From the NCBI GenBank assembly GCA_965644295.1, contig CBFFRP010000210.1:1-64000 (forward strand): DNA of 64,000 bases, in the 5' to 3' direction. Below the pieces are notes generated by a model. It was not told the DNA's origin. It ran no database searches and saw only the letters and a list, made by a program, of their open reading frames with translations. Positions 1 through 64,000 of the stretch are shown here, one piece after another. Both the position numbers and the translations under genes were made by a program. Source of the DNA: Paraphysomonas bandaiensis. Lineage: Eukaryota > Protista > Chrysophyceae. Every line of letters starts with the position of its first letter. Position 1 is the first letter of the stretch.

Positions 1-2
1 GT

Positions 3-281
3 AATTTCGACTCATTTGCCCTCGCGCCACCAACAAATATCGCGGCGTATATTAAACGGGTGAATGGAAACAAAAAAATACCCTACAACAATTCCAAACT
101 ACAGGATCCTCGTGCAGAATCGTGCGGTTATTGGTGCGTGCTCCGGTTGGACTATATGAGAAAGCGATCCATTCTGACAAAATGGTCACTTACCCGAATT
201 CACAACATATTAACTTCACTATTCAATAATGTGGAACAAAACGAAATCATATTGCACAAACTATACTCCGGCGTTTTTTAG
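3..281 (+). pseudogene. C-terminal fragment of an adenain-like (clan CE) cysteine protease of Polinton/PLV/virophage type
   Basis: Frame from nt 3 reads NFDSFALAPP...IPYNNSKLQDPRAESCGYWC, matching the FDS(F/Y)...YN...Q...S.CG.(W/Y)C signature of Polinton/virophage maturation proteases. The catalytic-His region is not visible. Confidence 0.75.
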
Positions 282-302
282 TGCTCTACTAGTAAAAAGT
301 AG

Positions 303-773
303 ATGATCCGCAACGACATAAATCCACTACCCGAGCCACCACGCCCACTGCAACACTCACGCGATAAAGGCAAATCGCAGCAACCACTCGTTCCCAATAA
401 ACGCGTCTTCGGGGTTCTTTTTGAAGGAACGGAACAGGAAATAAAACGAATTCGAGACGAGAAACATGCGTGCGAATTTGTTAAAGCAGTTCGTACCCAT
501 CTAATGTTATTTGACAAATCGCAAAACAAATACAGCGACCGGATATTGCTATGTACGATGCAATGTGTTGAAAATTTCATCTTGGGGAAATCACGGGGTT
601 TATTCCGCGAACGACTTGTCATCGAATGTGTGTCTGATTTTTTCGGCGGTGACGAAGATATCATTCGCAAAATGATCCAACTCCTCATGCCAAAAATTAA
701 AAACTACAAATGGTTCCGCCGTAACATGAAGAAAGCAATCCGTTTTTTTGCAAACTTGCTTTTGACGAAGTAA
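303..773 (+). CDS. Hypothetical 156-aa protein, probably of Polinton-like virus origin
   Basis: Intact intronless ORF 21 nt after the protease stop; compact virus-like packing; no recognised domain. Confidence 0.55.
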   Translation: MIRNDINPLPEPPRPLQHSRDKGKSQQPLVPNKRVFGVLFEGTEQEIKRIRDEKHACEFVKAVRTHLMLFDKSQNKYSDRILLCTMQCVENFILGKSRGLFRERLVIECVSDFFGGDEDIIRKMIQLLMPKIKNYKWFRRNMKKAIRFFANLLLTK

Positions 774-939
774 ATCTCAGGCGGGCTGATGCCATTTCGA
801 ATACAATACTTACTACATGCACTTCTGGGATGTATGGTCTTGCGCGAGAGCCACTGATGGCAGTCGGGACACTGTTTCTTTCGCTTCTTGAATGAAACTT
901 GACTACTGAATAGTACATTATTAATGCCTAAGGAAAAAA

Positions 940-2048
940 AATATCTGACGTGGATTAGATAACAACACCTGCTAGAGCTTCCCCCTGTGCTAATCAATCG
1001 CTTCGTAATCCTGTACGAATTATTAGCAAGAGGAGATTCTAGTTGAATTCGAGTGAGTGCTACAGCTTTCTTAACCACATCAGGCGTGGCGTTAATACCA
1101 TCAATCAGCAGAAGCATCTAGTTATAAGAGCAGTAATATTATATAAATTGCGATATGTATTTGTGTAGATGCATATATTAGTGTATTCAGTGGTATGCAC
1201 AGAAACATAAATGTATACTAATAAATAGCATATTCTCTCAACCACTCACATACTATCAAGTATTGCATACAAAATGTGGTTTCTGTAATTCTACTACAAA
1301 TCTTGTAATACATATCTTGCCTTACAGCAATATTATAGTTTATATACGATGACAATGATGTGACTGTTCCTCACCTGAATGTGGGTAGTGCTAATGTTAC
1401 GGCGACCAACTCCGACTTCCTTCATGATCACTGCAAACTTTTCGTTTTACAACACATCGTTCTAAAAGTATTATATAATGGAGAGTTTATACATATCATA
1501 TATATATACCTGTGAGGCTTTACCGAACACGACACAGGGGCCTCTCACACCATCCTCATTCAACACATAGTGCTCCTTAATACTGACAGCACTATCCATA
1601 TAGTATGTTTTATCACGCTTACGCCGAGCACATAATCTTAGAGCACATGCTGGATTCATACATATCATAGTTAGTCGAGTACTTCCTTGTGTTACATGTG
1701 GATCACGTCGTAGTTGTTTTCCTGTACGTGTACCTCCACAACTAGCTATCTGTTGCATGTGATTCATAACAGATTGGTAGTCTGGAAATACTTGATCTTC
1801 CACAATGAGTTTCATCATAAGAATAAGAAATAGAATGTCTTATCATAGTCAATTCAAGAACACAATTTATTATTGAGTAAGTGGATATATTTGACTACTT
1901 GTTTAAGGGAAACACATCACTGAATTCCATGCATGATAATATCCAGTAACGGTACATACAGATATAGCTATACAGTACACCAGAAATCCCGCAAAATAGT
2001 AGAAAACCCCGAAAAGAGTAGAAACCCCCACAAAAAATGAGAAAACCC
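940..2048 (-). mobile_element. 5' part of a decayed Mutator/MULE-like transposon (terminus plus N-terminal transposase exons)
   Basis: ORF 1818-1471 has a MuDR/FAR1-like Zn-finger pattern (F...C-x4-C..L.A...H...C). Spliced continuations NDVL*NEKFAV...THIQ and MLLLIDGINATPDVVKKAV...SYRI fit the MuDR N-terminus with one in-frame stop. The minus-strand end begins GGG(G)TTTTCTC with repeated GGGTTT motifs. Confidence 0.5.
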
Positions 2049-3090
2049 GAAGAAGTATGAAAATTAAAACCTCAATTTTTTGGAGTTGTGTAAATTATTT
2101 TTCATACTTCGGATAGTTTCGATTCAGCTCCCTCGCAGGATCTCATAGCAAACGAGTGTAATTTTTCTAAACGGTCGAAACTATGTAAAATTGTGTAAAT
2201 TACGTATTATTTGTATATACGGTTGCTGGTATACTGGCGGAGTGTGTTGTATATGAGGGTCATGTGACCATATATAGACACACAGACAGTCTATTGTGGG
2301 GTGAAATTATGACCCCACCTGCAGATTAAAACGAAGGACGATTGATGGAGTCGTTAATGGACTGACATGACTTCACTGTACCGCAAGCTTCATGCTGTTC
2401 AAGACCAGTACGATGACTTTTAACCACTTGAGACAACTGCTTCATGTGTGTGGTTATTACCCTCAGAAGAGACAGTGAAGTGGAAGAGAGCCCTTACAGG
2501 TGGATGAAATACTGCTTGAGTCGTTATATTGCAGAATGTATGCTCAGTGTGCATCCTGTGAAGTTCTCCCGATAATTCAAGGATTCAAGTAATGTGACCG
2601 TTAGCATCTTCATATCCATCAATGGGGGACAGCGTTCATATTAGTATTATTAATGCATGCAATTAATAGCGAAATACCGTCTTATTTTAATTGAATACAT
2701 GCTTTGTCTTTTCATTCATGATACAGATCTGCATTATTGCTTGCTTTTATATTATTTCCTACTTTGCAATATATATTATACTGTGTTTATTATTGTTACT
2801 TATAGTACCTCTAGGTCGTATTGGTATTATATTTTAGGCAGTACCTATAGGTAGTAGGTAGTATTGATACATGTAGGCAGTGCCTATAGGTACATTTTAA
2901 TATAAATAGGGATACTTATCAGTAGGAAATGTAGAGGTTATAGATACCACCTATAGGGAGACGATTAGGTATGTGTATTAGTGCAATATCAGTATGTCGA
3001 TATCGAGCACGAGGAAATAAGGTCTATGTGGAACAGTTACTGTTAGATCTCGAAAAACATGGATTCATACTCTCACTACAAATAGCAGAC

Positions 3091-3377
3091 CTGCCCCATT
3101 CTGAGCGCGTACTTAGGTAGATCCAGGTGGGGTCCGGGTGGGTACCTAACTAATACTTGATTTAAGTTCCATACGTTATTTGCTAGCTACCTACTGAACC
3201 CAACTAGCTACATCATTATCACACGGTATTCAGCGCTGAATATGCAGTGAGAACCCATAGTGGGGAACTGCTGAACTAAGCAATGTGTACATAGGTAGAG
3301 GTGGGCGGTCGCAGCACTCGGCAGCACCCACTGGGGAGCCGCACGCAGTAATTAGTTACGCTGTCAATATGGGGCAG
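3091..3377. mobile_element. MITE-like unit with CTGCCCCAT...ATGGGGCAG ends (mirrored at 5470-5753)
   Basis: Imperfect terminal inverted repeats. The first ~165 nt are nearly identical to 63284-63648 once the nested insertion there is removed. Related termini at 47761 and 48283. Confidence 0.65.
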
Positions 3378-3378
3378 T

Positions 3379-3474
3379 GTCATTTATTGCTTTGACTAGG
3401 CTTTTATATATATACACCGAAAATGGAATGACTAGGAAATTCCACCAAATTGACTAGGTTGAATAATATATCCC
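3379..3474 (+). mobile_element. Outer part of a Mutator-MITE TIR (mirrored at 5373-5468)
   Basis: Homologous to the right TIR of 60824-61372 (GTCATTTATTGCTTTGACTAGG...TTGAATAATATATCCC). Confidence 0.8.
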
Positions 3475-3566
3475 GTTAGAAATGGATATATTTCAAGATG
3501 GAAATATTCGATTAGGGTAATTTAGTGTATTAATTTACATTATACTGTGACGATTCCACACACTAA

Positions 3567-4235
3567 TTAGCGTTTCTGATTTACTATACATTTCCTTAAA
3601 GGATAATCTAGGGTTACTACTCCTCGTATAGCCACCATGTAGTCCTGGCCAAGTAAATCCACATTCTCAAACTGTCCATGTGCAAGGTATGCTGTAACGG
3701 CAGTACCATGGATAATAACATTGGTATCCGATGGTATGTTTTCACCATATCCTAATGCCGCGAATGTTTCAGACCGAAGGTAAGTGCAAGGAGAGCCAGT
3801 GTCGAAAAGGAAATGAACGTTGATGCTTACACCACGCTTGGAAACAATCAAAGGTATAAATATACGGGACCCTGCGCCATATAGTATTCCTTCAATCGGA
3901 AATGCAACATCAGCTTCAGTTGCTTCCAATGCAACAGTCCCTAATTCGTCTCCAATTATACACTTATCCTGTGGTGTTATATCACCGATTAGTACATCGT
4001 AGGCTGCAGGATGGACGGTAACGGTATCACTCGGAAACTCTAAGCTGTCACGTCGTTGTTCCATCAAATTAACGATATATCTCTGTAGAATTGCTAACTC
4101 TTTTCCATTTTCCATTTCTGATGCTATTGAACGAAGAGAACTTAGTTTACTGTTTGGTGACATTTTATTTATTCTATCAGTATCAGACTTTCCAACAATT
4201 TGTTCCAAAACTCCATTGACATCAGTGATATCCAT
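3567..4235 (-). CDS. Clan AA (retropepsin-like) single-domain aspartic protease with ~70-aa N-terminal extension, copy 1 (Asn139)
   Basis: Intronless 222-aa ORF with catalytic FLFDTGSP motif and C-terminal LLGQDY (psi-psi-G-x-D) motif. Confidence 0.88.
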   Translation of the reverse strand: MDITDVNGVLEQIVGKSDTDRINKMSPNSKLSSLRSIASEMENGKELAILQRYIVNLMEQRRDSLEFPSDTVTVHPAAYDVLIGDITPQDKCIIGDELGTVALEATEADVAFPIEGILYGAGSRIFIPLIVSKRGVSINVHFLFDTGSPCTYLRSETFAALGYGENIPSDTNVIIHGTAVTAYLAHGQFENVDLLGQDYMVAIRGVVTLDYPLRKCIVNQKR

Positions 4236-4611
4236 ATTTATCTGTTATTAATGTTTACACTTGATTGAATTAGGATATAAACTATGAATTGACAAGTTAA
4301 TTAGGAAAGAAGAACATAATAACAATCAGAGGAGGAACGTCCGGCCCAAAGTTCATATTCTGAAGTGATATAGGAACCGCGTTATATCGCGAGTCACTTC
4401 AAGTACTAAACTGAAAAGAACATCCTGGCGACACTAATGTATAGTTCAGCACACTCGCGATATAACGCGGTTCCTATATCACTTCAGAATATGAACTTTG
4501 GGCCGGACGTTCCTCCTCTGATTGTTATTATGTTCTTCTTTCCTAATTAACTTGTCAATTCATAGTTTATATCCTAATTCAATCAAGTGTAAACATTAAT
4601 AACAGATAAAT

Positions 4612-5280
4612 ATGGATATCACTGATGTCAATGGAGTTTTGGAACAAATTGTTGGAAAGTCTGATACTGATAGAATAAATAAAATGTCACCAAACAGTAA
4701 ACTAAGTTCTCTTCGTTCAATAGCATCAGAAATGGAAAATGGAAAAGAGTTAGCAATTCTACAGAGATATATCGTTAATTTGATGGAACAACGACGTGAC
4801 AGCTTAGAGTTTCCGAGTGATACCGTTACCGTCCATCCTGCAGCCTACGATGTACTAATCGGTGATATAACACCACAGGATAAGTGTATAATTGGAGACG
4901 AATTAGGGACTGTTGCATTGGAAGCAACTGAAGCTGATGTTGCATTTCCGATTGAAGGAATACTATATGGCGCAGGGTCCCGTATATTTATACCTTTGAT
5001 TGTTTCCAAGCGTGGTGTAAGCATCAGCGTTCATTTCCTTTTCGACACTGGCTCTCCTTGCACTTACCTTCGGTCTGAAACATTCGCGGCATTAGGATAT
5101 GGTGAAAACATACCATCGGATACCAATGTTATTATCCATGGTACTGCCGTTACAGCATACCTTGCACATGGACAGTTTGAGAATGTGGATTTACTTGGCC
5201 AGGACTACATGGTGGCTATACGAGGAGTAGTAACCCTAGATTATCCTTTAAGGAAATGTATAGTAAATCAGAAACGCTAA
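4612..5280 (+). CDS. Clan AA aspartic protease, copy 2 (Ser139)
   Basis: Inverted copy of 3567-4235 differing by one residue. Confidence 0.88.
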   Translation: MDITDVNGVLEQIVGKSDTDRINKMSPNSKLSSLRSIASEMENGKELAILQRYIVNLMEQRRDSLEFPSDTVTVHPAAYDVLIGDITPQDKCIIGDELGTVALEATEADVAFPIEGILYGAGSRIFIPLIVSKRGVSISVHFLFDTGSPCTYLRSETFAALGYGENIPSDTNVIIHGTAVTAYLAHGQFENVDLLGQDYMVAIRGVVTLDYPLRKCIVNQKR

Positions 5281-5754
5281 TTAGTGTGTGGAATCGTCAC
5301 AGTATAATGTAAATTAATACACTAAATTACCCTAATCGAATATTTCCATCTTGAAATATATCCATTTCTAACGGGATATATTATTCAACCTAGTCAATTT
5401 GGTGGAATTTCCTAGTCATTCCATTTTCGGTGTATATATATAAAAGCCTAGTCAAAGCAATAAATGACACTGCCCCATATTGACAGCGTAACTAATTACT
5501 GCGTGCGGCTCCCCAGTGGGTGCTGCCGAGTGCTGCGACCGCCCACCTCTACCTATGTACACATTGCTTAGTTCAGCAGTTCCCCACTATGGGTTCTCAC
5601 TGCATATTCAGCGCTGAATACCGTGTGATAATGATGTAGCTAGTTGGGTTCAGTAGGTAGCTAGCAAATAACGTATGGAACTTAAATCAAGTATTAGTTA
5701 GGTACCCACCCGGACCCCACCTGGATCTACCTAAGTACGCGCTCAGAATGGGGT

Positions 5755-6033
5755 AATTTCGACTCATTTGCCCTCGCGCCACCAACAAATATCGCGGCGT
5801 ATATTAAACGGGTGAATGGAAACAAAAAAATACCCTACAACAATTCCAAACTACAGGATCCTCGTGCAGAATCGTGCGGTTATTGGTGCGTGCTCCGGTT
5901 GGACTATATGAGAAAGCGATCCATTCTGACAAAATGGTCACTTACCCGAATTCACAACATATTAACTTCACTATTCAATAATGTGGAACAAAACGAAATC
6001 ATATTGCACAAACTATACTCCGGCGTTTTTTAG
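5755..6033 (+). pseudogene. 5'-truncated Polinton/virophage-type cysteine protease fragment, copy 2
   Basis: Same sequence as 3-281. Here it is joined directly to the palindrome end, so the N-terminal half is demonstrably absent. Confidence 0.75.
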
Positions 6034-6054
6034 TGCTCTACTAGTAAAAAGTAG

Positions 6055-6525
6055 ATGATCCGCAACGACATAAATCCACTACCCGAGCCACCACGCCCAC
6101 TGCAACACTCACGCGATAAAGGCAAATCGCAGCAACCACTCGTTCCCAATAAACGCGTCTTCGGGGTTCTTTTTGAAGGAACGGAACAGGAAATAAAACG
6201 AATTCGAGACGAGAAACATGCGTGCGAATTTGTTAAAGCAGTTCGTACCCATCTAATGTTATTTGACAAATCGCAAAACAAATACAGCGACCGGATATTG
6301 CTATGTACGATGCAATGTGTTGAAAATTTCATCTTGGGGAAATCACGGGGTTTATTCCGCGAACGACTTGTCATCGAATGTGTGTCTGATTTTTTCGGCG
6401 GTGACGAAGATATCATTCGCAAAATGATCCAACTCCTCATGCCAAAAATTAAAAACTACAAATGGTTCCGCCGTAACATGAAGAAAGCAATCCGTTTTTT
6501 TGCAAACTTGCTTTTGACGAAGTAA
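6055..6525 (+). CDS. Hypothetical 156-aa virus-like protein, copy 2
   Basis: Identical translation to 303-773. Confidence 0.55.
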   Translation: MIRNDINPLPEPPRPLQHSRDKGKSQQPLVPNKRVFGVLFEGTEQEIKRIRDEKHACEFVKAVRTHLMLFDKSQNKYSDRILLCTMQCVENFILGKSRGLFRERLVIECVSDFFGGDEDIIRKMIQLLMPKIKNYKWFRRNMKKAIRFFANLLLTK

Positions 6526-6691
6526 ATCTCAGGCGGGCTGATGCCATTTCGAATACAATACTTACTACATGCACTTCTGGGATGTATGGTCTTGCGCGAG
6601 AGCCACTGATGGCAGTCGGGACACTGTTTCTTTCGCTTCTTGAATGAAACTTGACTACTGAATAGTACATTATTAATGCCTAAGGAAAAAA

Positions 6692-7801
6692 AATATCTGA
6701 CGTGGATTAGATAACAACACCTGCTAGAGCTTCCCCCTGTGCTAATCAATCGCTTCGTAATCCTGTACGAATTATTAGCAAGAGGAGATTCTAGTTGAAT
6801 TCGAGTGAGTGCTACAGCTTTCTTAACCACATCAGGCGTGGCGTTAATACCATCAATCAGCAGAAGCATCTAGTTATAAGAGCAGTAATATTATATAAAT
6901 TGCGATATGTATTTGTGTAGATGCATATATTAGTGTATTCAGTGGTATGCACAGAAACATAAATGTATACTAATAAATAGCATATTCTCTCAACCACTCA
7001 CATACTATCAAGTATTGCATACAAAATGTGGTTTCTGTAATTCTACTACAAATCTTGTAATACATATCTTGCCTTACAGCAATATTATAGTTTATATACG
7101 ATGACAATGATGTGACTGTTCCTCACCTGAATGTGGGTAGTGCTAATGTTACGGCGACCAACTCCGACTTCCTTCATGATCACTGCAAACTTTTCGTTTT
7201 ACAACACATCGTTCTAAAAGTATTATATAATGGAGAGTTTATACATATCATATATATATACCTGTGAGGCTTTACCGAACACGACACAGGGGCCTCTCAC
7301 ACCATCCTCATTCAACACATAGTGCTCCTTAATACTGACAGCACTATCCATATAGTATGTTTTATCACGCTTACGCCGAGCACATAATCTTAGAGCACAT
7401 GCTGGATTCATACATATCATAGTTAGTCGAGTACTTCCTTGTGTTACATGTGGATCACGTCGTAGTTGTTTTCCTGTACGTGTACCTCCACAACTAGCTA
7501 TCTGTTGCATGTGATTCATAACAGATTGGTAGTCTGGAAATACTTGATCTTCCACAATGAGTTTCATCATAAGAATAAGAAATAGAATGTCTTATCATAG
7601 TCAATTCAAGAACACAATTTATTATTGAGTAAGTGGATATATTTGACTACTTGTTTAAGGGAAACACATCACTGAATTCCATGCATGATAATATCCAGTA
7701 ACGGTACATACAGATATAGCTATACAGTACACCAGAAATCCCGCAAAATAGCAGAAAACCCCGAAAAGAGTAGAAACCCCCACAAAAAATGAGAAAACCC
7801 C
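6692..7801 (-). mobile_element. Decayed MULE-like 5' fragment, copy 2
   Basis: Copy of 940-2048; terminus GGGGTTTTCTC at 7801. Confidence 0.5.
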
Positions 7802-8117
7802 ATATATATTTCTATTGAAGCAATACTGTGTATATTTTGCATACTGTAGGTGTACATACATATACACAACATAGAGTGTACGATTGCTGTATATATACTT
7901 CGTATATACACTCTGTATGTACATATACCATATACGTTAATACGCATATACATATATACTGTACATAGACAACAGCTGTGCGTATATCGTATATATATAT
8001 ACATATACGTAGCAGTATACCATATCGCTATATATAATGCATGCACTATACATTGTAATCAATATAATCCCCTCAACTAACCATCCAATACACCTTCCAT
8101 CCTTCCATACCATCAAA

Positions 8118-9602
8118 ATGAAGGTGGGATTTCATCTAAACACTTCATCTAAACGCAAGAAGATCTTAAATAATGAATATACGGATAATCACGATAGAGA
8201 GGGTCCTATACGACAAACACTTACAGGGATAGAGAAAGGAGAGCATATTATAGATAAAACTAATAAAGAGGAGAAGGAATTAGTCATTCCTTTACCACCT
8301 GGCCCTCGAGGATGTATAGATAAGTCAAGTAATAAGGGAGAAGGCCCCTCTATAGATGATATAGCAGCACAGGAGCTGTTAGATGATATGTATAATACAT
8401 CTAAAGGGAATACTGGACCACAACTAGTAATAGGGGGAGACACAGAAAAAAAGAATGTGAAGGCCCCTCTCTTAATGGCTAATCTTGCACCGGAGTTGAT
8501 TGGTATCGGAGATGATGATGAGCGGTTTAAAGTAGATATATCTCTCCGTGCTGAGAACATGGATGTGACTTCAGATGCCTATCAAGCAGTTCCTATTGAG
8601 CAATTTGGTGCTGCTATGCTACGTGGAATGGGTTGGAGCGGACCGGCTCCTGAGGACGAAGAAAACAAGCGATCCTATGATGTTGTTCCTCGGGAGCACC
8701 GCCTTGGTCTGGGTGCCACTCCCAAGCCTCCCGACGAAAAGGACAAACGTGGAGGACGGGATAAGAAAAAGGAGCGAGAGAAAGAAAAACAGGAGTGGCG
8801 GCGAAAAGCAGAAGAGCGACTTGGGAAACAAAAGTTATATGAGGGTGACCTCGTATGGCTGCGTGCACCGGCTGCATTGGCGGGGTGCAGGGGGGAGGTT
8901 ACGGCGACTGCTGGGGTTCCAGGACTCAATCGCATACGCATAACTCTTGAGAAGGACGGTACGAGTGTTGATGTGGATAGAAAGGATGCGGTGCTGCTGA
9001 CCGGGGAAGATCTTGAAGAGAAACCCTATCGGCGCGCAGTTGTTGCATCTGCGCCTGCTATTCCTAAGCAAGCAGAAGAGCAGACCAAGTCCCGCAAAAG
9101 GAGCCGAGAGCCTGCAGACAAGGACAACAGAAGTAGTCATAAGAGAGATAAACGAGATAGAAGTCACGAAAGGAGTAAAGAAGTAGTAAGTCATAGGGTG
9201 GATGGTAGAAGCAGTAGAGATGAAGGAAGTAGTAGTAAACCGTGGGTGCGGGCTGGTATTAGGGTGCGTGTTGTGTCTAAACGAGCATCGACAGACCCTT
9301 CACACTACTTGAAAAAAGGAGCGGTGTTAGACGTGTATCGTTCTTCTTCTGGATCGGTCCTTGCTTCCCTACAGCTGGACAACGGGGACTATCTCCAGAA
9401 TATCAAAGAGAAACACCTCGAGACGGTTCTGCCTTCGGTCGGAGAGACTTGTGTTGTGCTCTCTGGGATGCATGTGGGCGAAACGGCAGTGCTGCTGGAG
9501 AAGAAGCACAAGGTAGACTCCGTTGTTCTGCAGCTAACTGAAGACATGTCTGAAATAGTAACCGTGCCCATGGACGATATAGCCGCTCCGGCCTCCTTGT
9601 AA
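8118..9602 (+). CDS. G-patch and KOW domain spliceosomal protein (GPKOW/MOS2/Spp2-like)
   Basis: Spp2/MOS2 G-patch (YQAVPIEQFGAAMLRGMGW...RLGLGA) plus Kin17-like KOW C-terminus (PWVRAGIRVRVV...LETVLP). Probable start ATG 8118; intronless. Confidence 0.9.
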   Translation: MKVGFHLNTSSKRKKILNNEYTDNHDREGPIRQTLTGIEKGEHIIDKTNKEEKELVIPLPPGPRGCIDKSSNKGEGPSIDDIAAQELLDDMYNTSKGNTGPQLVIGGDTEKKNVKAPLLMANLAPELIGIGDDDERFKVDISLRAENMDVTSDAYQAVPIEQFGAAMLRGMGWSGPAPEDEENKRSYDVVPREHRLGLGATPKPPDEKDKRGGRDKKKEREKEKQEWRRKAEERLGKQKLYEGDLVWLRAPAALAGCRGEVTATAGVPGLNRIRITLEKDGTSVDVDRKDAVLLTGEDLEEKPYRRAVVASAPAIPKQAEEQTKSRKRSREPADKDNRSSHKRDKRDRSHERSKEVVSHRVDGRSSRDEGSSSKPWVRAGIRVRVVSKRASTDPSHYLKKGAVLDVYRSSSGSVLASLQLDNGDYLQNIKEKHLETVLPSVGETCVVLSGMHVGETAVLLEKKHKVDSVVLQLTEDMSEIVTVPMDDIAAPASL

Positions 9603-10247
9603 ATTGCGTTTAATAATGAATCGTCTTGTTTTTCCATTCTACTTAAATGTTCATAGTAAGATTATTAATATATAGGTACCGTAGTTTCACTCTTCACGTA
9701 GTTGGTTTGATAGCAGCAACTAGTAATGCACAGGGCTGCGTAACAAATAATTGACGCAAGTTGTAGTCAATTATAAAATTGCAATTCTTATTTGCTGTCT
9801 CAATTAAGGGCTGTATTCTGTAGTAACTGTTTAAATAGGTAGTGTAAACCATTGCAGGTAGGTCTCTCTAATAGCTTAGTTAACCATAACTTTCACTATA
9901 ATAGTACAGCTTCGACGTGTAAGTATGATACTCTGCATTTCATAGGTGCGTAGTAGTAGTATACTAGTAGCTAGAATAACATTATGTAGTAGTACAATAC
10001 GGGTACGCTAATCGAAAGATGCGCCGACAAAGAATACATTATGCGGAAACAGCGATTGGCTGCTATAATCACATCGCAGACTAGGAACAGTACGGGCAGT
10101 AAATAGGCCCAGATCAAAACAAAGTAATACAAAATACGCTGTACGATACGCGTTATGAAAGAAGAAGATTTACGTTAAGCCTATCCTCAACTGAAAAGCA
10201 TGGAATTCATCTGGAATGATGACAGCCAATGTACATTAAACAGGTGT

Positions 10248-10745
10248 TCAGCTATGCATAGCTGCCTTAGCTCTCATCTTAGAGTACATCTCCTTCACCT
10301 TCTCACGCTTCTTCAGAGCTCTCTTGTGGGATCCAAGCTGCCAAAAACACATCATACATGCTATAATATCGATCATACATGATATACATGCAATCTATAT
10401 GCAACATGCATGCAATACATGGAGTATACATATAATACTGTATATCACATGGACTTACTCGGCGCTTAGCAAATTTGTACATACGCTTATCGGCACTGGC
10501 ACCGCTAACTTTAAGCATATCCAAGAGTCTCTTCTCATAAGGAGCCATACCCATGACCTCTCCGACAAGATCTCTTACCATAGCGTTACGTTTGGAGAGT
10601 TTCTGTATTATATATAATTATATATATATATATAGTTAGATATGAGCTATCTTACAGTCTTGTTCTGACTAGGGCGCTTAGGGACATTCCTCTTCTCAAC
10701 AGGAAAGCCCTTGTTCAATCCAACACAAGTTCCAGATGATGACAT
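10248..10745 (-). CDS. RPL36: 60S ribosomal protein L36 (eL36), 3 exons
   Basis: Exons 10745-10656, 10602-10459 and 10337-10248 splice via GT-AG to MSSSGTCVGLNKGF...EVMGMAPYEKR...KFAKRRLGSHKRALKKRE. Confidence 0.95.
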
Positions 10746-11059
10746 GATAGCTTAACAGTTCTTCGACTATACTAATAGTCTATATATATATATATATGTA
10801 TGTATGTAGGTATGTATGTATATGGGGAGATAGTCAGTATATTTTTGCTCACCTTTCCTTCGACCACATATACGATATCTTTAAACGACTGAGATAGTTT
10901 CAGTTTATAAGGCTTTTTGAAATATATATCTGTATGAACGTATGTGTGTATTTGTGGTGTGTACTGCTGTATATACGTACGTATGTACGAAAAACATATA
11001 TGTATATAGGTACATATACTTAGGTACATATGTGGGTTGCTTGATCGTCGTATAGAGGC

Positions 11060-11195
11060 GTATGCGTCATAGTTTTCGGGAATAAATTGAAGTAAAATTT
11101 CTCTATATTACTGAAGTATAACTACGGCTAGAGTATAGACAATTGTTGTCTCAATATTAGAGGCATCTGTGAACAAAAATATACAAAGGATGCCG
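11060..11195 (-). repeat. ~135-bp dispersed element upstream of RPL36; homologues at 33692-33827 and 42284-42420
   Basis: Shared cores GATGCCTCTAATATTGAGACAACAATT and TTTATTCCCGAAA; about 80% similar by eye. Confidence 0.75.
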
Positions 11196-12829
11196 TTGGC
11201 TGTTGCTGGATATCCACATGTGCGCATAGATACAGCCATGCATGTCATATCTAGATGTTGCTCGTAGCGACGAGTCCATGTACACATCAATTGTCACTAC
11301 AGTATAATGCAATCGAGACACAGTCATCTGCTGTATGAAGCCATAAACCATGAAACTGGAGATACATACACTCCTTAAGAGCTACATGAACCTCATGAAT
11401 GATTGAAATCAGTTGCCAGATAACAACACGCTCACTACAGCAGTTAACGGGCTCATACATATACAACAACACTGAGGAGCTGGTATCCATAGACTCTATT
11501 GATTACTGATATATATGATCTCTCTACTACACAATCAAACGTCCTCAAACTACATGAGATCGTCATGTTGAAACCGGCCGGAGGACATCAGTGCTCTGGT
11601 GGTCATGAAGGGGCTATGTGTCCATAGGGTGACAGTTACGTGAATGAAATTCATAATATCATGAATTTTGTGAGCGTACTCGAAACATGTAATTGTTTTA
11701 TAACCTACTGTGTATATTGGGACAAAATTACCACTCTCTGGCTGTAATTCATGCCATGTGTACTAAGTATCCAACTTTAGTGCTAGGAGAATTACTTGTA
11801 TATTTCCGCAGATACTGAGCTGCCACAAAGCGTTTCGTGCTATGGACATATCGAAGTCTTACCGTATTCGAGTCGTCTCCATCTAATACATATGTTTGTT
11901 TAGAAGAGTAGTATAGTCGCTTTAATTGCGAAAAAAAATCATAGCTGGGTATAAGTAATAAATAATATAAAGGATAGTACAATAAACAATATACAATACA
12001 GCCTTTCATGTATAACATCCCTCGTTCTTGCAGCTTTATTAATTACGATGATATAGCTAACTGTCTAACTGTTATATTCAATGAGCGATACACTTCGTAT
12101 TGTTAGTTAAAGAATTCACACGAAGAATATACCCTTGTAGTATAGTAGCAATTATATCCAATCACATAACAATATCTTGTACAGTCACGTATCTTATATG
12201 ATCTGATGATATTTCAGTTAATTATTATATAGGACGTGTATAATATATATATATGTTCAGGAGTATACGTGAATTAGTGAATCTTACTATTATTATTTAC
12301 GAGAGAGTACAGTTTGCACTATTCTGTCATGACTAGAAATTGTGATTGCGTTAATTTTATTAGTTCATTTTATTGTGAAAAAACTGTGATTAGATATGAT
12401 CTTCAGCGTACTTTTACGTATTTTACAAAAGTTAAAACTGATTAGTAGTAGTAGTTGTTCTACTTCACTTGTTTCAAACTTTGCAACTGGAATATATTTG
12501 ATCAGAATCAACCAGTAGGAATCTATATATATATCGTGGGCCAATTTGATGAATGTGTAGAAGAAAACAATATGAGAAGCAATATGACCATAATTTATTC
12601 ATGTGAACTAGTGCAACAGCATTTTCACAGATAAATTTTCATCTTTAATGTAACAAACACTGCAACTGTAGCCTGATACAATAGTCATTGTAGCTACATT
12701 TCCTTTGAGAAACTTGAGTACTTCAACATATATAATATGTAGTACGCCATACATATCATGTTCAGTTAATCTCTGACACTCACAAAACTTTGAAATGTCA
12801 CCACCATTTCATATTGAAACAACTCCGAA

Positions 12830-14752
12830 CTAGTAACTAGAGGAGGCCATCGAGATTATAGTATTATAAAACTCTTTAAACTCTGGGAAACCAATTCTAC
12901 CATCTCGGTCAGTGTCGATAGCAGCAAATAACTCCTCGATATTGGACACACTGATGGGCTGGAAACCGGTGGGATTAACTCGTTTATTCTCCAACATGCA
13001 CCCCACAGCAAGGTTGAAGTCTTGAAGATTGACATACCCTGTGTCAGTAATGTCGAATATACTGAAGTACATTCTGATTACATCCTCATCAACAGGATGA
13101 CGATCCTCCTCTGGTTGAAAGGCTAGCATCGTTATGAGAAACTCCTTCAAACTAATAGTACCTGCGGTGAAACATGAGCAACAACAAGGATGGCTGGAGC
13201 AAGAAACATCCAGCGACAGAACACTCACCAGTATTACCGACATCAAACACATTAAACACACCGCGCTGTGCGAGATTCGGCAGTCCTGCTTGAGTAATAA
13301 TATTGGCGAACTCCTCGTATGTGATTTCCTTCTCTACCGCAAAACCTCCGTCTTCAGTTCGAGTGTTGTTGGTTGACATAGACGTGACCACTAATTTCTT
13401 GAAAGTATTAATCCGATTGCGAAACTCAATTGTACCACTTGACATATCTCTTTTAGCCCGCACAGGACTGGAAGGGTCTCCTCCTGACGCTCCAGTCGCA
13501 CTCTCCGCCAGACCATCAGTTAGTTTTTCAGTGCTAGTAGGAACGGTTACTATCTTCTTACGCATCACAGGAATGAGCTCAGTTAAGTGCTCACGTCTTA
13601 TTTTACTGCTCTCTCCAACAGTGTTCTGAACAAAAAACGTTCGCATCCTCTGCCGTAGGGCAAGATGCTTAACTCGGGTGAAGTATTCTGCGCCAAGGTC
13701 AGAATCGGGCACCTGTGTAGACATCCAAGGGTGCCGAAGGATCTGCTCGATATTGAGTCTATCTTCCGGGTTCCTAACTAGTATGCGGCGTACCAAGTCC
13801 ATCGCTTTGTCACTGATGCCCTCCCAACCCCTCCCCACCATGGGGAAATATTTGCCAGAAGCAGACTGCTCAGGGTTCTCCGGGTGGAAAGGAGTCAGAC
13901 CAGAGAGCATGCTATAGAGACAACACCCTGCCTGCCATAAGTCGGAATAACTAGCGTACTCACAGTGGGAGAGAGTCTCAGGAGCAATGTAACCACGAGT
14001 TCCACAGGCTTTTTTTCTGATAAACATATCCCCGGGATTATTTATCTTTACCATGAGTCCAAAGTCAACTATTTTAATCTATTTTATTCACTTAAATGAG
14101 ACATACAGCAAATATTGTAACACACCCTCACCTTCGAGTCATCTTCAGGATCTTCAAACATGATATTCTCTAGTTTTAAGTCACAGTGAATATAATTCTT
14201 CTCATGAATACTCTTTAATGCTAAAATAAATCCTTTAAACATGCGCTTTAAATCCAATTCAGAAACAGTTGTTCGATTATGTATTCTATCTAGTATAGTT
14301 CCATAATCAAGCAACTGCATTACTATAACAGGATACGTGTGTTTCCATATCTTCCCATCTTTACTACTAACGATACCATTCGGTGTATCCATGAATGTAT
14401 CATATAACTGAACAGCACCAGGAACCCCTTGAAGGGATTTCAAGATATCAATCTCTGTTTGTATAGATGTTATATGAGGCTCTCGTTTAGTGTAACCGAA
14501 ACATTTTAATGCTACAGTGAGACTGCTGCTCCTCCTGTATGCTCGATAGACAACCCCCATACCACCTTGTGCGATAAAGGAGAGGATTGTGATGTCATGA
14601 GATGGATAAGGGGGGTAAGAAGAAGGGGATAGAGGGGAGGATAGAGTGGAAGAGGGTGAGAGATTGGAGTTTACTGGAGTAAACGGAGGTATGTGGGTAG
14701 GGTCCTTTATAGGGTCTGTTGGGGGGAGATGACGTGATTCCAGGCATCCCAT
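12830..14752 (-). CDS. Calcium-dependent protein kinase (CDPK-like), 3 exons
   Basis: Exons 14752-14132, 14078-13229 and 13161-12830. Kinase motifs HCDLKLEN, DFG and GYIAPE; EF-hand loops DVGNTGTISLKE, DITDTGYVNLQD and DTDRDGRIGFPE; N-terminal MGC acylation signal. Confidence 0.9.
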
Positions 14753-14942
14753 GAGACTAGAGCGAAGGGGGAGGGGTGTTAAGGTGTGTTATAGGTCGAA
14801 AGGGTAAGTACATATGTGTATCATCTGAAATACATATACATACATATAAGTCACATGACTCCATATGAAGAACACATACATAGATGATCATCACACCATA
14901 CTTCTACATAGGCTTCATAGTAGGATTTCCTACATGGTACGC

Positions 14943-15254
14943 ATGTATGTATGTATGTATGTATGTATGTATGTATGTATGTATGTATGTATGTATGTAT
15001 GTATGTATGTATGTATGTATGTATGTATGTATGTATGTATGTATGTATGTATGTATGTATGTATGTATGTATGTATGTATGTATGTATGTATGTATGTAT
15101 GTATGTATGTATGTATGTATGTATGTATGTATGTATGTATGTATGTATGTATGTATGTATGTATGTATGTATGTATGTATGTATGTATGTATGTATGTAT
15201 GTATGTATGTATGTATGTATGTATGTATGTATGTATGTATGTATGTATGTATGT
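14943..15254. repeat. Perfect (TATG)n microsatellite, ~310 bp
   Basis: Directly visible; explains the MYVC/HTYI pseudo-ORFs. Confidence 0.99.
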
Positions 15255-15385
15255 ACATTTATGATATGAGGGGCTCGCTAAGTATCAATCCTCATAACTA
15301 ACCCACCCTTATCTACACAACCCACCTTGCCTCAGGTGCAATATAACAGGATCATCCGACTACATTTCCACCACAGGCGAGTGCA

Positions 15386-18098
15386 ATGGCTGATCCTGCG
15401 CTAGGTAATCTCTCTATACACTTTATATCTTATATATAACACATACATACTCATATATATATAGAACTAGGTCCCTCGAATGGAAACAGGCTCAGAGTGT
15501 CATTTGGGGAGTCTCCACAGGTGTCTGATAGAGCGGCGAGGAGAAGGAGTTCTCCGAAAGATATCTCTCAAAAGCGTTAGTGACTACACACATATACACA
15601 CATATAGTACACGCTGATATATATATAGGCATACACACACACTGATATATATACATACATACACATATATGCTGATATAAATATGTACATAACTGATATA
15701 GATATGCTTCATTCTCTCACAGGCCGCTCGAGTTTTGTGTACGAGCAAGTATCAGACAAAGCGGACCCCACCCACCGCATCAAGAGACAGTTTTCAAAGA
15801 AGGGAACTGTAATTGTAACGACTAAGTACGTCATGTAAAGATATAGATGTCTCTGTAACCATGCATTCAGAGTGGATTGCGTGATAGATAGAGGAAGGCA
15901 TGTCCAAGTCAACGATTATCATATGCTAAAGTCCCTTGGAAAGGTTGTCTCACTACAGTCATAAACGACCCCGCTCATACTTTTTATAGGGTGCATACGG
16001 TGAGGTGAAGCTTGCTGCCAAGGACCTCACGGAAGATGACTTTGGTGCTACTCATGAAAAGTATGTGTCTCCTTTGTAGGTTATTTATTGTTATTATTTG
16101 CGAAAAGGTTCGCAATCAAAATTTTGAAGCGAAACCCCGCTGGGGATGAGAGGCGCGCCTTCCATATGCGCCGGAGTAGCGGTGGATCTGATGTTCTTCC
16201 CCCAGTTTCACCAGAACTGCAGTCTACTTCGTCGAATACCTCTGTGGCAGTTAGTACAGCCTCGGTTGTTTTCCTTTGTTCTAATACTTTGATTTGTGTA
16301 CTTCCAGGCGGAAGAAATTACCACTAATTTATCGGAATCTCTTGCTCAAGAAATCGCTATCCTGAAGATACTGGTACACCCCAATTTGGTGAAACTATTA
16401 GAGATAATTAATGACGAGAACTCGAAGTATGTGTACCTGGTTTTGGAGCATATAGAAGGCGGAACAGTGATGGTGTTCGACGAGGCCAAGGGTCAGTACG
16501 TATATCGCCTCACGAAGAGGGTGATGCTTGAGTCAACGGCCAGAAAAACCTTTAAAGACCTCATAAGCGCCCTCAGTTACCTACATGCCAACCATATTGC
16601 CCATCGTAAGTCTTTGTAATGTCCCTTCTATGACTCTTGATTTTGAAAATTACAGGTGACATCAAACCGGATAACCTTTTGGTAGATTTTAAAGGAAACC
16701 TGAAACTCAGTGATTTTGGGGTCTCATCTCACTTCGAGAGCGACAGAAAGAAGTCTGCTATTAGTCTGGTCGCCCTAGCAAGGTCCAAAAGTAGAGGTGC
16801 GGTCAGTCAGACGGAAGGGACATACTCCTTCTATAGCCCAGAGATGTGCACAGTGAAGACTGGAACTGGCTACTCAGCGTATATGGCCGATATGTGGGCT
16901 GCTTCCATCTGCCTCTGGATATTCGTATTTGGGAAGGTACCGTTCTACCATCCTGAAGTAATGACGCTCTTCCAAATGATTAGGTACGTCAAGGGTTTGT
17001 CTGTGTTTGTCTCAAGCCAGTTGTATTATTCACAGGGAGGAAGACCCCATTAAGCCACACAGAGTTTCACCTGGTATGTTGTACTCATATCTCTGTACTT
17101 GTATTTACGTATACTACCAGAATTGGAGCACTTGTTTGATATGCTTCTTCAGAAAGATGTGGGGGTCAGGTAGGTTATTGTATTGTGCTGGTAATTGGAT
17201 CATTAATGATCACCGACAGACCCAGTGCGGCGCATGTACGGCACCACTGCTGGTTAACTGGAGAGACTCTATTCGAGTACCTGAAGAGCGAAGAGGATTC
17301 AGGAGACTCTTCCTCCTCTGATTACGGAGAAGAAGATATTACGGTCCAGGTACTCGACACTCTACGTGCAGATGACATTGAGTGCGAGATAGAAAATGAA
17401 GGTATCGTAATAGTATATTGTAGTGTCACTTGGTTACGTTTGTTTCCAGAACCTAAACTACCCAAATACGTTGAAAACGTTATTCGCAAGTGAGTATTTT
17501 AGAAACTTGAGAGCACAATGTAAATATGCTAATATTCTCTTAGGAAAGCGCAGGAAGCTAAAGAACGATGTCGCATGAGGCATGAAGAATTTGTAAAAAA
17601 TGCCAACATTGAAATGAAGTAAGATATACAACTTAAACTGTCTTGCTGTAATGTTGGTATCAGTTTGCTCTTAAGAAAGGCCCAACAACGTGTCCATATA
17701 TCTTTAGTGGAGGAGTCAGAAGAGGAGTCGTCGGTATGTGTACTTTTGTGATAAAGTGTTATTGTCCTCACATTTTAACAAGCTCGACGACATGAGCATA
17801 TCAAGCGATGATTCTGACCCATTAGGTGAGTCGAAAAAATAAAATAATAAAACTACTAATATGAGTACATATAGGGCGCATATCATCTTTTATTGATGAT
17901 AGTACCCGTGGAATAGGTTCTACAGGTGCTGTAGCTGTCTTGAAAATGCTTTCTGAACCAGAAGATTCCGACATATCACCATCTAAAAAGCATGGTTCTA
18001 ACAAGATTAGAGGCAGAGATGATGAAGATGAATACAGCGATACGTCTGAAGATTATGAGCAGTCATTTTTGTCTAAATTTTGTTTCTGTTGCTCTTAG
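15386..18098 (+). CDS. Multi-exon Ser/Thr kinase of CaMKK/GRIK/Sak1 type
   Basis: Spliced motifs VNDYHMLKSLGK|GAYGEVKLA, EIAILKILVHPNLVKLLEII, HR|DIKPDNLL, DFGVS, EGTYSFYSPE and ADMWA. Acidic tail ending FCFCCS*. Start and minor exon boundaries are approximate. Confidence 0.82.
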
Positions 18099-19599
18099 TA
18101 AATGTGTATTTCTTAATGTGCTTTGCTTTAGTCATTCGAAAATATGTGCCGTTTATTGATTTACACTAAAATAACCTAGAATAACGAATTTGTACAATAT
18201 ATTTCGTGTTTCATTGTATGCTTAGTATGAATGGTATATCAGGTCAATTTTTATGTGTTTTTGGTTTGTGATGATCTTTGCTGAAGTCCGGTATGTAGAG
18301 TACTGCACAACGTTAAAGTAGCCACCAATATTTTGGTGTGAACGGTTATGATTTTTGTGTGTAATGCATAATGCAGATACCTATAATATTGACTAAGATA
18401 GAAAGTAGTATATGGGAGAATAGCAATTGCTTATAATTCTATACATATGAGTGAATGACAATAGTTAACGCGTTAAAGTTTAAAGTATGTCGTGTTTAAG
18501 ACTTCAGAATACATACTGTGTACTGTGTGTAGCCTTCTTGGTGGTTTACATAATTATCATAAGCTGATCGCCTTAAGGACAGAGAGCGATAGTTGTAGCA
18601 CCTTCGCGCTTGCTGTGAAGAAGCCAAATATTAGAATATCAGAGTTAAGCACTAGTTTGCTACATTAAAGTCGATGTGATCAACAAACCTGATAAAACGG
18701 TCAAAACCTAATGAAATTTTGAAAAAGTTGATTTGAGTTGAGTTTTTGAAGCGTTTAGCAGTAGATAATGTAGTGAATGTAAAGAAAACATGTTTTTAAT
18801 GACATTTAATAACTTTTATATTAGTTACAGATCAAAAACGTGAGAATGTCACGGTTACATTATACGTATAATATATATCAATATGTATACCTATTGCTAA
18901 TAATCTGACATTCACTACTGCCTGATTCTAATATGATAAACTACTTCAGAGTACTCAAAGAATAGATTACTAGGATCTAGATATACATATTGACAAGCGA
19001 AACGTTACTCTAAGCATATACACATTGAGACATAGATTACTCCATTGTAGATATAATTAAGTAAGGCTTTCAGTACGACCATCATATATATCAAGTAGCA
19101 GATACTAGAGTAGTGTACAGATACACATATGTGCAACACATATCAACTTCAAACCCTCTACTTACAGCTGAGTTTCTGAGACTATAACTCCTTCACTATG
19201 TAAATTTCTAGTGGGTAAAGAGGCATTGTATTATGCTGGGTATATCAGGCAAGTGAGGTGCCTTGGTTTTATTTAGTGTGATGTGGATATGGAGTGTATT
19301 CGTGTTGTAAAGTAGTATGTTCCTGCCTAAAATAAGAAAAAGCATAAACACATTATATAATATATAAAATCTTATGGATTATATAGGTACCGCTTCATCT
19401 GTAAACCTGGTTGTTTAGTAAAAGCATTAAACAGTTTATAATGTGCATGGTCGACACCAAATTGGCTATTACTCCGTGTGGTTTCATTTTCCCTCGATAT
19501 CAGACCGCCTGTTTTAGTCTAACCACTCTGCTCGTTATATACTTAAATTAGTGACAGAAGTCTTCTTAGAACAATGATCTACATGTCTTACCTTCTTCA

Positions 19600-20400
19600 G
19601 TGGCACAATATTTCAACTAGGATCGCCGAACCACCGCGGAGCCCACATAGGTTTCATATTTTCCTTGAACAAAATCGGATAAAAGATTTTTTTCTTTCTG
19701 TTTGATAATCAGTGGTTCCAAATTTTATAGTCATGACGCCATTTGACCACTCTATATTTGTAGTTATCACACCATCGACATTATCCAATCTACTCATAGT
19801 TGAAACTCATATCACAGTATATAAAGAAGCAAAAATATTCTCTCATGTCTTGAATGATTTCTTTTGGTGAGCCTTATGGCCAAGAAAATTGAAAGCACTT
19901 TTCCCTTCTTATGCCGTTGCGCGTTTTACTTCCTACATCCCTTTATAGGTAGCAATGGATGCACGCAAAGCCATATTCACGCCCCCAAGCCATAGATAGC
20001 CGTATTTTACCATACTTTGACAGGCTTATTGACACCAACATCGGGATAACTCTTGTAATTCTGATAAGCCTGCACACTTACGGTTACTTTATCGTTCTCG
20101 GATTCATATCGTATAAAGTGTCGACTTCAACATGATCACTGCTGGTTGCCTTTCGCAATGATTTCATTACGTCTTTTCCTTTTATTCTATTTGGGTAGGT
20201 CGTTACCAAATTGAGATGGCTGTAAAGTGATGCTTTGCAACAGTTGAGACAGTTGTGTCTATTAGAAGCTTCATAACGTATATATATTAGCTTCTGCAAT
20301 GCATTTGATAGCTTCGCCATCGTCATGTTTAGTATGCATCTTGAGTATCTTACACTTGAACAACAAGACACAGTCTAGCTTGCTCCATTGCATAGCACTG
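19600..20400 (-). pseudogene. Decayed Crypton-like tyrosine recombinase
   Basis: Minus-strand fragments EGKSAFNFLGHKA and FASLYTVI*VSTMSRLDNVDGVITTNIEWSNGVMTIKFGTT..QT resemble stramenopile CryptonS motifs; stops and frameshifts present. Boundaries approximate. Confidence 0.55.
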
Positions 20401-20978
20401 TTACTGTTAGCTGGTGTACATGAAATGTCCAGTCTAGATACTGTAGCTTTTATATGTAAAAAGTGCACTTTTATACTTGAAATAAGGGTTTTTTGAACTT
20501 AGGGCTGTAAAAACTGTTGATATGTAATAGACTCGAAGCGCTTTTTTTTGGCCTGTACATTGAGTAGATAATACTGCTGTGTATATACCGGTATACCGGT
20601 AGATGCCATACAGTCCGCTGAATGTATTTTTGAATCACAAAATTCAAATTTGTATGAAGGTTTTGCGTATATGTCTATGTATGTATGTATATGTATGTAG
20701 ATAGCCGTATAGGGGGAGGTACGTGTATATATATGAGTGTATAGTATATAGATATGTATGTAGATGGATGTAGAGTTCACAAGATGTTTATATGACGAGT
20801 AAGAGTTTGATATCATCTCTACAAGTTGATAGATTTGATCTATTATGAGGTTGTTCATTACAATACACAACATACACTGATCTGTTGATTTAATTACATC
20901 AACAGTGAGGTAAATACACGCGTAGATCTGTCTGTTCATATATATATATATATACTCATATAACTAGCTATTATCTTC

Positions 20979-23900
20979 ATGAATAAGCACACAGATCATA
21001 CAGTTATATCCGGTAAGAGATTAGGAACAGGAGAACATCCAACTGTTGTGTTTGATTGGGGTAATAATATACACGAGACACCCTCTATACCTGTGCGTAC
21101 AGACCGGATCGAAATCGTTAAAGGTCAAAGAGTGGATTTACATCAATTATCACCATCAACTAAATTGAATAATGAGGGAAAGAACCCATTGAATGGAAGT
21201 AAACCGAAGCAGAGGACTCTTACCCCACCAGCTCGTAGGCCTACAAAGCCTAACACTATCAGTGCAAGTAGAAAATCAGGAGCAAAGATTGACAATAGTC
21301 ATACAGTAAGTAAACGACCACATCATCTTCCAGGTTCAACTGTTCCTCATCTGCGACCTGGTTCTGCAAGAACTCAAAGTGCAGCTAAGTGGCTCCATGA
21401 AGAAAAGAATAAGGTTTTGTAGAATAAATTCGTCCAGTATCGTTCTCTTAATGGATATTTTGCAGATCCAGTCTTCAAAGGAAGATCTCCAGCGACGGCT
21501 CGAAAAGATGCGCCAGCTTGACAATGAAAGGCGAGCGAAGGCGAGTGAACAAGCTGAAGCACAGACGGATACTGACATGCAATTGGCACGAACTGGAAAA
21601 GATCCTACTCATTCCTCGGCATTTTCCACTGCTGTGCTGCGACGTTTGTCCCGCAACAAAGATAAAGAAAAAGACGATGAGAGGGAGAGGCGGAACGTGG
21701 CCGACCGTCCATTCTATGCGCGCGCTACGGTAGACAATGAAAGCGCAGCTGGGTCAACCATGGGGTCCTCTTACAGCGGTCGACCTGCGGTTCCTCGACT
21801 GAGTAAAGTTGTTGTGTTTAGGAGCAGTAAGGATGGTACAGAACAACAGCCTGAGGACCGCCGAGTTTCCGCCTCTGATCACACCGCCGATGATGTTTGT
21901 GAACTAAGTTCGTCTGATGACGAGGGGTGCAAAAAAATTGACAGTCGAAAGGGGGATGCTCTGTTAGTGGTGGCTAGCGGGACTAATGTTGAACTTCCTT
22001 CTCCCGGTGTCGAGATACGCCTTAGACAACAAAATCTTAACTCATCCAATAGCGGAGAAGACTGGGGATTCGATGCAGGCGTGACTTCTAATGCACCTGC
22101 AGCAGTTGAGGGAGGTGAGGATGAGCAATCGTACGGGGGTGATTCTGACTTCGAAGGGGATGACGAACCTGCTGATTCTGCGTCTGGGGAGAATATGGAT
22201 GCTTTATCTGTCGGGATGCGATCGGCTGAGCACAGCACGACGAATACTCTGGAAATCAAACGTCAGAAGCGTAAGGAGGCTGCGAGGGAGTACCTGGAAC
22301 AGAGGCGTCGCAAAGCTGCGGAAGAGGCCAAGCGTAAACGAGAGCATGCGCGTAAGGAAGAGGAAGCGAGGAAGGCGCGCTTGGAGAATCTCGATGAGAC
22401 TCGCCGTGCAATCCTACGGTCCACGAAGAAGCACAAAGCGAAGTCTGTCGTAGAAAATGGTGGAGGTACTACTACTCATTCGTCCAAAGTGACAGGAGTA
22501 TCGGTATTTGGGGAGTCTATTTCTGCTAATTCCAGTGGTGCTGATGCGGCCTCGCCAAGGAGTTCAATTCAAGCACCCTCCATTGGCGTTCCATCAGAGC
22601 CAACGCACAACGGAGTTAGCGGAGTGAATATCGCTCTCGCTAGTGCTGTTCTTGGAGACGATTTCTTGCGTAGGGGGAAATCTGGGAATACTGAAAAGGA
22701 TGTACAGACTATACCAAGACGTCGCTCCCGTGTCTCCTCCCACACAACAGCCACAAATGCTAGAGCTCCACTCTCAACCGGCACAGTGTACAGGGATAGG
22801 GAATTTATTGGACTTGACGGTAAAAAGCGCGGTGGAATTCAGCAGCGGGAAAGGAGCAGGTCTGTTGGTTCCCTGAACAACAAACGCAGAGACTCTACTG
22901 CAGCTCCGAGGGCCAAATCCGCTGTACGTGATCAACCAGCTCCGCGAAGGTTTTTTGCTGGATCAGTAAATACTATATCCGGGGACAAACCTTCATCGAT
23001 GGAGAAGCCACGTGGTGCCCGTAGCGGGGAACGAGTGAAGCCTGACGTACCGAGACAACGCTCTCTTGGACCTTCGAAGTTGCGTCATACTGCTGCTCCC
23101 CGAGAGAAGACGACAGGTGCTGACAATAACAAGGAAAATGTTTCTGGTCCGAAACGAAATATTAAATTCACGCGAGGTGCACAGGGTAGTAACAAGCGTG
23201 TCCGGAAATCATCGCGTTCTCCACTTCGAAAGAAGAGATTGGGACACGACACTGACATGAATGCGCACATAGTAGATTTGATCAGTGATGATGTGCTACT
23301 TCCACCACGCAGTGCTGATGCTGATAAGTCTAGTGGCATTTCCGTCAATGCTCGCACTCCAGCTGAGTCTGTGCCTGACGACGACCTCATTAGGACGGTG
23401 CGTGAGATCATGCAATCCAGAGATGGAAGTGGGAATAAGGGCCCGATCTCTGGTAATAGTCCACCACAACCTGGAGATGTTACTATACTGGCCAGTAGAA
23501 ATGAGGCCGCCGCCGCTAGACTGATGCAATCCATTGATCGTCTACGAGGAGAGATGGCGGGATACTCGGATAATATTAAACAAATTGTGTCGGTAAGAGA
23601 AAGTACAGATGAAATTGCGCTATTGCGGGCCTCTATCCAATCAAGACTCTCGGCTGCCATAAGCGCAGCATCGGATCATAATTCAGACTCTGATGGTCCT
23701 CCATCTCCGCCTTCTGAATCGGGGGATGAAAGTGAAGGTGATTTGTGGAACGAGGGCTTAGACACGAGACATCAAAGGACTTCAGATATGACGGAAGACT
23801 TTGGGAAATTTTCGCCAAGTGACAGTATGTCTCACTCTAGTCCGTCCGTCCGAGAGGATTTAAGACACGACGATATCGCCAACCAGCCTCGCGTTGATAC

Positions 23901-26900
23901 TCGGCAGTGTGAAGATCCTTCAGGAGAGTCTTTGGAAAATGCAGTTGGATATCGGCCAGATACAACTTCCCCAAGACCATTAAGTGCTAAAGGTCGAACT
24001 CGCACGGTACCTTCTTCTCACGAGGGCGGTGTACATGACATTGCGGATTTTCCGAACTATCCTGGATCTCATTCCGGAGTAGTTGAAGATATAGATTATG
24101 GAGATATTCTTGTAAACCAGCAAATGGGTCTTCTTCGAGATAAACGTGAGATTCTCCGCCAGTTCGGCAACATTTCTCAGTCGGAGGAAGGAATGGGTCT
24201 CAGTGGCGACGACAATCTTGTGTGGGGCAATTCCACATATCGCGTGGAAAATGTAAATGGCCAAGAGCGGCTAGTGAAAACTTCGCTATCTCCGTTAGAT
24301 CATGAGCATCGTTCTGAAGGAAGACCAAGTGTCCCTACACTGAGGAATGTCGGTATGCTTGCAGGGGTATTAGACTTTCCAGTTCATGAAACACAGGATG
24401 GGGGAAATAGGGACTATAGTGATGACTACAGCGACTCGGATGCTACTAGTGATGCCCTTTTGAACTCTTCTGATGACCATCGTGTAGTGTCGATATTCGC
24501 TAATGAAATTCACCGCCAGAGACAGATCGAGGCGGAACAGGAGAGGCAGGAGGAAGTCCGTCAAATGCAGATCGCTGAGGCGGTTGAAAGGGCACAGACG
24601 TATATCGAACACGCTCCTGTGTCGCCACCGACTGAACCTGTGAGTAAGGTAGACCCCAGCATGTATATTTCGCCCGCCAACACATCCGCTGGAGATATCG
24701 ACCTTGAAGACAGATCGATCTCACCACGTACCTACTGGGACATGATGATGGCTAGGAGTACCCTACCACAAGTTCAGCGACAGCGCATATCCAGTCCTCC
24801 GAAAATCGGGATTGAATCAAGATTATCTCTGACTGAAAAAACAGAAGGGACTGAGAGTTTAGTGGAAGATGTGAATAGGACAAGAGATACGGCATCCGAA
24901 CCACTGCCTGAAGCAGTTGGAATGTCCGGATCACCGGTACAGGCTCGATCACCATCCCCCGCTGGACCCAAACACCATGAGAGTAAGGCAGTTAGCAGCA
25001 CATCTGGTGATCCTGTGCCCCAGAAGTACAGTGGGGCGGAGCTACGGTTAATGGTGGTTGAGGAACTTCACAGGCAGGAAGGATTATTCAACATGGCAAT
25101 GGAGTTGGCGGAGGCCGAGCAGACCCACACAGTTCATACTGCATCACAGGCGATGCAGGAAATCACTGCTCAGGCTCGGGCTGAGGCAGAACGTTTGGCA
25201 CGTGGAAATGAATTGGCACAAATGCATCACGCCTATGAAATGTCTATCGCAACAACTACTGCGGAGGCCGCTCTGGCCACTCAAATGGAGCTTACGCGGA
25301 GGGACGCAGCACTCGTAGAGCTCCAAGGACAGATCCAGCAACAGGGTGCTGAGCAGGAGCAGCTAACTTACCTTGCTCAGACTATGCAGAACATTAATGT
25401 CGCCTCAGAGTTGCTGGATATGCGTCAACTGGCCCAGGGAATTGAAAGCAGGGCATCAGGTACTGCATCGTTGGAAAAGGTTAATACACATTCTGCCGCT
25501 ACAATGACAGATTTTCAATTGATAGAACCAGAGAAAGTTGGTTCAGAAGTTGCTCCAGTAGACCTTAATTACGGTAACGTTGCTCAGGGCAAGGATGAGT
25601 GTGCTGTTCGCTCCGATGATGGTGAGTCAGAATATTCTGCATCGTTTGACCAGGAGTCAAGGATACTCGACCAAAGTGCCAGCAGGCCCCCATCGGTTCG
25701 GTTTCCTGATAACTTGTCATCATGGGGCCATGCCTCTGCAGTGGATGAGGTGGATGATGGGGACATGGATGAGGAGTCTTACGAGATGACTTTTGCGGAA
25801 GAGAGTCATGCCCGGATGGTCACAGCGCCGCGCCCTAGTACGGCCGAAGACTCCGTCGCAGAAGTTGAGGATAGCATAGTTCGTTCAGTCAGTCAGGAGG
25901 TTGAAGATGATGTAGTCGGTGCAGATAGCAGCATTTATGATCACGATAGACAAAAGATGGAGCAATCTGGAGCCAACTACACTGACTACTCATATTCCAT
26001 GGATGAATATTCCGAGGATCAAGTATCTCAATCTGTCCCTCGAATCAGTTCTGGCGCCTCTGCTAAGGCGGCTCCTCCCCTCATTAGCGATACCTGCGCT
26101 CCACCGGAAAGTCAGGCTGATATAATCGCTGAGTATTTGACTGACATTGATAATCGCATAAAGAGTCAAGAAAAGTCTATATCCATGCGCCTTCAGATCG
26201 AAAAGAGACGCATGGAGCATGAACTCGCTCAACTTAAGCAGCGACGTAGTCCCAGGAAAGGGGATGGACGCGCAATGCCTCTGGACCAGTACGAGGAAGC
26301 TGTACGCCAGGTGATGATGGAGTACAATGCAAGCCGCGCAGAGCTAGAGAGAGAGAGGTGGACTGCGAATGCCCGCGCTTACAAAGAGCGACGTAAGTAT
26401 GAACAGTTACGCAAAGATCTGCTACTATACGGGTCAGCAGAGGAAAAGTCTAGACAGTCCTCTCAGAAAAGTTCCGAGCAAAACAAGCTAACCAGTGCCG
26501 CCCTAGCCGCTTTGGAGGCCAGTGAATCGTATGACACCAGTGTGGACGCGTCCGTTCCAGAGATGAGTACCGTGCAGATGAAGCATAAATATCTGAATTC
26601 ACCGATTAAGAGGGTTGAAGACTCAGTGATCAGCAGTGCGCGGTCTGTGCCAGAGTATGACGAGAGTTTTGCCTCTATAGTGACCGACAACCAAGGGACT
26701 TCTTCTCAGCAGCAATCTTATGCAGCAGAGTCGTTTGACTATGAGGACGATGTGGAGGAACCATCCGGAGAATACTCCTCTGAGGTTTTCGAGGCCTTGT
26801 CGACTGTCGAAGCGTCCTTTAGGAAGCCGCCCAAGCCATCGAAACCAACAAATCGTCTTGATACGTCAACTGTGTCAACTGTTGACCTTGATATAGAGAC

Positions 26901-29900
26901 CGGACTGGATAGTAATGTCCCTAGCGAGGAGGAGCTTGTTCGCAGAAGCAAGGCACTTGAGAAGAAACGAAAAGTTGCAGCTGACATCATCCGCAAACGA
27001 AATGAAGAAGTGGAACGCCGAAAGAAACTTATACGGATTGAGGAGGAAGAAAAGGAGGTGGATAGAATGATAAAGGAAATGATGCGGTTCGACATTGACA
27101 GCGAACTGAAAGAACATCGAAGAAAGGCCCAACTCGAAGCAAAAAAAGTTGCCGAAACTGCTGCTCGTGAACTCAAGATATCGTCTCTTTCCAAAAAGAA
27201 GGCGTCGCATGCGCCAATTCCCACACCTGCAGAAAAGTATTCAAATTCTTCATCTACAGCTAACGTTTCTGTTGCAATGAATCAATCACACGCTGCTTCT
27301 GTCTCTTCCGTGGACTCAGATTATGGTAGTGGGGACTTCGAAAAAGTAGACAGTGTGAAAGACGAGGAAACAGTTGACGATGTCTATGAAGAGGACTACA
27401 GCAGTGACGGAATAACTGAAGTGATCGACGATGAAGTGGTTGACGAGGCAACGCGTGCAGATTCTGTAGATAGTGTTGACGAGGAGGATCACGCTGATAC
27501 TGTGGACGATTCTTACGCTAGCATCGACGAGGACTTCATAGAGGAGGCTGCAGGTGTAGTGACAGATTCTTCCGGCCCGGTTGTAGTCTCTTCCTCAATA
27601 GGCGTCACTTATGATGACGATTTCGAAGACGAGGAAAGCACAACAGTGCCACCAAAATCCTCAAGAAATGTTTCATATGAATATTTATCTGACTTCGAAG
27701 ACACAATTGTGGAAGATGCTGTGGCAAAAATGGTTCATGAGAGTCAAAATCTTGCCCCAGTCTGGGAAGGAGGACATGAAAGCAATGACAGCATTTCTAA
27801 CGATACCCTCTATGACCTCGAGAGTAGTCTAGAGCTACGAAAGCAACGTGTCCAGGCTCTTAAAGAAAAAATTGACAAACTACAGACCGAAAAGAAGCTG
27901 GAGCGTTTGCGCGCAAAGCAAGCAGAGCGAGAACGCTTACGCGATGAAGAAATGGTCCTCATGCGTCGTCTTAAAGAGGAAGAGGAGATTTACAAAAAAG
28001 AAAAGGATCGTATCATGAAAGGAATATCAGCACCCTCTGATGAAAAGGATGAAGATGATATGGTGGTGGACGAACTTATGGGCGTGCTCACAGAACCCTT
28101 GGAGGCGGAAGCTGATGTCATGCGCGAGGAGGATGATCTGGCAGGTGATAGCTGGGGGTCAGACCAGGCTGGAGGATTTGATGTCACTGCTGTTGATGTG
28201 GGTGGGGAGGTTACAGCCAGAGTAGTGAAAGCAGAGGCTGCCACTATTGTCCAGGCGAGAGTTAGAGGATTTTTGGCCCGGCGTCGCGCGTATGACTTAA
28301 AACAGCAATTGCAGGAAACTGCAGTCGATGATTATTCCGTGGACGGGGATCTTGTTGATGAGTATAAAACAACCCGTGTCATTGAAGACATTGCAATCGA
28401 TGACTCATTTTGCAGTGTAAGTGATGTCGAGTCACCCAATGACTCTGACATTGAAGGCGGCGATATCGATGCACAGGCGGTTCAGTTAGCTGAGATGGAG
28501 ACCGCTGTGAATCATCTGAAGAATGAGATATCTAATAGAGACCGATTAGAAAAAGAAGTGGAAGTGGACTCACTTCATGCCTCTATTTGTGAAAGTCGTG
28601 AAAGTCCATTAAAAATTGAAACGAACAATATGGTTTTTGACGAGGTATCAAAGAGTTGGGTTAGTGCAGCGGGTAAAGACTACGAAGTGGATGTGAGTGG
28701 GTTCGACGATAGCGATCGACAATCTGAATCAGACAGTGAGATCAATGCGACTAACTCAGCGGCAGATAAAAGCAAGTCTTCGTCGCCAACTTCTCGTTCC
28801 CCTTCCGGCCAACATGGTGAGGGTGTTATTGTTGAACGTGAGGTCGAGAGTGAGGACATGATATCAGACAAGCACACATGTGGAATATTAGAGGAATCTG
28901 TCGTGTCATTGGAACACAATGGGGAATCTGATCCGTCCAATGCTAATGTAGACAGTGTCCAGAGCATTCAGTTACAAGATTCCGGGCGTGATACTATTGC
29001 GTGGAATGATGTTTTGCATGAACAGTATCCACAAGAGGTCTCAAATACTGCTGATGCGGGGGGTGATGGGGAATCTATGAGTGAGATGAACGAAGATGAG
29101 AGTGGCGTGGATGACCAGACAATTGATACTCTGAAAACTGTCGGTACTCTGGAGACTATCGAAACACTGGAGTCGAAAGAAAAACAATCCCATTCTGTCC
29201 ATGAGGTGCAACATGAGACGCCTCCAGTAGGAAGTGAGATGTCGGACCCGAGTCGGCTGGGACAGAGCACTGACGCTCCTCACAATTCCGTTACTCCTGA
29301 CAACATCGGTATTCTCGACATAGCCGAAGGACAAAATGTTACTGCATCTGACTATGAGAACCCGGATCCTATGAATACCACCAAGGACTCCACAGTTGGA
29401 TATGATGATGATTACGAAGAAGAATTCGAAAATGAATCATCCGAAAAGTCCAATTTCAAAGCTAGTATTCATAGTGCAGAGGAGGAACATGAAGAAAGTA
29501 TCAGCGTTGTGGAGGAGTTAGAAGAGAGCATTGTGACGGAGGATGGCGATGTCCTTCAGGATGGTAGTGATATGTTCGAGGATAGTGTGGAGAGGGTAGG
29601 TGATAGAGATGTGGACCGAACGATGGATAGTATAGGTGTTGACCGCGTAGAGGACGTCAGATCACCCGTGAAGGATACAAAGAGTCCTGTTACGCATTCT
29701 GAGCAGACTCAAATACAAGAGTCTGTTGAGCCAGGTGCCTGTGTTCCGGGCTCAGATGATGTACAAGATGGCAGGCCTGGTGACATTAGTCTCGTCACTG
29801 CAGGTGATGAGGAGTACAATGATGAGTTCGAAGTTGACACTTCTGTCAAGTCAGCTTTAGAAACTGTAGATTTACCTGTAGACGATAAGATTGCAGAAAC

Positions 29901-31648
29901 CGAGTTAAAATCAAGTGAACCATATAATGTAAATGCTGAGGCGGAACATGACGAAAGTATCAGTGTTGTGGAGGAGTTAGAAGAGAGCATTGTGACGGAG
30001 GATGGCGATGTCCTTCAGGATGGTAGTGATATGTTCGAGGATAGTGTGGAGAGGGTAGGTGATAGAGATGTGGACCGAACGATGGATAGTATAGGTGTTG
30101 ACCGCGTAGAGGACGTCAGATCGCCCGTGAAGGATACAAAGAGTCCTGTTACGCATTCTGAGCAGACTCAACTACAAGAGTCTGTTGAGCCAGGTGCCTG
30201 TGTTCCGGGCTCAGATGATGTACAAGATGGCAGGCCGGGTGACAATAGCAATGCTGCAATGGAGTTTTTGAAGGGAAAGACGCAGAGAGAGAAACTGTCC
30301 TTGGCTAGTGATATTACTGATGCTCTAATGCGTCGTTTGTTTACAAGTGTGGGATCATCTCCAGATATTTTGGAGATGCTACAGAAGCAAGCTCCTATAG
30401 AAAATGAGTTCTCGAATACCGAACAGAGCACTGACACGAAATGTTGTGAAAGTGTTCCTTCAAATGAAAATAGCAAAGAGGATGACAAAATCTTGCATGA
30501 CTACAGCCCTGCCGAATCTCTAGAAGATGTTGCCACAGATGATGAAGTTTCTGTGGATGTGGAATATGAAGAGGATTTTGAGGATATACCGGAGGACTCT
30601 GGTCCGTCGTCTCCGCCGAAATCCCCCACAGAGGTGCAGAATGAGGTGACCGCGCTTTCTCTAAAGGACTTGCCCTCTCTTTCCAAAGTTGGTGCAAGTA
30701 GTAGACCTCCAGTTATGAGAGATTCATCTCTGGATGACCTGCTAGGGGCCGATGACGATGCGACTGATACTCCTTCGGTTACTCCGAGGTTTGGAAAGCC
30801 ATTGTGTGCGCGCGAAACTGATGCCTTTGACCCTTCTCTTGATGATAAACAAACAGAAACGTCTGTAATGGACATCTGGAATCGCAGAAAAATGGTGAGT
30901 GAGTGTGAAGCTCGTTCGTTTTGTCATATTTAACCCCAGGAGTATATTGACGAGCTGTTCGAGTACATTAGTGATTCAGATTTCGATCAGTTGGTGCAAG
31001 ATCTGTCAAACCCTGACTTTGACTGCAGTGTAAGTAAACATAATATGTCCACCCACCGTTTAGCTAATCATCATGGGCGCAGGACTCTGTCGTTTTATCG
31101 GAGGAAATATATTTCAATATTGAGTTACGCCGAGTGCAAAATGCTCCTCCTGATCAGGAGAAAGACACTGATGGTATCACTCCTGAGGCCACACAGATGC
31201 ATAACAAAATCGTGTTCGACAGGTAGGTGCCAGTGCTGGCATATTTTTTATTGACTGAACTTGCCGTCGATGTATTCGTGTATGTAGAGTGAATGAGGTG
31301 CTGACTGAGATACATGCCCTTCGTTTCGGTTCTAGAGGACATGGCCCGCCAGCCACTTACAATAAGCGAATGATTGCCCAAAATATGCCCTTGAAAAGAG
31401 ATATTATATATGAGTTAGTTAAAGACCGACTCAGACCTCACTCTTTGAAATCGAATACTATAACACTGGAAGACGGAACAACAGTAGTACAGTCGTCGAG
31501 TATGTTGGACAATGTCAAAATTACCGCACTTGACAGTCTGAGAGATGAAATTCAAGCCAATCTGTTAGATACGGCAGAGTATATTACAGATGTCATTCTT
31601 GCGCGCATGTTAGTCCGGGTTGCAAATATTGTTATTGCCTATTTATAG
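20979..31648 (+). CDS. Very large acidic/coiled-coil protein with IQ motif and DUF4378-like C-terminus (CEP350/TRM-like centrosomal protein)
   Basis: Exon 1 20979-21413; 9.4-kb exon 2 21466-30894; small 3' exons giving QMHNKIVFDR|VNEVLTEI and EIQANLLDTAEYITDVIL; IQ motif ATIVQARVRGFLARR. Confidence 0.7.
29485..30244 (+). repeat. Intragenic in-frame ~300-bp duplication (29485-29785 and 29944-30244)
   Basis: The 100-aa block EH(E/D)ESISVVEEL...DGRPGD repeats at offset 459 with few substitutions. Confidence 0.95.
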
Positions 31649-32040
31649 TCGTCAATATAATTTGCGGTGTTTGCTGGAACAAACGTTCAGCGTGTATATC
31701 TGAGTAGTGTATGTGTTTCTTAATAGTAATTTAGTTCAGTCGATCATTATTACTCGTTTATATATTTGTTTGTCGAAAAGTCGACCAGCGATGGACCATA
31801 ACATTGCTTAAAAGTGCTAGCAAGATGTTAGTTAGAGGTAATCAAAGTATTCATACTGTTGCGTGTACACGAGTACACGAACTGTTCAAAACTGATGAGG
31901 CCTATATTCCTATATGGCTTTCGCAAGTCTTTGTTATCTACACGGTTGCCGAGCCAACACCGTCCTCGACATCGTTCTCAATACTATGGTCAATTGACAA
32001 ATGTGAACCTGAAAAGTCCTTTCTCGATCAAGAAAATCGA

Positions 32041-32510
32041 CTTTAAACACCAGTTTTAAACGCTTTCTCACAATTTCCCAGCATGTCCTTCGTTTCAGCT
32101 TATGCGTCTCCTTTCTGATAACACAATTAAAGAGCCTCAGACACTGGCCGAAGCGAACAAATTGGATAGAAGATAGGAGGTGCATAAACAGGAGCGAAGG
32201 ACTCTACGATGATATCATGCAGATGGCGCAGGTGAAATTAGTAGGACAGTATGTAAGGCAATATCTACGTCAAAACAGCAGTACGAGGACTGTACAACTT
32301 TCCTGGTCTCCAAGAGTCCAAGAGATACCCCAGAAATGAATTCTCTAAACATACCAATCGCACAGTGAAGGAGTTGGCTCTAGCCATCTTGCTTGACAGT
32401 GGCCAGCCATCGGTGTTCTGGTTCAAAGCAGTCTTACATGCGGTTTATGAAATTAACATGTTACCTACTGTATGGCTACCGTGCCTAAGGAGCTGCGTCG
32501 CAAGGAAGGA
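32041..32510. mobile_element. Patchwork of Copia RT/integrase fragments related to the 51244-56422 element (copy at 40697-41166)
   Basis: RRTCWEIVR/KLVFKV on the minus strand; TIKEPQTLAEA, YHADGAGELVGQ, LAILLDSGQPSVFWFKAVLHAVY and VPKELRRKE on the plus strand. Confidence 0.85.
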
Positions 32511-33942
32511 TAATCGATTTTTAGATTGTCGCATGAAAAGTTGTGTTTATTAGTGCGTGTATATTCTCATTTCTGATGTCACACATATCACATATATATT
32601 GAAGTTTGAACTAACTATATATCATCTTTAGATGTTCTAAATACGTGTTTGGTACTGAGTATGGTATGTTTGTCCTATACGCATCTTCATGAGTACTGCG
32701 TCTACTTGCTTAATGTGGTGAACACGACATTAATAATGGCAATACAGTGAGTACTATATTATAGCCGCTAGTGTATTGAATTCCACTGCAGTTGTATTTT
32801 AGTAGTATTATCTGAGTGGTACAGTTTAAGATTACACTCAGACCAGTAGAGACAGTTTTTGAGCCTAAGACGTTCAGTACAATTACCGCCCAGCTGTCTC
32901 AGATTAGTACAATACAGACATCTGAAATAGTGCCTCCTCTCCATATTTCTGTAGCAAGAGGCTCTTGAGGTTCACTTGCAAGCAGAGATGAAGTTAAGTA
33001 TAGCATGATGGATTATGGTCACCTGTAGTGATAAACAGTGCATTGAATCTATTCTATAGAGCTACTTTGATGATCTTCTCTCTTCCACTCACAGTCTTAA
33101 CCAGTGCATGCACATCATACTCAACTCATATACATATACACGTAGATCACGTAGCTATGATAGAGGGGGATGCAGTTTCTAATGCATCTTGAATGAAAGG
33201 TATAGTCAGAGTTATTACAGGTACTGCATGTACAGCCATTGGCTTCACTCCTTCTGCAGTATCTAGAGTGCATTGAGTTGGAATGTTGGAATGTAACTTC
33301 TGGCTGGGCCGGATACATACATACGCACATGTCTGTCTCTGTTATGATCATATTGTGGAAAAAACTGTATTTTCCACACATATATGTACCTAAAATCCCT
33401 AATTTTGTCATTATTGAGACGCCTCCTACTGTAGGAAAAAACACAGATTTGTTAGAAAATCAAGAAATCAGCTCTCAATCAAAAACAGGGGTTTCTAATA
33501 GCACACTTTGGTGGGTTTCTAGTATTTCAAACAAAAATTCTCAATTTTTAACATAAATTCTGCTGTATTTAACCTCATCTCGAGAAATACTGCAGCAGAA
33601 ATGGTACAGTATATACATATAGCAATATAGCCGTATACCGTATACAGCTGTACATAGACTGCAGTATGTTGTATGTGGTATATGCACGTATCGGCGTCGT
33701 TCGTATATTTTTGTTGAAAGATGCCTCTAATATTGAGACAACAATTATCTGTATTTCAGCCGTAGTAATACTGAAGTTATATAGAATATTTTCGCTTCCT
33801 TTTATTCCCGAAATATAAGATGCATACACATATCTCTCTATAGCTCTATGTGTATATATATATGTGTATGTATGTATATCTACCTTAACAGCAACTACAT
33901 CAGATACAATACATCATTTCCTCTCATTTCCTCTCATTCATC

Positions 33943-34813
33943 ATGAATATATTCAATCATTCATTAGATTGTTTAATATTTGATCTTGATGGGACACTGT
34001 ATGATGCATCTAACGGTTACGTGGATCATATTCGTTCCAATATATTTCAGTTTATGTATGATCAGGTACACACACACATACACACACACACACATACATA
34101 CACACACACACATACATACACATACACATACATACATACACACATACATCTATGGATATATACATATATAACATTACTATATAGGAACTTGTTAGCAGAA
34201 CTGAATCTGCAGAAGATATCTGGCGACCTCTCTTTAAAGAACATAATCAAACATATAAAGGGCTTCGTAGTGGGGGGTTTGTGTTTGATAGGGACGAATA
34301 CTGGAGATTTCATAGAAGAGGAGTCGCTGATTACCTCTCATCTAATAGTGAACTGGCACAGATGTTATCTGATATGCCTCTAAAGAAGTATATATTTACA
34401 AATTGTCGAGAACGTGAGGCCATGGAGGCATTGGAGGCTCTTGGAGTAGCGGATCAGTTTGAGAAGGTCTATGGTGCCGACTTTCTTGGAGATTGTTGTA
34501 AGGTAACTTAGTTGTTGAACGATATTGCTGATTGAGTAATCAATGTTTTTTGTTTTAGCCCCAATTAGAGGCTTTCGACCTTGTACTCGCAGATATAGGG
34601 GTACAGCCAGAAAACACTATGTTTTTCGAGGACTCTTTAAAGAATCTGAAAGCGGGAGCATCCCTTGGAATGGCAACAGTTTTGGTTAAAGGAATGACCG
34701 CTGATGAAGAGGGATATTCCGATGGAGAAAATTTTAATTGTGTTGTATCAACGCTAAGTGATGGTGGTAGAGAGTTACGAGATAAAGTCCCAATATTATT
34801 CGCGCGCAATTAA
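33943..34813 (+). CDS. HAD-superfamily hydrolase, SDT1/pyrimidine 5'-nucleotidase-like, copy A (3 exons)
   Basis: IFDLDGTLY, FTN, CK|P and FFEDSLKNL...GMATVLV motifs; introns at 34066-34184 and ~34503-34558. Confidence 0.88.
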
Positions 34814-35781
34814 GTTTTGAACTAGAAATTATACTATGACTAGTAACTATGAACCTTTTATTCTTTCGCTTTACTTGCGATATAATCACTGTCTGTGACA
34901 AGTTAAGCCTTTTCTCTAGATTGTTACTTTATGATATGTAATAAGCATTCATTACAGCACCCTAGAGTAAAGGTCAACAACTACAATCTACAATGACTCG
35001 AAATGTAGTATTGGTGCTTTTCGTACTGAAGTATCTGTATTGACTGTTGACCAACTTTCAGTGTTGTCAAGTAAAACTCATCAACAACAAGTTATTCACT
35101 GATCAACTTCCGTATTTTGTACAGTCGTGGTACAATACTTCAGTTTCACAGTTATAGCTATATATTATGCTTGACTACGTATTACAGTTTCTCCCATTGT
35201 ATTCACCGTATTCTATAGAACTATCTTAGAGAGTCATAGATATTCCAACGCTAACGTGCGTATTCCAGCAATCTGCATTAGATATTGCCAGCAAAATGTC
35301 TGCAAATATTTTCTCCGCGTTGTAAATGTATGCTAATATACAATGCAATAGTTTATTTAATAGTTATGATTACCTTCAAGTGTCTTTTATAATACATCAG
35401 ATTACTTGATCTTGGAATGCTTGTTTATATGCTCTTCTCCGAGCCTCTAATATTTCGGAGCAAGTAGTAGCTTGTACACTCAGAGTGTTTCAGCTTTGAT
35501 GCATCAAGCTAACTGCAAATCCTTGCAAGATGCGATTTGTTTTCCAAACCAATCGTTTTCAGTAGTTATGTAGATTGGTGTGTAAGATGTTGTCGTACTT
35601 GTGCCTTCTAATTCATAGTTAAATAATTGAGAGAAGCTGATAGCTGATAGACCCCTAGAGAGAAGTATGAAGATAGTGTTGAGAGAAAAAATGGTCTACA
35701 AGCCTACTTGGGCATTGGAGAGAGCGATGGAGTACTGCTATATACTATATACCCCTCTTTAGCTTTGTTTTGACCTGATGT

Positions 35782-38406
35782 ATGAGTCCAACGTTACCAA
35801 CTATTCAACTCACGACTCCGACTACCGGCGAAATAAAGATCTCCTTCGCGGATGATCTTAACACAATAGCTAAATCCATACACGCTGCCCAACTCATTGC
35901 CCAACAAATATCTGCGTTCTGCGTACTTTCGGGAATGGAACTCTCTATCCCCAAAGTAGTTTGCACAGTGTTTCCGATCCTACAGGATTCCAACAAGTCC
36001 TCCGACCCCATTGGCTACATCATTCTCTACGACTGGTCATGGCGCCCACACCCAGTCCCTATCCAAACATCACTAGAGTCGATACACTACCTCGGAGCAG
36101 ACCTTCCTCTCACAATCACAGACAAGGCCTCCCATGACTGGTGTCTAAAATACCTGAAAGTCGTGACCACACACCTAGGGATTAAACAGGCCTCAGCCGG
36201 CTGTAAAGTCATGGTGATCGAGACCCAAATCATACCGACTTTGCTCTATAGAGCCACCAAAGCTTCATGGCCGCTACACTGGTACAGAGAAATTGACGCT
36301 GCTTGCGCAACCCTCTACAGAAAGGCCCTCAGTCTAGGCCCTGGATACCCCACGGAACTGATCTACCTCTCACTCAAGCACAACGGATTAGGTATGAAAC
36401 GTTTCTCAGACTCAGCGCAGGAGCAAAAATGGGGATCTCTACAGCGCGCAATAACCCTCGGGGGAGAAGCAGGTCAAGCAGCACATTTTCTACTCACTCA
36501 GACAACAGAGCCACAGCCCCAATACCACCACTATGTTCTCAGCCTCAGGGAATGGGGAACGGAATTGGGCCTTACCCTTCAGGAACCTGAGCCCCCCGAA
36601 CCACAGGATGAACACATGCTGACCAACCTAAAACAAGAACTCGGCCTTAATAGTGTCCAACCAGATACTTTCAAGGCTATCTTCACAGATGGATCATACA
36701 CAGCCAGTGCGCTCTCCACGCGTCGCCTCACTCATGTCAATCCGCGAACCCGATGGACACACCGAGGAGGTGCAGCGGTCGTCTACTTACCCCCAGAAAA
36801 TGCCTGGGAAGATGGTACAACCACAATACTACGACTAGATACACCCTTTCGTGACGTGCCCGGTTTGGACTCATACGCATATGAACTCATAGGCACAGCC
36901 ATGGGGCTTATACTCTCAACACGTATTCCCGAACACATAAGAAGCCACACAGACTGTCAGGCAGTGTGCACCCGCACTGAGGAAGCACTCTCCACAAGAC
37001 GCAGAGCTCTCGGTCACCGTGCAAAAGGGGTACTACTCGAAAGCATCGCAGCCAGCAGAGATTGCAAACGACAGGTGACCTGGGTGAGGTCTCATCCCGA
37101 ACGACGTACCACAGATGAAACGGAGTGGACGTTTGAGGACAAGGGCATCTATATTGCGGACGCAGTTGCGGGTGAAGACTGGCATGAAGTCGATCGCATC
37201 CTTGGAAAAAATAACTACACTGTCTGTACAATTGCGATTGACAGTGCCATCGAACGCTTACTAACTGCTGGATTATGGCACTGGCGTATGCACAGTACAA
37301 GACGGCCATACTACTCTAGCCCACTCCTTACTAATTTCCAGGATCTCTGCGACCTAAGGACACTTGAGAACTACACTTCAGCCAGAGATCAACGCTACGG
37401 ACACAATCCTGATCGAGCGCCTGGCTACTGGACCAATAGCGGAGTACACCTCCCGCGCAAACTAGCTCAAGCGGATGGCAGTGCATCCAAAGACAAACTC
37501 AGCTCAAATCTACGCCAAAGAATACTCAACACGGCACTGACATGGGACAAATCTTTCTGCATAGGGAGGAACCGGGCCAAAACCAAACAGGGGCTTGACC
37601 TGACCAAAGCCGCATGCTCTGACTGCGGGTTTCGACTAGATTCCCTAAAACATATGTGCCTCGACTGCACACATGAATCCATCACCCAAATAAGGGAAAC
37701 TGCATTTCAATCGCATAAAAATGTGCTCCACGAAATACAGAGAACTCAGACCTTACCCAACTGGATCACATCTGCACTACGGAGACTCTCCAGCAGAGCC
37801 TGGAATCCCTCCATCCCACAGGTCGAGAGATACTGGACTGGAACCATCACAGCAGCCCAACTGGAAACGGTCTTCGAAGATGCCATACACAACCACCTGA
37901 CGGCACACAGTCTACGGAAACTAGAAACAGCGGTTATTAATCTCCTGCAACCGCTTTACACTGCAGCGAAGCTTATGCTACAGGATCGCGGTTGTCGCTA
38001 TATCACCATGTCCAAAAGGCCGCCCAGGCTACTCCCGAGACCCCGTCCGAAACGCAGTCAGTCAAGACAACGTCCGAGAGTCCTTCGACTACTAGGGGTC
38101 CAACGAAGACCCCCCACAGCGTATCCGACTCCAGACACACGTGCACACCTCACAGGTCCTACCCGACAGAGCACTGGACTGCCCAGACCTCCACAACGCC
38201 GACGGCTTCGACAACTCTATCTACACCCGCGGCCCCACAGGAGCACAGTAACACAGACCACAAACCCAACTTCTCCTCCCAACAATCCCCACCACTCTCA
38301 ACCCACACATCTGGAACTAGGTGCACTCAGGACCCTAATCCAGAACGCTAAGCCCCCTCCAAAACCAATGGAGACCCATCCCAAAGGGAGACCCCCAGAT
38401 CAATAG
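35782..38406 (+). CDS. LINE ORF2 C-terminal part: RT (from FADD), RNase H, CCHC knuckle
   Basis: SFADD; RNase H residues FTDGS, YELIG, TDCQAV, WVRSH and IADAVA; C-x2-C-x8-H-x4-C (CSDCGFRLDSLKHMCLDC). Confidence 0.9.
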   Translation: MSPTLPTIQLTTPTTGEIKISFADDLNTIAKSIHAAQLIAQQISAFCVLSGMELSIPKVVCTVFPILQDSNKSSDPIGYIILYDWSWRPHPVPIQTSLESIHYLGADLPLTITDKASHDWCLKYLKVVTTHLGIKQASAGCKVMVIETQIIPTLLYRATKASWPLHWYREIDAACATLYRKALSLGPGYPTELIYLSLKHNGLGMKRFSDSAQEQKWGSLQRAITLGGEAGQAAHFLLTQTTEPQPQYHHYVLSLREWGTELGLTLQEPEPPEPQDEHMLTNLKQELGLNSVQPDTFKAIFTDGSYTASALSTRRLTHVNPRTRWTHRGGAAVVYLPPENAWEDGTTTILRLDTPFRDVPGLDSYAYELIGTAMGLILSTRIPEHIRSHTDCQAVCTRTEEALSTRRRALGHRAKGVLLESIAASRDCKRQVTWVRSHPERRTTDETEWTFEDKGIYIADAVAGEDWHEVDRILGKNNYTVCTIAIDSAIERLLTAGLWHWRMHSTRRPYYSSPLLTNFQDLCDLRTLENYTSARDQRYGHNPDRAPGYWTNSGVHLPRKLAQADGSASKDKLSSNLRQRILNTALTWDKSFCIGRNRAKTKQGLDLTKAACSDCGFRLDSLKHMCLDCTHESITQIRETAFQSHKNVLHEIQRTQTLPNWITSALRRLSSRAWNPSIPQVERYWTGTITAAQLETVFEDAIHNHLTAHSLRKLETAVINLLQPLYTAAKLMLQDRGCRYITMSKRPPRLLPRPRPKRSQSRQRPRVLRLLGVQRRPPTAYPTPDTRAHLTGPTRQSTGLPRPPQRRRLRQLYLHPRPHRSTVTQTTNPTSPPNNPHHSQPTHLELGALRTLIQNAKPPPKPMETHPKGRPPDQ

Positions 38407-38652
38407 CGCCGGTGAGTCCACGGACACACGATAAAGGCGAATTTCATATCACACAAAAAGAACGGAAGTGGTTGCACCTTGGTGCTTGCGGCGACGCACA
38501 AGCAGCTTTCGTAGCGTTAAATAGTAGGATAAAAGAGTTTGTATTGATTAGTTACGGGTAGTGGTCTAACTAGTATGACTAGCATTCTTCTAGCCACTAA
38601 TTGATGCAAGGTCTCAACGCCTATTGCTAAATAATCAGACATTCACCCACCC
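35785..38652 (+). mobile_element. 5'-truncated non-LTR retrotransposon
   Basis: Absent from duplication copy B (empty site GATGTATGTGG near 44370). Flanked by TATG at 35781-35784 and 38653-38656. Confidence 0.93.
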
Positions 38653-39147
38653 TATGTGGTATTGGTTTCTTCACCTGCTATGACCTCATGCTTCTGAAAT
38701 GCGTAGCTATATGCGAGTACAATTCATGACTAGGTTTTAATACTCTAATTGGCTAGGTTGAGTCCTTTATTACTTTGGCTAGTTTTTTACACCGAAAATA
38801 GTGACTAGGAAATTTAACCAATTTGGCTAGGTTGAATAATATATCTCTAGGAAGATAGGAAGCGTAATGCGCAAGCTATGCCGTATATATATTTTGTTGA
38901 GATCTCAAATTAAGTAACTAGGCACACATTCGCAGTAATAGCAGTACATATTGTTGGTTGCCTCGAAAACGTAGAGTAATCGCAGCTGCAACAAACAAAT
39001 TATCGCAATTTATTTTTCAAAATCATGACATCGTCGATTATTAGCACTCGAAGGACCTAGCAAGTATAGGGAAAACTAAACACCTGAAAGAAGTACTCAT
39101 TGCAACATGTCATATATGAAACAATTCTTCGAGAGTGGTGTTCGTAC

Positions 39148-40157
39148 TTAAGCTCTGCGGGGCAGACACTGGGGGTAGTTACCCTCCGCTTCGAGATTGG
39201 CCCTCATTCGCTGCATGACTTTCTCCATAGCGGTGTGAATGTCATCGATTTGGATGTCGGGGACAGAAGCACAGAGTTTGGTATGGTCGAGGAGGTTATT
39301 GGACCTTTTTGCTTTCAAGATCTTGTCTTGCTCCTGTGTGCATTTGACCGTAAGAACCACCATACACCAATATACTATACTTTACCTCCAGGGTGAAATT
39401 CGACCAGGTGAAGTCGGGATCCACGTGCTTTTTGTAGAGAGCAAGGACCTCGTTGTGAGAGATAGCTCCGGGATTGCAGAAGTTAACAATACCAGTGACT
39501 TTGCGTTGAGCCATGACAAGAGACACAGGGAGCAGTTCCGTTAGCACAGTCATAGAGTTCGGGATGTCCACAACCTTTTCGTACTTGACAATCTTGGTCA
39601 CGAAGTTGCGAGGACTCAGATCATCACTGATAGGCATACGAACTATAAAAATAACGACATCAACTCAAATATATAAACAAACACATCTAGTAACCTCTGA
39701 GGGTGAGAGTATTGGCATACACTTTGAGCATATCCTCCACCATTGCCTTTGTATGACTGTAATACGATCCATGGAAGTTAGGAGTATCCTCTTCCGTAAA
39801 TCCAACCCCTCCCCATGTATGTTCCGCATCATATTCAAAGATACATCCGGTTGCATAGAGAGTATGATGAATATTCCTCTCATCACACACATCAGCAATA
39901 GTAAGTGTGCCAATAACATTCGATCTTATCGTCTCAGCTCTATGATCTTCACACCAATCAACATTAGGACGACCTGTAACACCCGCAGCATTAATAATAT
40001 GAGTGGGTTTATACTGATCGATCTCTCGTAGGACAGACTCTCTGTTATATGTACGTGACTCGGCTAGATGAACTGTCTTTCCTTGAGAAGTAAGGAGCTC
40101 AATGAGCTTACCTCCAATCCATCCATTCTTACCAAAAACCAAATATATTTCAGACAT
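39148..40157 (-). CDS. Bifunctional NDP-4-keto-6-deoxyglucose 3,5-epimerase/4-reductase (NRS/ER, rhamnose synthesis), copy A, 3 exons
   Basis: GKNGWIGG, AAGVTGRPNVDWCE, TGCIFEYD, SYYSHTKAMVE, RMPISDDLSPRNFVTKI, NPGAISHNE and RSNNLLD motifs. Confidence 0.92.
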
Positions 40158-42533
40158 ACTTACTATCCTTGAGGCTAATGCAATAGGAGACTAATGGGGT
40201 GATGTGGATGAGGCTATATGCAGAGATGTACATATACATACATACATACATACATACATACATACATACATACATACATACACATATATGTTGCCTATTT
40301 ATAGTCGTCAATATAATTTGCGGTGTTTGCTGGAACAAACGTTCAGCGTGTATATCTGAGTAGTGTATGTGTTTCTTAATAGTAATTTAGTTCAGTCGAT
40401 CATTATTACTCGTTTATATATTTGTTTGTCGAAAAGTCGACCAGCGATGGACCATAACATTGCTTAAAAGTGCTAGCAAGATGTTAGTTAGAGGTAATCA
40501 AAGTATTCATACTGTTGCGTGTACACGAGTACACGAACTGTTCAAAACTGATGAGGCCTATATTCCTATATGGCTTTCGCAAGTCTTTGTTATCTACACG
40601 GTTGCCGAGCCAACACCGTCCTCGACATCATTCTCAATACTATGGTCAATTGACAAATGTGAACCTGAAAAGTCCTTTCTCGATCAAGAAAATCGACTTT
40701 AAACACCAGTTTTAAACGCTCTCTCACAATTTCCCAGCATGTCCTTCGTTTCAGCTTATGCGTCTCCTTTCTGATAACACAATTAAAGAGCCTCAGACAC
40801 TGGCCGAAGCGAACAAATTGGATAGAAGATAGGAGGTGCATAAACAGGAGCGAAGGACTCTACGATGATATCATGCAGATGGCGCAGGTGAAATTAGTAG
40901 GACAGTATGTAAGGCAATATCTACGTCAAAACAGCAGTACGAGGACTGTACAACTTTCCTGGTCTCCAAGAGTCCAAGAGATACCCCAGAAATGAATTCT
41001 CTAAACGTACCAATCGCACAGTGAAGGAGTTGGCTCTAGCCATCTTGCTTGACAGTGGCCAGCCATCGGTGTTCTGGTTCAAAGCAGTCTTACATGCGGT
41101 TTATGAAATTAACATGTTACCTACTGTATGGCTACCGTGCCTAAGGAGCTGCGTCGCAAGGAAGGATAATCGATTTTTAGATTGTCGCATGAAAAGTTGT
41201 GTTTATTAGTGCGTGTATATTCTCATTTCTGATGTCACACATATCACATATATATTGAAGTTTGAACTAACTATATATCATCTTTAGATGTTCTAAATAC
41301 GTGTTTGATACTGAGTATGGTATGTTACGATTACTCAACTGTTGTCCTATATGCATCTTCATGAGTACTGCGTCTACTTGCTTAATGTGGTGAACACGAC
41401 ATTAATAATGGCAATACAGTGAGTACTATATTATAGCCGCTAGTGTATTGAATTCCACTGCAGTTGTATTTTAGTAGTATTATCTGAGTGGTACAGTTTA
41501 AGATTACACTCAGACCAGTAGAGACGGTTTTTGAGCCTAAGACGTTCAGTACAATTACCGCCCAGCTGTTTCAGATTAGTACAATACATACATCTGAAAT
41601 AGTGCCTCCTCTCCATATTTCTGTAGCAAGAGGCTCTTGAGGTTCACTTGCAAGCAGAGATGAAGTTAAGTATATCATGATGGATTATGGTCCCCTGTAG
41701 TGATAAACAGTGCATTGAATCTATTCTATAGAGCTACTTTGATGATCTTCTCTCTTCCACTCACAGTCTTAACCAGTGCATGCACATCATACTCATCTCA
41801 TATACATATACACGTAGATCACGTAGCTATGATAGAGGGGGATGCAGTTTCTAATGCATCTTGAATGAAAGGTATAGTCAGAGTTATTACAGGTACTGCA
41901 TGTACAGCCATTGGCTTCACTCCTTCTACAGTATCTAGAGTGCATTGAGGAATGCAACTTGCTTCTGGCTGTTATGATCAATGTCGAAAAAAACAGTATT
42001 TTCCACACATATATGTACCTAAAATCCCTAATTTTGGCATTATTGAGACGCCTCCTTGTAAAAAACACAGATTTGTTAGAAAATCAAGAAATCAGCTCTC
42101 GATCAAAAACAGGGGTTTCTAATAACACATTTTGGTGGGTTTCTAGTATTTCAATCAATTTTTAACCTCATCTCGAGAAATACTGTAGCAGAAATGGTAT
42201 ATACATATAGCAATATAGCCGTATACCGTATACAGTGTGCAGGTACATAGACTGCAGTATGTTGTATGTGGTATATGCACGTATCGGCGTCGTTCGTATA
42301 TTTTTGTTGAAAGATGCCTCTAATATTGAGACAACAATTATCTGTATTCCAGCCGTAGTAATACTGAAGTTATATAGAATATTTTCGCTTCCTTTTATTC
42401 CCGAAATATAAGATGCATACACATATCTCTCTATAGCTCTATGTGTATATATATGTGTATGTATGTATATCTACCTTAACAGCAACTACATCAGATACAA
42501 TACATCATTTCCTCTCATTTCCTCTCATTCATC

Positions 42534-43426
42534 ATGAATATATTCAATCATTCATTAGATTGTTTAATATTTGATCTTGATGGGACACTGTATGATGCAT
42601 CTAACGGTTACGTGGATCATATTCGTTCCAATATATTTCAGTTTATGTATGATCAGGTACACACACACATACACACACACACACACATACATACACACAC
42701 ACACACACATACACACACACACACATACATACACATACACATACATACATACACACATACATCTATGGATATATACATATATAACATCACTATATAGGAA
42801 CTTGTTAGCAGAACTGAATCTGCAGAAGATATCTGGCGACCTCTCTTTAAAGAACATAATCAAACATATAAAGGGCTTCGTAGTGGGGGGTTTGTGTTTG
42901 ATAGGGACGAATACTGGAGATTTCATAGAAGAGGAGTCGCTGATTACCTCTCATCTAATAGTGAACTGGCACAGATGTTATCTGATATGCCTCTAAAGAA
43001 GTATATATTTACAAATTGTCGAGAACGTGAGGCCATGGAGGCATTGGAGGCTCTTGGAGTAGCGGATCAGTTTGAGAAGGTCTATGGTGCCGACTTTCTT
43101 GGAGATTGTTGTAAGGTAACTTAGTTGTTGAACGATATTGCTGATTGAGTAATCAATGTTTTTTGTTTTAGCCCCAATTAGAGGCTTTCGACCTTGTTCT
43201 CGCAGATATAGGGGTACAGCCAGAAAACACTATGTTTTTCGAGGACTCTTTAAAGAATCTGAAAGCGGGAGCATCCCTTGGAATGGCAACAGTTTTGGTT
43301 AAAGGAATGACCGCTGATGAAGAGGGATATTCCGATGGAGAAAATTTTAATTGTGTTGTATCAACGCTAAGTGATGGTGGTAGAGAGTTACGAGATAAAG
43401 TCCCAATATTATTCGCGCGCAATTAA
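42534..43426 (+). CDS. SDT1-like HAD hydrolase, copy B
   Basis: Same exon translations as copy A; longer CA-repeat intron. Confidence 0.88.
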
Positions 43427-44863
43427 GTTTTGAACTAGAAATTATACTATGACTAGTAACTATGAACCTTTTATTCTTTCGCTTTACTTGCGATATAATC
43501 ACTGTCTGTGACAAGTTAATCCTTTTCTCTAGATTGTTACTTTATGATATGTAATAAGTATTCATTGCAGCACCCTAGAGTAAAGGTCAACAACTACAAT
43601 CTACAATGACTCGAAATGTAGTATTGGTGCTTTACGTACTGAAGTATCTGTATTGACTGTTGACCAACTTTCAGTGTTGTCAAGTAAAATTCATCAACAA
43701 CAAGTCATTCACTCCTGATCAACTTCCGTATTTTGTACAGTCGTGGTACAATACTTCAGTTTCACAGTTATAGCTACGTATTACAGTTTCTCCCATTGTA
43801 TTCACCGTATTCTATAGAACTATCTTAGAGAGTCATAGATATTCCAACGCTAACGTGCGTATTCCAGCAATCTGCATTAGATATTGACAGCAAAATGTCT
43901 GCAAATATTTTCTCCGCGATGTAAATGTATGCTAATATACAATGCAATAGTTTATTTAATAGTTTTGATTACCTTCAAGTGTCTTTTATAATACATCAGA
44001 TTACTTGATCTTGGAATGCTTGTTTATATGCTCTTCTCCGAGCCTCTAATATTTCGGAGCAAGTAGTAGCTTGTACACTCAGAGTGTTTCAGCTTTGATG
44101 CATCAAGCAAACTGCAAATCCTTGCAAGATGCGATTTGTTTTCCAAACCAATTGTTTTCAGTATGTAGATTGGGGTGTAAGATGTTGTCGTACTTGTGCC
44201 TTCTAATTCATAGTTAAATAATTGAGAGAAGCTGATAGACCCCTAGAGAGAAGCATGAAGATAGTGTTGAGAGAAAGAATGGTCTACAAGCCTACTTGGG
44301 CATTGGAGAGAGCGATGGAGTACTGCTATATACTATATACCCCTCTTTAGCTTTGTTTTGACCTGATGTATGTGGTATTGGATTCTTCACCTGCTATGAC
44401 CTCATGCTTCTGAAATGCGTAGCTATATGCGAGTACAATTCATGACTAGGTTTTAATACTCTAATTGGCTAGGTTGAGTCATTTATTACTTTGGCTAGTT
44501 TTTTACACCGAAAATAGTGACTAGGAAATTTAACCAATTTGGCTAGGTTGAATAATATATCTCTAGGAAGATAGGAAGCGTAATGCGCAAGCTATGCCGT
44601 ATATATATTTTGTTGAGATCTCAAATTAAGTAACTAGGCACACATTCGCAGCAATAGCAGTATATATTGTTGGTTGCCTCGAAAACGTAGAGTAATCGCA
44701 GCTACAACAAACAAATTATCGCAATTTATTTTTCAAAATCATGACATCGTCGATTATTAGCACTCGAAGGACCTAGCAAGTATAGGGAAAACTAAACACC
44801 TGAAAGAAGTACTCATTGCAACATGTCATATATGAAACAATTCTTCGAGAGTGGTGTTCGTAC

Positions 44864-45873
44864 TTAAGCTCTGCGGGGCAGACACTGGGGGTAGTTACCC
44901 TCCGCTTCGAGATTGGCCCTCATTCGCTGCATGACTTTCTCCATAGCGGTGTGAATGTCATCGATTTGGATGTCGGGGACAGAAGCACAGAGTTTGGTAT
45001 GGTCGAGGAGGTTATTGGACCTTTTTGCTTTCAAGATCTTGTCTTGCTCCTGTGTGCATTTGACCGTAAGAACCACCATACACCAATATACTATACTTTA
45101 CCTCCAGGGTGAAATTCGACCAGGTGAAGTCGGGATCCACGTGCTTTTTGTAGAGAGCAAGGACCTCGTTGTGAGAGATAGCTCCGGGATTGCAGAAGTT
45201 AACAATACCAGTGACTTTGCGTTGAGCCATGACAAGAGACACAGGGAGCAGTTCCGTTAGCACAGTCATCGAGTTCGGGATGTCCACAACCTTTTCGTAC
45301 TTGACAATCTTGGTCACGAAGTTGCGAGGACTCAGATCATCACTGATAGGCATGCGAACTATAAAAATAACGACATCAACTCAAATATATAAACAAACAC
45401 ATCTAGTAACCTCTGAGGGTGAGAGTATTGGCATACACTTTGAGCATATCCTCCACCATTGCCTTTGTATGACTGTAATACGATCCATGGAAGTTAGGAG
45501 TATCCTCTTCCGTAAATCCAACCCCTCCCCATGTATGTTCCGCATCATATTCAAAGATACATCCGGTTGCATAGAGAGTATGATGAATATTCCTCTCATC
45601 ACACACATCAGCAATAGTAAGTGTGCCAATAACATTCGATCTTATCGTCTCAGCTCTATGATCTTCACACCAATCAACATTAGGACGACCTGTAACACCC
45701 GCAGCATTAATAATATGAGTGGGTTTATACTGATCAATCTCTCGTAGGACAGACTCTCTGTTATATGTACGTGACTCGGCTAGATGAACTGTCTTTCCTT
45801 GAGAAGTAAGGAGCTCAATGAGCTTACCTCCAATCCATCCATTCTTACCAAAAACCAAATATATTTCAGACAT
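44864..45873 (-). CDS. NRS/ER epimerase/reductase, copy B
   Basis: Same translations as copy A. Confidence 0.92.
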
Positions 45874-46220
45874 ACTTACTATCCTTGAGGCTAATGCAAT
45901 AGGAGACTAATGGGGTGATGTGGATGAGGCTATATGCAGAGATGTACATATACATACATACATACACATATATGCATATGATGACTACATATATATACAT
46001 ACCCAACTCACCCACCGTACAATAGAATATTTCAATTTCCAACTGAAACTGAAAATGTCTATTCAAGATATTTGTAAAAGGGGATGGTGATGGTGTATAT
46101 GTATGTCTCTGTATGTATGTATGTATGTATGTGTGTAGGTACATGTGGTGGATGTGTATGATAATGTATGAAGCATCTCATAATATAAATCGATAGGCGC
46201 CCCCCCTATAATAGAATACA

Positions 46221-46997
46221 ATGGCTGACCAAGGTGATCGTAAAGGATTTGGACGTGGACGTGGTGATCGTGGACGTGGTAGAGGACGTGGTCGTGGACG
46301 TGGAAGGGATAAGGGTGGTAAGGATGAGTGGGTTCCTGTTACTAAACTTGGACGCTTAGTTAAAGACGGAAAGATCAAATCTGTTGAAGAGATCTTCTTG
46401 TTCTCTCTTCCAATCAAGGAGTATCAGATTGTTGATCATCTTCTTGGTCCTGCTTTACGCGATGAGGTTATGAAGATCATGCCTGTGCAGAAGCAGACCA
46501 CTGCTGGTCAGCGCACTCGTTTTAAGGCGTATGTGGCTGTCGGTGATGGAAATGGTCACCTTGGTCTTGGACTCAAGGCTGCTAAGGAGGTTGCCACCGC
46601 TATCCGTGGTGCTATCATCCATGCCAAGATGAATCTCATCCCTGTCCGCCGTGGATACTGGGGATTCAATGAGGGCAGACCCCACACCGTGCCTTGCAAG
46701 GTTACCGGAAAGTGCGGATCTGTGCGTGTGCGTCTGATCCCAGCCCCCCGTGGATCTGGTATTGTCGCCTCCCTCATCCCCAAGAAGCTTCTGAACATGG
46801 CTGGTATTGAGGACGTCTACTCCTCCTCCACTGGACACACCCGCACCAGAGGCAATCTTGCAGTTGCCGTCTACACGGCTCTTTCCAAGACCTACTCCTT
46901 CCTCTCCCCCGAGATGTGGGAGCCCACCGTCTTCACCAACACCCCTCAGCAGGAGCATACCGACTTCCTTGCCAAGGGATCCGCAAAGTTTGTTTAA
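46221..46997 (+). CDS. RPS2: 40S ribosomal protein S2 (uS5)
   Basis: RG-rich N-terminus, [44 protein letters not shown]; strongly biased codon usage. Confidence 0.98.
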
Positions 46998-47760
46998 GTT
47001 GACATTCCTATCGATTGTCTAGCTGCATGTAGCGTTTAAGGAGAGCGTGCTTGGGCGAGCGCTACGGTGCGGTGTGCCGACCTTTCTCGTTAGTGTAGCT
47101 TATTGGTTGGAGATATACATTGTAATAAATCCAGCCATTTTCTAATTTGAAGCATTACTTTCTTTGGCTCTCTGTAGGATGTTTCATATACTGTATTGCT
47201 GTATGGCACTTTTAAACCACATAGTTTCTATAGATTGATCTCTACGTTATAGGTTACGGTTGTGGACGGAACTATTTGGTTGACTAGGGGAAGGAATGAA
47301 TAATAGATAAAACATACTACCATTTTTACCAGTATGCTGTAGTCTGTAGTTGTTATATATATCTGATGTGAAGAAAGTGATGTAGAGAGTGAATTCTTGT
47401 TCGCTCCGCTAATATAGAACTGTAAACGTATAAATCGTCAACTACAATATGGAACACAACTGTAATACGTAATTAAAATACTGTGTACAATTGTTTAAAA
47501 CAAAATTTGATATTTATTATATACGAGTACCAAGTACAGGTGCACGAATCTGTACTTCCAATACATCTGAACTCTGGGCGCTGCGACACTTAAATAATAT
47601 GATGCTGTTTCTGGAAGCTATACGGTACATATTTAAAATAATTTCGAAAGAATGTGGTGATGATGACAACGTTACTGATGATGGCTCAGGGTATGAGTAA
47701 AATCAAAATTGTGATTAGGTATGCACTGATTATTCCGGTATTTGTCCCTACTAAATTTTT

Positions 47761-48283
47761 CCCCATTCCGAGGGCGTGCCCAAGTAAACTGCTAGGTTGA
47801 TTAAACTAAGTAACGTATAGATTGATAATAAAATGCCGGTGTATTCTTTGCGTGTGGCGCCAGACAAGCGTCAGCTAGATCTACACTATACTTGCAAGGT
47901 CCATATGTCCATACATGATTACGAGAAACCCCGCACATTCTGGGGAAAGAGGGAATCGGCCAATGTCGAGCATGGCCTATACACTATACAGAGTCATGCA
48001 CGATCACAAGAAGCTCCGCGTAATCTTTTTAGGGGATGGGAAGGTGAACCTGTTATAGATTCTGCGCACATTATATATATAAGTCATGCATACCTATGAG
48101 AAATCCCGCGTAATCGTAGCAAAGGTGAACAAAAATGGGGCTGTAGAGTGGTTCTCGTAGAATCTGCGCGTGATCTATTCCGCCAGCTGCGTTGGTACAC
48201 GGGTGGTAGAATCAGTGCAACATCTCGGTGTTATATATGCTGTACCAGCCAGCCTACACTATAGCCACGCTCTCGGAATGGGG
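47761..48283. mobile_element. MITE with CCCCATTCCGAG(G/A)GCGTG terminal inverted repeats
   Basis: 17/18-matching TIRs; related to the palindrome termini CCCCATTCTGAGCGCGT; no TSD evident. Confidence 0.75.
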
Positions 48284-48309
48284 CAGAGGCTATATAGCAT
48301 ATAAACAAA

Positions 48310-48735
48310 ACACTTCCGAGCATCCCACTGTCCAATCTACACATGGATAACTTACTCATTCAATGACCGTGGAATGCTCTGTAAACGAAGCCAATTCAGA
48401 ACATCTAAATGTCTACTATATGTAGCAGTACTGCAAGTTTTTGAATCCCATGTACATGGAGGGTCCAGTGAACGAAACCACTACAAAACATCCAAACCTC
48501 CATCCAGTGTAGCATAGTAGCACACTTTTCATGCCATGAACATCAAGCGTTCCGCAAGATAAGCCATTTCAGAGCGTCCCAGTGTCCACCTCTTGCAGCA
48601 GTGCAGCATATTCTCTCATTCCATGGACATGGAAATGAAACTTTGATGTTTTGCAGTGGCTTCGTTCACAGGATCCTCTATGTCCGTATGATGAAGCAAT
48701 ACGCTGCTATGCTGCATCGTGGGTAGCAGTGTGTG
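48310..48735. pseudogene. Decayed ankyrin repeats of the DPPCPWD...AA..GHL.VL.WLR type, with internal inversion
   Basis: Minus strand: CPWNERICCTAARGGHWDALKWL and WFRSLDPPCTWDSKTCSTATYSRHLDVLNWLR. Plus strand from ~48639: NFDVLQWLRSQDPLCPYDE. Periodicity ~87 bp. Confidence 0.8.
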
Positions 48736-51243
48736 GGATCATAGAGATGATAAGACGAATCACATCATTGTTAAGATCAGATATATTCGACATATCAACA
48801 CTGATTCATTGATTATAGGAGGCTAACAGAGCAGAGTAGATCACTGCAAGATAATCAGATGAGCGCAGAGCTACATATGGATAGTCTGATATACAGCATA
48901 CTAGTACAGTGGCTGGCCCCTACAAGGTGCGCCCACATCAGGTCCTTGTAGGGTCCAGACACTGTACATGTATGTAGGAATTCCAACTGTATATACTTTC
49001 TCTGCACAACCATTCCTTTGAATACACTGTGGAATACAGGTGAGGAATACATGCATATAAGCAAAGAATACACACTCTGTACATATGTATACTCTCTGTA
49101 GATACATAAGGAGAATACTATAGTACTATCGTACTGTACAAAAAGATACTCTCCCATACATTGAGATGTGTTCTGGTACGTACCAGAACACTGTGCTGCA
49201 GATATATACATACGAGTCGGGTCTGGTACTGCTGCTCCTGGAGGATGCATGGGTGTGCGTGGGTGTGCGTAGGGTCAGGGTTAGGGTTAGGGTGGTGCGT
49301 GGGATCGAGAGTGAAGATCCGATGCATGCTCCGCCCTCTCCTGAGACATAAAAGATACGTGTCAAACCCCTCAGCTCTTTCCATACATACGTCTCAATGG
49401 GAAACCTGCCACCCGCGCCTCCTGCGCTGCCCTCCATGGGTGACATTGACGATAGCTTACTCCCTTGCAGCCCAGAAGATACTCTGAAAGTGCGAGATGC
49501 GATCCTGCTCTGCTGTGCCGTCTATGAAGACGATCCGCACTCATATTTGGAGCAGAAAGGGCACAGATTCAGTCACATACTGGAGTCAACTGGCGGTCCA
49601 AACGAAGGTCGCTTTTTGATAGGGCGAGTAAATACCGGCAATCCAAGTGATGAGAATGAGAAAGATAGTATATACTACTTAGCTCTCAGAGGATCGTTCA
49701 ACAGAGAGGACTGGGCGACCAACCTGACAGCTTGGCCTGAGGTGAAGAAAACGGGGTTCGTTCACTCCGGTTGGTATAGCCGCACGTTGTACCTACCACA
49801 GGGCTACATAGCTTCCCGTCTCGCCAAGGGTTCCCAAGTTGTCATCACTGGGCACAGTCTAGGTACGTACGTGGTTCTGTGCATCATCATTTCGTTAAAT
49901 TATTTGTGTGCATTGTTTGCAGGCGCTGCTGTTGCACAGCTCGTTGCCATGAATCTGCTGCAAGATTCAATGTTTTCTACAGAAGCCCTGAACAGAGTTT
50001 TGTGCATTACATTTGCAGCGCCACTTGTTGTAACAGATGCGACAGCACAGGTCTTTAATGCCTCACATCAACATCGATTTATGCAATTTATACATCGTGA
50101 TGATATTGTTCCAAAAGTCCTATCTTGGGGTCATCAAGAGCTGTCCAGTTATATTGCGAACATAGACACCAGCAATTCAGTGTCAGCAGCATGCCAGACA
50201 ATCATCGATTCTCTAGAGCAATTTGTTAAAAGCCCGGTAAAACCATTGGTCACAAAAGTGGTTTCGTCAATTTCAAAACGCATGTTAACGCTGTTGGCAA
50301 ACTACATTAACTACAAGCCTTTAGGAACGTATTATGACGTTCAACATGTTTCCACTGCTCTATCAAGAGATGAAATTGGGCATATAATGGCGTATTCCAA
50401 TTCAATTGTGAACACCGATTCATGTATAATACATCGCCTGGAGTCTTATGCTATCGTGTTACTGGCCAAAGCAAAGGAGACAACTAGCTATATCAGGAAG
50501 CGCCCGGACTGTTTGGTCGTTCCCCCGGTAATAATATCGCGTATTGTTGTCTCCATTGTACAGGGTAACAAGACAAAGTTGAATGCCATTGTTGAGGGCT
50601 GTAATCTCTATGGTGTGAGAAAGCTTCAAACCAATACATTGCCAATTTGTACCATTGATAAAATTGTGGAGAACAGTAATTTGGTGAGCTCTGAAAGGCT
50701 CTCTTTCAGCGTCCCGTTCAAAAAAGAAGCAATTCTAAATGTAAAGAAGAGGGCATTCCAAACAACTCTTTCAGTAACTGAGTTTTTTAGTGATTATCAA
50801 TGTAATAAAAGTTTTTTAGTAAAAACGGTTATCAATGTGCCTGTGGTGGTCAAAACATTCCACCTGTTGGATACGTGTTCATTCGGTGATTTACTGGTAG
50901 AGGCTTTCACAATTCTAACTCTCGCATCACAGCAAAATCTGACTTTAATTTTTCCAACACTTTTCGAGCTGTTAACGGAAATATTTTCCGCGGTGCCGGT
51001 TCATAAATTTCTGGTGTTAGGCCACCCCTTGTGTGCTATATACTTAGCCAACACTGACTGGGAAAAATTATGGCGCCAAAAGACTTTTCGGGTAGCTTTC
51101 ACCACATTGGCAAATCAACTTAGGAAGATAAAACATGATGTGCGGGAAAAACAAAGTGGAATGACTTCAGAGATGATTACGACGATTTTTCGGTTTGCAG
51201 ACACCCATCCTTGTAGGTCAAACATACAGAATGTGGTTACAAG

Positions 51244-51550
51244 TATTAATTTACGCTTTTAGTTAGTGCAATATTGACTGATTGATATTATAGGAGATAT
51301 AGTAAGTTTATGATGTTGTAGCCCTGTGAGTTAGGAACCACGTCATTCACCAACATCAACATTCTGTTCTACAAATCATATCTTTAACAGCTACTATATT
51401 TTCAGTTTCTTTGTATACTTGTAATAGCTACTCCTATACTGTAGTCATGTATATTCTGTATTTCATTGCTACATAGAATACAGGATAACTACTAGCGATT
51501 GACTTTACCAAACTTCAAGTACGCACGTAGGAGTTGGTTGTAGTTCAATA
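51244..51550 (-). repeat. 3' LTR
   Basis: Identical to 56116-56422; element-strand termini TATTGA...TTAATA. Confidence 0.97.
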
Positions 51551-51598
51551 CTCCCACTCAATGAACATATCAGAATATACTGTGATGAGCAAGTCTAC

Positions 51599-54500
51599 TT
51601 AGTGCGATACCATAGTGTGCACATGCTGATAGTGCAGCTTCTCGGACAAGGCTTTAGTCATCACGTCTGCTGTCATCTCTGCCGTTGGCACATGATTCAG
51701 CCTGACGATACAGCCTCCCACTTGCTCTCGAATCCAATGATACTTGATCCGAATATGCTTGGAACGTTTATGATTTACCGGGTTCTGAGCTAGATCAATC
51801 GCACTCTTGCTGTCCATATTCAAGATTGTTGGAGACGCATTCTTACTGAGCTCAAATCCACGAATTCCGAGCTCTGTCATCACCCCTCGTATCCATACAA
51901 TCTCCTGAATTGCAGCATATGCAGCCATATATTCAGCTTCCATAGTCGACGTAGCCACTGTTGGCTGCAGTCTGGACTGCCATGCAATTGGAGCACCCCA
52001 CAGATATACGATATACCCTGTAGTGGATCTGCATGTATCCAGATCTCCGGCCCAATCTGCATCAGAGTACACACATAGAGGGTCTTCATCTGTGAAATTA
52101 GGAAATATGATACCTTGATCAACTGTATTTTCTAAATACAATAAAGTATGCAGAGCAGCTTGACATGCAGCGTACGTGGGTCTTGTGGTGAACCGGGAGA
52201 GAAGATTTACTGTATATGCCATGTCTGGTCTAGTATGCACTGCCAAATACATTAAGGCACCAATAACAGATTGATAGGGAAATGCATCAACGTATTCTCT
52301 CTGTTTTCGAGTTTCTTCCTCTTTTGCATCCTTGGACAACTTTAGGCCAGGTGGTAGAGGTGTGGTTGCCTTGCACCGTCTCTTCTTTTCTGACAACAAG
52401 TGATTGAATCTGGCCACAACATCTTTAGCATATGCAGACTGATGTAACTTAATCTGGCCATTATGACGCTCAATGGTAAGACCTAAATAATGCTTAAGGT
52501 CCCCCATATCTTGCATGGCATATTGAGTCTTAAAGGCGCTGATGACTTCTTCAATATGACGGCTGTCAGAGCTGAGCACAATGATATCATCTACATACAC
52601 AAGTATCATATGTAGGTTATCATCAGTACCCTTGAGTACAAATAAACATGGGTCAAGAACACATTGTTTATACCCCATCGCCTTTATACTGTCCTTCAGC
52701 ATTGAATGCCAATTTCGAGGCGCTTGTTTTAGGCCATACAAACTCTTCAGAATCTTCAAACAACAGCCTTGTGGAATATCTATTCCTGCAGGTGGAGACA
52801 TAAACACGTCTTCGTCCAGATCTGCATACGGAAATGCCGTTTCTACATCGAGTTGACGGAGTTGCAGATTGTATCGCAGAGCCAGTGCCAGTGCTAGCCT
52901 AAATGATACACCTTTAGCTACTGGGGAGAATGTCTCATTATAGTCGACTCCTTGTTCTTGAGTAAACCCTTTCGCCACAAGTCGAACTTTGAACTTCTTA
53001 ATTTTTCCAAGATGGTCGCGCTTTACTTTAAAGACCAATTTAGATTTTATGATTTTTCGGTGTTTCGGCCTTCGGACAATCTTCCAGCATGTCCTTCGTT
53101 CAAGCTTGTGCACCTCCTTCCTGGTAGCTTCAATCCAGTATGTTCTCTGTGGAGTCTTCTTTGCTTCTGCCAGCGTCTGTGGCTCTTTAATTGTGCTGTT
53201 GGAGGAATCAAGAAACAATGAGACATCGCCGAGGACACCAACGTTAACAATGTGCCGTTTTTTTCGAGGTCGTTTTTCAGTTCTGGGATTTCGATCTGCC
53301 CCACCTGTTGAAGATGCGCCCCGATTTGAGCGGTCAGGAGTCCTCTGTTCATTGTCACTGTCATTACAAGTCTGATCCAACTCATTTCGCAAACTATTAA
53401 ACTTGTCGGTCTGACACTTTGTAGAGTGAGTCATCTTTACTACATCTTTGATATGAATTGGAGTTTGCTCCTCGGTAGTATTTCCTTTCATATCTAATCT
53501 CCTATATGCAACAATGACTCCTCTTCTCTCTATCACTCTGGTGGTAACATAACACAGGTGTCCATCAAGATGTCTGAGGCCCACCAGGTACTGATAGTCA
53601 TTTACACTCTCTGCTGTTTCTGAGGTGTCGATTTGTAGATTATCTATTTCGTCGAAATACTCCTGTGAACGCTCTGGAATTGACTCATCAAACTGTGCAT
53701 TGACTGCAACAATAATAGCATTCAGGTCTGGAATATATATTTGGTGTCCAACAGGTTGTTGACATTGTCCCATATAGTATCCAGGTTTTCCCTTTTCTTT
53801 CCACTCTTTGCGGCGCTGCTCCTTCGGCACAATAGCCCATGCCTTGCAGCCCCAGATCTTCAAGTCACTCACATCTGGTGCGGTTCCAGTAATATACTCA
53901 AAAGGTGAGATGTATCCTTTCGTTGTCTTCGTAGGTAACCTGTTGATCAGATATACAGCATGCAAGACTGCTTTGAACCAAAATACTGATGGCATGCCAC
54001 TATCGAGCAATATAGCAAGGGCCATCTCCTTCACTGTACGATTAGTGCGTTCCGATAGCGAATTCATTTCGGGTGTGTCACGTGGAGTCCAAGTAACCTG
54101 TACAGTCCTTGTGCTGGTGGTTTCACGTAAGTACTGCCTGACATGTTGCCCTACTAGTTCTCCTGCGCCATCTGCATGATATCGTCGTAGTTGCAATCCT
54201 TCTTTGACAAGTTGGGTCTCTACCATGTCCTTCATACACTTTAACACTTCACTCCCAGTCTTGTTTTTCAACCCATAAGCCCATACATGTTTTGCATCAC
54301 TGTGCTTGAATAGTAACACATGTTTGTAGCCTTCCATCGATGGCGTGTTTAGGACTTCCATCGTATCTGCACTGAGCACCCCTCTCTCCTTTGGGTTGTT
54401 GTCTAAGTTCATCAACTGGCGTGGAGTCCTGAAGTTCTTTCTCGTGAGTTTCGATCGCATGCAGGTATTACATTTGCATATCGTTTTTTTGTGTTTTTTT

Positions 54501-56116
54501 CTGAAATATTTCTTGTCCAGATTTATTCCATCAACTAGGCCTCGGCGGTCGGACTCAGTCAGTTTATCATAGTTGACATGGCCAAGTCTTTTGTGCCATA
54601 GAATTCGCTGGTCATCAAACCCCTGCTCCTCAAGTGCTGCTGAGGATTCTTCTCCAAGCTGAAGTAAGTCTTCGAGTCGAACTGGATATAATCCATTAAC
54701 ACTTCTCTGTCTAATGAGTGTCTTGTTCGTAGTCTTATTTCGAATGACGACTTCATCATTATCGAACGTCACAACACAACCCCTATCTGTGATGCTCTTC
54801 ATATCTACGAGGTTCTTACTTGCTTCAGGTGCGTAGTACACCTTTTTAAAGCTTCCTACATCGCCAACACTGTGTATTGACAGTTTACCTTTGTTCGCTG
54901 TGGACATCTGCCTATCAGCGCGCTGAAGGTTGGTCATGTGGTTTTTGGAGGTAAGGATCATCTTGTTGCACCCGCTGTCTAAATAAATAACATCTGACAT
55001 GCTCTGTGCTAGATTCACCTCTTCTTCCACACATATCATCGATTCGTATCCCGCTTCATCTTCTGAATCATGTACAGACACTCGCGGTTTCTTCTTGTTC
55101 TTGTAGGGTGCCGTTTCCCTTCTAGAGTCTCGCCCCCGTTTAGAACTGACCACTGCAGCTTTAGCAGTCTTCAAGTGGAAGCAGTCTTTAGTCTGATGGC
55201 CTGGGATGTCACATATCTCACACACAGGTAGCTTTGTTTTGTTATCACCCCTGTTTCTGTGATCTCTATCTTTTCTCTGTGATCTTGTCCCCTTCATCCT
55301 CTTTATGACATGCTCTGGAGTCTTGCACTCCCTAGCAAAGTGGCCAAGTTTCTTGCACTTATTGCATCTGCCCTTTCTCTTGTGCTCTTTCCATTTACTG
55401 TCATCCACTGCTTGATTGACACTGTCTTCCCCTGAATTTTGCAACGCATGCTTGCCGAATGATGTGTTTTCATACCCTTTGATTAGGCTGCTTGCTCTTG
55501 CGTATGTCACATCGTTTGCTGTATACAGGCTGTGTGCTAGTTGGGAATATCTCTTGTCTGTGAGACCTTCCTTTAGTCGAGTGAGCTTGTCGTCTTCCGT
55601 GACTTCACGACCTAGATTCTCGAGAATCTTGGCCTGGGCTTCAACGCTGTCGACGAACTCTGCTCCTGACTGACTTGAGGTAATCTTCATTGAATTGAAC
55701 TTTGTGACCTCTGCCTGTACTGTATTCTTTTCAACATTGAGAAATCTCTCTTCCAGTGCCTGTAGTAACCCTTTTGCTGTACTTCCTTCGTAGAGAGCCG
55801 CTGTTGTGCCTGCTTTTGGGTGAGCATTGCACACTTCCATCAGGAAGGAGTACGCGGTCTCGTTCCGGGTGTTCCAGAGTTTCTTCGCTTTGCGTAGTCG
55901 CTTCTTCTGTGCATCAGTCATATGAGCTCCCGCTGGGACTGTAGAGTCTAGATCATGAATGTGCCTTGGTTTATCCTTTGAGAGGACAAGATGAGCTCGA
56001 TTGTGTCTCATGAGGAATGAGGTGAAGAACTTCTTGAATTTCTTGAAGTTCAGTTCCTCGAAGGGAGGTACCTTTGAGCCTGAGGCGACATTCGTGAAAT
56101 TTCCATCCGCTGCCAT
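51599..56116 (-). CDS. Copia gag-pol polyprotein (1505 aa)
   Basis: Two CCHC knuckles, protease YLDSGC, GAG-pre-integrase WHKRLGH, integrase, RT YVDD, RNase H YSDADWAG; PR-IN-RT-RH order. Confidence 0.98.
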   Translation of the reverse strand: MAADGNFTNVASGSKVPPFEELNFKKFKKFFTSFLMRHNRAHLVLSKDKPRHIHDLDSTVPAGAHMTDAQKKRLRKAKKLWNTRNETAYSFLMEVCNAHPKAGTTAALYEGSTAKGLLQALEERFLNVEKNTVQAEVTKFNSMKITSSQSGAEFVDSVEAQAKILENLGREVTEDDKLTRLKEGLTDKRYSQLAHSLYTANDVTYARASSLIKGYENTSFGKHALQNSGEDSVNQAVDDSKWKEHKRKGRCNKCKKLGHFARECKTPEHVIKRMKGTRSQRKDRDHRNRGDNKTKLPVCEICDIPGHQTKDCFHLKTAKAAVVSSKRGRDSRRETAPYKNKKKPRVSVHDSEDEAGYESMICVEEEVNLAQSMSDVIYLDSGCNKMILTSKNHMTNLQRADRQMSTANKGKLSIHSVGDVGSFKKVYYAPEASKNLVDMKSITDRGCVVTFDNDEVVIRNKTTNKTLIRQRSVNGLYPVRLEDLLQLGEESSAALEEQGFDDQRILWHKRLGHVNYDKLTESDRRGLVDGINLDKKYFRKKHKKTICKCNTCMRSKLTRKNFRTPRQLMNLDNNPKERGVLSADTMEVLNTPSMEGYKHVLLFKHSDAKHVWAYGLKNKTGSEVLKCMKDMVETQLVKEGLQLRRYHADGAGELVGQHVRQYLRETTSTRTVQVTWTPRDTPEMNSLSERTNRTVKEMALAILLDSGMPSVFWFKAVLHAVYLINRLPTKTTKGYISPFEYITGTAPDVSDLKIWGCKAWAIVPKEQRRKEWKEKGKPGYYMGQCQQPVGHQIYIPDLNAIIVAVNAQFDESIPERSQEYFDEIDNLQIDTSETAESVNDYQYLVGLRHLDGHLCYVTTRVIERRGVIVAYRRLDMKGNTTEEQTPIHIKDVVKMTHSTKCQTDKFNSLRNELDQTCNDSDNEQRTPDRSNRGASSTGGADRNPRTEKRPRKKRHIVNVGVLGDVSLFLDSSNSTIKEPQTLAEAKKTPQRTYWIEATRKEVHKLERRTCWKIVRRPKHRKIIKSKLVFKVKRDHLGKIKKFKVRLVAKGFTQEQGVDYNETFSPVAKGVSFRLALALALRYNLQLRQLDVETAFPYADLDEDVFMSPPAGIDIPQGCCLKILKSLYGLKQAPRNWHSMLKDSIKAMGYKQCVLDPCLFVLKGTDDNLHMILVYVDDIIVLSSDSRHIEEVISAFKTQYAMQDMGDLKHYLGLTIERHNGQIKLHQSAYAKDVVARFNHLLSEKKRRCKATTPLPPGLKLSKDAKEEETRKQREYVDAFPYQSVIGALMYLAVHTRPDMAYTVNLLSRFTTRPTYAACQAALHTLLYLENTVDQGIIFPNFTDEDPLCVYSDADWAGDLDTCRSTTGYIVYLWGAPIAWQSRLQPTVATSTMEAEYMAAYAAIQEIVWIRGVMTELGIRGFELSKNASPTILNMDSKSAIDLAQNPVNHKRSKHIRIKYHWIREQVGGCIVRLNHVPTAEMTADVMTKALSEKLHYQHVHTMVSH

Positions 56117-56422
56117 ATTAATTTACGCTTTTAGTTAGTGCAATATTGACTGATTGATATTATAGGAGATATAGTAAGTTTATGATGTTGTAGCCCTGTG
56201 AGTTAGGAACCACGTCATTCACCAACATCAACATTCTGTTCTACAAATCATATCTTTAACAGCTACTATATTTTCAGTTTCTTTGTATACTTGTAATAGC
56301 TACTCCTATACTGTAGTCATGTATATTCTGTATTTCATTGCTACATAGAATACAGGATAACTACTAGCGATTGACTTTACCAAACTTCAAGTACGCACGT
56401 AGGAGTTGGTTGTAGTTCAATA
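56116..56422 (-). repeat. 5' LTR
   Basis: Identical to 51244-51550. Confidence 0.97.
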
Positions 56423-57471
56423 ACAAGACTTTTTACTGCCAATGATGATGATGATTACGACGAATCAATGGAGCGTGATATTCATGCAATGGTGGTTCCA
56501 GTGATAGCCGATACACTAAACAGTGAAATGATTGCTGCCAAGTCAGAGCTCCGGCAGGCGCGGAAGATGTTGTTGTGTGGAGACACTGACGAGATAGATA
56601 TCGTGGCTCAGAATGAGAAGTGCAATGAGCTCTACAAGACATACCTGGCAAAATTATCAGTTGCACTAATGGGTACGCGAGGAATACCACTACCGTTGAA
56701 TAATTTCTATGGCACACAAAGTCAAGGTCCTTTTGTTGACAGTTTGAGCGAATATCTAGCAAATAAACATGTGAGAAAGCTTATCCAGACGTTCGCTATG
56801 ACGTCTGCTGGAGCGTATTTTGTTGGTTTCTACGGTATATTGTTTTATGCTTTCTTTCTATTGAATCCCGGCATCTTTCTAGTAGCGGCTTTCTTTGGAG
56901 GGGTGGCTTCATACATTGCATTTGATAGCCTCGATGATATGGGTGAGAACCCAGCCATCACAAGATCATCTTTAAAATTGTTGTATGGTGTTACGGAGAT
57001 TTTAGGTGGTTTTGATCAAACAGCACCTATTGGCCACCAAGAACGTTTTGTTTGTGAACACATGAAAAGAATACTCGAGTCAAAGACATACAGAGAATTC
57101 ATTCTCGAACATCAAGAAACTCTCTCCATTCCTGATTCACATGTTGATAGTTGCTCCAGGCGGTTGAAATTGATTGTATATAGTCATCTTTTGCGCCAAG
57201 AATTGAAGAAATTGCCTGTAGTTATGCTTTGTGGCCCCACTGAATCTGGTGGGTAACAATTCTACATAAGAACAGTCATAATTTGAACTTAGCTCACAAG
57301 TCATGTGTTTAGGTAAATCAGCCCTGCGAGAGCATATGGTAAATCCAGAGAATCCCAATCGCGATCAATTTGGAGACGAAACAGAAAAACGCACTCCAGT
57401 TCCCGAGTTGTTTTTATGCAAAATATCCAATGAAAGGTCATTTATTGTTCTTGACACTATTGGGATGGGCG

Positions 57472-57531
57472 ATGCAGATATTCCTGATGGCAATGCAGAT
57501 ATTCCTGATGGCAATGCAGATATTCCTGATG
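57472..57531 (+). repeat. 21-bp in-frame tandem repeat x~3 (ADIPDGN)
   Basis: ATGCAGATATTCCTGATGGCA repeated. Confidence 0.95.
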
Positions 57532-58460
57532 TGTGTGGAACTATCGAGGCAGCCAATAAGCATTTTGGAAAATTTTGTACGGCTCGTGTTATCGTGGTCA
57601 CAAAAGATTCGACCGAGCGAAACAAAAAAGAGCGAAACAAAACAGCGCGTGGATCATCTGAAGTGTTCGATCACCCTGTTTTGACAGCTATTAATAAAAG
57701 CGATACCTATGCATTCATAAGAGACCCTGGGATCTCAGAAATAGAAAAACGAGAAAAGTTGATTAAAGAAGGTAAACTGAGGTCATTTCAGATTCGTCCC
57801 TTTAATGAAGACATGTATATGCCTCGTTGTTGGACTTGTTTTGACAATTTTGACGATCTTGATATACTTGCTGATATCATCCTGAAACCTTGTGATGTTA
57901 AGGGATGGATTGAACACCACTTGTATGATACCTAAGTAGGAGTTGATTGGAGTGGTGTCAATGCGCGCTGTGGCCAATTAATTATCCAACATACTGCTAT
58001 AACCGTAATCCGCGTTAGTCATCCCTTGGTTTAATTGCTAACTATTCAGTTTGTTGAATGTTTATTATTAGTTTCTTCTAGTTTTATTTGATGTTTTGTT
58101 ACATCACGTGATGGTGGTATTATTACGGTTACGTTTTATGAATGGCTGACGGGTTATCATGACCAGTTTGATACTGTTTTCATGCTGTTTACCCGCCTGC
58201 TTCTTCTTTCTCCTTCGTACATTCCAAATAAGATTTAAGCTTATTAGTAAAAACAATGTTGTGATTATTAGAGTGTAAGTAATGAACACAGTAAAAAGTG
58301 ATAAAGAGAGAATAGTCATATAGAATATAACTATCATGTACAACGGAATAGTTAGAAGTGTAACTGATAATGACGATCATGTATCTTGAACAGATACTAT
58401 CATTTATTCAGTTCGTGATATATTTCATTGAACATCATAACTCACATACACTATATCTTA

Positions 58461-60500
58461 TATTAAGATGAATCCTAATACGCCCCCTCAATGAAAAATT
58501 CAGTGAATCATAGATAATATAGGGAATATAGGACTTATACCCACTGAGAGTAAAAACCAGAGTAGTAGTCACCATCCAATGACGAGCGAACTACAGAGAT
58601 GCCGTATTGTGAGACTATCCTTCTAGTCCAGCATCATAATATATTGAACAAAATAAAAAAAATGGTAAAAACTCCGTGTGACTCAAACTAGCCACCTTGG
58701 TCGCTTGTGACTTGGTGTTTGAGATTTGGGTGTCTCTGAGATTGTTGATCGCTTTATGTTACTGCTAGATGGAATGTCGGACCCTGCTCCCCCCATCAAT
58801 GTAGTTCGCAATTTTAGAAAATTAGTTGCACCTAGTGGTTTCGTTATAGGAGATCGGTTAACATTGACGTGGTGGGAATATGGTCAACAGTCAATCGGTT
58901 TTCAGCAATATTTTCTCGAATGAAATGATACCGTATCGCAATATGTTTCGTACGACGGTGATGAGTGGGATTGTAGCATAATTGGACTGCACCTTTGTTA
59001 TCACACCAAATTGTTGTGGAGAATGGAAGTCGGAATCCGATTTCCGATAATAATGAACGTAGCCATAAGGCTTCCTGAGCAGCTGATGATAGTGCCATAT
59101 ATTCAGCCTCAGTGGAATCCACAGCTGTCTGTAAACGAGATTGCCATGATATAAGACAATTACCTATAAAGAAAGTAAAAGCTGTAGTGGATCGTCGAGT
59201 TAGATGACAGCGTGCCCAGTCACTATCGCAGTATCCTGATAGCGTGATGCTGGATCCTGAGTATGTCAATCCTTGCTGAGTAGTGCCTTTTTAAATACCT
59301 AAGAACATGTAACGCGGCATTACAGGTGGTTAGATTAGGCATATCAGAAAATCTGGCAAGGGTATTGACTGCATAAGCGATATCCGGTCGAGTGCATACA
59401 GCTAGATACATCAGAGAACCAATGAGTTCCTTTTGTAGGGGAAGTTCTGAACGTAGGTTTTATTTGAATCTGAAAGCTGACTGAATTCGTGTAGATCATA
59501 GTTGAAAGAAAGTAGCATGGGCGTTGACATGGGTTTGCAGTTAGACATATGAAATTTGTCCAATGGCTTGTTGACATACTGCTCCTGACTTAGAGTTGTG
59601 ATATATTCTTATCGAGGTCTTGATGGATGGAAATGCCCAAATAATAATCTAAGAGTCCGAGATCAGTGATTTCAAACTTTTCAGCTAGGTGAGTTTTGAA
59701 TTCTTGGATATCCGTGTCGGATTTGGATGCTATGATGATATCGTCCACGTACATTGCTATCAGCATATTTCTGCCATTAATCTGCTTTTTGAATATACAC
59801 GGATCAGATATTAATCGAGTAAAACCCAGATCTAGCATGAAATTGGTACAGCATTTATACCAGTTCAAACCTGCTTGTTTGAGACCATAAATGCTCTTTA
59901 GAAGTTTGAGAACTTTACCGTCAGGAACGTCCATACCAGGAGGGGGATGCATATATATGTCCTCCTCGAGGTCAGCATTGATGTACGCAGTTGTGAAATC
60001 GATTTGGTGAAGTTTGAGTTTCATAATGGTTGAAAGAGCAATAATTGTTCGTAATGACGTCGCTTTGGCAACTGGGCTGTAGGTATCAGTGTAGTCAATG
60101 CCAGGCAGTTGGGTAAATCCCTGAGCGACTAGTCGAGCCTTGAATTTAACGTCTTTCTACTTTCTTTTGATTTTGAAGATGAGCTTTCCTTTTATGGCTC
60201 TTGCACCGGGTGGTAATGAAGCATATCTCCTGCATCCCTTCCTCTGGAGAGTGGATATTTCTTTGTTGATGGCATCAATCCACTGCTGTTTATATTCACC
60301 TGAAACAGCATCTTGTACACTTTTTGGTGTATCCGTTAGTTCGTCAACATCATCACAATTAGTAGCATGCATAACAATGTCAATATTATTTGGATGTAAT
60401 TTACTTATGCATTGTTTATCATGTGCCATATGATTCAATACATGTTGAGCATTTACATTGCATGTATATACACCATCAACAAATTTATGTACATTTACGA
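58461..60500 (-). mobile_element. Decayed, 5'-truncated Copia of a second family (RT-RNase H, PPT, start of 3' LTR)
   Basis: Frameshifted fragments LLKSIYGLKQAG, MYVDD, TRPDIAYAV, YCDSDWA and RTKHIAIRYHFIRE; PPT TTGAGGGGGCG at 58491-58481. LTR extent not determined. Confidence 0.9.
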
Positions 60501-60823
60501 TTACCCTTTTTCTGGCCTGGCTCTTTCTACCAGCTGAAACTTTTTGCCTTGTAGTGGCACGGACCTTGCATTTAGAGTCATGAGTTTACATACTGTGCAT
60601 TGCGCTGTATCGTATATAGCAGTCAATGCAAGTCGTGTGTATTGTCTGTACAGACAGAATACATGGTACTCTGGATAGCTCTCACTTCTTTTATTCATAG
60701 TTAGTGCAGTATTTTCGAATATATCTTAGGTGGTGATACTGTCTGAGTATATATTATGAACTGCAACCTTCAACCATGCCATGACCAATTACCCAAACCA
60801 TTAATCTTTTTACATAATAAAAC

Positions 60824-61372
60824 GGGATATATTATTCAACCTAGTCAATTTGGTGGACTTTCCTAGTCACACCAAAATTGGTGTAATAACCTAGTCAAAG
60901 CAATAAATGACTCAACCTAGCCAATTATAGTATTAAACCTAGTCATGAATTGTACTCGCATATAGCTACGAATTACAGAAGCATGAGGTCATAGAAGGTG
61001 AATTAAAAGGTTTCATCAATGTTTCTGAAGGCGACTGAAGGACATCTATGGAGATTGTGTTGAGAAAGAATGGTGTACAAAAGCTTACTTGAGCATTGGA
61101 GAGAGCGATGGAGTCCTGCCCATGCTGTTATATCTTACTATATTACTGCTCTTTAGCTTTGTGTTCGCCTGATCTATGTTGTATTGATTTTAATTCACCT
61201 TCTATGACCTCATGCTTCTGTAATTCGTAGCTATATGCGAGTACAATTCATGACTAGGTTTAATACTATAATTGGCTAGGTTGAGTCATTTATTGCTTTG
61301 ACTAGGTTATTACACCAATTTTGGTGTGACTAGGAAAGTCCACCAAATTGACTAGGTTGAATAATGTATCCC
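60824..61372. mobile_element. Mutator-type MITE with ~184-bp TIRs
   Basis: Near-perfect TIRs starting GGGATA; 9-bp TSD TAATAAAAC/TAATACAAC; periodic G(A/G)CTAGG motifs. Confidence 0.92.
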
Positions 61373-61468
61373 TAATACAACTGATTGGTGCTACTATGTC
61401 ATACTTTAGCACTCCTGTTGTATTTTATTTATTGTCGACGAAGTTGTGTTGGTACGATGTAAATATAT

Positions 61469-62990
61469 TGAATGTCTGATTATTTAGCAATAGGCGTTGA
61501 GAACTTGCACCAATTAGTGGCTAGAAGAATGCTAGTCATACTACTTAGACCTCTACCCGTAACTAATCAATACAAACACTTTTATCCTACTATTTAACGC
61601 TACAGAAGCTGCTTGTGCGTCGCCGCAAGCACCAAGGTGCAACCACTTCCGTTCTTAGTGTGTGTTATGAAATTCGCCTTTTTCGTGTGTCTTGGGACTC
61701 ACCGGCGCGTTTGATCTGGGGGTCTCCCCTTGGGATGAGTCTCTGTTGGGTGAGGAGAAGGCTCAGTGTTTCCGAGTTCCAGGCGAGTAGGTTGTGAGTT
61801 GGAAGAAGTGGTGGAGGGTGGTGTTAGATGTGTGGTCGCTGATGCTGTGCTGTCTTTGGGCCTCTGGAGTAAATAGAGTTGTCGTAGTCTGCGGCGTTGT
61901 GGAGGTCTGGGCGGTACTGAATGCTGTTGAGTTGGATAGGTGGAGTTTGAGTGTGAGACGGGGCGCGGTGGAACAATGGGAGGTCTTCGCTGGATCCCTA
62001 GCAATCGAAGTACTCTCGGACGCTTCCATGGCTGACTACGTTTCGGGTGTGTTCGCGGAAGTAACCGAGGCGGTCTTTTGTGCTGCGTGATATAACGGCG
62101 GCCACGATCTTGTAACATTAGCTTCGCTGCGGCGTAAAGCGGGTGCAGTAAATCTATGACCGCTGTTTCTAGGTTTCGTAGACTGTGTGCCGTCAGGCGG
62201 TTGTGTATGTGGTCCCCAAAGACTGTTTCGAGTTGGGCTGTTGTGATAGTTCCTGTCCAGTATCTCTCCACCTGCGGGGTGGATGGATCCCAGGCCCTTT
62301 TGGAGAGTCTCTGTAGTGCAGTTGTCATCCAGTTGAGTAGGGTCTGGTCTCTTTGGATTGCATGGAGAGCATTTTTGTGCATTTGAAATGCGGTTTCTCT
62401 TAGCTGGGTGATGGTCTCGTGTGTGCAGTCGAGGCACATGTGCTTAAGAGAGTCCAGCCGAAAGCCACAGTCAGAGCATGCAGCTTTGCTCAAGTCAAGG
62501 CCTTGTTTGGTTTTGGCCCGGTTACGTCCTATACAAAAGGATTTGTCCCACGTCAGCGCCGTGTTGAGTATTCTTTGTCTTAAGTGCGAGCTGTCTTTAT
62601 CTTTGGACGTTCCTCCATCCGCTTGTGCCAGTTTACGTGGGAGGAGCGCTCCACTGGCAGTCCAGAAGCCGGGTGCTCGGTCCTGGTTGTGTCCATAGCA
62701 ATGGTCTCTGTTGGCGGTGTAGTTCTAGAGTGTCCGTTGGTTGCAGAGGGCGTGGAAGTCAGTAAGGAGTGGGCTTGTGTGGTGTGGCCTTCGGACTCCG
62801 GGCAAGCGCCAGTGCCATAATCCAGCTGTTAGTAAGCGTTCAATGGCTGTGTCTACTGCCATTGTATAGACAGTGTAATTCTGTTTACCAAGTAGGCGGT
62901 CAACTTCGTGCCAGTCATCACCTGCAACTGCATCTGCTATGTAGGTGCCCTTGTCCTCGAATGTCCACTCCGATTCTTCCGTGGTACGTC
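61469..62990 (-). mobile_element. Second 5'-truncated copy of the RNase H LINE family
   Basis: Homologous to 37104-38645; same 3' end CAGACATTCA; in-frame stop at 62725; possible TATAT TSD. Confidence 0.92.
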
Positions 62991-63025
62991 TATATATGCC
63001 GTATTTACTTAAATGCATAACATAC

Positions 63026-63201
63026 TTGTTTTCTCCTCTGCATGACCTCGTACTTATCCTCCATGTCGCCCTTGAATCTAAACCTATACTGCCCCACACA
63101 ATACTTTATCCCGCGGCAGCATAGACTTATGTCTCCCTGTTGTATACCGAGAGCAGTGGAGATGGCAATGCCACTGGGGTAGGACTGCAGCACATTTCCC
63201 T
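63026..63201 (-). CDS. Probable exon encoding a NUMOD1/IENR1-like HTH DNA-binding motif
   Basis: YPSGIAISTALGIQQGDISLCCRGIKYCVGQYRFRF, bounded by CAG acceptor and GTATGT donor. Confidence 0.55.
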
Positions 63202-63283
63202 CTGCTCACATACATATATAAGATTCACACATAACACACATTAGTAACGCAAATGCACATACACACAGCATGAGGCGAGCCCC

Positions 63284-63648
63284 CTGCCCCATTCTGAGCG
63301 CGTACTTAGGTAGATCCGGGTGGGGTCCGGGTGGGTACCTAACTAATACTTGATTTAAGTCCCATACGTTATTTGCTAGCTACCTACTGAACCCAACTAG
63401 CTACATCATTATCACATGGAGACGTTTTTTGACAAAGTGGACCAGCCCTCCACTTGTCGGCTTGTCGGACTGTATTTGGTCCCACTCGAAATAAAAAAAT
63501 TGTACTCATTTTGACTACAATTTCAAAGCTCTACACCCACATTCCATACGAAAAAACACAATACAAAAAAATAAAGTGGGACCAGACTGGTCCGCTTTGT
63601 CGAAAAAAGTCTCCATGGTATTCAGCGCTGAATATGCAGTGAGAACCC
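63284..63648 (+). mobile_element. Left end of the CTGCCCCATT family with a nested MITE
   Basis: Matches 3091-3256 apart from the insertion. Confidence 0.85.
63419..63613. mobile_element. 195-bp MITE with 27-bp TIRs (GAGAC...GTCTC) flanked by CATG
   Basis: TIRs match 24/27; empty site seen at ~3220-3230. Confidence 0.88.
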
Positions 63649-64000
63649 CGACCTGAGCCACATGTTCTGATATTCTGCTCCATAGTGGTTTGAGGTTTTT
63701 CAAAAAAATAACCTTTTTGTTCGAAAACTTACTATTTTTATACCTATAAAAGTGGTATTTTTATAAAAACATTCCTTGTTTTCTCGTAATCGTATCATTC
63801 TAAGATAGCATGACGTTCATAGCATACATTAACGAGCTCATCCAGCTTGCTATCGATATCTAACAATAAAAATCCATTAATCACATCAGGATAATAATTC
63901 CAGACTATCATAATCATCATTAATCTATATATAAATACGTTTTATTGGATGTATATGGCATGATGATACTCACACCACTGTACACACCTCTGATCGCACT

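Follow-up and report, generated by a model that had tools for sequence, protein, structure and literature searches.

A probable natural inverted duplication of a stand-alone retropepsin-like protease gene, with breakpoints at MITE ends, in a marine stramenopile

We analysed a window of 64,000 nucleotides in which positions 3094 to 5753 form an almost perfect palindrome. The left arm (3094–4394) and the right arm (4453–5753) are each 1,301 nt long and enclose a non-palindromic central spacer of 58 nt (4395–4452), the arms accounting for 2,602 of the 2,660 nt. Direct comparison of the arms revealed a single mismatch, T at 3820 versus C at 5027, and no complementarity past either outer arm end. 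Given the length of the arms and their one mismatch, an inverted repeat arising by chance is impossible. The first-pass annotation had described this geometry correctly, and also that each arm holds a complete, intronless DTG protease gene. The two 222-aa ORFs diverge, the left copy lying on the minus strand (3567–4235) and the right copy on the plus strand (4612–5280), with 376 nt between their ATG codons. Each arm comprises 159 nt of upstream sequence, the protease gene, a 3′ repeat module and, inside this module, a MITE of about 285 bp. No tandem repeats were detected within 3094–5753, and an Rfam scan of the 64-kb window gave no match.

Both ORFs contain the DTG and LLGxD motifs, the former within the catalytic motif FLFDTGSP (residues 142–149). 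The mismatch between the arms alters residue 139, making the left copy an N139 and the right copy an S139 variant. Both occur in nature: in Tara Oceans and other marine metagenomes, the exact protein is encoded by 23 contigs, 5 with N139 and 18 with S139.

An AlphaFold model of the S139 protease (pLDDT 93.7) contains a four-helix N-terminal domain (residues 1–65) and a lobe whose best Foldseek match is Rickettsia APRc (5c9b; E-value 3.7e-4, target TM-score 0.61), followed by the XMRV, HTLV-1 and HIV proteases, all with probabilities of about 1 and E-values of 4e-4 to 1e-2. This search, proposed in the first-pass annotation, allows the modelled fold to be assigned with confidence as retropepsin-like. 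At the sequence level, the best Pfam model, Asp_protease_2, scored 17.3 bits against a gathering cut-off of 24.3, and a family profile found nothing significant among the sequences of solved structures. Since the protein carries one retropepsin lobe with DTG and a hydrophobic-hydrophobic-Gly-x-Asp motif, it would presumably work as a homodimer. Single-domain clan AA peptidases of non-viral origin are known, including Rickettsia APRc/RC1339 and the eukaryotic DDI1, SASPase and NIX1 (Llorens et al. 2009, PMC2642776; PMC4140852). The protease described here resembles them in having one lobe of this type, with the same two motifs, outside a retroelement polyprotein, but differs in falling below the Pfam threshold and in its own N-terminal four-helix domain. 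It also differs from DDI1 in lacking both a UBL and a UBA domain; neither a UBL nor a PF09668 match was obtained.

Relatives of the protease form 552 clusters at 50% identity, mostly of 150–360 aa, each combining an N-terminal helical domain with a retropepsin lobe. Among 58 family members, the D, T and G of the catalytic motif are conserved in 51, 44 and 51, respectively, and the glycine of LLGxD is conserved in 57. Weak profile matches were obtained for 27 of the 58 (best E-value 3.6e-6) and a weak match to an NCBIfam clan AA model for only 2; the family is not captured at threshold by any Pfam or NCBIfam model, and the cluster members looked up all lack a descriptive name. The relatives are single-copy and adjoin genes for kinases, F-box proteins, ankyrin proteins and DOT1. 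On one such contig (L020), no mirror copy was present across 832 nt upstream, and when JGI metagenome contigs were scanned with a protein pattern, no more than 7 loci, all of them short, came up, again without a mirrored copy. As its relatives occur singly among ordinary eukaryotic genes, the protease is a host gene rather than retroelement debris and, judged from these sequences, the family is a conserved, stand-alone host family. A protease from an LTR retroelement was ruled out, given that no gag, RT or integrase domain lies in or beside the arms, as domain searches confirmed in line with the absence of gag, RT and UBL domains noted earlier, and that the best 150 of the 552 relative clusters include no polyprotein, all being of at most 360 aa. 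Introns are few in the window, and Copia and MITE elements are plentiful; its only retroelement is a Copia at 51244–56422. As the named relatives of GPKOW are moreover stramenopiles (32–39% identity over most of their matches), a human origin was rejected.

The gene's 3′ flank is a module of CCTAGTC repeats (family D17) on the plus strand at 5378–5469, mirrored at about 3378–3469 and shortened by the MITE. The same module runs uninterrupted in four wild contigs (L004–L007) and at window positions 61372–61004. In the left arm, the distal MITE is complete (3091–3377, about 287 bp), with imperfect TIRs both starting CTGCCCCAT; the ends agree at about 22 of 29 terminal bases. Its counterpart in the right arm (5470–5753) has its last three nucleotides, CAG, replaced by TAA where the downstream region joins. 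The element is short, non-coding and terminally inverted, its second TIR lying at 3377 and 5470 in the respective arms. It is multicopy: besides the two arms, a partial third copy is found on the plus strand at 63284–63685, comprising roughly the first 170 nt and split by a nested MITE of about 195 bp (around 63418–63612). The outer 133 nt of the arm MITE are repeated there from 63287. By contrast, a MITE-like element of 523 bp at 47761–48283 has only a terminus of about 19 nt in common with it. The terminal motif CCCCATTCYGAG occurs five times in the window (3094+, 5742−, 47761+, 48272− and 63287+), where shuffles predict 0.01 occurrences, and homology between the arms ends at the distal MITE terminus. 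The proposal that the arm boundaries fall on a transposable-element terminus was thus upheld. The proximal junction of the MITE breaks the CCTAGTC module, the distal flank does not resume it, and direct repeats of 2–10 nt that could represent a target-site duplication were found neither at the palindrome nor at any transposon-like end. No transposase for this family was present in the Pfam-scanned ORFs of the window.

The palindrome lies 3 kb from the probable start of the contig and within a structure with a period of 5,752 bp, where assemblies are least reliable, and an assembly artefact has to be considered. In such a case, the second arm, or the left 5.75 kb, would stem from a chimeric fold-back read, from joined haplotypes or from repeated passage of the assembler through a graph loop, and the genome would contain a single gene copy with a short inverted repeat ahead of it. 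We compared the window with the wild contigs, which, the N/S site excepted, match it exactly between 4328 and 5406. In ten of them (including L004, L005, L007–L011, L013 and L014), 39–67 nt of the opposite arm are followed by the spacer and the arm, while L012 and L016 begin inside the spacer. The centre, with the ends of both arms, is therefore present in Illumina assemblies made independently from at least 10 samples, and this recurrence argues against a random chimera, as had been anticipated from the position of the boundaries. Judging from these assemblies, the palindrome centre is natural and not an artefact of the present one.

All contigs that span the centre end at most 67 nt into the second arm, as a long palindrome would lead one to expect; since no short-read contig reads beyond this point, the full second arm in wild strains is inferred rather than read. 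Two further contigs are informative: L015 matches the right arm end to end, its 1,301 nt being bounded by the arm at both ends, and L017 begins exactly at the inner arm boundary. A repeat node with branches at either end should break in this way, and these breaks speak against an artefact. So does coverage, which in SPAdes assemblies of three samples was 11, 8 and 4.7 for the gene contig against 7, 4 and 3 for the contig of the downstream region, a ratio of about 1.7 that suggests two gene copies. Moreover, a simple fold-back would stay palindromic to the contig end, and here it does not. On the other side, the spacer has the same orientation relative to the gene in all 11 wild contigs, whereas both orientations should arise from a palindrome unless the choice that assemblers make between them is deterministic, and the single SNP between the arms is also polymorphic in the wild. 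JGI metagenome contigs contained no exact match to a 32-nt piece of the spacer.

Sequence on either side of the palindrome bears on the same question. The right arm is joined to a region, here called A (plus strand, 5753–7800), that is repeated directly at 1–2048 with 99.95% identity, the copies being separated by one SNP; the right copy ends in a minisatellite of 19–20-nt units. Between the left copy of A and the left arm lies region B (2049–3093), which is unique in the window. The flanks of the palindrome read ...GCAGAC(CTG) on one side and TAATTTCG on the other. Since 1–2048 recurs as the right flank, window positions 1–7800 represent 1.36 units of the 5,752-bp period in the assembly. Base 1 aligns exactly with the last base of the palindrome, bases 1–3 (GTA) equalling 5753–5755, and the contig therefore probably begins at a repeat-node boundary. 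This alignment, and the low divergence both between the arms and between the A copies, would be compatible with an artefact. So would the outcome of exact-product look-ups, in which ORFs over the A|C and B|arm junctions, the ORF in B and the truncated ORF at the start of A all lacked a wild record, which leaves these junctions unverified rather than refuted; GPKOW likewise had no record. The arm|A junction was seen in the window only, A being preceded by a different sequence, W, in wild contigs, and this also speaks against the reading favoured below. However, region A is repeated in direct and not inverted orientation, which indicates that the two halves are not alleles. Taken together, we consider it unlikely that the second arm or the left 5.75 kb was created during assembly.

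The exact period of 5,752 bp, with the first 2,048 nt of 1–7800 matching the last 2,048, is also what a circular or tandem unit would show, and the minisatellite at the right end of the repeat would suit it. The first 7.8 kb would then be such a unit, either integrated or joined to the chromosome by the assembler, in which two 1.3-kb inverted repeats alternate with regions of 58 nt and 3.09 kb, as in the yeast 2-micron plasmid. In wild contigs, however, region A is chromosomal. The ORF that the arm end cuts at 5755/5756, of which the 3′ part remains (5756–6033, plus strand), is intact in the wild at 157 aa. It encodes an adenain-like cysteine protease: the family profile matches ASFV S273R at an E-value of 3.6e-8 and adenain at about 9e-5, and 8 of 30 family members match Pfam Peptidase_C5. 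Regions A and B yielded neither a replication gene nor a recombinase gene, and nothing points to circularity. We regard a plasmid-like or tandem origin as very improbable.

The first-pass annotation had proposed a non-autonomous foldback element, essentially all TIR, with the protease as cargo, which might give bidirectional expression or a hairpin RNA. Foldback elements such as Drosophila FB, or Galileo with TIRs of up to about 1.2 kb, have arms built of subrepeats and are dispersed with target-site duplications. The palindrome shares with them very long inverted arms around a short middle. Its ends do coincide with a transposon terminus, and this part of the proposal stands. The arms, however, consist of a unique protein-coding gene with a nested MITE, at one locus, so the description as essentially all TIR is not borne out; the terminus belongs to the MITE of about 285 bp, and no target-site duplication accompanies it. 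A composite arrangement, or macrotransposon, in which a pair of inverted MITEs serves as outer termini and a transposase moves the protease between them, would agree with the layout, since each arm ends, at its outer edge, in the terminus of a TIR family found elsewhere in the window. It would also agree with the right junction, which interrupts the adenain-like gene, and with one wild contig (L008) in which the sequence after the arm end follows region B for just 13–16 nt or so before diverging. Several observations weigh against it. Apart from the MITE, neither another arm copy nor a second unit of this kind exists in the 64-kb window, and no dispersed copies in different flanks were found there or among the wild contigs, which present one gene context with variant 3′ flanks. 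Regions B and A, which flank the palindrome, do not adjoin in wild contigs, where A follows W. The right arm lacks the terminal CAG, which suggests illegitimate joining instead of cutting by a transposase. Seven wild contigs (L004–L007, L009, L010 and L012) contain the same gene and centre with an uninterrupted 3′ module and no MITE, and the relatives of the protein are single-copy host genes never seen in such a unit; the protease is thus not borne out as transposon cargo. Tc1/mariner and piggyBac elements were rejected as sources, as the TA and TTAA targets they require are absent beside the breakpoint at the empty W–A site. A transposon carrying the protease appears doubtful on this evidence.

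We favour, with a probability of roughly 0.6, a natural inverted duplication of a cellular protease gene in a marine stramenopile, with breakpoints at MITE ends. The duplication would have been generated by break-and-join at a MITE end, which a transposase might have cut; alternatively, the same MITE end on two sister chromatids could have undergone alternative transposition or re-replication. Either route would be followed by end-joining at the centre. One wild contig (L006) carries a different sequence over the 126 nt upstream of the spacer and has only AGT in common with the arm end, a 3-nt microhomology at which the joint could have formed. The near-identity of the arms may reflect a recent origin or arm-to-arm gene conversion. 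Sex-chromosome ampliconic palindromes, in which gene pairs are kept by such conversion, offer a likeness, having near-identical inverted arms, an intact gene in each and a short unique spacer. They extend, however, over tens to hundreds of kb, while the arms here measure 1.3 kb and the wild sequences are too uniform to demonstrate conversion.

For the break itself, the closest precedent may be alternative transposition of maize Ac/Ds, which makes composite insertions and can duplicate host segments in inverted or tandem order (Zhang et al. 2014, PMC4270019; Zhang et al. 2013, PMC3744419). Like this locus, those products have duplicated host DNA with transposon termini at its borders, next to it a direct duplication (here region A) and, internally, a joint at a short microhomology. 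Here, in contrast, one and the same MITE end forms both outer termini; the element is of unassigned superfamily, has no visible target-site duplication, and no transposase was found for it. The resemblance is one of anatomy, and the mechanism is proposed by analogy. A specific version, in which a transposase acted on one MITE end on two sister chromatids, or the palindrome even belongs to a composite element that is still mobilisable, seems improbable to us.

The inverted duplication that we favour would leave two independently promoted protease copies, providing increased dosage and a dimer pool drawn from two alleles (N139/S139) rather than a mobile cargo. Ocean samples contain at least three 3′-flank variants around an otherwise invariant protease gene. 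The locus is a case of structural variation in a wild marine protist that is tied to MITE ends and surrounds a functional gene. It also illustrates how environmental assemblies made independently can serve to check a feature that resembles a fold-back artefact; here they showed the centre to be natural. As a by-product, a large uncurated clan AA family was brought to light. Current views of transposons or proteases are unchanged by this result. If, however, the reading with two sister chromatids or a mobilisable element were true, this would be the first such case outside plants: MITE ends would duplicate and rearrange a functional host protease gene in an abundant marine stramenopile, while MITE-free strains and the intact W–A gene persist in the ocean.

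The repeat finder returned one large inverted repeat between positions 2000 and 7000, with arms of 1301 nt at 3094-4394 and 4453-5753 separated by 58 nt. Compared base by base, the arms differ at one position (T at 3820 versus C at 5027), with no complementarity past the outer arm end on either side and no palindromic sequence within the spacer itself. Each arm contains a complete protease ORF of 222 aa, the left copy at 3567-4235 (minus strand) and the right at 4612-5280 (plus strand); they point outward, with 376 nt from ATG to ATG. The mismatch alters protease residue 139, making it N on the left and S on the right. The recurring terminus, CCCCATTCYGAG, occurs five times, versus 0.01 expected. 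Every detail of the palindrome described in the first-pass annotation (arms, spacer, divergent ORFs and recurring terminus) was borne out. Both copies of this conserved host gene are complete; they are divergently oriented and nearly identical.

Against Pfam, the protease matched Asp_protease_2 below threshold (E 0.008, 17.3 bits; cut-off 24.3), and an exhaustive HMMER search found 552 clusters of relatives at E <= 1e-3. The best 150 of these 552 clusters span 79-360 aa and include no polyproteins; most stand alone, measure 150-250 aa and align to residues ~72-218. Within the family alignment of 58 members, 27 of which match Asp_protease_2 weakly, D145 and G147 are each present in 51 and T146 in 44, while G196 of the LLGxD motif is conserved in 57. 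The AlphaFold model made from this alignment (pLDDT 93.7) predicts a four-helix N-terminal domain (residues 1-65) and a C-terminal beta domain. Its top Foldseek match is the Rickettsia retropepsin-like protease APRc (5c9b; E 3.7e-4, target TM 0.61), followed by the XMRV, HTLV-1, HIV and EIAV proteases, and a viral structure library yielded caulimovirus and retrovirus proteases. The retropepsin-like fold with DTG, claimed earlier from the sequence, is confirmed by Foldseek and by DTG conservation in the alignment. Relatives at 42-59% identity are single genes amid sedolisin, DOT1, kinase, F-box and ankyrin genes, and a contig encoding a 57% identical protein (L020) has no mirrored copy within 832 nt upstream. 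Given such single relatives among ordinary eukaryotic genes, the unmirrored L020, the lack of polyproteins and the fold, the protease belongs to a conserved family of cellular clan AA peptidases with a single domain, and the palindromic layout is not a trait of that family. By structure, it counts as a single-domain non-viral clan AA peptidase (PMC2642776, PMC4140852), and it would work like the others. It falls below the thresholds of the curated clan AA sequence models and, unlike DDI1, has no UBL domain, and it is therefore best named a new, uncurated family inside a known clan.

The exact protein is encoded by marine contigs from Tara Oceans, other marine metagenomes and Logan assemblies (18 with S139, 5 with N139). 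When mapped on the window, 10 contigs from several assemblers contain the arm preceded by the spacer and, before that, by 39-67 nt of the opposite arm; the opposite-arm stretch never exceeds 67 nt. One contig of 1301 nt equals the arm from end to end, and another begins precisely at the inner arm boundary. De Bruijn assemblers give this pattern when an inverted repeat is collapsed and branches at both ends; the palindrome centre is therefore, on the evidence of these contigs, natural rather than a fold-back artefact (MDA or long-read) of the window assembly. The earlier argument against a chance chimera thereby gains independent footing, since the centre with both arm ends recurs in 10 wild contigs. 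From 4328 to 5406, wild contigs equal the window save at the N/S site, with two outliers. L006 differs over the 126 nt that precede the spacer, has just AGT in common with the arm end, and could be an ancestral non-palindromic configuration. L018 has an identical N139 coding sequence, ~12% divergence plus indels over the 125 nt before the ATG (L018:1-140), and neither spacer nor inner arm end; it could represent a paralogous or recombinant promoter context. Beyond 5406, at least three 3'-flank types occur: one window-like, with the MITE (L008, L011, L013-L015), and two variants in which the module, a CCTAGTC-repeat stretch, continues without it (L004/L009; L005-L007, L010, L012). The same gene and centre therefore occur without the "transposon terminus".

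The outermost 133 nt of each arm are found again at 63287-63419 with 98% identity. End alignment delimits, at 3091-3377 (mirror 5470-5753), a small, complete element whose terminal inverted repeats are imperfect, both ends starting CTGCCCCAT and having ~22 of 29 terminal bases in common; by its sequence, it is a ~285-bp MITE. The copy at 63284 retains about its first 170 nt, where a different ~195-bp MITE breaks in (63418-63612, TIRs starting GGAGACGTTTTTTGACAAAGTGGACCAG, TGG on either side), nested in this third copy. The 523-bp element at 47761-48283 has nothing but the ~19-nt terminus in common with the arm MITE. The arm MITE lies within the module, which is unbroken at 61372-61004 and in wild contigs; in gene orientation, each arm therefore reads 159 nt upstream, gene, a 188-nt 3' flank that closes with the truncated module, and MITE. 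Modules rich in CCTAGTC/GACTAGG lie downstream of several different genes (60824-61372, 38652-38849, 44255-44565, 3379-3474). The first of these is itself an inverted repeat (185-nt arms, 99% identical, 179-nt spacer), and in L004 the module, 98.9% identical, sits immediately 3' of the protease gene. The palindrome boundary is the distal terminus of the arm MITE, where the arm homology stops. The proposed transposon terminus at the outer boundaries holds to that extent, but it belongs to the MITE within the arm. A composite or foldback transposon, essentially all TIR, would agree with the outer termini, but it is improbable: foldback transposons have target-site duplications, dispersed copies and subrepeat arms, whereas here no target-site duplication was found at the MITE ends or around the palindrome, the unit has a single locus within the 64-kb window and the arms lack subrepeats. 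In addition, the right terminus is truncated (final CAG swapped for TAA), the palindrome flanks are not contiguous in wild contigs and strains without the MITE exist.

Positions 1-2048 (region A) equal 5753-7800 except for one mismatch, and window bases 1-3 (GTA) are identical to 5753-5755, so the layout (A, region B at 2049-3093, left arm, spacer, right arm, A) amounts to 1.36 units with a 5752-bp period. The window start is most likely a contig start on a repeat boundary; on its right side, A ends within a minisatellite of 19-20 nt. In wild contigs with region A (L029-L034), A is preceded by a sequence, W, absent from the window, and W and A together form a 157-aa ORF (L034:73-546) that is intact there. 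Its family profile matched the ASFV S273R protease (E 3.6e-8) and adenain (~9e-5), and 8 of 30 members matched Pfam Peptidase_C5. In the window, this adenain-like clan CE cysteine-protease gene (5756-6033) is severed by the arm end at 5755/5756, codon ~67, and a second fragment (4-281) is severed by the window start; the joining of the right arm to a truncated viral-type protease gene is a derived joint. Relatives of the adenain-like protein are small and multi-copy, lie on very large contigs and reach 167 member sequences in a cluster; this suggests a mobile element resembling a Polinton or a virus. The samples with intact W-A are those whose gene contigs have no MITE. The arm/A junction was found in the window only; look-ups designed for it and other junctions gave nothing in wild contigs. 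In some samples, two contigs (L032, L033) exit A after 773 nt and enter a gene whose product has an F5/8 type C domain, so region A is structurally polymorphic in the population.

The contig-end position and periodic structure could also mean that the second arm or the left 5.75 kb is an assembly artefact, as could the spacer orientation relative to the gene, identical in 11 of 11 contigs, which we can only attribute to deterministic assembler tie-breaking. We consider this unlikely: independent assemblies show the centre, contigs break precisely at arm boundaries and the copies of A are in direct orientation. SPAdes coverage of gene versus region-A contigs (11/7, 8/4 and 4.7/3 in three samples, at low depths) likewise suggests two gene copies. 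A unit of 5.75 kb, in tandem or as a circle, that carries inverted repeats in the manner of the 2-micron plasmid agrees with the periodicity and nothing else, and is very improbable.

The window encodes GPKOW, a protein kinase, ribosomal protein uS5, a class-3 lipase and a Copia retrotransposon, had no Rfam matches and is eukaryotic nuclear DNA. Named GPKOW relatives are all stramenopiles (Chrysoparadoxa, Chaetoceros, Pelagophyceae, Cyclotella, Ectocarpus, Skeletonema; mostly 32-39% identity), and the nearest matches (40-51%) come only from metagenomes. The host is accordingly a marine stramenopile for which no closely related species has been sequenced, and a human origin is rejected. The Copia-type LTR element (51244-56422), with 307-bp LTRs 100% identical, a 5-bp target-site duplication (ACAAG) and one 1505-aa gag-pol ORF on the minus strand, looks like a very recent insertion. 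A tandem segmental duplication of ~8.6 kb (31635-40286 versus 40291-46001, 94-99% identical) has a diverged inverted partial copy at 61469-62990. One of its copies carries an additional 2868 bp (35785-38652) bearing an 874-aa ORF that has neither intron nor Pfam domain; TATG microhomology marks the indel junction, where the ORF's ATG also lies. An uninterrupted 3184-aa ORF (21379-30933; GC ~50% versus ~40% in its surroundings) contains a 459-bp repeat (29475/29934) and no Pfam domain at E <= 1e-3. Between genes there are repeated long arrays of TGTA/TACA and CA-rich microsatellites (14865-15260, 34055-34180, 40211-40300, 42650-42800), some of which coincide with the borders of the ~8.6-kb duplication.

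As a DNA structure, the palindrome is a gene duplicated in inverted orientation with breakpoints at TE ends, a kind of event already known. The distal end of the MITE probably served as the rearrangement breakpoint, one route being breakage induced by transposase and then illegitimate repair. The centre may have been closed by end-joining at AGT, and the near-identity of the arms would reflect recency or gene conversion. A putative hairpin RNA and bidirectional regulation are possible. The simplest functional effect would be two gene copies, each with its own promoter, and a predicted mixed pool of N139/S139 dimers.
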